Source: Takakia lepidozioides (lineage: Eukaryota; Plantae; Bryophyta). Taken from it: a stretch of DNA of 64,000 bases. This document shows, piece by piece, positions 1-64,000 of this stretch. A program made the translations under genes and the position numbers. A model generated the notes under the pieces. That model was not told the DNA's origin. It did no database searches and worked only from the letters and a program-made list of their open reading frames with translations. Every line of letters starts with the position of its first letter. The first letter of the stretch is position 1. The stretch covers positions 54,064,001 to 54,128,000 of the forward strand of contig CM060732.1 of the NCBI GenBank assembly GCA_030704615.1, in the 5' to 3' direction.

Positions 1-89
1 TGTTGAATATGCATAGTCCTCCAGAACAAGCTTTGATCCTGTTGCCTCGCTGCTGTCAAGTGTGAATGGATTGAGGTGTCTCATCACGT

Positions 90-2200
90 GTGGAAGTGTC
101 TGCATATTGGGCAGAAAAGGGGGTTCAACTCCCCCACACTTCTTGGCAGGATTTACCAAGCATGGGTGTGGTAGGAATACTTTGGGGTGAAGCCCAACCA
201 CATCACATTTGTTTGTGTTTGCAATGCATGTGCAAGCCTAGGAGCTCTGGAAAAGGGGAAAGAGGTCCCTGCTGACATCGTCAAATCTGGAATTGTACCA
301 GATGTCATTCTGAACACTGCCCTAGTGGAAATGTATGTCAAATGTGTGTGCATCGAGGATCCTAAGGGAGTGCTCAAAAGTATGGCTGAACGAGATGTGG
401 TGTCATGGAGTGCGATGATTGCAAGCTATGCACAGCAAGGGTGCGGGATGGAGGCTTTGGAGACCTATGAGCAAGTGATGTGCGAAGGGGTGAAGCCCAA
501 CCCCATAACGTTTGTTTTTGTTTGCAATGCGTGTGCAAGCCTGGGAGCTCTGGAAAAGGGGAAAGAGGTCCATGGTGACATCGTCAAAGCTGGAATTGTA
601 CCAGATGTCATCCTGAACACTGCCCTGGTCGACATGTATGCACGGGATGGAGGTTTTGGAGACCTATGAGCAAACAATGTGCGAAGGGAGGAGGGGATTC
701 CACGCCTATTGCCCTTGCATTCAGATGCTGCCCTCCTCAAGCCTGGCACCCTGGTAAAGGGCAAGAGGTGCATGGTTGCATCACCAAATCTGCGAAGGGA
801 GGGTTCGACATATGGCCGAACGTGATGTGGTGTCGTGGAACACGATGCTTGCAGGGTATGCACAGCAGGGGCCCGGGAGGAGGCTTTGGATACCTATGAG
901 CAAATGATGGGGGAAGGGGTGAAGCCCGACCACATCAGGTTTGTGCGTTTGCAGTGTGTGTGCAAGCCTGACAACCCTGGAAAAGGGCAGAGGGTTTATG
1001 GTTGCATCGCCAAAGCTGGAATTCTACCAGATGTGGTTCTGAACAATACCCTCGTGGACATGTATGCCAAATGTAGGTGCATCGAGGATGTGGAGGGAGT
1101 GTTCGACCAAACGGGTGGCCAAACGAGTGTGGTAGGCTTGGAGTGCCATGATCGCAGGATATGCACAACAGGGGCGCGGGATGGAGGCTATGGAGACCTA
1201 CAAGCAAATGATGTGGGAAGGGGTGAAGCCTGACCACATCACGTTTGTTGGTGTTTGCAACGTGTGTGGAAGCCTCGCAGCCCTGGAGAAGGGCAGAGAG
1301 GTTCATAGTGACATTGTCAAAGCTGGAATTGTACCAGATGTCATTCCGAACAGTGCCCTGGTGGATATGTATGCCAAATGTGGGTGCATTGAAGACGCGA
1401 AGGGAGAGTTCGACAATATGGCTAAACGAAATGTGGTGTCTTGGAGTGCCATGACAGCAGCATGGGTGTGGGTTGGAGGCTATGGAGACCTATGAGCAAA
1501 TGATGCGGGAAAGGGGTGAAGCCAAATCACATCATGTTCTTGTGCATTTGCAATGTGTGTGTGAGCCTGGCAGCCCTGGAAAAGGGCAAAGAGGTCCATG
1601 ATGGTAACATCATCAAAGCTGGTATTGTACCAAATGTCATTTTAAACACAACCCTGGAGGACATGTATGCGAAAATGTGGTGCATCGAGGATGCGAAGGG
1701 AGTGGTCTACAATATGACTGAACGAGATGTGGTGTCCTGGAACGCAATGATTGCTGGATATGCCCAGCATGGTTGTCATATGGAGACCCTGCAACTATTT
1801 GGCTATTTGGAATAATGCAGAGGGAAGGCTTCAAGTTGGACAGTATCACCTATATATGTGTTCTCTCTGCATGCAGCCACACTGGCCTACTGGATGAAGA
1901 AAGACGCTACTAGGATTCCCTGAGTCAAGATCATGGTGTCACTCTGACAGTAAGTGCACTTTGGCTGCATGGTGGACCTTCTTGGACGTGCCGGACAACT
2001 GGATGAGCAGTGGACCTGATTAATAAAATGCCATCAATCCAGATGATGTGGTGTGGAAGACCTTGCTTGGTGCCTGCAGAATCCATGGCAATGTGGAGAT
2101 GGCTGAACGTGCGGCAACATCTATCCTCACGTCGGATGAACAGGATGCCGCGACTTATGTGTTGCTATCAAATATCTATGCTGCAGCTTCCAGGTGGGAT
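90..2200 (+). pseudogene. PLS-class pentatricopeptide repeat (PPR) gene with E domain, disrupted
   Basis: Repeated P/L/S motifs (RDVVSWSAMIASYAQQG, GVKPNPITFVFVCNACASLGALEKGKEVHG, DVILNTALVDMYAKCG) spread over several frames. E-domain-like end (VWKTLLGACRIHGNVEMAERAA...YVLLSNIYAAASRW). Multiple frameshifts and in-frame stops (e.g. TAA ~1813); no DYW domain seen. Confidence 0.85.
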
Positions 2201-2511
2201 CCATCTGAGCAGCAGAATGTTCTCCCTGCATTTTCCCAGTGCCTAACAACAAGCTGTATGTTCCATCACATTTCACATGAGTTTGTTCTTCCTTGTACAA
2301 CAATTTGACACTTAGAATAGTTTATATAGCTATCGGGACATTAAATTAAGAATCCAAACTATTTGAAATTTACACCAATTGCCCATATAAACAAATGGTC
2401 AAAGGGGTTAGAAAGGAGCCAGGTCACAGTTGTATTGAGGTATTTTTATCAAGACAATCATTTTTTATCAAGATAAACTAAATGTTGAGAAACTAAAGGA
2501 TGGCCAACAGG

Positions 2512-2743
2512 CAGTACCTAAGTTGGTTAGTAAACTGAGTGCCACCCAGATGATTTTGGGGCAAACCATGCTACTTGAGGGGTGTGGTATACTCTTCTAC
2601 CCCTTCCATTGGGCGGTGCCCAATTTCTAGCCTTCATGGTGGGGTTACTGTGAAAGAGGTTATTTTCTCCTCTCACTATCAAGGGGCCTGATTTGTGAGC
2701 TGTCGCTCCCATGTGTTTCCCTTTAAAAAATAAAAATAAAAAT
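2512..2743 (+). mobile_element. tRNA-derived SINE, copy 1 (degenerate)
   Basis: Shares the body GAAAGAGGTTATTTTCTCCTCTCACTATCAAGGGGCCTGATTTGTGAGCTGT with the copies at 10219 and 32022; degenerate A/B boxes; A-rich tail. Confidence 0.65.
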
Positions 2744-3126
2744 GATGAGCGTTGGATAAACAACCGGATTTCGGTCCTAATGAAACAAATGCTTAATGAA
2801 GGGGAAAATAGAAAATACGCTAGTAGTGCAGAGCAACCCAAAGCCCTGGTGTAAAATGAGAATACAACCAACAAGTAGCCCAGTGCTAAGGGCACATACC
2901 ATCTAACGAGTGGTTGTGGGTTCAATCCACCTGTTGGAAGTCATTGCGGTGTCCACCTTCCCAGCAGAAGGCAGTAGCCCTATGGGTCAAGTGACTCCGT
3001 AAGTTACGCTTGCTTCGGTAACGTCCACCTTTTTGGTAAAATGAGAAGTGTGCGCTGCAGAGGCATCAAACAGGAACTGGAAGAGCGAAGGAAGGTGGTG
3101 ATCGGAAGGTCTGATCCACTGCAAGG

Positions 3127-5170
3127 ATGACGCTGGCGTACATGAGTGTGCCAGATGCTTACGGTGTGGTGGAAGCAGGCGTGTACAGATCAAAGGCGCT
3201 TGATCTGCATAATTTGCCTTTCCTGTCGCACCTTCGGTTGCGCACAGTACTGTATCTGTCTCCCGAACCTCTTGTTCGCTCAGTTATCGACTTCCTCGGC
3301 TCAAATGGCACCAAATTTGTACTATCACGTCCCACCTTGGACTCCAGGTTGATCTTGTGTAGGTGAGCTTGTTGGAGCTTAGACGCCACTAGAATTTTCG
3401 TCAGATGGGTTTTGTTGCTCCAACCCTAACTTGTATTCCTTCGGTATCTTGCACTGCCCCCTTTCTCTGGCTGGGTTCCCCCTTCAATGGCTTGAGCAGA
3501 TTCCCTGTAGTAATCGGTTATGTGTGTTCGGTCACTCTGGCGTCATTGCGAAGCACTGGAACTTTTGTGTGTGCTCTCGCTGAGGGGCTAGATCTTGTGT
3601 CGTTACATCTTTCCTCCGAGTGCTTTGTGATCATGTTGAAAAGTGCAGCGATCGTGAATGTGGTGGCAGGTTCATCTAGGTGTAGAAGTGTGGAAGCCAC
3701 CGGCATCATGGAAGCCCATCAGTGAGGAGCTGATCAAGGACGCGCTTGAAATTGTGCTGGATGTGACGACTCACCCTATCCTTGTTATGTGCTCGTCAGT
3801 TTCCTCCTCTCCTTATTCTCCCTCTTCCATGATTTATGTTTCTCTCCTAGGACCTGAAATGTTGACGTGGAGGCTCCTTGTGGCTACTTTATTTGCTGGA
3901 AGAAAGGATGTCATTGAACGTGTGGGTGAGAACCTGAAAGAGTAATCGTTGGCATAACCTTGGGCATCTCCTGGTCTGAGCAGGTCAGGCATTCATAAAA
4001 CTGGCACTGTGGTAGGCTGCCTTCGGAGACTGCAGCAGTGGAATCTCACGCCTATCCTTGAGGAGGTCAGTACTACAGCTCCCTGCTCACCTGCCTATAG
4101 CTCCCTATCGTCCAAAGTGCTGCTTGTGATACATGTAGGTGGCTGTTGATAGTTCTAGATGCAAGAAAATTTGTTAAAGTGCAGGTGAAATGGAAGCTTG
4201 CTTTTGTTTGTGTGCAACAGTATAGGCGCTATGCAAAAGGAAAGGCAGGATATGCATATGAGCAGTTCATGGAGCTGTTTGACGAGGACTTGGTCACACT
4301 TCCCAAGGATCTGCCCGCTTGGTTCATTGACCAGCGCCAGATGATGGTATACTTAGTATCCCCATCACACCATTTTTGCTGAGCTTGTTAGTTGGTCTCA
4401 TTGCCCTCTCTTTCTCAGTATTATCTCAGTACCCTTTGAGCAGGCTCCATTGGATCATTGGTGTGTGTACTCTACCGAGATGTCAGCAGTAGATGAGTTT
4501 ATTCCTCTACAGCACAGATAGATAGGGTGCTGCTGCAATCACATGCATCACAGCACTGGCCACTCTTTGACTGGCCACCCCATGTTTGTGATAATAAGCA
4601 GAAGCTGGGTTGATCCAATTGGGTCTCTGGTAGGAGGAGGAAGAAGCTGAGTTTGTGGAGCAGTTGCGTCAGGAGCATTTGACTGCATTGCCAGATGAAG
4701 GTTTGCATGGAGGCATAGTCATCAAAGCAGCTGAGGTTAAATCTCATAACCATACCTTGAGTTATGACTATGATTGAGTTACTGAGACTCCTTTAAGTTA
4801 CTTATGGAGGCTTGCGCCCAAGGGCTTCTATTTTTAGCATGTGGAGGATCTTCTTGTTGCCTTGATGACTTTTTTGTACCCTCTCGACATTTCTCACTAG
4901 ATGCCTTTATACTAGCTGAATTCCTAGTGTTATGGGGATTCTGGCCTTTGTCCCTTTTCTTCTGTAAATGTTTGCCCACTGTATCAAGCGGTTTTATTCT
5001 TTGGCTGGTAGGTGCTTGGAACAATGGATGCTGAGCAGTCACGAAGTGTAACAATGGTAACAGCCAATAATGACAACCTGCCTGGTTACAGAAAGTACTA
5101 CTACTCCTCCAGTAGTCCCCTTACAACTGAGGACCGCGCATACAAGCGCAAGATAATTGGGAAGGTGTAA
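3127..5170 (+). CDS. PFA-DSP/OCA-family (Siw14-like) phosphatase-like protein, multi-exon; 3' end approximate
   Basis: Exons ~3127-3318, 3670-3794, 3984-4065, 4221-4345, 4633-4735 and 5038-5164 give [97 protein letters not shown], with GT-AG boundaries. Confidence 0.8.
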
Positions 5171-5928
5171 ATGCAAGGCATGGTGGTGGAGGGTGTCGCG
5201 AAACAAGGTTATGTACATACTGAAATGGTTCTCGGTGTCTGGGGCTATGGAATGAGCACAGGCCCTACTATCTGAAGACATGGATTTTGTATCCCTAAGA
5301 CTAGATGTAAATAGTCAGGATTTGTGTGTGCCGACCTATGTGGCAAACTGGCAGTGGGAAAACCAAAATGTCATTCACATTGTGCTCTTGCTTTTATGAT
5401 CTGATTGTGGGGCTCAGGAAAGGTTTCTTGCCAACGAAAAGCAGCTTGTTGAGAGGACCTTGAGGCTCTGCTTGGTCAGCATTGAGTGTCTTATCATGCA
5501 TTTGTGCTTTGGAGGTCTTTGTGATATACAAACACTGCCTGACTGGATATTTCTCGAAAGCATGTAACATGTTTTCGACACTCGGTTGATGTGAACAGAC
5601 AATTTTCTGGATCTCAAAAACCAGGTGTAACAGATGAGGCACTTTATTAGAGTAGTTGCTATAACAATCTACACCCAGGGAGTGAGAGTTACAGAGATGT
5701 TGAGGCAGTTATAATAGACTAGATCTCAATTTGCACATCAACAACAAATTCTACTGTAGAGTATCATGTATACCTCATGTTTCTGTTCGACCTTGGATCC
5801 CTCCCTCAATACTTCCATGCACTACGCATTGTTCAACAAGAAGTGGAGATTGTCTACAGGTAGACGAGTACAATCTTCATCTGTAATATCAAGGACGTGG
5901 TACTGTGGAGGATGTGGGTGATCTTCTA

Positions 5929-7475
5929 TCAGCCTCCACCTCCACTGTAGGCTTTGCCAAAGAAGATGAGCTGAAGCTGATCATATCCTGAGAGGACGCC
6001 AGCTCCAGCAACAGCACGCAGAATGTTGGCCCCCGCACCCTTAAAGAGAGACTTCATACCTTCCTTGGCCACAATCTGATTGAAGGCATCCATGCTGCTC
6101 TTGTATTTGACTGCCTGTCCTGATGTCATCATCATGCGCCTCCGGACTGTATCTAGAGGGTATGATGCCAGCCCTGCCAATATTGTGATCCCCCAACCCA
6201 GCATGAAACTGGCAAGGAAATTTCCCTGCAGTCGATCCAAGCTGCAAAGTTAGAGAAGAGCGCATTGCACACGATCCTAGCTGGTGTTTGGATGCTCACT
6301 TGCAAGATGTTCTTGACATCACGAGCTAGGTGCAAGATGGATCTATGGAGGTTATGATGCAGAAAGTGTGGCAGGAAAAATCACCTCGAGGGTGCCAACC
6401 AAGACAACAGGCTTCAAGGAGTCGTACATCCCGAAATAGAGGCCACGGTAGACCACTATTCCCACACAGGAGATGGCGAAGCCACGGTAAAGCCCTGCGA
6501 TGCCATCTGAGGCCAAAGTCTTCTTGTACACGTCGAAGAGCCCATCAAACTGTCGCTCTCCCCCACCTTTCTTGGTCGATTTGGCGTCATTCGCCAACCG
6601 TGTCCGTGCGTAATCTAGGGAGTACACAAATAGCAGCGATGAAGCTCCCGCCGCTCCACCAGAAGCCAGGTTACCAGCAAACCACCACCAATACCCATCT
6701 CTATCCTTCTTCATCCCGAACAACTTGTTGAAATAATCCTTAAATGCAAAGTTCAAGGCCTGCAGGTCACACACAAAGACATGCACACGTCCAGATCCAG
6801 TCTCGTTTCTGATGTCTGGCAAGCGTAATCACTCTCTACAGTCCTAGCAGTTCAATGTGTTACTTTACATGGTACCTAGGCGCCTTGATTGCATTTCAAA
6901 GCATATGAATGATCAAGTGCTCTGGCCAGCAGGTATATTATGATGATGACCTGCGTAGGGAAGTAGCGGATGACATTGGCCAGGTTACCACGCCAGAGAG
7001 CCGAGAATCCCTCGTCAGCAATAGTGCGCTGAAAGCATTCGACAACGCCTTTGTATGGCTCAGTCATCCTGCCTTGTTTAATCATCTCATCCTGATTCTG
7101 AATCAACAGCTTCACGCGCTCAATGGGTGCTGCAGCAGTCTTGGAAACCGCTGCTGACACTCCTCCCATTAGGAAGTCGATCAAAAACCCATACGGCCCT
7201 TTCTCTACTGCTGCGGGCACAAACACACTGCGGCCCGTGGCCAGGCCCCTTTGGCCATATAATATGCTGGTCGGACCTTGAAGGGCTCCAGACCTGCCTA
7301 TCAAGAACGCTTGCCTGCAAGTTACAGGCTCTGCATTGGCCCTTCCCTCAAACGCCGGAGACTTTCTTGGCAAGAATGCATGCCTGCATATGGGGCCTAC
7401 TAGCTTTGCCCCCAGGTAGGAAGACCCCGCCAGGCAATGTAGGCTCCCCGGCAGTGCCGACGTCTCAGGCGCCAT
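5929..7475 (-). CDS. AAC: Mitochondrial ADP/ATP carrier, 3 coding exons
   Basis: [50 protein letters not shown]|[10 protein letters not shown] and the signature RRRMMM. Exons ~7475-6951, 6760-6385, 6225-5929; plant-type N-terminal extension. Confidence 0.95.
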
Positions 7476-9009
7476 CCCCTTCCGTAACAAATTCCTCAAT
7501 CCTGACACCAATCATGCCTTGTCAGCGGGGATGCAATGAGATGGTCAGCCTCAAAATCATACTGACTTGTAACAGCATTCTTCAAACGATTCTAGCCTGC
7601 GAAGAGTGGGAGGGAGAGCCTCAAGTGGGCTCGCTGAATCTACTACCTGGGCACAGCAATACAAACCTCACTGCATGGGGGTTCGTACATCAACTACCTT
7701 CCTGAGCCTCAGTTACAGCAGCTGCACATGACCCTGATCTACTCTCAGGAACATCCCAACTAATCAAAGAAGGAATTTTTACCTGTGAAAGACCTGAAAA
7801 AGACCTGATCGCAATACAAGAATGGTCCTGCGGCTCACTGAGCCACAAAAAAGCAAGAACCAAGAAAGTTGCCGGTGCCCAAAAGAAGTGATCAGTAGAT
7901 CACAGAACTGTCTACTAGACAGGTCTTCCAAGATGATTCGATTACACAACCCCAACTTCAAACCGAGACCTGGAGACCTTCCCAAACACTTCAATCTTGA
8001 GGGTGGAGATGTCAGTGTGGTGAGGAGGAGCGTGGAGAAGATGGAGAAGATGAAAGAAGCCGGCCGCTATGGCGGCTGCGAGGGTGGCGCCCAACTCATC
8101 AACCAACGACCCTGCACATATTCATAATTTGTTTGTTTCTTTTTTGAAGGGCCCTTGAGGGGGAAAATTTTCTGAGCCAGGAGAATACAGGGGACAGTGC
8201 CCCAGCCTGAAGGCAGACGAAATCCACAGGGGATTGAACCCCAGACCCACAGGCCAATGCACAGGATCAACAAAGATGGGCCACAGCCCCGATGTAACTA
8301 AGAGAGCCTCGCAAGGAACGCTGCTCGTGCTTTTGGTGAATTCTCGCCATGGAAGAGGGAGACCAAGCTGCGGTTACCTGCCCTGCACAAAGATGCTCCA
8401 ACACTATCCTCAAGCAGGCAAGAAGGGCACACACTACATCTACTACTGCAACCCTGTTAGTGCTTGCAACCCCGTCAACTGCTCCATTGACTCTGGCAAC
8501 TTCTTCTCAAAACCCCTTTTCAACACGAGAGTTTCAATCTTGTAAGCTTGCTCATACACTCGAGTAACCTCACACTTGCTGAAAAAAGTCACTGACAGCG
8601 TCTAAGTGCGATGTCTCCAACTACGTGAGTTTCAGCTGCAATACACTCGGGGAAACTTACAACACCCTCACACCCCGTCAAACGGAAGTTCAAATGGAGC
8701 GTTTTAAGGCCTAAATATTGAGTTGGCCAACTACTGCTGACAGCTTCTCTGGAATGCCTCCCGAGGCAGTACTTTAAAGTTGATTGAGTAGTTCTCCTCA
8801 AGCTTTGAGCTGCTCCTCACTGTTCCACAATGACAACTTGGATCTTTTTCCCTGCAAGCTCTTTCTTGAGAATGTGTTGACCATGTTCTAACTTTCAATT
8901 ACGTAAGATTCATCGACTCGTGGACAAACACATCAAGCCACCATTGGAAATTCATAGGCCTGCTTCACAGATTCTACTAACTCCAACAAATCGAACTTTT
9001 GGGGAAATC

Positions 9010-9750
9010 CCAAGATGTCACCTGCGAAAATATATAGAATATATCACTACTTTCCCGAACTGCAGAGTCGGTGTACGTAATGCATCGTAGACAATACAGT
9101 GTCCTCGAAATTCACTCATCGTTCACGTGTCCAGTATAAACGTATAAACATGTGTTTCCGAAACCAAGTTACTTCAAGAATTCCAGAACTTGGCGACCAC
9201 GACAGATGAAGAGCTCACAGTTCGATCATGACTTAGTTTCAATGGATCATTTGGTAACAATTCAGGAGCATGTTGGACAGCTCAGTGAAATGTTCGGCTT
9301 TACCAGCCATTAAAGGTGTGTGAAATTGGCTGGAAATTTGCTAACAATAAACGAACCGAAACTCGTCGGGCGCACAATGTTTAACGCAGAAGGACATACG
9401 ATCAGACAGAAAGTTGGCTACGATGAGCTCGATCTTCGCACATCCATCCCAAATTTAGGCTTTAGCAAGGAAGAAACTGCCTCTAGGAACCCCAAAAATT
9501 GAAACATGGATCAACAATTGTTCAACAAGATTCAAGAAGGTCGCTAGCTATCCCACACCAGAAGGTCACATGCTGCTTTTCCATTTGTTTTGGATGCCAA
9601 TAATGCTTTAAGCCATTGTATCTAGTCCATAATCCCTGGAGCTCCGAGGCCCCACTTGAAGGTCATCACGTGCAGCAATTGGTGCTTGTTCTTGATCTAG
9701 CTACGTCCGATCGTTCTTTAGAATGTACAGTTTCCAAAGCCCTACAATCA
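9010..9750 (-). repeat. Dispersed inverted duplicate of ~46850-47580 (unidentified degenerate segment)
   Basis: The reverse complement contains CAATTGCTGCACGTGATGACCTTCAAGTGGGGCCTCGGAGCTCCAGGGATTATGGACTAGATACAATGGCT and CGACTCTGCAGTTCGGGAAAGTAGT, both also found at ~46909 and 47521. Confidence 0.85.
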
Positions 9751-10218
9751 TGAGTCTCGAGTATAAATTTGTTCCGAAGTCACGAAAAACTCATGTGATT
9801 TCCTGTTGCAATGCACTCAAGCTTGCTTCTCTAACTACGTTTGTTTGATGCAGTGCAGTATATATGACTAGATGCTGGTTTGCAGGTTTTGAGGTATGGG
9901 GCCTTGATTGACCTCAATATAGAATGACAAGTAGTACAACCAAAACCTAATAATTCTGTGTCAGGGCTGCAAGCAATGAACTTGGTACTGCATTCTGGTG
10001 ACTCACAACCTTTAATTTAGCAGTCCATGCTGTCCATTTTTGCTAGATCCAAGTCCCGGACGGGATCTCGGTTTTTGAAATTGGTATGTACAAATCCATT
10101 TACCTGGATATATCCGGTGGATATATCAAGGTAAATCATATACACGCATAGCATTGGTTTTTTTTCTAGACCCAAACCTGGGGCCGGGTTTTTGAAATTG
10201 GGAAATCAGACCACCATT

Positions 10219-11896
10219 CAGTAGCTCAGTTGGTTAGTGCACTGAGTGATGATTTTGGGGTCAAATCCTGCTACTTGACGGGTGTGGTATACTCTTCTCC
10301 CCGGTTCCCCCGTTTCGCAGCCTAGGGTTACTGTGAAAGAGGTTATTTTCTACTCTCACTATCGAGAAAAAATCCTGCATAGCTTTATAAAAAGACCCAA
10401 GTGGGGTGACTGTACAAATGGGTGTAACTGTCCCCAAGAGGAAACAACCAAAGCTCGTAGAACTAGATATATTAACACAATGAAAGAAATCAAACTATTC
10501 TAGTATATCTACAGCCTGAAGAAGGTCAGACAACAGGAAAGAGGGTGGATCAGAGAGTGCGGGGAGGCGAGATGAAGCCGCCCCAGCAACCTCTGCCCGA
10601 CGTAAAATAGATTGAGCTTGAGTCTTTTGCAAAGCAACAGAAACTCGTTGTCTAAAGAAAGCTACAAGAACAGAGACGTATGGGCTTCCAAGGCTTTTGT
10701 TTTCTGCTGCATGATGGGCACATGTGCGAAGGAACTCGTTGAACTGATGATGCAAACAACCAAAGATCTCGACTGCCAAAGGAAGGAATGTGTCTGTGGA
10801 ATGACGTGCCCGATAGTCATGCTCCTTACCCTGCGCAGCTACTGAAGCGGCAACTCCCTCTGATGAGGCTGTGCGGGGTAGGAGATCCGACAAGGCTGGA
10901 GCGACTAAAGCCCAACTATCTAAGAAGGCAACATGGGCAGTGACGACTGTGGATAGTAAACCTACTCCTCCAGAAGAGATCGGGAGGGTAGCCTGACGAC
11001 ATGCCAAAGGCCCCTGCTCACTATCAAATGCACCTGGGCCTAATAGACGACAAAAAATCCCCCTAACAGTCGTATCAAAAGAAGACAGAAGCTCCACAAA
11101 CTGGGGAGTGGTAGGGAAACAACGTAAAAGATAAGAAGGTCGTTGTAAAAAACATTTGGTGAGAATGCCATGGGCTACCTGCATATCGCCTAGTTTGGGA
11201 AGAAGCTCTATATGGCTTGTATCCTATAGCAAAGCGTCTTGGAGGAAAGATGTTGTGTAAAGGGTACTACCAAATGGAACACCTAACACTCGAATACCCT
11301 CAGATGGTGCTAGAAAGTCGACAGGGGGCACGAAATCTGAAGGTAGATCAGAGGGTGACCAAACTGTGGATTTGCGAGGTTGAACAGTGAGCCCAAGAGA
11401 GTGAAGTTGGGTAGCAAAGTGATGGAAAGCCAAAAGGATATCAGTGGGAGGGCCAATGATGTGGGTATCATCAGCAATAGAAGGAAATATACAGGATTGG
11501 AAGGCTTGCGCAGATGAGCAAAGGGCTCGGAAGTGGGCAAAAGCAAAAAGAGGTCCCCCTAATGGATCGCCCTGACGGGTTCCTACTTCGGACTGGATTA
11601 TAGAAAGATCTCCGGTACGAGTGTGATGACTATAAAACAAAGGGGTGGAGGAAGCATAAAACAATCTCACAAAGGGAATGAGTTGATGGCATGCGCCGCC
11701 GGCTGATTGCAGTTCTTGAAATATTGCTGATCTAGACACCGTGTTGAAGGCGTTGGTCACATCCACCTGAAGGACGACCCAGTCTGGATGAAGGTCAAGG
11801 GAAGCCCGAATCCCATGCACCATCGTCGAGGGGCCTGATTTGTGAGCTGTCCCTCCCAAGTATTTTTTTTTTAAAAAAAATTAAAAAAAAAGAAAA
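10219..11896 (+). mobile_element. tRNA-derived SINE, copy 2, interrupted by a non-LTR retrotransposon
   Basis: A box TAGCTCAGTTGG (~10222) and B-box-like GGTCAAATCC (~10259). The body stops at CTCACTATCGAG (10366) and resumes TCGAGGGGCCTGATTTGTGAGCTGT at 11826, followed by an A-rich tail. Confidence 0.75.
10367..11825 (-). mobile_element. 5'-truncated non-LTR retrotransposon with RT and C-terminal restriction-like endonuclease remnant (CRE-like)
   Basis: RT motifs LQVDVTNAFNTVSR, GTRQGDPLGGPLF, SIADDTHIIG, GIRVLGVPFG; LPISSGGVGL; RLE-type tail K.HDY..TFLPLAVEIFGCLH. Internal deletion and stops; TCGAG duplicated at both ends. Confidence 0.8.
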
Positions 11897-12543
11897 ATCT
11901 GGGTCGGGTTTTGAACACTGGTCGGGTCAGGGTCCAGGTAGTTGCTGGAAAATAGTAGCGGTTTTCGCGGTTTCAGGTCCAGGTCCTAATTAATTGATAA
12001 AATAAATTATAAAATTGAGAATAATTAGAAATAAAAATATTTGGCTGGAAAAACAGCTAAATCCTAATGTCGAATTTTATTTTAGGACATATTCTTTCAA
12101 TATGTACCATACATATATATGGCTCCTTTACAAATTATTACATAAATGACACAGGAATTAAAATATAATTTAAGATCCACCCATAAATTTCAATTCTTAC
12201 CATTTTCATGACTGAACAAAATTTTAATATATTGCCATCATATGTCAGTGGTGTAGATGTACAAACATATTGGTTTGCAAATCATGTTTGAAATATATGT
12301 ATAAAAGACAAAGAACCACCATTTGCCGTTCTATTACACATATTTTGGAATACAAGTATATCATTTGTTGTAATATTAGATGAATTAGAAGAAAGCTTAG
12401 TAGCACCGCGACAAGTGTTTGGTCAAATTCATCAACTACAAGGTTATGGATCATTTGGATTACGAGGTGGTATTAATAATTATTAATGTGCCTGCAAACA
12501 TAGATCGCATACAAAGTGTCTTTCCTCGTACTGTTATATACAA

Positions 12544-12722
12544 TGTCGTGCGCATACATATCGCTACACAACTACATCGCTATCCAAAACCACACAACAC
12601 ATGTGCACACCACACTCTAGTCCACCACTAGTCCAGCCACTAGTCCAACCACTAGGCTACAACTAGTCAGTCACTAGGCTGCCACTATGCTGCCCACTAT
12701 GGCAGTCACTAGTCCACACAAT
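12544..12722 (-). repeat. Terminal repeat A (element 3' end)
   Basis: Direct repeat of 13036-13144; 5 substitutions by eye plus ~70 bp that A' lacks. Confidence 0.9.
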
Positions 12723-12723
12723 A

Positions 12724-13033
12724 GATAAAGAAAAAGAATACAAGCACAATCTCATGCGAGCTCACAAAGCTGAAGCATAAACTCATCACTCAAATACAAG
12801 TCAAGCCAAGTGCACCCCACGCCATGGGGAATCCACACTACGGCACCATAGCTAGGCGCGGTGAGGCTCAACTCGAGAAAGATGAGCCTCCCGCGCTTGC
12901 CGTGAAGATAACCACTCCAGGGCCTAAATCTGCCTTGATCCCTGGATTGACACTTGGGCCAATCCCAAATGTCAATATGTAAAAGCTAGCTATTTCCTAG
13001 CTAGTTTCACACTAGTGGTAAAATAATTTGACA
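12724..13033 (-). repeat. Terminal repeat B, internal 3' copy
   Basis: Direct repeat of 22309-22634; ~11 substitutions and one ~16-bp indel by eye. Confidence 0.92.
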
Positions 13034-13035
13034 GC

Positions 13036-13144
13036 TGTCGTGCGCATACATATCGCTACACAACTACATCGCTGTCCAAAATCACACAACAGTCATTAGG
13101 CTGCCACTATGTTGCCCACTATGGCAGTTACTAGTCCACACAAT
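13036..13144 (-). repeat. Terminal repeat A', immediately after the polypurine tract
   Basis: Copy of 12544-12722; preceded in element sense by AGGAGGGTG (13153-13145). Confidence 0.88.
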
Positions 13145-13155
13145 CACCCTCCTAG
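13145..13155 (-). other. Putative polypurine tract
   Basis: CTAGGAGGGTG lies directly before the A' repeat (ATTGTGTGG...) and downstream of the integrase stop. Confidence 0.6.
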
Positions 13156-13402
13156 CTGGTGCTTAGGTCCCTCTAAGTTCAGGTAGCCACAAGATGTGAT
13201 AGTAACCATAGCCTCACTAAGTCCTCCACCACTATCCCTACAACACTCAAACTCGATAGATCAAGAGGCCGGGTGCAAGAGTTGCCCCATCGTTAGTCGC
13301 CGTCTTGCAACCTGTGAACTTGAGCTTGGGATCTCGTGTATTGACTCCTATGAGCTTGGCCTCCCATGTCTTGTTAGCTGCCTCCAGTCATGTCCACTGC
13401 CA

Positions 13403-14900
13403 CTATCCCAAGCAATGTGGACACAACCAATCTCCGTCAGGAACCTTCTCAAGAGGTGGTGTCAAGCATCCCATATGCCAACCCTTTGAGCATCGATCAC
13501 ATACCAGCATGATGGCTGCCCCTTTGGCAGACCTACAGAGCATGCACCTCAAACCTGCAGGTACCACTGCCAAGTTTGGGTCAACTCTGCCATCGACATT
13601 GGGAAGGTGACATGACGCACAATTACGCACATGGTCCTTCCAAGTCATGTCATCCCGACCCTCCAAGATCAGGACTCCTGAGGGCAACACCTCTCGAACC
13701 CTCAGAATAACACGCCCTGCAGTGACATCTAAGGTCGTAGGAGCAGTCTGCTGCAAATAAACATAGTCACCAGGGCTAAACCTCCGAACCCCAGGACGAT
13801 ATCCTCCACCACGTATAGTGGCATACCTCAACGTATCACGGTGTTGTGCAATGGCAAGGTTCTCAAAAGCCATGGGCATGACTTTCTTGAACAACTCTAC
13901 ACGCTGATCACATGCATGTACCCACACGTCCGGATCATCAAGGTTAAGGACTTGAGCAGTGTCCCTACGAATGGCTGTAGGCAAATCCGGCTCTCGGCCA
14001 AAGAGAAAGAAATATGGTGAGAAAGATGCAAGTGATGCTTGTTTGCTGAACCTGCAGCCCATGACTAACCAAGGCACCTGAAGATCCCAATCTTAGGTGT
14101 CTTTTCTGCAAGCCATACTTGCGCAAACCCCTCTTCACCGTCTGAACAACTCTCTCTGCCAAGCAATCGGCCTCAAGATGATCCCGAGAAGTGGTGCGGT
14201 GGTCTATCAAGGCTTTATCACACAAAGCCTGAAACTCCCCCAAGAACTCTCTCCCTTGGTCCGTGAGTACCTCAGCTGGAGCACCGAATCGGCTAAGCAC
14301 ACGATCCAAGAATGCATACGCAGCCCCTTCACTAGCCTTGTTAGGCAATAGAACCAACTCAATCCACTTGGAGAAGTGTTCCACCATCACCAACACATAT
14401 CTGTGGTGGCGCATAGTCAGTGGCAACGGTCCTGCGAAGTCAAGACTCCACCTGTAGCCTAATTGGTAAAGGATGCAACTGTGGTGTAGGGGCGTTGAAT
14501 GAAGCACGCACCCTGTCACACACCATGCACCTAGCCACGAAGTGTTGCACCTCTGTATGCATACCACGCCACCAATACTGCCCCTGCAGTAAACTGTGAG
14601 TGCGTCGCACTCCAAAATGCCCCAATTCCTCATGGACATGCCGCACTAATTGTGCACGCTGTGTTGGGTGAGGCACAATCCTTACCCGACCATCCTCCCA
14701 CACTCAAAGCAGGTGTATCCCCTCCCACTTGAACCTCTTGGCTCGTTGTAGGATCCGATCCCTCTCCCTGGCAGTCACAGTGGCTGCCATGTCTCTAGTA
14801 CGGAGGTAGTCCAACACAGCCGAATCCTTATCTCTAGTACCACCTGGCTCATCAGTAGCCTCAGGGTCCTTAGACACTCCATCTACAGTCATCCCTGTTG
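13403..14900 (-). pseudogene. Integrase (HHCC + DDE core) with C-terminal PHD finger, frameshifted
   Basis: HEELGHFG..YWWRGM..CMVC; WSLDFAGP, VLTDQGREF, AERVVQTVK; SPYFFLFGREP; PHD CMLC-x-MLVCDRCSKGWHMGCLTPPLEKVPDGDWLCPHC (C4HC3). Confidence 0.92.
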
Positions 14901-14909
14901 TAGGTCCAA

Positions 14910-15150
14910 CCTGACCTCCCAGAGATCTTGAGTCCTCATCTGAATCAAAGACCTCTCCATGTTACTGTATCTATAGGGTCTCCGAAAGATTGGCGTGTCA
15001 GTGGCCAACTCAATACGGATCTCTTGACCCTTCAGTGCTCCCAAAACCTTCAAACTGAAGGCAAAACAATTCCTGTAAGCCCTCAGGAACCGCCGTATAT
15101 GTCGTCTCTCTCCTCTGGTGACAATGGGTCCAATGTCAGGCTCCCAATTG
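14910..15150 (-). pseudogene. N-terminal remnant of gypsy reverse transcriptase; RT core and RNase H missing
   Basis: FAFSL..LG..IRIELATDTPIFRRPYRYSNMER is the typical gypsy RT start. No YxDD or RNase H motifs before the integrase linker. Confidence 0.75.
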
Positions 15151-15489
15151 TCCTTCGTAACTACAACCTTTAAGTCCAGTGGGCTTAGAGATAGAGGACG
15201 CATCCAGTGGTTGCTATGTTGCAACCTCTTGAGCAGTACTCCCTACCTGCTCAGTCAATGACAAGGCCTCATCTTGCCCCATTATCTCATCCTTGAGGAC
15301 TTCCTCAACCTGAGAAAAATCCCTAGCCTCATCTATCACCGCCACCTTGGCTGCCAACTCCCTCTGAACCTCGAGCACCTCTCACGTGTGCCATGGATGT
15401 CTACACCCTAGGATCCTCACCGGCTCGCCCCCACTCACTGCCTGTACCGTCTCGGTAGGCAGAGAGACCGTCAAGGGAAGTGCACTCCG

Positions 15490-16465
15490 CACTCTTCGTT
15501 GCTCAGCCATAACCAAGCTGATAATCCAGGTCAAGCAATTTAGATCCATTGCTTGCCCCAACACCTGACGACGTGATGCTTCAGAAAGAGAAGGCACCGC
15601 CGTGGTCCCAGTGGAAAAACCCATAGCCTGCTCTCGCTCGTCGGCATTAGGCTCCACTAATTGCTGCAACTGAGCATCCCACAGGAGGCCAGGTCCATTA
15701 TCCCGGAAAGCATGCGATCCTGGGAAGCTGAGCAGTGTAGGTAGTGATGCTCGTGGTTGATCCACCTTGTTGACCACTGCCAAAGGCGAACGGTCATCGT
15801 GTCTTACACACTGAGATTGCCTCCATGTGTCCAAAATGCTATCCACTGTGAGGTGTGCTGGCCGCTGCACCCCATCAAATGCACGCTTAAGCAGTGCGGG
15901 TGACATCAAGTTAGTCCACCATAACCGTGGACGCTGAGCCCGTGACCCCACTGCAGCTGCATCCAGCAACACTGCTGACCCAAGCCACGACCGGACTTGA
16001 TGCACATTGGCCATCACCCTGGCCCGAGAATCGCCTATCAGTGGCACATTCTCCAAGATGTATATTGGAGATACAGCTTGAAGAAGCTGTAAGTGACGCA
16101 AAACCTGCACCATCTCCCAAAACAGACCCGACCTTGAGTCTCACAATCCATTGCCATGCCCGGCTGATGAATACCCTTGGCAGGGCCAACCTGCCACTAT
16201 CAAATCAATGAAGCCAACCCGCTCCAAATCCTGCGCCCCCAGCAAAGAGATGTCTGCTGGCAAGGCCTGCTGATATCCACAAACCGCAGACACCGACAAC
16301 AACTCAGGGTACTGCTGCACCAACTGAGCAATATGACGGAGTGAGACGCGTCGTGCAGTCTCATCCCTCTCCACATACAGGTAACGCCGAACTCGTACAC
16401 CTGCCTGTAACACAGTAGCCAATCCAGTGCTGATCCCGCCAAACAAGTCCAGAAGACAAATACCT
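15490..16465 (-). pseudogene. C5-cytosine DNA methyltransferase domain within the retrotransposon polyprotein (one in-frame TGA at 16143-16141)
   Basis: Motif I LLDLFGGI, II YVERD, III ADI, IV DLIVAGWPCQGYS, SGLFWE, VI YILENV, VIII AQRPRLWWTN, IX EREQAMGF..GTT, X RRQVLGQAM. ORFs 16141..17508 and 15382..16113 are in the same frame. Confidence 0.9.
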
Positions 16466-16829
16466 TCATCCGGATACTGCCACACAATAAGTGTGGTATC
16501 CAATGGAGACAACTGAGGTGGTTCTGGTGCAATCCCCGCACTCTCCTCCTCTCCTGACGGTACAAAAGCCTCCACCCAGGCTTGTTGTACACGTCGATCA
16601 GCATCCCGCTGCAAATATTTGCTCGTGCCCCACAATGGAGTCTGAGCAACCATGGTAGGCAACTCCGCCATACCATACATGTCATCCTGCTCTCCCGGAG
16701 GTGGCACATCCTCTGAATGAATGTTGCCCTCAAGCAACTCTCCAGGCCAACTCACTGTCGCTGTAAATGCTGCTAGTGTCAGCATCTTGCCTCGCTGGGC
16801 AACCGCAACTCCTCCTATGAACGTCACAG

Positions 16830-17260
16830 GGAGCTGCACACGCCGGCCCTTCCCTGACTGCCATGCAGGCCTATAGGAAGCTGACTCCTCCCAAAAATCC
16901 AGGGTAAAGCCCATGGGGTACAACATTGCCCCACCAACCAGGACATCGTATGAGACCGCGTCTGTCACAATGGCCTTGGCTCGCATCACTGAGCCATCTG
17001 TAGGGTGATTCGGCCGTAGTCTGATAGCCAACTCACGTCGTGTCATGCCCCGAGCCTGCTCCGATCCTCCCAGAGACATCTGTATCTGGAAAGGACAAGG
17101 CTCCATATCCGCCTCCGTGAGGCCCAAGCCTGTAATAGTAGCTCTGCCCAGCATCAATGGCTGAGCTCCCGAGTCCAACAAGACCCGCAGTGGCCAGTAC
17201 CTCTTGCCTGCCGGTCCACTCAAACAGAAAATGCCATCCTGGTTGTCTAACATGACAACT
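16830..17260 (-). CDS. Retropepsin-type aspartic protease domain
   Basis: RVLLDSGAQPLMLG catalytic motif and YDVLVGG motif, in the same ORF as the N-terminal half of the DNMT. Confidence 0.85.
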
Positions 17261-17867
17261 CCAGGTGTAATCATGGCGCGCTCAATGGCTGGCCTAGCTG
17301 GCAGCTCCATCAACCTGGCAGCTGCAGCTTGCCATGGTGCCGCCGTGGCAGTCTTGACCCTCAAATCCGAGGATCCCTCCGGCACTACACCTCCCACTAT
17401 CTCCGCAGAAGATGAAGTAACCTCCCCACTCTCACAAAGTGTAGCTGCCAGCCTGAACACCTCAGCTGGTCTTACCCCCGGCGTCGCAATCATGGTAGCC
17501 GAGAACAATGGAGCCTAGCACATAGATGTGGCCGCTCCTAGCAACACACTAGTTGCCGTAGCCTTGGCAACACTAGGTAGTGGTGCTACCCGTGTAGCTC
17601 TCCCCAATGGCATAGTAACCTCCGCCTTGATAACAGTCGGGCGAGAACTAGGTGCCATGGATGGCGTCGACACTGTCTCCGCCAATGTGAATGACTGAGG
17701 AAGCCTAGCCTGACGGCTTGCCTCCCCACGTTGTGGATCCAACTCCACCTCTACACCTCATGGCTTAGGAACTCGTGCTGCTCCTCGAGTCACGGCTGCA
17801 GCAGACTCCACCTACACTAGTGTAGTGCTGCTCCGCACATGAATCCCATGCCTCCCATATCTCCTCC

Positions 17868-19495
17868 CTAAAGAGCAGGAGGTGGACTATCCGGCCTTGG
17901 AGCCGGTACCACCTGAGCTGTAGCCATGGCAACGAGCCTCTGCTCTAGCTGCTGAAGCCGGTTGGCCATGCCTTGGTCAACACCCTGACCTCCGCGTCCT
18001 TGGCCATGTTGAGCTTGCCCTTGGCCTGCACCTCGTGTCTGGCCACCTCGTCCTCTCTGGGCTGCTCCACCTCGCCCCCGGCCACCATTGTTCCCTTGGA
18101 ACTGGCCCGGGTGCAACTCAGGATGCAAACCATAACACTGGGCCTCTCCATGCCCGTGCTTGCCACAATGCCCACACTGCAACTGTGCAGGCTGTGCATG
18201 TGCCGGCCCTTTGCCTCCCTCTGGGCAATCCTTCTTGATATGGGGTCCTCCACATGTCCAGCACACCACATCCGCCCGTTGTTGGCCAGCAAATGAAGGG
18301 AGAGACCCCTGCATCTGAGGTCCTCTCTGCCCTTCCTTGAGCTTCACCTGAGCCCCCTTGTTGCCTTGAGCACGTTGAGGTAGTGGTTGGCTAGGAGCAC
18401 CACTACCCCGTGGTGTCTCCTTAGCAAATCCCACCATGACCACTCGTTCCTCCACCATGTTGAGCTCTATCCGCTCTGCCAGCAAAAACACATTTGTTAA
18501 GGTGGGTTGGGCCGCTTGTAGGAGAGTTGCATCCCGCACCCTTCTCCTCAGCTCCTTGTCCAATATCCCATACCAGAATTGGACTGCTTGAGCTTCCGTA
18601 ACCCCTTGGGTTACATTTATCAAGCGCCTCATGCGAGTGAAAGCCTCCCTCAAGCTCTCGGTCGGCTTCCGTTGGAACTCTTGCAAGCTCCGCAACTTCT
18701 CTGTCCTCACCCCTTGGTAGTTCCCTCTCAACTCTTCGAAGAACTCCACAACAAGGTTGAAGGCAGGCACGTGTACTAGTGCTGGTGCGGTAGTGGCTTG
18801 GGTGGACGTCGTAGCTACTGTACCACCAGTCCCACTAGTCCCACTGCTGCTTGCTGAAGCTGCCGGTGCAACGGCAGGTGTAGCCACTGCCCTCGTGGCT
18901 CTAGTGCCCCTAGTGATAGAGACATAGTCGGGTGACCACTACATCCTCCACTCCTCGATCTCAACCTCATGCCCCCGCCTGAACTCATGGTAATCATCCA
19001 TAGGCGGCCCCTCAAGGTGCTGAAACAGCCCCTTCCATGCCATGAAGGGCGTAAATAGTTGTGGATTGCGCATTTGCTGCAAATCACACCAACTATCAAA
19101 CTCTTGGATAAAATCATCCAACTCGATGGTGCCCACTACCCTAGAGTACCGTCATGGCCCCTTGGTAGCTCCATAGATCTCCTCCATTGTGTCCCACAAC
19201 AATGGCAAGGAAACAACTTACACCGCCGGTGTGAGTCCTCCTGATTCACAATCCGAATCAGAACCTTCCATAGAAGACACTGGAGGTGAAGGTGGCCTAA
19301 ACTGCACACCTCGTCTCGTGTACCCACTAGTATCGCTAGTGCTCGAACCGGCACTGTCCCCAGCAACTAGTGGCACCTCCGTGTTGACAAACTGTCACTC
19401 AACCGGTTATGAACATGTCCCTAACCCACTCTCCACAAGGTAACTGGGTAGAGAACCTGTTGCGGCTTATGGTTTGGAATACTAGGTTCCTAACA
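17868..19495 (-). pseudogene. Gag with two zinc knuckles, interrupted by stops; start approximate
   Basis: ELDDFIQEFDSWC, FQRKPTESLREAFTRM, CWTCGGPHIKKDC, CGHCGKHGHGEAQC, and an RGG-rich tail. Confidence 0.85.
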
Positions 19496-20129
19496 TAGCC
19501 TACACCTACACCTGCATCCACCGCAAGCACTCCTATGGTTGGCTGGTCATCACCTCCAACCTCACCACAGGAGAAACAATGATGGTCTGACTGGTCATCA
19601 CCCCAGCCTCACCATCGACAGCATGCTCTAGGACTGGCCGGTGATCAAATCCGGACCAATCACCTATAAAAACAAGCGCCCACACAAAACTAACATGGCG
19701 CACAGTCAAGCATGCAGGTATGGAGGGGATCCAAACACAAGAAATCAGAACGACAACTCCCCCATACCAAAAACAACTCCACGGTGTTGCTCCTGTAATG
19801 ATACCCCAGCCCAAACCCGGACTGACTCTTGCCTCCACCTACGGAAAGGTCTTGGCCTAATGAGAGGGTGGAAAACTACGAGGAAGAGAAGCTAAAGCAA
19901 TGCCTAACCCCAGCATGCCCTCATCCCAACACTTTTTTTCTCCTCTCTTCTCTCACTTGCATGACCATGGAAATATCATGAAGATGCTCCTCAAACCGCC
20001 CTCCACGAGCTTCAAAATTCGGCCTTCAAGACATGCCAGTCCTTAGGCAGTCCACCAGTGCCTCCACGAGTCAGCACAGGCCGTCCACAGATCAACACGG
20101 GCCACCACAGACGAGCACAGGCCCACACA

Positions 20130-20920
20130 GATCACTGGTCACAGCTGTCACAGCCCCACACAGGCCACAGCCTGTCACAGCCCGTCATAGCCCCAAAAGC
20201 CACAGGTCACAGGGTCACAGCCCCACAGGCCACAGCCTGTCACAGCCCATCACAACCCCAAAGGCCACAAGCACAACCTGTCACAGCCCTACATAGGTCA
20301 CAGGGGTCACAGCCCCAAAGGCCACAGCCTGTCACAGCCCGTCACAGCCCTACACAGGTCAGAGGGATCACAGCCTATCATAGCCCGTCACATCCCGTCA
20401 CAGCCCGTCACAGCCCTACACAGGTCATTGGGGTCACAGGGCACAGGGCACAGCCTGTCACAACCCCTCACAGCCCGTCACAGCCCCACAGGCCACAGGG
20501 AACAGCCTGTCACAGCCCCTCATAGCCCCACAGGCCACAGGGCACAGCCCATCACAGCCCGTCACAGCCCCACAGGCCACAGGCCATAGCCTGTCACAGC
20601 CCACCACGGCCTGTCATAGCCCCTCACAACCCCTCACAGCCTGTCACAGCCCTACACAGGTCATAGGGGTCACAGCCCAGAGGCCACATCCTGTCACAGC
20701 CTGTCACATCCCTACACAGGTCAGAGGGGTCACATCCCCAAAGACCACAACCTGTCACAGCCCGTCACAGCCCCACAGGCCATAGGGCACAGCCCCTCAC
20801 AGCCCCTCACAGCCTGTCACAACCCTACACAGGTCACAGGGGTCACAACCACAGCTTGTCACAGGTCAGAGGGGTCACAGGGCACATGGCACAGCCTGTC
20901 ACAGCCCCTCACAGCCCATC
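20130..20920. repeat. Degenerate tandem array built from (G)TCACAGCCC / CACAGG units in the element's 5' untranslated region
   Basis: Dozens of TCACAG-containing ~10-bp units with higher-order patterns. Confidence 0.9.
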
Positions 20921-21349
20921 CATGGCCACTCATGGCAGTTTAGCCATTTCTCCAAGGGGTTTAGCCACGCCACGCTAGGGTTTGTGTCTCTTGGACTCTA
21001 GGCTTGTTTGCACCGAGCTATGGCGGCTGTGAAGAAATCAGCAAGGTATTCTTGCTCTTTCGGCTCCCACATACCACCAATAGTAGCCCTAAGCCATGAG
21101 GAAGATGGTTGCCACAAACCAAGCCTTCTTTTTCACTTAGACTCCCCAACACGCCACCAAACTCAATGGCAAACAACCAAGCGTTGCTGGTTTCCAGCCC
21201 TTGTGAGCACTCATTCAAGCGTTTTCCTTGACCATAGCATCTGTTTTAGAGCCTATTCCAGCCCCCTACATCTGCTTCAAGAGCCATGCTCTATCTAGGC
21301 TTAAGGTTGAAACCCCAACTAAGAACACGCTCTACAAGTTTCGGACTGT

Positions 21350-21780
21350 CACATAAGAGCAGATCAGCCCCTTACCTTCTCTTCTAGTTCTCTAAAGCTT
21401 GAAAACAAAAGCCCAATGGATTGAAGGCATGCTCCACACATGCCCCACTCTCACCACAAGAGAATCAGCCCCTTTGCTTCCTTTCTTGCACCCACCAACC
21501 TGAAAATACAAGCTTCAGCGGGCTGGAAGCATGCTCCACACATGCCCTACAGGGAAACCAGCCCCTTCCTTCATTTCTTGCACTCCCAAACTTGAAAGTA
21601 CAAGCCTTCAACAGGCCGAAAGCATGCTCCACACATGCATTGCCCTCACATAAGGGAAGTCAGCCCTTCCCTCTTCCTTGCTTGCCCTCCAAGCTTGAAG
21701 GTGGAAGCTTCAATGAGCTGAATACATGCTCCACACATGCAACCTCTTCACACAAGAGGTATCAGCCCCCTATCTTGGCT
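21350..21780. repeat. Imperfect ~80-100 bp tandem repeats (GCATGCTCCACACATGC...CAGCCCC) in the element's 5' UTR
   Basis: The motif recurs at ~21428, 21529, 21622 and 21726. Confidence 0.7.
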
Positions 21781-22291
21781 CCTTAGCTCCTTGATGCTCT
21801 CTAAGACAAGACTAAGCACTCCACAGCCTTTGCCAAGCTCCTGAAACCCTAAGGCTTACATTTCCAGCCACAAGACACTCCTCTTGTGGTGCAAGAGCTC
21901 TTCTTCCAAACTCTGAAACCCTAGGTGCACATTCCATGGCCTTGCCGCACCTCTTAGCTCCTATTCCAGCCCTGCTCTTGCCATGACAAGAGCCCTCTCA
22001 ATGTTAAAGCTCGAGATTGAAACCCACTCTCAACATACTCCACAAAGTGCACTGATTTGCCCCAAGCCAAATCAGCCATTTCGCTTGGCCTTGCAATCCT
22101 GTAGCATGGTGCTTTCATCTCTGAAGCTAAAGATCGAATGCCAAGGTCTACCACCTCATAACCTACATCGCCTCCGCTTCTAACAACCAAAAGCTCTACG
22201 GTGCTCCTTGCATAACAACCTGGTTTCTCTCATTCTCAAGCAAAAACCACAAGTGCTACAACTAAATCGTATCTAGCACTCACAGATACGA

Positions 22292-22308
22292 GCTCATCTT
22301 TCTCGAGT
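22292..22308 (-). other. Primer-binding site complementary to the element's own LTR (self-priming type)
   Basis: GCTCATCTTTCTCGAGT (22292-22308) is the exact reverse complement of ACTCGAGAAAGATGAGC (22472-22488); no TGG tRNA-type PBS. Confidence 0.8.
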
Positions 22309-22634
22309 GATAAAGAAGAAGAATACAAGCACAAGCTCATGCGAGCTCACAAAGCTGAAGCATAAACTCATGCATATACAAACTCATCACTCAAATACAA
22401 GTCAAGCCAAGTGCACCCCACGCCATGGGGAATCCACACTACGGCGCCATAGCTAGGTGCGGTGAGGCTCAACTCGAGAAAGATGAGCCTCTCGCGCTTG
22501 CCATGAAGATAACCACTCCAGGGCCTAAATCTGTCTTGACCCCTGGATTGACACTTGGCCCAATCCCAAATGTCAATATGTAAAAGCTAGCTATTTCCTA
22601 GCTAGTTTCACACTGGTGGTAAAATAACTTGACA
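22308..22634 (-). repeat. Terminal repeat B (element 5' end), TGTCA...TATCA
   Basis: Direct repeat of 12724-13033. Confidence 0.92.
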
Positions 22635-24458
22635 ACAAATAAACAACTTTAGGCGTAATATTAAAGCGTAAATTAAAATACAAATCAATTTATATATCGG
22701 GAATCATATGTCCACACCAAGTTATGCACTGGAAGCCCTTCATGATTTGTGTAACACGCCTTTGTACAAAATTAAAAATATATATATGAATGAAGAGTGG
22801 ATCGACTGTTTTGCACTTTCCAATGCAACATCCAACAATACAAACATAGAACAAAGTGAAGAAATCCCAACAACATTGAATGATACTGAGAGTACAATAA
22901 GTACTAACACAACTACTATACCAATCAATTTCGAAGAAATACAAAATAATACACCCACCGATGCAAATGTTCAAATTTTGAACGTCGAACAAATTAATGT
23001 TAACGACATAACAAACATTATTTCTGTTGCTCCTAGTGAAAACTACAAACCAATTGGTTAATTCTTTGATCGGTATTGTGAAGAATATAAATTTCTAAAA
23101 TTATTCTTTGGAGTTGGAAGATCATCTGAAGATAAAAAAATATCACCCTAAAAGGATACAAATATCGCCATCGAGATTCTTTGAAGTGAAGAGGGGTATG
23201 TACCCAAAATCCTGCAATTTAGGGCCCTCCACCACCATTGGCCTAGCCACGTGGCAAGTCAAATGGGGCATGATGCCAAATGTTGGCAATAGGCTGCGTG
23301 TAGGTAGGGTGTGGCATGTCCGCCCATGTAGACACAAGCATGTACACAGTGAAGGGTGGCGGCAACGAGTTGTCTTCCAGCGGAATAGGAAGCACATACA
23401 TTAAGGCACTCTGCTCGCTAGTTGATGTAGCCAATAAACCAAACTTAGATGATAGCCTTTGATCTGATATGTTATAGAACACCATCAGTCCATTTAGATC
23501 GTTGACAAATAGAAGTTTTGCTATGATATGTCAGCTTGGCCCGCCAACGTTTTTGTAACATTCACAAGTGCTAAAAGTAAATGGACTCCATTATTAAAAA
23601 CTTTATGTGAACTAAGTTGCAAACCAAGCCATGACTTGGCTATTAAAACATTAGAACAAAAAGATATTATCGAACTTATAAGATCAGTGTGCAAGATATT
23701 ATGACCATCCAATGAACTCATTTCGAAAACTTCTCGATAAAATGTAACAACCTATTTGGAACCGTCTACGATTATTTTTTCACAACTGAATTTCAAAGCC
23801 GCGGAAGTGAACACGATCAAGGATTGTTGTCTTGTAGGAAGGCTATGGCAAATAACAACTTCCGAGTACATTCTGTCTTGTAGGAGTGAACTTCCAAAAC
23901 GAGACTAGAAAGGATCTCAAGCTTCAACAGTCAGGAAGCACAAGGAACTTCTGTCAGCTGAGGTGGTGGATGGAGACATGTTTTCCCATAAGCTATTAGA
24001 AGAGGCACTTCAATAGAGAATGCAACTACTGGGCTCCTGAACAATGTAGCAAATTTTGTCTAGAGTAAGGGCCGAGTGTGGGGCATGTTTCTTCTTCAAA
24101 TGACTCATATATACAAGAGCCTCATCAGAAATGTGAGATTGTGTAATTTACCAACTCAGGTTGGTATTACTGCGCACCTTCCAAACAGAAGACAGTGGGC
24201 CAACCTGAAATTGAACCTGAGCTCCAGCCATCCAGAGTAGGGTCATACCAGGAAAAAACCTTAGGGTTTCTGGCAACCTATTCTCAAGTAGTATCGTTCT
24301 CTACCTAGTGTAGGTTGAAACTCCAGCAAACATTTCCTACAGAATCTGATGAGAATGCTAATAATGGCAGGCATCCAAAGCATTGGAGCACGACTGTTTG
24401 AATTCTTCACTACATGATTCGGGCAACCCTTGCTCAAGATCAGTTCTCTACATGGTCT

Positions 24459-26299
<1,841 letters not shown>

Positions 26300-27866
26300 C
26301 GACTCCTCTCTAGTCTTTCCCGCTTTGCTCTGATCTCCTTCTCTCCCCTGTGCAATATCTCGCTTTCAATAGCCTCTAGCCTTTTCCTCTCTGCACTTGT
26401 AAAGATTCTTCTGGAATCCTGCTTCCGTATAACTCAGACGACACAAGGAAATTGAAAACTCGTAGCGAAAGACGAAGATTTGCTGGTGTTGCCAACGGGC
26501 TCACGAGCAATTTATAAAGCCATTCGCTGTCTCTGTCTGTGTGAGACCATCCCCGCAACAGCCCTGTTGCGTTCCGCCCACGTGCTGCAAGAGTGCCATG
26601 CATCGCGAAGCATCTGCCGAAGTCGGATCAGAGTGGCCCGAGTACTGAGCTCTGTGTGTGGCTTTTGGGTGCTCCAAAGGCCAGCGACAAGTTGAGCGCG
26701 GCCATGCAGCTGCCTGCATGCACACGAGGCAGGAAATAATCGATTCTCTTGGCGCTTTCTCGTCACTCTCTCTTCTCTTGGCCGCACCTCTATCTTGGAC
26801 ACTATCTTGCATTCTAGAACCTTCCCCACATAGTTGGCTATCCTGCAGTTCTGCACCCATACATGGAATAGCACAAGATTGTGAAACAGAATTGTTCATC
26901 GATAAATTTGTTACTTATGATAACGAAATGTTACTAGAAAACATCATGATGTACAACTTCACCATCATTGATGCACTTGTCGCAAATTTAATAAATCTAT
27001 ATGTCGACCACTACCACCGATGAAGGAAACAAAGATTTTGACTCTATTGGAAACAAACGACCAAATGAACGAACTAAAAAACATCATATTACATATTTTT
27101 AAAGACCTACACGAATGTAGTATTTAGAAAAAACATATCTTTCGAAGAATTCACCGACGGATGGGGATGGAAAAACACTAAAACTGTTGCAAGGCTGTTG
27201 CTATTCGTTTTTCAAGGCCTCTTCAAATGACATCCACCTTTCATGATCCTCCTCCTGCACCCTCATGAGGCGCTCACGCTCCACCTCCAACAAGGAAGAA
27301 GCCATGTGAGGAGAGAATGGAGATGGACGACTAAATCTGGGATAAAAACACGTATATAAATGCATTGAGAATTCGATTTATGAAACCCACTATAATTGTT
27401 AAATGCAAACCAACGGACATACGTACTATTGTTGCTACGGCCGGAGTGGAGTAAGCAACACTAATTAGTATCAGCTCAATCTTCAAAGTATAGGTCTTTT
27501 AAAGCGGGACATGAGGATTTCGGAAAATCGTCGGTCCTCTATGGCACACAAATACTGATGTGCAATTTATTTTGGATCCATACGCAGCTGCTACATACTG
27601 TACATCATATCTCCAAATATCTCACAAAAATCAACATAACCGTCACCAAAGAAGTACAAAAGGTCCTTACAACATGTAAACAAGAATAAATTGAAGCAAC
27701 AAAACATATAAAACAAATGGGCAACGCATATCTAAACGCTCAACAAATGCATGATCAATTAGCAATATACTTCATTCTCTCTATGATATTACATCATTTA
27801 TCAAGAAAATGTTCTTTTATCAACAAATCACCCTCTAGGCTCTAAAGAACGCGCATTTGTACTAAA

Positions 27867-28250
27867 TTTGGTTACTTACGCCAAAACCAGAAAAGTTGCA
27901 TACAAACTCAAAACGATGTGCTCATTGGCCAGCTCTCAATCACTGGCAAAGTCGTGCGAAGGAAAAGCCCCCTTGCTTCTAGTCCTACGCACATGGCCAA
28001 AAAACGGGGCTGATCCGCTGGAACAATGGGCTGATCCGCCCCTGACACCGCTTCCCCGTGCTGATAGTGATATTCGCCCAGCGTGATCGCTCAGCCACAA
28101 AATTGATCCGCCGGATAAAGGTAGATGAAAGAAAATAATTTTTTAGATGAAAAATAAAAGTTATTTATCATGTTAAAACAAATGTTACCTTCATCTTTGC
28201 CGTGCACACATCATACTCAACAACACTGAAGTGCACGAAGTACACGACAG
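27867..28250 (+). repeat. Segment inverted relative to the 128-bp repeats at 35615-35885, ending in a Helitron-like hairpin
   Basis: TTTGGTTACTTACGCCAAAAC...GCATACAAACTCAAA is the reverse complement of 35822-35868; GTGCACGAAGTACAC hairpin at ~28231-28245. Confidence 0.6.
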
Positions 28251-28254
28251 GGAA

Positions 28255-31200
28255 GCTTCCTTATTCACCACCTTCAACGTCATATCCTCACATGGCTCAT
28301 CCAAACCAAACAATGACATGTCATCCTGAGTGGAATTTGGCTCCGGCTGGGTCGTAGTATTCGGGTGAAGGATCTTGAAACATTTGACCAAAAGAGGCTC
28401 CAACACCAAGGTGTCATATTGCCGAACAATGATATGTCCATGTTCTCTGCCCACATATTGTATCACCAAGGACAATCCCTTGAAACGCAGATCAAGCATC
28501 AACGCCAACATATTGTGGGCTTTCAATGGTTGAACTCCTTCAAAAAATGAGAGAAATGGCCCCAATACATGCACCACTTCCTGAGCTATCCGCCATTCTA
28601 ACAATTGCAACTCTGCATCAAAATCCCCAATGCGATAATCCACTGTACCCAACCTTCGAACATTATTTGCTCGTATGCGTACACAAGTTGTAATGGCTGC
28701 AGCAAGAGCATCAGACAACAGCCAGTATCCGCCTGACTGGTTCATAACACACTCATGAACCACAAGTCCGAGAACCGTGGAAATAGACTTTGCAATTGCC
28801 CACAGCTTGGTATGTGAGATTGCAAAGACAGTGAAGTCTGCCTAGAATAACAAGTAATGATGGCTTGCCGTAATTCCAAAGTTTCTTGAAAGATGATCAC
28901 TTTGGAAGCAAACCTGGTTTTCACTGAAGTCTTTAGCTTGCAATGATGAATGTCACTATCAACACATATTGCATTCCATTCTTGCCTTCATTTTCCACTC
29001 TTCTTCGTCCAAGTGATGGTCTTCTGCAACTCTGATTGAGCATCATTTATAGACACAACCCTCATATCTATTCACACCTTTGCATCAATCGTGGCATAGT
29101 GACAACACTTGGACATTGCATGTCCAAGCAACTTCCCACAAATGGTGCAGACAGTCTCAATGGGGCACAAGACACGACTGCATTCAAAGCTGCAGTCAAA
29201 GTATCCAAATTACTTCCTTCATCTTTGACATAAGTTATGATGTGCGAATTCAAACCATACTTTGTCAAAAAGTCATTCACTTGACGTGTTATGGCTGCCC
29301 CCGATGTATCAGGTGCCTCGAACATTCACAATGTCACATGACATGGTTCCTATTGTTCATTAAGGAAATGCGCTATAATGACAAAAGTATCTGTTCCTCC
29401 TCTTGACATCCACAAATCACAACTGATAGTATATGTTACACAATTGGATATCAATGGGGATATGTACAAGTCTTGTGTTTTTGCTGCCAGTGATGGGAGC
29501 TTCTCATTCACAAGTGTGCGTCGAGAGGGAAAAATTAGACGATTATTTTGTCTCCTCACTACCCTTCGTAGCCATGGAGATTCGACCAAAGACAATGACA
29601 ACAACTCTTTTGCAATGAACAGGACCAAATCCTCGTTGAGCATTTTCTGCTGTTCATCATCTTTCTTGTATGAAGTTTGACTGCCAAATAAAGAAGATAT
29701 GTTTCATGGGGTAAGGCCAAGCCTCTTCTTCGCACGCCCATCTTTTTCCATTTCAATCCACTTACTAACCAAAGCCCTATGTTTTTTATTCATATACTTG
29801 TGAAGAACAGAGTTTCCATGGTCTTTGTTGTAAGTTATACATCCTGGCATCTTTTCAAATACAGGAGCAGGATGACAAAACATACACCTCATATATTACG
29901 GGTGTATTGCATCTATTAGACCCGCATTGGCAACTGCATAAAATGCCCATGACGAAGCAGTGCAATTGTAAGGTTTCCAAAAATCACGTTGCTTGCGTAG
30001 GGTGGAAAACTGCTCTTCCTCGGACATTTAGCTGCTTGAATACTATGATATTGTGGAAAACCCACCGACCGCTGAATTGAGAGGAATTGATAAAGAAGAC
30101 GATGCACATATAGCTCCTCCAAGCATATGGCAAGCTTCCATAGCTCCCGCATTGTTGACATTGGTGTCATGAACAACACCTCTCTCCAGTTCTTCAAAGA
30201 TATTGGGCTCCATATGTTACAAATGGTTGGATACACTCCCTGAATCAAATTAATCCCAATCCAACCCAATTCACGCTTAAACATTCATACAATGCAAATT
30301 TGTAATATAATTATACCAATGTGAGAGCCTAGTAAACTGCACAACACTGCACATAGGGGGGGGCTCTTATGACATTAAATAGGGGGGTTGGTCTTATGAC
30401 AGTAAATACCCAATCCCATAGGTAGAGCCAAATATTAAAGCAAGGGCATACATACAAGCTCTTGGGTGGCACAAACACTCATACATTCAAAGTAGAACAC
30501 ATATATATATATATGTAAGATAGGTCATTTCCGTCGTTCAGCCCCTTTAGGCACCATGACAGATTCTCAAATGTGGAAATTCAGTTTTCAGGTGTCATGA
30601 GTGGCAATCAAATGCACACTAGGTAGACCTCTTTTAGATTTCCTAATGCTATCATAAGCCATTGGCAACAGTAGACCAGCCAAGAGAGGATGTACATTGA
30701 CCATTTTCAGATTTCCTAATGCTAACACAAGGCACTGGCTACAGTAGACCAGCCAAGCTACTTGGTTGCATGACTTTGCCATTCAAGGAAAAAAAAAAAG
30801 AGGGAGGGCTAAAAGGACCTAGCACAAGTTGTTTGGTTGCATTAATTTGCTGTGAAAAGAAGAAGAGAGAGAGAGAGAGGGCTAAAGGCCCTAGCACAAG
30901 TTTCTCGGCTGCACAATTTTGCCATGAAAGGACAAAAGAAAAAAGCGTTGCTCCCTCCCCCCGTACTCGTACCCGGCTGCTCTCCCCGCCCCCCCCCCCC
31001 CCCCCCCCCCCTCTCTCCACGCGCTGAGGCGCTGCTCCATCCCCCGCGCTGGTGCCGCACGTCCCGCAGGTGAAAGTGCGAGACCACAGAAGCAAGAAAA
31101 CCAAATAAATAAATAAATGCTGCTACCTCGCCCCGCGCTGCTACGCTACTCCCTTCCTCACACGCTACTACGCTGCTCACTCCCTCACGCGCTGAGGCGC

Positions 31201-31522
31201 TGCTCCCTCCCCCGCACTGAAGCCGCGCTACTGCAGCAGATCGCGCGTGAGAGACGACAGATCGCGAGAAAAGAAAAAACAAACCCCTAGTGCGAGACCC
31301 GGATCCGGAACTGCCACTGACCCCCGGTTCTAGTTCCCAGCCGGTTCCTAGAAAAACCCGTACCCGCCGATTCCAGTTCTGGAACCGGCTCGTCCCTGCT
31401 CCCCCGATTCCGGTTCCGGTTCCTGGGCGTCGGTTCCGGTTCCAGTACCGGTTCCTAGGAACCGGAACCGGAACCGGAACCGCCGGTTCCAACCTGCCAA
31501 AGCGAGTACCCGCACAACACTG
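28255..31522 (-). mobile_element. hAT DNA transposon, 5' half (degenerate transposase, TIR, GGAACC subterminal repeats)
   Basis: BED-like MRCMFC..H....H; ISCDLWMSRG, YVKDEGSNL, KTRFASK, MLDLRFK. TIR CAGTGTTGTGCG starting at 31522; GGAACC/GGTTCC arrays at 31300-31490. Confidence 0.85.
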
Positions 31523-32021
31523 GTAAGTAGACTAGACAAATGGACAAAAGATACCTTTTGCCAAAAAATTGCAGGTCATGGAATGTTCCAAAAAAGTGTA
31601 GACACTAGATAATCTTCCAAATTTTTTACAATATGTTTTTCTATTTTTAGTACAAATTAGGTTTTTAATTCCAATAATTCCTATTCACTTCACAATCTTT
31701 CAAAAATCAGAGCTCGATAGGTACAGGCAGATCAGAATGACATGAAACAAAATGAGACAGAGACCTAATTTTTGTCAGAAAGTTCACATGATCCCACTTT
31801 ATATATTTGACCGGGGAGAGAAGAGTAATGTATAGGGTGGACCTCTAACATATCGTATGGTGGATCCTATGTTGATGCCCTACCAATCTGCTACCATACC
31901 TGCCAGTGTTTTTTTTTTCTTTTTTCTTTTTTCTTTTTTCTTTTCCTGGTAAAAAATTGCCCGATTTCAACCTGGCAACTTGAAATGACTGAGCTACTTG
32001 TTCAAAGGAATTACCAATAGT

Positions 32022-32235
32022 CAGTAGCTCAGTTGGTTAAGTGCACTGAGTGCCACCTAGATGTGTATGGGGTCAAATCTTGCTACTGACGGGTGTGGTA
32101 TGGTTCCTAGGCGGTGTCCCACTCATTCGCCTCATGGCGCATAAATGAAAGAGGTTATTTTCTCCTCTCACTACTAAGGGGCCTGATCTGTGAGCTGTTG
32201 CTCCCAGGTGTTTACATTTTTTATTGTATTTTAAG
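32022..32235 (+). mobile_element. tRNA-derived SINE, copy 3
   Basis: CAGTAGCTCAGTTGGTT..GGGGTCAAATCTTGCTACTG head that can pair like an acceptor stem; same body as copies 1 and 2. Confidence 0.7.
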
Positions 32236-32432
32236 AATTATGGGGGCTAAAATCCAAAGAATTCACCAAAATGTGCCCAATGGTGAAATATCCCTGATCA
32301 AACCACCGTGAACCCGTTAAAACGTAACACCTGTCATAGGTCACCTGTCTACATGTGCGAGCTCATTATTTTTGCCACATCAGCGGGTAGAATAGATGGA
32401 TTGACTTTTGAAAATTGAGCAAAAAAAACACT

Positions 32433-32705
32433 AGTGCACATTGTGTCAACACATTGGGCTCAAATCCTACTATCTTGTCCTATCATTGGTATGGTTTCGT
32501 GGCTGGTGGCCGGTCATGGCTTTTTATGTAAGGGGGTTAATTTCTCTCCCTGCTCTGCAAAGGGCCTGAATTGTGAGTTGTTAGTTGTTACTCACAGGTT
32601 TCCTTAATTCAAAAAACTAAAATTAAAAATAAAAATTGTGAGCAGTTGCTCCCAGGTTTTTTATTTTATTTTTATTTTTAAAAAGAAAAAAGGAAAAAGA
32701 AAACC
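32433..32705 (+). mobile_element. Degenerate SINE copy 4 plus a partial 3' end
   Basis: GGCTCAAATCCTACTA, AAGGGCCTGAATTGTGAGTTGTT, TGTGAGCAGTTGCTCCCAGGT, and A-rich tails. Confidence 0.5.
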
Positions 32706-32739
32706 TTGTCTCCTTTCAACCAAAATAAAAAAAAAAAAT

Positions 32740-32814
32740 AGGTGGAGTTGGATCCACAGCGTGGGGGAGGCAAGCCGTCAGGCTAGGCTTCCTCAGTCAT
32801 TCATATTGGCGGAG
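32740..32814 (+). repeat. ~75-bp fragment of the gypsy-DNMT family (gag-protease linker)
   Basis: Near-identical to the reverse complement of 17677-17750. Confidence 0.85.
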
Positions 32815-33429
32815 TTCCTTAAGTCACTACTTCTGCGATCACCCCTAGTCTGTTGCTGCCAAAGGCAAGACTGTTGTTCTCACTGTTGAGGATCATAGAA
32901 GGGCAATCAGAGAAGGTGTAGCCATCCTTGCTCAAGTAATGAGGTTGTTGACTCTGGTAATCCACCATTTGTGTTGGTTGGGAACCCTAAATGTTTGGAG
33001 GTTAAGAGTTTTTGGCTTAAAGTCAGATGTACTTATTGTGTTGATATATTAATGGTGTTTTCTTTTATTTTGAATATACGTCAAGTATCTCCAATTGGAG
33101 GAACTTGATAAAAATCACCAGTTACGATAACGTCCAAACTTCCAGAAAGTTTGTTATATATTTGTTTAACCCCTAAACGACGCCTCAGTCGTTTGCCAGG
33201 ATCAGGTGTTGGTATCGCGTAAGCACAGCGTGAGCATGCTCACGCGCGACCCACGGTCATGGGAGTTTTATGTTTTCTTAACGTCGGTCATAAGAATTAT
33301 ATGTTTCTAAAACGGAAAAAACCATAAGCGGGTATAGAGGACCGGTGCATATATACTATAGGTCTACACCAATTCAGCGAGGCGAAAACTTCAGTAGTGT
33401 AGCCAGAAACCCTAAACTTATAGATGCAG

Positions 33430-33725
33430 ACGAGTTTCGCATTGAGAAAGACTTGGTGATATGGGCACAAACCTATGCAGCAGTGGGTTTCGCATTGAGA
33501 AACCTTAGTGGTGTTTGAAAAGACTTGGTGATATGGACATAAACCTATGCAGCGGTGGGTTTCGCATTGAGAAACCTTAGTGATGTTTGAAAAGACTTGG
33601 TGATATGGACATAAACCTATGCAGCGGTGGGTTTCGCATTGAGAAACCCTTAGTGGTGTTTGAGAAAGACTTGGTGATATGGACACACAAACCTATGTAG
33701 CGGTGGATTTCGCATTGAAAAACCC
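33430..33725. repeat. ~72-bp tandem repeat, ~4 copies
   Basis: CGCATTGA recurs at 33491, 33563, 33635 and 33711. Confidence 0.9.
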
Positions 33726-35614
33726 TTACTGGTATATCTTGAGTCGAAACTTTCTATACAAAATCTCATTACCCAACAATCCCACATCCAATTCAGGCTA
33801 GTTGGTACAGAGTTTCGCCGTGCGAAATTATCCTTCAGTGTGACAGGCTGTTTAGTATAGAGTTTCCCTGTGAGAAATTAGCTATGGGCGAGGACTTGCG
33901 ATTTGAGGTGAAGTCTCACAGCACTCTCGCGCCTATTATGCAGAAAAAAACACACATATAGGGTAAGATGTTCATCACGTATAGGGGCTATTTGTTCTTT
34001 ACGTGTTAGTTTTGCATAATGTTTAGTTTCGCCAAGTTCGTTTTGCTGTGGAAATTTTGCGGAAATTTGGGAAATATGCCCTTGTGCTCATGCGCTATCC
34101 AACCTTGCCAGGATCCACCTTTTGTGGATGTAAGTGGATGGAAGTGGGTCTCGAAGGTAAAGTGAGGGGGTTCAGGAGAAGCATACATGGGAATTTAAAG
34201 CGCCTTGAAATATCAAAAGCTCTGCTCCCTATAATTTTTCAAAGTGCCAGGGGTCTGGAAATTCAGCGTTGACTTGCCTACTTGGCAGGCCAAATGAGGA
34301 ATCTTGAAAACAACATCTAAGGCTCTGATTATATCAAAATGCCAATTTTTTTTTACAAGGCACTATTTAATGTTAGTGTGCACTTATTTACCAGAGGAAT
34401 TAGAAAACAAATATCATGTCCTGGCTGTACTTGGGAGCCAAACCATGATAATTTACCCCTCGGATTTCACATAGAAAGCAACCTATTTGTATTTTTGGAA
34501 TTTTGGTCTGCGTTTTGGGGAGAGAATCCCTTGGGTGCCATATAATCAGATTAGGGAGGGCACTGCCTCAGAAATTTCAACTTGACATTTGAATTTAATG
34601 GTCAAACCATTTTTGCCATCAATTTTTGAGTGGGCTTAAAAAATTCACAATAGTATTTTGTTATAATCTACTGATTCCAACGGTGGATCTTCCTGATTTT
34701 CTGGGGGTAGATGAATGTGGTAGTCAGGAATGTATTTGTAAGGTTCAAATTTCTGGATGATTCAGAGTATCAAGATAGAGCTCCAGACAGGCAGGTAAGC
34801 ATGTACACTTTTGGGGGTGGCCCCCCAAAAGAGGTCTCGTCCTTTAAGGGTTATTAGAACGCAATGTTTTGTCTATGAATGAAAACATCATGCATATATC
34901 TCACTAGAACTACTAGTTGTAGTTGATCATATTGTTTAATTAATGTGTCACGTTTGTCATCCGTAAGTGACGTCAAATTTATGATTTAGAGGTATGCCTA
35001 AGTTTGAATGAATTGTATTTCCTAGAATGTAGAATGTTGCTTTTCTTATGTATGCTATTTACATAATTTCTTGTTTTAAGGGATCTACGTCTAGACTATT
35101 ATTGTAGAATCGTAGCAACCCTTGTATACGATAGTTAAAACTGTGAAAGTTTTGCTTGTTCCAGTTCTACCTATTATGAATAGATGCAACGGTTTTTCAG
35201 GGTTTGTACGTTTTTTTATAGATTAGGTTAAAAATCCACATGAAATACGCACGATTGAGTTGATTTCCAAAGAACTTGTTGGGATATTGGCAGAGAACAC
35301 AAGCGATAGTGTCTTACTCCCATTGGAAGTGTCGTTATGAGAAAAGATAACATAAAAGAGGCTACAAACTATTCATCGTTGCACATAAGTTGTATGTTTT
35401 TTTATCAGTCTGGCATTGGAGATTCTGCAAAAGACACTATTATTTTGAACCTCACCCGTGAACCCAGGCACCCATTAGTTGACATCCATACGTGTGAAAA
35501 GACATAGGGAAGTTATGAGTGGTCATCCTGGCAGTCGCAAATCCTATTGGAAAAAATCAAACCATCAAAAGAGATTACAATCCCACTTACAATAATGGTT
35601 AGCGTTGTATCATT

Positions 35615-35885
35615 TCATGACAGGGGACCAACAAGAAGCATGTGCCTTCGCACAACTTTTTCAGTGATCGAGAGCTGATCAATGGGCACATCGGTTTGAG
35701 TTTGTATACAAATGGTATAGTTTTGGCGTAAGTAACCAAACTTCATGACAGGGGACCAGTAAGAAGCATGTGCCTTCACACGGCTTTTTCAGTGATCGAG
35801 AGCTGACCAATGGGCAGATGGGTTTGAGTTTGTATGCAAATGGTATAGTTTTGGCGTAAGTAACCAAACTTCATGACAGGGAACC
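35615..35885. repeat. 128-bp tandem repeat, ~2.1 copies
   Basis: TCATGACAGG at 35615, 35743 and 35871. Confidence 0.9.
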
Positions 35886-36259
35886 AGTAGGAGGTACTAC
35901 GTATATGAGGGGGCAACCAGGGCTGATCAGCCCTGTGGGACCCAACAGATGTTGGGGCGGATATCCGCCGTGACCACGCACATGGGCGGAGGAAATCCCA
36001 CGAGTCATCCGCTGGGTGAACTAGGGCAAGAATTCACCATAGCCAACTCGGCGTCTCTCTTCTCTCGACGTCCTCCTCTCGACGGCACACGGTCTCTCCT
36101 CTCAACGGCACACACGCCAGTACTCCTAGTAGTGAAAATATCACATGAGGGTAGCATAATTAATTTGGTTTCTTACACAAAAAAATGGAGAGGTTGTTCA
36201 TTGGCAAGGTCAATTTGATATGGATGCTTATGTCTGTGAGCTTAGGGAATTGTATCAAA

Positions 36260-37200
36260 GTAGGTCAAACTGTGAAGAAAAACAAAGTAGTTGAAGCTCT
36301 ATCTCTGTTTTTTGGGCATAACAAAATACGTACTCACTCAATTGGCATGAAACAACATCCCACAACTGGGGAATCAAAGTAGCTTTCCAAAAAGCCATCA
36401 CAGATCATTGTAGCCCAAATTCTCTACATGCTACGACCCCAAATGTCAGTGCAGGTCAAATTCTGAATAAAAACAAAATAGTTGAAGCTCCACCTCTGTT
36501 TTTGGGGCATAACTAATTGTGTACTCACGCAATTTGCATGAAACAATATTTGACAGCTGGGAAATCAAGGTAGCTTTCCAACAAGCCATCACACATCCTT
36601 ATAGCCCAAATTCTCTACATGCTACAACCCCAAATGCCAAAGCAGGTCAAATTGTGAAGAAAAACAAAATAGTTGAAGCTCCACCTCTATTTTTTGGGCA
36701 TAAAAAAATGTGAACTCACTCAATGGACATGAAACACGAGCTGTGGTTTTCCAACAAGCTATCACACATCCTTATAGCCCAAGTTCTCTACATGAAATAA
36801 CCCCAAATGTCAAAGCAGGTCAAATTGTGAAGAAAAACAAAGTAGTTGAAGCTCCACCTCTGTTTTTTGGGCATAAAAAATTGTGTACTCACTCAATTGG
36901 CATGAAACAACATCTGAAAGCTGGGGAATAAAGGTCTTCCAACAAGCCATCACACATCCTTGTAGGCCAAATTCTGTACATGCTACAACCCCAAAAATTT
37001 GTGAAGAAAAATAAAGTAGTTGAATCTCTACCTCTATTTTTTGGGCATAAAAAATTGTGTACTCACTCAATTGGCATGAAACAACATCGGAAAGCTGGGG
37101 AATAAAGGTAGTTTTCCAACAAGCCATCACAAATCCTTGTAGACCGAATTCTCTACATGCTACAACCCCAAATGTCAAAGAAGGTCAAATTGTGAAGAAA
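36260..37200. repeat. ~190-bp tandem repeat, ~5 copies (probably inside a non-autonomous Helitron)
   Basis: AGGTCAAA...GTTGAAGCTC..TTTTTGGGCATAA..ACTCACTCAATTGGCATGAAAC recurs at ~36261, 36452, 36643, 36817 and ~37000. Confidence 0.9.
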
Positions 37201-37217
37201 AGTAACCCTAATATAGA

Positions 37218-37963
37218 TTCTTTTTCCATGTACTAAGTGTAGTGCTCCTTTGAAATGGTGGAAAGAGCACGAATCTGTATTTTCAAAGGTGGGGTATTTG
37301 GCACGTCTCTTGTTGGGCATTGTTGGGTCTCAGATTGAATGTGAGAGGATTTTTAGCATTGCAGATGTTATTACAAACTTGCGACATTACAAGTTAGGTG
37401 TTCAGAACCTTGATATGCTTGTGAGCATTGTCAAGAATTGGCCGAATGATGCTCGTGTTGGTTGCATGAGCTTTTCCATGAACGAGTGTTTGAACAGCGA
37501 GGAAGTTCTCTTAGATGACAACGAGGAGTTGATTGTAGAGGCTGAGTTGTTTGAGACAGAATGATTTCTGTGTACTCTACACACATTGATTTATACTCGC
37601 TTACATTGCATTATTATTATTTCATAAATTTGTACATGAATGTTGTGTTGTTTCTTTTCAACATGGTCAAAATATTTGATATAGCTAATGGGGAGTCACA
37701 AATCATTTTCAGATTTATAAAAAAACTGTAATTTTTTTAAATTAAAAAAAATAGAGAACCGGAACCGGAAATTGGAACCGGCAGATCCTTCCCAAAAAAT
37801 TACCCGGAACCGGAACTGGAATCTGCTCATGAATTTTGACCGGAAGTGGAACCGGAACCGCTTCATAAAAAAAAAACGGATCCGGACCGGAACCGTCTCT
37901 TTAAATCTACCAAGGAACCGGAACCGGCGGTTCCTTCAATATAGCAAGAACCGCACAACACTG
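37218..37963 (+). mobile_element. hAT DNA transposon, 3' half (dimerisation domain, subterminal repeats, TIR)
   Basis: PLKWWKEHE..LARLLLGIVGSQIECERIFS..KNWP; GGAACC repeats at 37757-37930; TIR CGCACAACACTG ending at 37963. Confidence 0.88.
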
Positions 37964-40900
37964 CTACTTACCCAATCTTTTTACATATTTTATCCATCTA
38001 TTAATATGGATGAAATATCTCAGCTAGGCCTCTCTTGAAATTTAAGCAGGAATATTGGTGCGAAGAATCAAAACCGTTTTGCTCAACGGTGTCAGTGTCC
38101 AGTCCTTTTCCAATAAAATTAACATTAAAAAAAAAAAAAAAAAAAAAAACCTTTGCCTTCCTTAGAAAGGCAGGGCCAACAAATTTTTGTACATCGAGAA
38201 AGTAAACCTTAAAACAACTGCTATCTGGGGTCGGCACGTGAATGAAAACTAAAAAGTTCATCCAAATAGATCATCCAGTATCTGTCAAACGTTGAATGGC
38301 TCTGCGAAAAGTTCTAGCGACAAAACCCTTTTCGTAGTCCTTGGAAAGCAAGGCCCCACAAAGCTACACACTGCAAGGACCACTGCCTCGTAGGTGTACG
38401 GTCATGTACAAGTGTTCATCCACGATCTAGAACATTCATCTTCAGCCACGTCGTGCTACTGTATATCAACCGCAGTAATCATCGAGGGGACGCCCATAAT
38501 ATCAACTACACGATGTTCATCCACAGTCCTCATCCACCATAGATGCATGTCGTACTTCTTCTTTTTCAAAAATTTTAATTTTTTTGTAAGAAAAAGGGGA
38601 CAGAGAGGCCCTTTTGATGCTTTTCTTTTTCTTTTTAAAAAGAAAAACAAAGGTGAAAGGGGAATGATGTTTTTTTTTTTTTAAATTCTTTGAAAGGGGA
38701 ATGATGCTTCTAAATGTCAACAATTGCAGGAACTGTATTCACCTGAGACTTTTAAGAAATAAAAGTAAAAGTAAAAGGGGAGGAAGCCCTGTAAATCATA
38801 TTAATAAGAGGTTCTGGAAAACATAACCAGAACAGGAGGCCATAAGGCTTACATCTTTTGAAGATCGGGTAACACCCAGATCAGCCACCAAGGGCAAGCT
38901 TTGCAACAACAATCAACTGAAGCCCTGAATGAATCAGGAAGCCATGCTTCAGGAGAGAAAATCCTAGCTAGCCTAATAGGAGACATTGGAATGTCAAAAA
39001 TGATTTAATTCAATTACTTGGTTTAATAGCAATAATCTGTTGTAGGATGAATTAGGTAATGGCATTCCAGGATGAAATGAACAACCTCCCAGATGAGGGA
39101 AGATAGCCTTCAAGAGGAGGGGGGATACTGGATGTAGCAGCAACTACATCCCATAATCCTCTTGAACTCTATCCCACATAGTCTGTCATGAGGAGTGCAC
39201 TTGACATCCATATTTGGCCACTTTACATCCACATATGTCACATTACATCCAAATATAGCCCTCATCCTCATAAGCAATGGCATTTCGCCACGTCACCCAA
39301 AGAGCTCTTGGATGGGATGGATGGAAAATACGCGTTCAAGGATCGCTGTAGGATCCCCTTCATGGATGATAGATCTGTCACGGCGTCCTTACTTGTTTCA
39401 ATCTGCATCCCCAGACGCGATCCTGACCGTTGAAAAATGTCAGTATCCCTCCTCTCTATAAATTTCTTTTACACATTGTGGGAATGATTCCTCCCTCTGG
39501 GAACATATCATTTTGTACGGTGGGTCCCAAGCTAATCCAATGTAACAAAACACTTTATCAATTACTGGTTTTTTTCCTTAAAGAAAGGGGACAGAGGCCC
39601 TTTTACTCAAATTAAATGAATTTTTTTTTCAAATCGGACATGGTATGGTTACTAAACAGCAGGCTCACTTAGGAGTAAGAAGTGGGGCAAGATTCAGAAT
39701 ATCCTAATCGTATATTCCATGTCCACGTAACAAATGCTACATCATATGGAGAAAGAATCATATATTCAGAGAGGAATACTCCATGTATATAATGGAAGAA
39801 AAGAATCAGATGATTGAAGTCGGAATATTCTACGGGGAAGTTCCCCCTCAGTTAGCTTTTATGGCCTCCCTGGTGGTTATTTTTTCCACCTTTTTGTCTA
39901 TTTAATTTGAGTAAAAGGGCCTTCCTTAATATATATATATATATATATATATACTCTATACCAGTCAAGTTCGTGGATGAGAAAAACAGGGAGAGGAATA
40001 TTCTTACGTTCTGTATGCATCGTCGGTGTCTTGATCCACGATGGATCCGTGAGATGGCAGGATTATTATTTTTAGAAATAGTCATAATTCTTTTTCTGTT
40101 TATTACTTTCCGTTTTTACCCTGGTTACACTTTTCACACAATTTTAAGTCATCCATATTTTGCATCTTTATGGATGCATGGATATTGAGGGGGATGGATG
40201 ACCAAGAGCTCATCCAATTTCATCCAGCAGGGAATTTGAGTAGCCATAATTAATATTATCCAGCGAGATGATTCCGATAGCGTACCGCAAATAGCTAATA
40301 AGATAATAAATATCACACTCAACAGAATGAAAATTATTAGGTGACTAGTATGACTATTGTCAGCATACTTGCACTTTTTATCATGGGGAAAATACGCGGC
40401 TCATGACGCCGTTTCCATCCACGAAACTATTGATTGTTCATCGATATGATGCGAATTCTCTCATCCATCCATGATAAATTATGTAGTTCAATATTATCCA
40501 CTAAGATGACGCATCATTTTTGCACGTCATAGTGTCCAATATATTCATTTTCTTGACACTTTCTTGAACTCTGATTTATCCCATAACTTCTGCCACGGAT
40601 CCGGAGACCGAGGGCTATATAACAGCGCTCGAGCCACTCCCCAGAGCAGAAGTTTCGCCGCGCGGCCATAGGGTTTAGCTGGGCTCGGCCGCTGCTTTGA
40701 TGTAGCGCCAGGTCCGGAAGAGGCTCGGTGGAGTGGCGAAACTGCAGAAGGATAAGATGGGACAGAAAGCACGCCTGAGATAAGCCCTACTTTCCCCTCC
40801 CTTTCCGTTTTCCGTCATTGTCTCATTTTTACTGCAGAGTGTGGTCTCGTGTCTGTGTATTTGCGGGTTTTTACTGGCAAGTGGCCGTCCTCGCCTGCCT

Positions 40901-41787
40901 GGGCTTACTCGGGATTCTATGTAAACATCCATCTATCCGTCTCCATTGTGTTTCTGCTTTGGGTATGTTGCTTTGCCTTTCTTATATCGCTCGTACTTTG
41001 TCCGGCTTTCTCCCTCACACAGCCTCACTCACTCTTTGTGGTTTCGTTCGCCCGCTCGCGGTTTCCCCTCCCACCGTCCCACTTGTTCGATTCTCTGGCT
41101 CTTCTCCGCCTCTCTCGGTGCTTTGACTAACTCACCTACAAAGCGAAAACACACACACAGGCACACACTCTCTGTGTGTCTGTGGGTGCCTGCACAGAGG
41201 CTCTGTGGCCTCTTTCCCTTTTCATCTGCCTCCCTCGAGTTCTCTGCCTTCTGTTGTTTTAGGGTGGAATTGTCTATACAGTGGCATCTTTCTCTGCCCT
41301 AGTCTTTTCTCGCAGTCCTCTCTCGAGGGCGATCTTCTTTCTGTGTTCTTGAGGCATTCAAGGTCTGTAGAAGGAACGAATCAGAGAGTTGGTGGAGAAG
41401 CCACCTGTCTACCAAAATGGATGGCTATTAATTGCCCTCCCGAAACAGATTCACGGCCTTCCCTGGTGGGATAGGTGCTCCATCTCTCTCTTTTGCCTTC
41501 GTTCGAGGTGGAATCATTGCCTTAGACTGTGGCTCGTTGTCTTTGTATTGGCAAACACTGATGATTTACGTGCGGGTTCTTTGAGATCGTTGATCTCTTT
41601 GGTCGCTGCATGCGCATCTTTTTGGGACTTGTCTTTCTTAACTTCTTTCTTGTGTCGGTTGCAAGTCCATGAGGTGATTGAAGGTTTTGATTTTACGGTA
41701 GTCTCTGGTCAAAAGCTACAGATATAGAGAAATCAGGATTGGATATCCTGAGTGCTGTCACTTACCGAGAAAAACAGAAAGAGCCGG

Positions 41788-43312
41788 ATGGCAGCACCCT
41801 CTCCAGGAGCACCCCCTTCGTCTGTGCCATCTCCCTCCTCCCTGCCGCCTCCACCGTCACTGGCCTCCTCTTCATCTACTAATGTCTGGACCCGCCAACA
41901 GGACAAGCTATTTGAGAATGCCCTTGCCCACTATGACCAGGATGCCCCAAATCGGTGGGAAAGTGTCGCTGCGATGGTGCCTGGGAAGGATGCATCGGAG
42001 GTGAAGCGACACTATGAGATTCTAAGAGAAGATGTCCTCTCGATAGATGCGGGTAGGGTCGCCATACCCAGCTACAGCCCTTCCTCTCTCTCGACTTCGG
42101 ATGAAGTGGGGATTTCCGACAGTCCAGGATCGAAGAAAGGGGCGATGTACGGTGGTTCTGGCGGGAATGCAAATGGTTCCAGTGGGAACCCTTCTCTGGG
42201 GAAAGGCGTGTCGTCCAAGCCGGCTGACCAGGAGCGACGGAAGGGCATTCCTTGGACGGAAGAGGAGCATAGGTGGGTCTTATCTTCCTGCAATCCCTCT
42301 CTTTCTCTTCTCCTCTTTCTACCCTTTCCCCAGCACGTATGACTTAGTACAACCACAGCAACAGGCGTCATTTCTGGGTAAGGTAGAGGGGCCATGATAT
42401 ACGAGTGCCATAGCGCCTCGTTTTGTAGTATGATGTCCCTCAAATCGGCCGCTAGTTCCCTGTGAGCGGATTGTCCTACACCACGCAAGTTTCAATGACA
42501 ATTTAAGGTGAAGTTTCACAAACCGATGGGTCAGTGTGAGGAGGAGGGAGGGAGGGAGTGAGCAGAAGATAGTTTGTCAATTGCATAGGTTCTACTAGCT
42601 GTTACTTTTCCTTCTTTTCTTTTCCCTCAAAAAACAATCTTTGGATTGGTTAAGGTGCAGTAAAGCAGGAAGACGTCCCTCACTCTATTGTGGCATTACT
42701 TATTGGCATTACTTTGTGGCATCTGCCTTTCAATGCTTTGGAAGCGTATCATATGCTGGAATTGGGCGTGTAGGGATGGTGCACATTTGCAAGGGGCTTT
42801 CTGTTTTGCGGAGATCTTACCAGAAAACTCCTTGGGAATTTTTGGACTGTGGCAGGTTGTTTTTATTAGGGTTAGCAAAATTTGGCAAAGGTGATTGGCG
42901 GAGCATTTCCAGAAATTTCGTCATATCAAGAACACCTACGCAGGTGGCAAGCCATGCCCAAAAATACTTCATTCGTCTGAATTCCATCAACAAGGACAAA
43001 CGGCGCTCCAGCATCCATGACATCACGAGTGTCAACAATGGGGACGCGATGCAACAAGGACAAGGCCCTATCACAGGACAGGCACCTCCAGCTCCTTCTC
43101 CAGGGCAACCCATTTCACATTCTGCCCAGCAGGGGTTGCAAGGAGGGATGTATGTCGCTCCCCCTGCTGTCGGAGCACCTGTTATGCTTCCACCACCTGG
43201 CCATGTACAATATGGCCCAAGGGGGCATATGCCAAGGGCAGTCATGCCAGGCCCTCCCATGACCATGCCGCACATGGCTTACCCCATGCCACAGCCAGCC
43301 ATGCATCACTGA
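41788..43312 (+). CDS. DIVARICATA-like R-R-type MYB transcription factor, 2 exons
   Basis: Exon 41788-42272 ([39 protein letters not shown]) and exon 42856-43312 ([47 protein letters not shown]). Confidence 0.95.
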
Positions 43313-46300
43313 AAGGAGGGGGAGCAAGAGGTATGTCGTTTTGTTGAACGGACTCCGCCGCTCTCGTCCATTTATGATGAGAACTCATTTGTGTGGATTG
43401 CAACTAGACCATAGCTACTAGATACCCTACATTTTCAAGGCTGCTGTATGTGTTCCTTTTCAAGGGATGATTGTGTCGACGGCCATGTTTGTACATCAGT
43501 TAGGCCTCTTGGGAGAAGCAAAAGCTGAGTTAGCCTGCTGTTGTGGTTTGTGGTAGGGTGCCAATGAAGATGGCCTGTATAATAGCATACCTGGGAATGA
43601 AAAATTTGCCTGGAAGTTGTATTGGAGTCCTAGTCTCGCATCATTTTTTCTCCTTTCACAGGTCAGTACCTGCAGGAAAGGAGGGTCTGACAGAATAAGG
43701 TCTTTGGATTTGATTCCTCTCAATTGTCATCAATTGGTGATTCAGCTTCTGATTGGGGAACTCCAGTTGGGTTTACAGAGCTTTATAAAAAGCATCTCTG
43801 GTTACCTTTGCAACATGCGTGATTTCCATTCTTGTAGCTATGAGGTCCTCTATTCTTCTTCAATGAGTGGTCTGAGAACATTGGAATGATTTTATGAATA
43901 CTGTGTTCTTTCCTCTTGATGTGTGCCCCCGAAGTTATGCGAGTTCTCATTTTTTATAGCAGGTTCACGAGGGTTATCGTGTAGGAATGAAGCAATGGTT
44001 TTTCTCCACACCCTTTATTCGAAAGGTAGAAGTCCTAAAGGGACAGCGTGTTGGCTGACTTGAGCTCGAAATGTTTTTGCCAAATATGCCGTGAGGTTCT
44101 TTAAATCATCCTTTCCAATGATTTCCAGGTGTGGGCAGCTGCTGCTGTGTAAATAGCAGAGCTGAAGCCTTTGTACGACTCCATACTAGATTGTGGGGTG
44201 TCAGGCAGCCCCTGTATGCAAAGCCATTAAAGCCATGTCAAAGCAGCTGAACTGCGTGTTATGAAAAGAGTCTGCAGCTTGAGCTCGTTGCACCTCTTGT
44301 GATGAGAAATAGTTTGCCGCGAAGTTGAGCAGAGTGTATTGCTTGGCATGAGAGGTGTTGAAAGTTCAGAACACAGACCTGGCTGAGTGTCTTGGCCGTT
44401 TGACGGAGTAACTAATCGCCAAGATCCCTACTGCCAAGCCTCTCTTGCCGCAGCACATTTGGCTAGGGAATCTCTTTTCCATTTGACACAGGTTAAGGTT
44501 TCCCTTCCTCATTTCTGATTGGCACTGATCAAGAAGAGTGGCAAGTAGGTGTTAAACATCTTGTCTGATTCCCGGCGAGTTGTGATCTTTTCATGAGTTT
44601 CTTCTCAACTTGTCAATTGCAATCTGTTCATGTGCCGTTTCCCCAGCTATATTCGCCTTTGCTGCTTCTCCCTAAATTGCAGAGTGGGCAAATATCGCTG
44701 CTGTCCATATGCTGAATGCCAAATCAGTCAAATATTGCAATCTGCTACTAATTGTGCCAAGTTTCCCTTGAGGAATTATTACTCAGGAGGGGATGCTGCG
44801 GCCCTAATTCTATGACCATTCTCGGAATTGAAAGTATGCGAATTGTCCAACTTCCTGCCCAACAACATATTTCTAAAGCATGGGAAAGAGAGCTAGGTGG
44901 CCCAGGAAAAAGGGCCGTCTGAACCTGGTTACTCCTGGTTACTCCGAAGGTCAGGTTGATGCTGGTCAGTTGGGAGAGATCTATGTGACATCAAACATGT
45001 ATGAATCTACCCTTTCTTGGGAAGGATGGGGTTTTCTTTGTAGCATTAAATGAAGCTCAATAAGAAGACCAGCATCACTGTACCTCAGGAAAAGGAACTC
45101 ATTCTTCCCTCCTCCTCAGTGATGTGCTGCACTTGGAAGTGCTTACAACATCCGTTAATCATGTGCCATGAGTAGTTGTACAATGAGAGGTACACTTCTG
45201 TGCTGATAATGGGTCCTGTCTTTGAGTTTGTAGTTAGAATATGTGGGCATGATGCTCTCACCCGTTTCTTCTACTAATATCCATCTGCTAAAATGTGGTG
45301 AAGCTCCAAATGCTCTGCTCACTCCCAGTACGTTTTGCTTACGGAATTAAGTGCAGCGTACTGTACGTATCACTTACCTTCTACCCAGTACCTTGCACTT
45401 GCGTGCACCACTGACATACTCGGAAGCAGTGTTTCCCTGGCGGGGCCACCTGTGACTTGGGAGTGCCCATGTGGTGAAAATAACGAGGCGGCAGGTCTGG
45501 AAAGGTAGCTGTATGACAGGTGGCACGTTCTAACGGGTCCACGATGGCGTGATCAGGCACCTGATATTCCACTGCTGGCGCTTTCTGGCAAATATTTCAG
45601 ATTTTACCCCATATAATTTCTTGTACAGGTAGCTAAGTCATTTTCCAAAGGGGGCGAAATCTGGCAAAATTGCTTGGAACTTGGAAGAGGATCCTGTACA
45701 CATAACTGAAGGATGGCCCTCATATTCTTTTTCACGACCCTGTACCCCGCTGGGAGCGTGTTGAGGTAAGTTAAGTTGATCCATTAGGTTCCACGATTTT
45801 GCAAAGGAATTGCTATGCATGGGAAGTGCAGCATTGAAGACGCAACAGAGTGACAAGATGAATCGTCATCCTTGAAAAGGATTGGAGTCACACTCATTGA
45901 TGTTGAAATTGTGTTGATGGAAGCTGTGTACACGCCCACAACAAGTTGTTGAAGCAGGCTTTCTTCTGGGCCAGGTCGAGTGGACTCTGAAGATTTCTTA
46001 GAATCCATTTTTCCAACTATCTCAATCTCCCTCACCAATTACTCTGACAATATTTTCGCCGGGTTTGGGCGCCGTCGACTCCTCCAGCAACCCCCTGTCA
46101 AATCCTTCCCACCCCCTCGTACCCAAGACTCACATTATTGCTGTGAAATGACGAGTAGTTTATTGGAAAGGCGATGGCCACGGGAGCTAGTATGGAATGT
46201 TGATGGACGGGCGTACTGTCACCCCTGTGTATGCTGTAACTTCTTTTTTGTAGGTCAAATTTTGACACCAAGTGGGAGTTTCACCGAAGGGAGTGACAGG

Positions 46301-46849
46301 GAGTGTCACCCCCATGAGGAGTGGACCGATTAAACTTGTTGGGCTCCCACATGCTTTATCTAACAAGCTCTTCAAGAGTTTTGCAGTGATATAATTTTGG
46401 GATAGTAGCATATATCAGGTTGTTGGCTTTGTACTACATTAATTACTCTTGTTCCAAACAAATCTCCTCACAAGCATGAGAGTGAGGAATTGGGAGACGA
46501 ATGTAGAGGGTTAGAAGTCTGGACATTGGAGCATCCGCAAGCTCATCCGTTGCAGGAGACTTGGGAAATAAGGACCGTCATCTGCGTGGGGACAGAAGAG
46601 AGAGAGAGAGAGCTATTACAATCTATCAAAGCAGGAATGGCGTTCATCGTTTGCCTCTACTTGGCTTAAGAATAGAAATCGGTTCAATGGCCTCCAAGGA
46701 GTGTTAAATTTTTATCTAATTTTAAGAAACAAGGGACAGATGCCCTGGACAGAGGCCAAAAGCTCCGGCTAGGTAGCCCTTCTCGGACAATGTCCTTCAA
46801 ATCAATTCCATGCTTTCTGGGATAGGTGACGTGAGCTTACGTGTATTGC

Positions 46850-47580
46850 AACAGGAACAATTGTACAATCTAAAGAAGGATCGGACAGAGCTAGAATGCA
46901 CAAGTGGCCAATTGCTGCACGTGATGACCTTCAAGTGGGGCCTCGGAGCTCCAGGGATTATGGACTAGATACAATGGCTCATAGCATTCTCGGGATCCAA
47001 AGCAGATGGAAGAGCAGCATGTGACGTTCTGGTTCGCGACCTTCTTGCATGTTGTTGAACAATATGTTCCACCATTTCAGGTTTCTTTTACAGGGAGTTT
47101 CCTTCCTTGCCAAATATGGGATGGATGTGTGAAGATCGAGCTAATTATGGCAAGCCGATTTTACGTGTTTGATCGTATTTCCTTCTGCTTTGGACATTGT
47201 ACGAGTTGCAATTCCAGCCCATTCCAGTTCGTTTGCACACCTTTTGCTGGTAGAGCCGAAAATTCGACTGAGCTTGTCCAACGTGCTTGATTTCAGGTTA
47301 GCGGCCGCTCCATGAGATGGATCCTTAACCTGTGTCTCTGTGGAACTGAGATTAGGATGCCTCTGAATTGCTACCGAATGATCGCTTGAAGCTAAGGCAC
47401 TATCAAACTGTGAGCTCTTCATCTGTCGTGGTCAAGGAAAAATTCTGAAATTCACTAGCTTAGTGTTGGAAACTCAAGCGTTTGACTGTGATGTTATTGT
47501 CTACGATGATTCACGTACATCGACTCTGCAGTTCGGGAAAGTAGTCATATAGTCTCAAATTCGCAGGTGATATCTTGCGA
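46850..47580 (+). repeat. Dispersed duplicate of ~9010-9750, directly upstream of GABA-T
   Basis: Shared blocks listed for the 9010-9750 copy; the middle is more diverged. Confidence 0.85.
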
Positions 47581-47588
47581 CTAAGTAA

Positions 47589-50500
47589 ATGGCGCCGGTC
47601 ATTCAACACTGGGCGGAAGTGGAAGGGGCGCGCGGTGTAGGCGGAACCACAAAGCCTCATGAGACGTCTTCTGAATCTGTCGCTGATAGATTGTAAGTGT
47701 GGTCTACTGAATTCTTTGTGTTTGTGTGTGTTCCCTTGTTAGAAAGAAATGAAATGAAACTTTATAGCGTCCGGTGAAAGCTCAAAGTTGAAAGAACAAT
47801 TATGAAAGGAAGTTCATAACGTCCATGACGCTAATAGAAAAGACAGAATGAAAGAGAAAAAAAGGAAAGAAATGTAGACGTCGCCCTAAGGGTCCAGAGG
47901 AGAAAGGGAGGAACTGATAACCGTATGCCACAGCTAATCGGAGAGTGAGAGGGACCGAAAGCAATTGCTGTCTTGGCAGGTCTATTGGCCATTCTATGTT
48001 GGCGCCGTTCACATCAGGGTGGCAGCAGGCAAACACAGAACCCCTAATTATTGCGAAAGGAGAGGTACCAGGATCTTGTCCTTATGCTCTTATGCTCAAA
48101 GCCAGGTGTTCCGCTCAAACTGGGCGCGGGGTCAATGGCCACAAGGCTACGGCAAACAACGTCTTATGAGTACATTCTCTAGGCGTTTAGGTGCATAAGT
48201 TTTTGGTTACAGGGAAATTTATAGTGCATGTTAACTGGTTGATGACTCAATAGAAATGTTTTGGTCACTGGGTGGGTGCTGGTCAAACACCTTGTCAAAG
48301 CTACTAAGTTGTATTTAGACCAGGTTCAATTTCTCAACACTGACCCCATTTCTGAGTTTGTTGGAGAGTCATATTTGACTCAAACCAGTGCGGAGGTAAA
48401 GTTCTGATATTTGCATTTGCCATTGGTAATAGCTGCTGCCATGGACCCGTGCAGAGATGAATTCTGAGCCTGAAAAATTTCTGTCCATGACAAATTTGAC
48501 CCAAGGAGCTACCATCTTGGGTTAGCTATATTTGAGCGTCAATGTCACATTTCCTTACAAACGATGTGTAGCAGCAGGAATTTGCTTGTCCATGTTAAAG
48601 CCTTATCAACAAGGGGTCAAATCCGTTCATTCCCAAACTTATACTAGGTACGCTAAGCTGGGGTTTGGATACAGGGCGTTTATGTCTGGGATAAGCATGG
48701 TAAAAAGTACCTGGATGCTTTGGGAGGCCTCTGGTGCACCTCTCTAGGTGAAACCTGAACTAGGCTTATTTCTCCTCTATTGTTCATTATCTCTTGTGAG
48801 CTTTGCTGTGGAGCACCATGCCACAGCGTTTGGATTGACTTCAGAGTGTCCTGTATTACCAGTCTTCTAGATTGTGAAATGGAGTAAAATTTTATCCGCC
48901 AGAACCTCTTTGTAGTTCAATCTATCCACCGATAGCTGCTGCAAGAATCCTAAATAGTGTTGTTTTGACTTTGTGTTTTGTGCTCGCATGAAAGAAATCT
49001 AAAATGTTTTTGCTGGCTCATGGAGGCTCTGATGGAAATCTGAGATTAAGTGGCGTTTGGCAGGATTTAGTGAGAAACGGTTGGTGAATGCAGCTACAGA
49101 GCAACTGAATACCTTGCCTTTCTATCACTCCTTCTGGAATCGCACTACACAGCCTTCTCTGGTACTCAGTCATTCAGGCATAGGTTTGTATCATGATACT
49201 CTAAACAAATTGGACTAGGTAAGTTAATGAGGTCAAGAAAACTAGGCAAGGATTCAAGTTGTTACCTACAGCAGGCTAGCACCAGCATTGAGGATGCCAT
49301 TGTTGAAACAATGGGTGCACATTGGTAGCAAACAGGTTCATGGTTGGTGTTACTGGTTTTTGTGGGTGGCAGGATCTCGCACGCGAGCTCATTGAAATGT
49401 TCAAGCCTGTGCAATTGGGCAAGGTCTTTTTCTGCAATAGCGGTTCAGAGGCAAACGACACGCAGGTACCGTGCTTTGAATCAGGAGTTGTGAATTGCAA
49501 TGCAATGGAGGTATATGTGAGCCAGGTGATGTTTTCACATATGCAAGTACAGGACATATTTTTCTGCATGTGGCTGCACCTCTTGACATCAATGGGTTTC
49601 TTATATGTATCTGGTGTATTGTACTTCATCTGTCATAGAACTATGGACTCAGTGTAGCAGGCTATGCCCTTGGTCAGGTGAAGCTGGTGTGGTACTACAA
49701 CAACGCTTTGGGGAGGCCTAAGAAGAAAAAAATTATTGCTCGTCAGAAAGCGTAATTCTTGGTCTCTACTTGTATGACATGGGGGTGGCATCAAAGCTAA
49801 GATGTTTTGTAGCTGGTGGTCTGTGATCTCATGCTATTGTTTTTGTTTGGAGTAGAAGTGAATCAAGTTTGGTAAATCATTGCTATGTATGTAGTTTATT
49901 TGGCTCTTACATCGATCTAATTTTGATAATTTGTTTGTACTCTTCCATTTAATGACCATTGCGAATGGACAGTGAGATGTGGGATGTTCAGGATGCAGCT
50001 TTATATATTGCACAGACTATCGAACGGTGGATGACAATCATAATCCCTTAGTCAGGAAATTTCTTTTGTGCATTGGATTCTCTTGACAATTGAATGAAAT
50101 GACACTTTCAACTCTTTTGCATTGGCAGGTACCATGGATCAACACTCATAGCTGCTAGTCTTTCAGGGTATGTGGGTGCTTCAGAAGAGATATCTAAAAT
50201 AACCTATCTTTTCAGAATGGGCATTTTGCCATGTAGATCTTGGGTGCATGGACTACTCATTGACTAGCTAGCTGAGGCGCACAGGCTCACTTGTACATGT
50301 CTGAGTTTCTCAATTGGAAAAAGGATTGCTGATGATTTGCATTCTCTTCAGTGTTAGTTCGGAGTTTGAGTTTGAGCTCATCTCATCGGAGTTATCGGTA
50401 ATGTGGCAGTTTGACACCACTTCATCAAGGCTGGGATTTGCCAAAAGATTTTGTGTTACATACAGATTGCCCGCATTATTGGCGCTATCATTTACCAAGT

Positions 50501-53500
50501 ATGGCAAGTTCCTGTTACCACTCAACTCTAGTCCAATTTATGAGGTGTATTACAGTGCATTCTTGTAATGATCTTTATGGTTTGATGGCTCTTGTGGAAG
50601 GTATTTTGACACCATCTTTTCTTTCAAACTCACTAAGCTTCTCATAACATGCTGGTTTGTTTGTGTATGACAATGCTTCAACATGATGTCCCTACAGTAC
50701 TAATTTTCGTTGGGGTCTTGAATGCGATATTTGATCTTGAGGTGATTTGAAGGGTCAGAAGAGATTCATATCTTCACAATTGAGATCCATCGGTTGGTTT
50801 TGAAGATCACTGACAAGTGCAATGCTAAAATCAGACGAGAGTGAGGAAGAGTTCTCAACAAGATTGGCGGAGAATCTGGAAAAGCTGATTTTGAAGGAGG
50901 GGCCTGAGACAGTGAGTATTTCTTCATAGCAGTGTGCTAGTTATGTTACATGCAACAGCACCAGCACTTCGGCATGACCACATTCTTTCTCAATACAGGT
51001 TAGATGAGAACCATATTTCGGATACGAATTTCAGTGAGAAGAAAATTTATCGGCGAGGCCTTGCAAAATCATCCAAGATAAATCCAATCCTTCTAAGTTG
51101 TTGCGAAGAGCAACCGTCACTGTGTCAATAAATTCTGAGGTGTGCAGCATTTTCCTAAACCCTACCTTGTCAAAGCAAAGGCATTTCAGGCTTGGTTGCG
51201 GTTTATGCCGGTTGGATATCTAAAGGTGGCTTCTCGAGTATAAAGTGATATTCACAACAGTTAGGATCAAGCAAGGATCAGAAGCCTGCTTGCTTTTGCG
51301 AACGGAGATGACAGTCCATCTTAGGTTCTGATTGAAGAACTTTGACATGAATCATGTCCTTACCATATTATCTTGATGCTCTTTTTGGTACAGCAGACTC
51401 TGTTGTACAAGCAGTAGGATTGTTTTTACTCTAAGCATTTACCCTGAAATGACTTTACCCCTTCATTTTGGTTTTAGCACTGCCACATTTTACATGCAGT
51501 AAAGGGAACAGCCTTCATGAAATTGAGCCTGGGCTTGGTGTGAATGACTGAAACCAGAAAATGACACAGCGTGCACTTTGCAGATTGCAGCTTTCATTGC
51601 AGAGCCTGTGATGGGTGCTGGTGGTGTCTTGCTACCTCCTGCAACCTACTTTGACAAGGTATCCTTGTGCCACACTATGAACAAATCATGCCTCTTTTGA
51701 TGATTATGTGAGTAACTCCTGAATTTAAAACACCTAAACTAGAGTATGATTAATTGATCCACGCACTTTCACTTGGTAGTAAGATTGGTCTCCAAGTAGT
51801 GTGGCACAGCTTGGAGACTGCTGCTTGACCTTTACTCTGCATACTGGATGCATTCTCTTTCCAAGAGACCAAGGTTGGCAGGTTGCATAAACGAAGTGCT
51901 TTCGTCATCTTTGAGTTGTGATATAGGGCTATTTCCCAAGGTCTAATTTGTCCAATTGGGTTTGTTCAGCATTTCTCGAAACTTCAGCCTTCAAATTGTA
52001 GGTGAATTTCTTTCTGGTTGTGAATTGGCAGTTGGTGCACTAAACGTCTTTAGTTTTGGGCCTAAGAGCTGCCCTTGTAATATAGTTGTACACTCTATGT
52101 TACTGAGTATCACATTGTGATATGTGGAATTTGCAGATCCAATTGATTTTGAAGAAGTATGATATTCTTTTGATTGCTGATGAGGTGGGTGACTTCTGAT
52201 CCTTGTGTGTAACCTGGTCCATACAACAATTCCCTTGAAATATGAAATCGGCTGACACTTGATACTGCTTTTTCTGTGGGGTCTGATCCAGTTTGTTTTG
52301 GATGACAGGTTATTTGTGGTTTCGGAAGACTTGGAACCATGTTTGGATGCGAGAAGTATGGCATCAAGCCTGACCTTGTGTCGATTGCTAAGGTGAGGAG
52401 TCTCTGTGCACCTGGGCCCCCTATCCATGGGGTGCCTAGCAGGCCAATGTGTTTTCACGTGTAAGTTGAAAACAACTAACCGCAAACCAAGCACCAAGGA
52501 AGGAATGAAGAATGTATGGCCTTATCTGTGGTTTGCAAATTCTTGGTTTGACAGGCACTTTCATCGGCGTACATGCCTATTGGAGCAGTTCTTATGGCTC
52601 AGCATGTCTTCGAGGCAGTGGCCTGCCATAGCAATAGCCTTGGCAAGATGTCAAACCTAGTCCTTGACTGACTGACCTGTTCATGCTGTAGCTTCTCTAG
52701 CATTGTTTGCAGGCATATTAGTTGGCTAGTCTATGATATCTTTGCAAAATTGTGGCCTTTTCTAAGAAGCTGAACTCCAAGAAAAGTTAGATCTGAGGGA
52801 TGTGCATTGCAGGAAGGCACGGCATTTAGTTACAGATGTTGGATTGAAGAGAAGAATTGCTTGTAATGTGATAGGCATATTCGCACATGGGTTCACAAAT
52901 TCTGGCCATCCAGTGTCAAGTGCAGTGGCTTTGGAAACTTTGCGCATCTACAAGTACAGCCATCTCTGCTCAATGCCACATAACCTGTTGCTCTAAATAA
53001 ACTTCTTTCTACAGTTTGTGCAATTTTCCTTAGTTTGAGCAACATGAAGCATAGAATAGGTCATGATCCATACTACCAGGTCATCTCCCAATGTGGCGCT
53101 GCTTCCTGAGATCTCCTATACCTGAATAGTAGTTGATACTTGCCTCTTTGTCAGGGAGATGATATGTACAAGAGGGTTGTGTTCATTGCAGGGAGAGAGA
53201 GATATTAGTGCATGTGAATGGAGTTGCACCCATTTTTCAGGAAGGCATGAAGGACTTGGCAGACAGCCCAATTGTGGGAGAGGTAAGGATCATGACATCT
53301 CAGTCTTCACTTTTTGAGAACTCTTCTCAGGGCTGGGATCAAGCCAATGATCCGTAATACTAAACCGTGTGAATCCATGCAATTTTCTACATGACCTTTT
53401 GAAAACTCAAAGAGATACTTCACAGTTGCCAACAAAAGGGATGGTTTATGGGTGGGAGCAGATCAGAGGAACGGGGTTGGTATTGGCCATTGAATTCACT

Positions 53501-54299
53501 GCAGATAAGCAGACAAAGGAGTTGTTCCCTGTTAACTGGGGTATGTTGCCCTTGGCCTGACATAAAGATTGATGCAAGGGTATCTGTATAGGAGCTATTT
53601 CTGTGTCTATATCTGTACATTTTGTTCAAGTAGATAAAGTTGACTAGTTTTTGGGGGGATTGATTGCTCAGTGTCTGGTGGGAGCCTTGTTATTACTGAA
53701 GCCTAGAAAGAATGTGACAAAACACATATTACATAGAGGAGTTGAACAAACTATGCTCTTGGGGTGGCCAGTGGTCGGAACGTACTTTGCAGGGGAATGT
53801 ACAGCAATGGGCATGCTGGTGCGTGTGTCGGGTGACATCGTTATGATGGCACCTCCCCTCATCATTACACCTACAGAAATCCATGAGGTAGGACCATGTT
53901 TCAATTTAGTCTTACCACTTGTAATGTATGACTAGTTGGATGTTAAGTTGAAGAGTGAGAAATACAGGCCTGGAAGAACGACTTGACCTCCATTTCTCAC
54001 ATTTGGCTAGACTCTTCCCCCACTAATCAAAACTGCCTACACGTTTCTGAAACAACAAAACTCTCTCCCCTTGCTCTCCATGCTTGTATGCACTGGCTGC
54101 TGAGTTGTATCTTAATGATGGCTCGTTGATGGCTAAAGGTGCATGGGAGAATAGTTTCTGAAAAATAAGGCATAAGAAAGGTACTTCATCTCATCACTAA
54201 CTCATGTTGCTTGCACAGATTATACAAATGTCAGGGGCAGCATTGAAGGTGACAGAGAAATATGTCGCTGAGTTGCAGGTCAACACTAGAAAGGTCTGA
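47589..54299 (+). CDS. GABA-T: Gamma-aminobutyrate transaminase (class III PLP aminotransferase), ~17 coding exons
   Basis: [141 protein letters not shown]; stop TGA at 54297-54299. Confidence 0.93.
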
Positions 54300-56075
54300 A
54301 GACAGCAGCTCGCACACATTACCACTACATTGCTGTAGCTCATCACATAATGTACTCATACGACGTTTTTTAAGTCATCACAGAGTAACACCATGAGTTA
54401 TTTAAGTACCATCTACTTCATATAGGGTTGGATCTCTGTCTTCCATTAGCAGAATGCAAATACTCACATGTGCCTTCTCCTTGTTAAGATGATACTGGTA
54501 AGCACTGCTGATTTTGTATTTGACTATGCACTTCGTCACTGGCCAGTAACTTTGGCCACCCTCTTCTTCCAATACCCTTCTTCAGCTGCCTCTTCTTTCA
54601 CCTCCTTCTCCAATACCAACAAAGTTGTAATCTTTGTTCTTCCTTTGTGATGCGATCTGTCAGCATCATCTCTCAAATTATGCACTTCCCCAAGTCTGGG
54701 GGATCAGCGAAACTTTAGCAATTAAGAAATAAGCATCAGACTTATCACTTTGTGGATTCAAACTTAGTTCAATAGATCATCCTTTCTTCCACTCCCTGTG
54801 GGTCCCTCATGCCCCTCATAGCAAGTTCCGCCTTTTGACCCTTTGATCTCCTCTTCTTTCTTCTTTCCCACTCTCCTCCCCTTTGGTCCAAAACTATCCC
54901 CACCAAGTCACAGACTCCCTGACCTACCAATCCATGCACTATAAGCCACATGCTCTCCAAGTCTGTCCAGCCAGGGTAAAGGCCTTTCCCACATATGTGA
55001 AGCTATGCAATATCTCAATCCACTTATAGAAGCCTCGTAAGGCTGTGTCATCAAGTCCAAAGAGCCTTGGCTATTGAAGGACTGTCTTTCACTGTTCTGT
55101 TTGTGCCTCTTACGGATAAGAGCTTCCATCCATGATATGGATGAAGTCCGCATTTCCCTTAGATACCGATGCGCAACCACAAGACTGGGCTGCTCGAGAG
55201 TGCAGCAGCTATGGCGATGGCAGCTGCTACAGCACCATGTCTCTACGACTCCATTTCTTCTTTCGCTTCATTTAATGCTTGTAAGTTCCCTGACGCGCAG
55301 AATGTATACCGAACATTGGTTATGAGACGTTTATCTTTCTTGGAACTGGAAGTCGTTTAGTTCTTATGCTGGGTTTGCAGGGGATCTCTGGTAGATTTGA
55401 ATTTCGAGCCTCTTCGCCTTATACGCAGTGAGAAATATTTCAGAATTTAACCCAATTCAACGACAAGCACTCCTGACATTGTTCATACGAGAATCTCGGT
55501 GAGGCATGAGGAAGACAATGCGAGCTGATAACTCAGAAGCCATAAGCCTTCAGGACATACTAGATTGACCAGTTTACTCAAGTTTGGGTCCGTGTAATTG
55601 GCTGCCATGCGTGTCTAACTTGTCACATTGGACGCTATTCAGCTTGGGCATTTGGCACACACCCAGTGTAATCGTTATGATGGGGTAACACAAGGCTGCA
55701 ACGTACTCACAGTGATATGCTTCCATAAGTTCGACTTTTGGCAATTGTATCTCAATTGACCGTTTTTATACCGCATAACGGCATGGGGTGTCTCTCTCTC
55801 CATTGGATGCAAAAAAATTCCTTAACCCACGCTTTTTTTGGGGTACCTCCCTGACAAGTGAGCTTGCTCGCCGTGCTGTACCATTGTTTCACTCACAGTG
55901 TGCCTCCTTTTTGTCGTTTCTGCATTGTGTAATGATATTCAAGGAATTGTACAAGCAAAGGCGAGTCACGTCCTGCAAGAGCCCGCTGAAAGGAACAATA
56001 TGGTTTATCCAGGTTCAGTGCAAAGTAGTATTTCTCTGAACTCAACCTGAAGGAAAGCCCAGGCCTTTGATATCA

Positions 56076-59000
56076 ATGGCGCAATGGCCTGGTTGAGAAC
56101 CTCAAAGAAGATGAGATTGTGCTGTGCGTGCGTGTGAGAGAGACAGAGTTCGCAAGGTCTAGGAGAATAAAGTACAAAGTGTAGACGTTCAATATCTTTT
56201 CCGGTTGTGGTAGGTTGGAAGAAATTAGGTGTTGCCAAGGCGCCATCATTGTTGGCGGAGCGATGTAGCAGCAGCACCTCAACCTTGGCCATGGCTTGTA
56301 AGACCGATGTCAAGTCAATATCCAGGAGAGAAGTCAGCCTGGGGAGTCTTCTTGCAGGATGTTCTTTAGGTCTATTCTGCGCATCCCATCTTTCTGCTTG
56401 CACTTATGCAAAACTTTCTGCATAATAACTTGGGGAGGTGATCCATGCTGATCGAACAGTAGCATAGCAGACATTGCTCCAAGAGGAAAGCGAAGTTCAG
56501 GAGGCAGCCCCACAATGCACCATTTGGCCAGCAGGGAAGAATATGTTTGTTACTGATCCATTGATGAGATAGTTAGTGACCATCATAAAATCTTGTCCAA
56601 TCCTGGAGGGACTGGGCGCAGCCACCAGTAACATGGTTATGGTTGAGGAGGCGGGAGCTGTCTCATCAAGCAAGCGGGCTGTAAGCTTCCAACTTTATCA
56701 AAAAATGATTTTTACATCAAACACTTGCCATGCAAATAGTTTTCAATGGTAGCACAGGTCCTGTCTACCTGTTCATCACATGAGGGCCACAGAAGTTGTG
56801 AGAGAGTGCACTCTATCTACAAATCATGTGCAAGTACAGACAGTATATTTCCTTCAGGCTGTACATATGCACCATTATTGTTGTGACTACAGAACACAAG
56901 TTGACGCTGCTTCTTTACAGCTACACAACACTTTCTTAACCTGTATAGGCACCTGTTTTGAGGGAAAATAGGTGGTATGGATGGCAGCTTCGGTCTGAAC
57001 AAGTTCCCGAAAGTGAGTTCAAGACGCTTCCCAATGGCCTCAAGTGAGTCTGGTCCTAAACCTTGCCTTGCCTCACCCTCAGGGGTGTCATGCAAAAGTG
57101 CATAGTGTGTTGAACACGGAGTGTCCCCCCCCAAACTTGGCTCAAAAAAATTCGAAAGGCACCCAGAGAAGGAGCTGAATGAGGCCTTGGTTTACTAACA
57201 GGAATATCCTCAAGATCTCGTTGAATGCCTCCTCCAACAAACCCAAAACTTTCCATCAAGCTTACCGCCGATGGAGGGTATAGCGCAAAGAGAGAAAGAA
57301 ACTTCATAACGAACAAACACAAACACTTAGTCAGTTTACACTGGTTATAGATGCTTGAGCTGTCTTTCCATGCTGCTAGTCACACTAAATCTCCAATTTC
57401 AAGCTTTCAAGGTGTGCCATTTGACGAGGAGTAGGCTGTTTTTGGCACATGCAGATATTATGATGTGAAGGTGGGAGGTGGGAAGGCAGCTGAGAGGGGC
57501 TCCCGCGTGGCGGTCTGTCTATAGCTACCCAGCAAAGCAAATGTTTCTAGGGTTGTATAGGTCCTCAGCAAAGCAAAAGACTTTGTAGGATTGAAAAGCT
57601 GCACAATCTGTGAAGACTGGGTGTGCATGCAGGCACATCATTTGCTAGGTTGTTTTACACACTTCTCCATGGGAGAGAGGGATAAAGATGTCAGTGCAAA
57701 GTGGAGGGGATGATACTCTGTTACATCTTGAAATACTCTGAGATGATCAGTTGTGATGAAATGACTTGGGGGTGCAGGTACACTATGTGGCAAAGTGGAA
57801 AGGTGTGACATTTATGACAAGCCGGATGGGAATGGGGGTCACCGGGGGCACAGTGAGTCCAAGCTTTCCACATACCTCACCTTTGGTTGGCTACATGTGC
57901 TGCAAAGTGTTCTTGGACTCTTCATGTATGTTGATGTCTCAACGAAAGAGCTGTCACCACTGTCACCCTTTTTTTCCCCTTCATAGCTGCAGAAGTTCTG
58001 CCATGTTCACTCCACCTCACCATGTGTCCAGAAGGTTGGATACAATGAGATCGCCTGTTAAGTGACAGGATTAACATTTGAGAGAGAAGGTTCCCACCTG
58101 TCACTTGGTGATGATATGCAAAGCCTTCAGCAGCTTGTCAAAATCCAAGTTGGCTTGAAATTCAAAGGCCATAGGAAGCTAGGGAAAGAATATTGCAGGG
58201 AACAGTCGATGAGTATGTCTTTCTGTCCCTCATTCCTCTCTCACAGTGCTGATGGGTTCAAACATATCTCACACAAGTTTAGACCCTCTTCATAGCTGAT
58301 GCCTTTCACATTGCTGATGTTTCATCTATTGGATGCCACATGGAAATGTTTATTCCCTTCTCTATCCTGGATGTGAGAAATTCTGTGAACTACAATGTAT
58401 TCGCTATTAGACCTTTAGCTCCACCCTGTCATCATTTGTCAGAAATTTTGCTGGATGTAGGTAGTGTGACTAACAAAATATGTATGGCTGTCAAGCCTTA
58501 CGGTTTTGATGTAGGATCCTCAGACATTGGAATTGTGCTGAAGGGCTTGGACTACGGAGTGATTGGAATGAGGGTGGGAGGTCAGGTAACCCCTTTCCAA
58601 CTTTGAAGCCCCTCATTCTTATTCTGGTTTCTTGGACGGGTCTTATGTGTATTCTTCTGTGTCGTGTAAAGCAAGTTCTTAAAATGTAAAGTGTTAACTC
58701 TAAGTAGAAGCCAATGGTGGTTTATAACCTTCGCTGGTCTGAAAATGTCCTTATCTGACGGTCTTTGCATTGCCGCCATATTTCGCCCTGAGTGGTGCAA
58801 GATTCCTTGGTGTGAGGTGTGTTCCTCATTTGAGATGCACAATGCCCATTATGGCCTGTTGGTTGCAGCGCTTGCTGATAGTTCCTCCAGAGCTGGCTTA
58901 TGGCAATAGAGGCATTCAAGAAATTCCCCCCAATGCGACACTCCAGGTTGGATCATGTCTTTGACTTCTGCACTTTGCCTTTCTGAGTTTGTTTGAAATG

Positions 59001-59366
59001 TAGATGCCAAACAACTTTGTCAATGCCTTGAACTTGTTACCATTATATAGGATCTGATAGATTTTGCTTGCTTGTCACAAATACGCCTTTTTTCTGTCAA
59101 GTACTCATCGGTGGGAGGTTTGTCATTGCTACTCTGTTTTTTGCAGTTCGATGTGGAGCTATTAAGCATCAAGCAGGATTCATTTGGGTAAGTATATGAT
59201 GCCTAAGCCAGTGTGTGCATGTGGGTATAGACAAAATTACTCGTCTTTCCTTTTGATGTTTTGTAACATCCTGTCTTTTTTGGATGGCTTCCCATACCTG
59301 AGAACTTGTTCTGACTTCAGAGAGATTTGCCTTGACAGGTCACAAGTGAAACTGGTTGAGGGGTAA
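56076..59366 (+). CDS. FKBP16-4: Thylakoid lumen FKBP-type peptidyl-prolyl isomerase (FKBP16-4-like); start exon tentative
   Basis: Twin-arginine ISRREV; PESEFKTLPNGLK|YYDVKVGGG..GSRVA|VHYVAKWKGVTFMTSR..GGT|PYGFDVG..LKGLD.GV.GMRVGGQ|RLLIVPPELAYG..EIPPNATL|FDVELLSIKQ..VKLVEG. Confidence 0.88.
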
Positions 59367-60122
59367 GTACACTATAAGCTTACTGATTTAATATCAGCTG
59401 GCTCAAGTCTTTTTAAGCACTCAACCTCTTAACTGCTACAGGAAACACACCAGACAATTTGATGGACACTTGGTGTGTTGGACATAGCAGACTTGCATAT
59501 TCCAAATCCTGATTCAAATATCACTTTAGAGGTTCTTGCGACACCCATAGGAAAGCAGTTTGAAGCTCAATTTTTTGTGAATTACTTCATCGTGGCCAGA
59601 ACTACGCACACCTGCAGCTTTTTGAAAGCCCATCAATGCCAACTACACCCAAGCTGCTTTACCAGTATAACATTTCTGTCTGTATAAAATTTCCATTTGA
59701 CATTAGCAGGTTACTTCAAGATGCCTGTCTGTCAATCTGAAACGCAGATTGTTCCCAATCAGGGTTGATTCTCACATCTCACCTGCATCAAAGCTCTGAC
59801 AACAGCAGATTTAAGTCCTGCTCTGCAAAGGTGACCAAACAAGCCCAAGGAATATTCACATAACGTGAGACTGATCTGGCTTACTTGTGTTTCACCATCC
59901 AGGCAGATTGTCCCTCCTGCCTCCCAACCATATTGCTGGCCTTACGCTGGTCCATACAGTCCAGCTTTGGCTCGATCCATGCCCAGTCATCTAAAACTAC
60001 TCGCAGAACCAACTGTTGCAAAACTGACTTCACAGGGGCCATCCAGAGATTGAAGAGAGGCATGAAACATGAGTTTGAGTCTTACACGACACTAATCCAA
60101 GAAACTTGCATCGGCACTGCAA

Positions 60123-60170
<48 letters not shown>

Positions 60171-60419
60171 CTTTACACACTAAACTTTCCGAGGCACAAG
60201 ATCGAAATACTCGCAGAAGTTGTGATCCTGCGTCCTCAACAATGTGATCGATCTGTCAGCGATGATCCCCGCTTCTTTGTCCAAGCATTTGGTACATTCC
60301 GAACACTCGTCTGTTGCAACTTCAGCCTTCCGGTTTAAGTTGTTCGGGGATTTCCTATCACTATACCTTCTCCCTCTCCTCAGTCGGCCTTCTCTCTTGG
60401 TCTCTGGCAGGGAGGGAGA

Positions 60420-63190
60420 ATGCCGGAGGGACCAGCGGACATGGAGGACATCGAGAAGGAAGATGACGGAGAGAAGCGGGAAATAGGCAAGCTTGCTGTG
60501 TGGAGCGTCAGCTCTAACAAGCCCGGCAATGGTGTTGAAATGCTCCGTGATAACAACCTCAGCACTTACTGGCAGTACTGACCCTCCCTTTTCTGTCCTC
60601 TCTGTCGACCCCCTCTTTGATAGTGCGTTTTACTCTGCTTGTGGGTGAAGGTTGGGAAGAGTTTTGTGCGCCTTGCTACAATTGCACTGAGAGTAAGCTT
60701 AAGCTTTTCGTCTCAAGCAACGAGCTTTGACGAGCAAGACCTCATTCTAGTGAGCAAGCAAAGTCATTATTAAGATAACCCCTCAAGCTGGATATCAGAC
60801 ATATGAGGTTGCAGCGCAGCTTGTTATATCCATTAGCTTTATGCTGTCTAATCTAGGCTCGCGTACGAATTATCCAATCTCTGTTAGATGTCAGATTGTG
60901 TTGGCCGACGTCGTATTTGCTGTCAAACCTGGTCTGTGTGGACGGGATATACATGCTTGTGTGTTGTGAGTAAAACCCCAGAGATAATGCTTGCTTTCAT
61001 TTGGGCTATAGTGCAGATCTGATGGCGCCCAACCACATTTGGTGAACATTCAGTTTCAGAAGAAAGTTCGACTTCAGGCAAATTCCTCCCCACTTCACGT
61101 ACAATTTGCACATGCATGTAGTGGTAATTTCCTAATCAGAAGAGCTTTATCAGTTCAAATTGGTTGTGAACTCCATCCACCTGCTTGTGCCTGCAAAGAT
61201 TTGCAACCAGTCTGAGTTTTCTATAGGGAACACCAAGCGACCCTTATGCCCAGAGTGCTTCCAATATATTATTCTTGCTCAAGCATAATTACACCGCAAG
61301 ACTATCCAATGTTAAGCTCTTTGGTGTAACATATGATGGCCATCAGTCATGAGAAGTCACGTACAGTTGAGGCTGCCACGGCCCTAACATCAAAGCCTAT
61401 TACTTACTGGTCTCCCAGTTCATTCCGATGCCGTACAAGGGCCCAACCCGAGAGATCTATTTATAAACTCTGCACGTCAGCTCTCATGCACCTGTCTGCC
61501 TCCTACTTCCATTTTCTTTTCAGGAGAATTGCATCGAATCCACAGTTCAGGTTTAGTGCTGTCAAAATTTACCATAATGTTTTCAAATGGTGTGAATTTT
61601 ATTTTTTCTGTCGATAACCTTAAGCTTAAAACCTCATCCATATGCCTGCACCAAAGCATGTTGTTGTTTCGAATTTGGTATACTGAGACCTACTTTGGGT
61701 TCAAGTGTTGCATGCACTCTATGTCACCTACCTTTTTGCACCTCATACCTTATTAGAAGGGACTGAGAGAGTCGGAAAATGACAAGGTGGCCAGGATTTT
61801 AACCCTTATGTCCAGAATATATGGGTTGCAGCAAGTAGCACTTTATGTGGATTTCATGGTTGATGAGAGTTACACTCCAAACAAAATCTCCATCCGCGCT
61901 GGGAATTCTTTTCATGATCTTCGGGTATGTGCTGTGCCTTGAGCCTCTCCATGTGTTGGTGTATGTACACTTGCTCTATCTGCGGTGTGTGTGTCTTAGA
62001 AGGAGAGATGTATTGTTTGACCATTATCTGTGACTTGGTAACCCTTTGAAGATGGCAAGCCCTCCAGGAAACTCTGCTCAGTAGCCATACTCTAGCACTC
62101 AGCGGCCAACATCTGGTTAAAGGGAATGAGTACTGACATCTTGTATAGACATCATGCTGAAGACACAATCTTGAATCCAGCAGTGATCTCCTATCTTCCA
62201 TAGATGTGATGCATGTACTGTGATTTGCACTGCCATCTGTAGTGTAAAAAAAGGTTTAAGTGAGACAAAGAGGAGAGGGGTCCAGGCAATCAAGCTTGTC
62301 GGGAATGAAGTTGCTAATGAGTGGTGGGATGCAGGAAATTAAGGTGGTGGACTTCGTGGAGCCCGTAGGGTGGGTATACATCTCATTATGCCCCAATGAC
62401 TCCAAGTAAGGTCACTAAACCCTTCCCTCATGCTGTAGCTTCTATGACCTTTTGAGTTGTACCCATTTACAGTAAGAGTATATAGGGATTCACCTGAGAA
62501 ACAGACTGTTTCAATTGGAACTTGAATAAACCAGACAGATTGATTTCAGTAGAGTTGCATAGCCCTCAAGCTCCTCAGGGACCTTTTTGACGCACAAACA
62601 TCGGCACTAACATTCCTTGGTGGTTTTGAGGTTGCAAATCACTCATTTTCCAGCTTCATTTTCTAGGAAGCGCCTGAGCGCCAAACTTTCCTTCCAGCAT
62701 GGCTTGTCTTAAGTTCTTCCACACATATATCTCCTTTTGCCTGTTTGTGCTGACTATGTGTAGCCTTGTTGGCCTGCAGAGAGTTCTTGCGAGCATTCTT
62801 CATGCAGTTGGCAGTGTTGTCAAACCATCAAAATGGAAGGGATACTCACATTCGGCAAATCAAGATTTATGGTCCGCGGCAGTAAGTTTTGCCTTTTTGG
62901 ACTCCCAACCTTCTGTTTGGTGGTGGCAGTGGCAGCATTTGCCTGCACCCTTAATCCAGCCACCCATGTCCCCTCACTTTCCATCGATGTTTGCAATTTG
63001 CATGAGAAGAGAAGAAAAGAAATAGAGCACACCTGGAAACCAGTATTTGGTTGATGGCTTTTGAGTTGAGACTAGAAGGTTTGTTGACTCAAAGTCTGTA
63101 TGTGGGTGGTATGCATGCAGGAATGCGGTGATTGGGCATCCATTTCAGTTCACCACAGTAGAGTTTAGTATGCGATCAACCATCCGCTAA
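60420..63190 (+). CDS. APC10: Anaphase-promoting complex subunit 10 (DOC domain), 6 exons
   Basis: [29 protein letters not shown]|[17 protein letters not shown]..|[14 protein letters not shown]..|EPVGW..|[25 protein letters not shown]|..FQFTTVEF. Confidence 0.93.
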
Positions 63191-63499
63191 CTAAGATGTC
63201 ATCTCTTTGCGGAGGTAAACGGGATGGGGGTTAGCCACCGCCCTTGTTCTCAGCTTGCCCATCAACACGAGTGCCAATTTTTTAGCAAGTATCTGACTCG
63301 AAGGTATAAGCAAATTGTACTATTGACCTGCACTATTTGCTTTTGTGAAACAATTTGATCGGTTTCTTTACGGATAGCAAGCATTCACCCCCTGACATAA
63401 TCAGGGACTACAAGTTGGTGGTCAGATGTGAGAGCAGGGGGTTTCCATAGCTAGCGTACCAAGGCTTATAATGATTGCCCACATGGAGAATCTGAATCT

Positions 63500-64000
63500 C
63501 CTTCAAATATCGTCTCACTTGCATGGCCTTCAAATGTGTCCCACGACACCAGTATTGCATTTTTCTCCTCGGAATTGAACTTTTGTGTGGTTCTCAATGA
63601 CTGTTGCCGCTTCTCGGCATTGTCTCATCAAATTATTTGACATCGTGTCTGTAAATGAGTCTCCTACTCTCAAGAGAGAGAAGTTTAAGTGTGGAGAACT
63701 TGGTTTTATGCACAATTCCCTGGATAGATTTGAAGAGAGCGTCTCTTTGGTGAGAGAACCCTGGACAGTGTATCAGAAAATGAATTCTGTCTTCAGATTG
63801 CCCACACAACGGGCAATTGCACTCTCCCTTTCCTCTCTGCTTCTGTTTGCTGTTCAAAGGTAGGCTTCCTGCCCTGAGTTTAAATTTCAGTCTAGTGCCG
63901 AGAGTGGGTAGACTCTTGAGGTCATCCAAGATGTCCTCCCCCATGTCACTGACTGGAAACAAGTTCAGGGAAGTTTTCTGCCTAACTTCATTTGCATCAG
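63500..64000 (-). mobile_element. 3' part of a LINE ORF2 (C-terminal CCHC region), running off the window
   Basis: KFKLRAGSLPLN..CPLCGQSEDRIHFLIHCPGFSHQR resembles the post-RT zinc-finger region of LINEs. Confidence 0.6.

Follow-up and report, generated by a model that had tools for sequence, protein, structure and literature searches.

The DNA analysed here, a 64,000-nucleotide stretch of the Takakia lepidozioides genome (the window), carries a retroelement at 12544-22634 on the minus strand, set among host genes: a broken PPR array (72-1785), an ADP/ATP carrier (6355-7511), a DIVARICATA-type MYB gene (41788-43309), and an aminotransferase-like gene (45953-49654), the last recognized by eye. 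The closest named matches of the MYB gene come from Physcomitrium, Marchantia, and Sphagnum, and in a FastTree phylogeny the gene falls among bryophytes with a support of 0.86 (next to liverworts only at 0.46), which agrees with the land-plant host assumed in the first-pass annotation of this locus. Other repetitive DNA is found nearby: a LINE-type reverse transcriptase (10498-11880, minus strand; RVT_1, E 3e-9) adjoins the element, and its 5' flank recurs at 2651, 10325, and 32146. The flanks of the element itself, 12390-12543 and 22635-23060, look like one interrupted reading frame of Helitron-like appearance; the right part of this frame had no match in Pfam. Moreover, a 74-bp piece of the linker between gag and protease (17677-17750) recurs in inverted orientation at 32740-32814, 15 kb away, with 96% identity.

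Read along the minus strand, the element begins with a repeat, A1 (22309-22634), which starts with TG and abuts a 4-bp target duplication (22635-22638). A 3-kb leader follows (19300-22308), with a tandem array at about 20076-20930 and repeats of about 102 bp at 21345-21769. The coding part opens with a gag region containing zinc knuckles (17520-19300), which is disrupted by stops and, near 17822, by an indel, and continues with an aspartic protease (16850-17230; catalytic Asp at 17173-17175) in the same frame as a DNMT3-like C5 cytosine methyltransferase (15457-16473), whose motifs I-X are unpermuted and which is interrupted by a premature stop (16141-16143). A predicted readthrough site at the border of ORF1 and ORF2 (15208-15216) consists of an in-frame TAG conserved in the family (15214-15216) and a CAR-YYA hexamer. 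Behind it lie the start of a reverse transcriptase (RT; 14915-15213), with one frameshift and cut by a deletion near 14915, and a frameshifted DDE integrase (13600-14820) with a zinc-binding part, a core (rve, E 8e-14; catalytic residues D8, D68, and E104 of the core stretch), and a C-terminal part that ends in a PHD finger (13406-13555; PF00628, E 2.5e-10). A purine-rich tract (13145-13156), the predicted plus-strand primer, is kept in relatives and abuts the repeat B1 (13036-13144), which is 68 bp shorter than B2 and ends with CGACA. At the near-palindromic B/A junction (13029-13040), a predicted integrase attachment site, CA and TG are separated by two bases. The second A repeat, A2 (12724-13033), differs from A1 by 11 mismatches and one 16-bp gap, and B2 (12544-12722) forms the right end of the element, ending with CA next to the other copy of the target duplication (12540-12543).

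The order protease-RT-RNase H-integrase, the DDE integrase, the TG..CA ends, and a target duplication within 4-6 bp are all features of Ty3/Gypsy elements, but instead of two like LTRs at both ends the repeats are split in the arrangement A-coding-B-A-B. The element is a Ty3/Gypsy-type retrotransposon whose terminal repeats are split, present here as a decayed copy, and its earlier description as an LTR retrotransposon holds for the Gypsy-type coding part and fails for the plain pair of LTRs. A TGG-type tRNA primer site was not seen after A1 when five elements were inspected by eye. Similarly, an RT start does follow the methyltransferase as first annotated, but it comprises only the first ~100 residues, since most of RT and RNase H is deleted near 14915. 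In relatives, RT and RNase H fill about 1.4 kb at the point where the window copy jumps from the RT start to the integrase, and contigs from three public runs break off at 14915; the deletion is therefore specific to the window copy. Together with the further stops and frameshifts, it leaves this copy dead, and the window copy itself cannot methylate cDNA or its insertion site. Plant substitution rates are near 1e-8 per site and year, and at this rate the divergence between A1 and A2, whose 11 substitutions include 9 transitions, would place the insertion roughly two million years ago.

A single frame on the minus strand, from 17514 to 15382, encodes the protease (LLDSG), a linker, and a full C5 methyltransferase with the motifs LDLFGGI (from 16452), ERD, GWPCQ (catalytic Cys at 16180-16182), ENV (from 16053), QRPRLWW, EREQAMGF, and RQVLGQAMD in this order, such that motifs I, IV (PC), VI (ENV), VIII, IX, and X are all present and unpermuted. 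The first-pass annotation had read the motifs in canonical order and in frame with the protease, interrupted by one TGA, and had assigned the domain to the DNMT3 type, as opposed to the permuted DRM type; each of these readings was borne out. With the TGA (16141-16143) read as X, the region 15457-16473 matches PF00145 with 50.8 bits against a cut-off of 22 (E 2.1e-13), and aligned relatives have a sense codon in place of the TGA. The best solved match by sequence is DNMT3A (E 2.2e-8), with DNMT3B, a DRM-type entry, and M.HhaI ranking lower. An AlphaFold model of the domain (pLDDT 76, pTM 0.79) likewise retrieves DNMT3A as the best Foldseek match (E 1.7e-16), and all 36 matches listed are DNMT3 structures. 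In plant DRM enzymes the motif order is permuted, with VI-X before I-V, and a DRM identity is ruled out by the order I to X found here. The identity of the enzyme as a DNMT3-type methyltransferase within a retrotransposon is, as judged from its sequence, nearly certain.

Several observations indicate that the domain is maintained. The catalytic Cys is present in 171 of 174 aligned domains, as is the Glu of ENV (171/174), and the Arg residues of motif VIII are kept in 168 and 169 of the 174. Motif IV reads GWECQ rather than GWPCQ in 66 of the 174 domains, including Closterium P0238 and P0230 and many domains of clade B (see below). The dN/dS check called for at the outset gave a median of 0.10 between the window and its relatives (of 76 window-locus pairs, the 24 that were unsaturated) and 0.11 for the methyltransferase domain of the unbroken element pair L040/L046. 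Among dead moss-type copies the ratio is 0.53 for the methyltransferase, as it is for the protease, versus 0.38 for RT. Between lineages, with dN/dS near 0.1, the sequence comparison accordingly places the domain under purifying selection.

The domain is carried by a large family. Public sequencing runs from this organism span the element from end to end. In run X1, the summed contig depth, which is not a copy number, reaches 0.76-0.97 million over methyltransferase bins and 1.1 million over the integrase, as compared to about 100-130 in the flanks, and the drop at 12544 is sharp; X1-X4 derive from one sample, which is possibly the source of the window. This gap of about four orders of magnitude implies that the family is very abundant and that its members normally carry the domain. 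Run X5, from a second study, covers 29 of 30 bins. Protein searches yielded 201 near-length and 31 longer relatives, among them sequences at ≤71% identity in Marchantia polymorpha, M. paleacea, Riccia, Calypogeia, and Sphagnum, and a search without filters returned 236 clusters with E values of 1e-30 or better. From metagenomes, 163 pattern matches led to 96 relatives, 80 of which were kept, many being repeat assemblies of the same insertions; these have the order gag-protease-DNMT-RT-RNase H-integrase-PHD wherever the contig reaches. One locus (L066, 8-4426, minus strand) holds a distant methyltransferase-bearing element with 42% identity beside a copy of the main family, so that one host carries at least two lineages.

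A FastTree phylogeny of 174 near-full-cover domains, built from element domains only and midpoint-rooted without an outgroup, splits into clade A (support 0.99) and clade B (0.88). The methyltransferase follows the protease in clade A and lies between RNase H and integrase in clade B. Of 30 proteins looked up, 8 belonged to clusters with an organism name, which was a eukaryote for 7 of them: Closterium (4) and Klebsormidium nitens GAQ93235.1 in clade A, and Scenedesmus and Cymbomonas in clade B. In an RT tree of 72 sequences, also without an outgroup, the clade-A RTs group together with a support of 0.99. GAQ93235.1 has the order zinc knuckle-protease-DNMT and 36% identity (E 9e-58); its place in the clade of the window supports the link to Klebsormidium elements raised in the first-pass annotation. 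Some clade-B polyproteins (P0225, P0275, and P0296) contain extra Tudor or G-patch domains. A single origin of the two clades is likely from these trees, and the occurrence of the domain at different places of the polyprotein suggests an old green-lineage family and not a late capture in Klebsormidium.

How such elements integrate must be considered in light of their repeats. Besides the window, L052, L066, and L070 have the full arrangement A-coding-B-A-B, and L004, L028, L037, and L075 show its 3' part. Both ends could be inspected in seven elements, six of which have a 4-bp target duplication (L066 is without its 5' tip); these duplications, like the TG..CA ends, are marks of a DDE integrase. 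The B/A junction (CA, two bases, TG) is conserved in L040, L046, and L083 at a protein identity of about 50%. Within an element the A and the B repeat pairs are both 88-96% alike, which implies that both pairs were evened out at insertion. We therefore propose that the true LTR would be B+A, with the purine tract in front of B1. Reverse transcription would then give BA-coding-BA, and if the ends of this product were joined and it was opened at the CA-nn-TG junction in the left LTR, exactly A-coding-B-A-B would result. On the evidence of the repeats, such a permuted two-LTR intermediate, opened inside the LTR by the DDE integrase, is the somewhat favored route. Palindromic LTR-LTR junctions are a known substrate of foamy virus integrase (PMC1180852). 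However, the circle model predicts opening at either junction, and B was found upstream of A1 in none of 21 loci (about 18 distinct insertions), so that the model needs an asymmetry.

This sole arrangement is accounted for by the main competing route, in which no circle is formed and the internal B/A junction serves as a template that rebuilds both ends of a linear cDNA, followed by the usual trimming by integrase. DIRS-1, which requires an internal complementary region (ICR) and whose cDNA is mostly linear (PMC7192593), provides a precedent. On the other hand, synthesis would have to halt exactly at the junction from both sides, the near-palindrome CA-nn-TG resembles the LTR-LTR junctions cut by foamy virus integrase (PMC1180852), and the A2/B2 seam varies by one base among copies, as expected of an end-joint. 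A linear route of this kind is a serious contender, if a less probable one than the permuted intermediate. Two further loci, L018 (3596-13482) and L079 (5927-17029), have A-coding-B only, together with a 4-bp duplication. Such forms fit recombination between B copies or single-junction circles; for L018, recombination or assembly collapse is favored, because its flanks are shared with L075, which has B-A-B.

Expression of the coding region appears to be organized around a stop codon. The reading frames are ORF1, encoding Gag, protease, and DNMT, one in-frame stop ~80-110 codons behind the methyltransferase domain, and ORF2, encoding RT, RNase H, integrase, and PHD finger. The stop place could be located in 57 of 83 sequences and is occupied by a stop in 56 of these (TAG in 43, TAA in 13), with CAR as the next codon in 55. 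In the window the context is TAG-CAA-CCA (15216-15208), and CAR-YYA is also found in L005, L071, L040, L041, L046, and L083. The second codon thus reads YYA in four divergent groups (the window; L005/L071; L040/L041/L046; L083), in which the encoded amino acid varies between P, L, and S, and a single hexamer would match CAR-YYA by chance about once in 500. In tobacco mosaic virus, the CAR-YYA context alone directs readthrough (PMC2194720). Judging by the conserved codons, it is likely that ORF2 is reached by stop-codon readthrough at UAG-CAR-YYA. Marchantia and Calypogeia records end at about the stop place, and Closterium and two further clade-A proteins run through it without a stop. The first-pass annotation had the enzyme packaged with Pol. 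This part needs revision, since the conserved stop after the domain (56 of the 57 located) puts the methyltransferase in the Gag-protease ORF, and the readthrough context between methyltransferase and RT points to a Gag-level dose. The enzyme is likely made at the level of Gag, not of Pol, and in land-plant members it is likely to be far more abundant in the particle than packaging with Pol implies. Each particle would contain many more molecules of methyltransferase, freed by the protease, than of RT or integrase.

These considerations lead to a combined explanation that we judge to be probable as a whole. In active relatives, a Gag-level, DNMT3-like enzyme would be packed into the particle and would methylate cytosines of the new cDNA, in CG by analogy with SymbioDIRS-Dnmt3, so that a new copy, inserted by the split-repeat route, would arrive already marked by methylation. 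The PHD finger would steer integration via the histone H3 tail; it is closest to the PHD fingers of CHD4, WSTF, BAZ2, KDM5, and PHF21A, several of which read unmethylated H3K4. Taken on its own, methylation of cDNA by the element's enzyme is fairly probable. The same family could also use its enzyme elsewhere, namely on host chromatin at or after insertion, on the element RNA, or as a DNA-binding module in the particle, and the large amount implied by placement in ORF1 would suit such a structural role. Moreover, the K. nitens domain gave no signal in yeast (PMC5890265), and the element shows no extra loss of CpG: the observed/expected ratio is 0.43-0.57 in the element versus 0.47-0.50 in its flanks, and CpG depletion is therefore no sign of self-methylation. 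These targets are nonetheless unlikely, because the catalytic Cys, Glu, and Arg are kept in ~97% of the 174 domains and the related SymbioDIRS-Dnmt3 domains methylate CG de novo (PMC5890265).

Instead of by readthrough, RT, RNase H, and integrase could be produced by splicing, with the TAG as a 3' splice site, or by re-initiation. In the most common moss-type family, the stop is followed by CAA-CCC (46/57), one base off the motif, with a T-rich run ahead of the TAG and an ATG two codons past it, and L046 has a Met at residue 14 of ORF2. However, that ATG is absent from the window, L005, L040, and L083; L040 and L083 consist of two long ORFs split by a single TAG, and their ORF2 has 1047 codons with no Met before residue 117. 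The conservation of YYA at the nucleotide level, despite different amino acids, and of the frame across the stop in 41 of 55 loci, the others being decayed copies, also speak against such mechanisms, which we regard as rather improbable. A stable RNA structure shared 3' of the stop was not evident in five folds, which were made without a shuffle control.

A bolder proposal links readthrough, dose, and integration. If the family is an ancient green-plant lineage with a permuted two-LTR intermediate, its particle-abundant DNMT3 might act as a restriction-modification-like switch, in which methylation of a conserved junction CpG shields the internal B/A junction from the element's own integrase. 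The early-made internal junction would then be protected and the other junction alone opened, which would account for the retention of the enzyme, for its dose at the level of Gag, for the CpG at the right end, and for the single arrangement of repeats; in hosts with thousands of copies, the methylome may have been shaped by it. Among the listed sequence variants near the junction none falls at 13028-13045, but several of those listed elsewhere lie away from CpG sites, and we deduce no protection of the CpG from this. We consider this switch a long shot.

That the window copy captured a host DNMT3 gene or a bacterial gene as a one-off event is hardly credible: the domain is intronless and family-wide, abundant in the host, and found in the same order in the 80 kept metagenome relatives as far as their contigs reach, and the one match in a contig of a cyanobacterial bin (L083), the sole relative among 110 pattern matches in prokaryote genomes, is a whole retroelement with RT, integrase, PHD finger, a stop after the methyltransferase, and a B/A junction. 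L083 is likely eukaryotic DNA that strayed into the bin. The stretch 1-8215 of L083 and the protein P0025 are eukaryotic retroelements, whole or partial, in records labeled as cyanobacterial bins, and this probable contamination could be misread as a bacterial DNMT3. In IMG/VR, two of 20 pattern matches were distant hits, both without retroelement domains.

Retroelements with their own silencing-type enzyme have been known from dinoflagellates and one alga, with the purpose of the enzyme left open. Relatives occur in Marchantia polymorpha, which serves as a genetic model and for which methylation mutants exist, and this makes the role testable. The combination of split repeats and the footprints of a DDE integrase points to a route of retro-integration that departs from the linear one of textbooks, and software for finding LTRs would presumably miss or misdate such elements. 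Moreover, some of the 'DNA methyltransferase' genes annotated in bryophytes may be elements of this kind.

The closest known system is KnitGypsy-Dnmt3 of Klebsormidium nitens, which combines DIRS-like repeats with Gypsy domains and was described as having been acquired in the K. nitens lineage, where copies are few (PMC5890265). The window element shares with it an intronless, unpermuted Dnmt3-type domain in a Gypsy polyprotein, the A-coding-B-A-B layout, and purifying selection on the domain (Ka/Ks below 0.2 there; 0.10 and 0.11 here), and common descent is indicated by the position of GAQ93235.1 with the window in clade A (local support 0.99, midpoint root). We infer that this protein is one of the KnitGypsy-Dnmt3 copies of de Mendoza et al. 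(2018). By its sequence relationships, the present family is a land-plant relative of KnitGypsy-Dnmt3 that ranges from green algae to mosses and liverworts. Unlike KnitGypsy-Dnmt3 as described in the available part of that report, it spans Closterium, mosses, and liverworts, is very abundant in the host of the window, and has as its sister group chlorophyte elements that carry the domain between RNase H and integrase; target duplications, junction, readthrough stop, and PHD finger are absent from the same part of the description (PMC5890265). The isolated K. nitens domain produced no methylation in yeast, a result that the authors call inconclusive, whereas SymbioDIRS-Dnmt3 domains methylated CG (PMC5890265). 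In the literature searched, whose coverage is incomplete and whose supplements may list some cases, neither a land-plant description of such elements nor an analysis of readthrough or junctions was found. The accessible text of PMC12344493, PMC11982613, PMC8616336, and PMC6317226 contains no land-plant description, and a 2025 paper, in the part available, cites KnitGypsy-Dnmt3 as streptophyte without naming land plants.

Other systems share individual features. The split direct repeats in the order A-coding-B-A-B recall DIRS-order elements such as PAT, Ngaro, and SymbioDIRS-Dnmt3, the last of which also has a Dnmt3 domain, shown to be active (PMC5890265); however, these use a tyrosine recombinase, and the DDE (rve) integrase, TG..CA ends, and 4-bp target duplications of the window element exclude it from that order. 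The catalytic domains of DNMT3A and DNMT3B are its nearest counterparts by sequence and fold, with DNMT3A the best match, but the structural alignment has ~20% identity and the element enzyme is without a PWWP or ADD domain. EpiLTRs/DAM-LTRs likewise combine an LTR element with a methyltransferase of its own and a chromatin-reading domain; the cytosine enzyme in them is the sister of DNMT4 and is accompanied by DAM and a chromodomain, and the available text names a 'streptophyte Gypsy-DNMT3' as separate, with no land-plant member mentioned (bioRxiv 10.64898/2026.05.21.726589). Pfam scans of the window ORFs, L040, and L083 detected neither DAM nor a chromodomain, and an EpiLTR identity was rejected. 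Troyka has split repeats as well. Its CG..CG ends, 3-bp duplication, and animal hosts (PMC12440569) set it apart, and it is ruled out by the TG..CA ends and 4-bp duplication of the window element. As in MuLV gag-pol, Tca2, SIRE1, and the CAR-YYA context of tobacco mosaic virus (PMC2194720), an in-frame stop with a readthrough context would set protein ratios, but here the stop follows protease and methyltransferase, not gag. To the known picture the present analysis adds the TG..CA ends, 4-bp target duplications, and near-palindromic B/A junction of the A-coding-B-A-B repeats, the conserved stop in a readthrough context between methyltransferase and RT, and a range that takes in mosses and liverworts.
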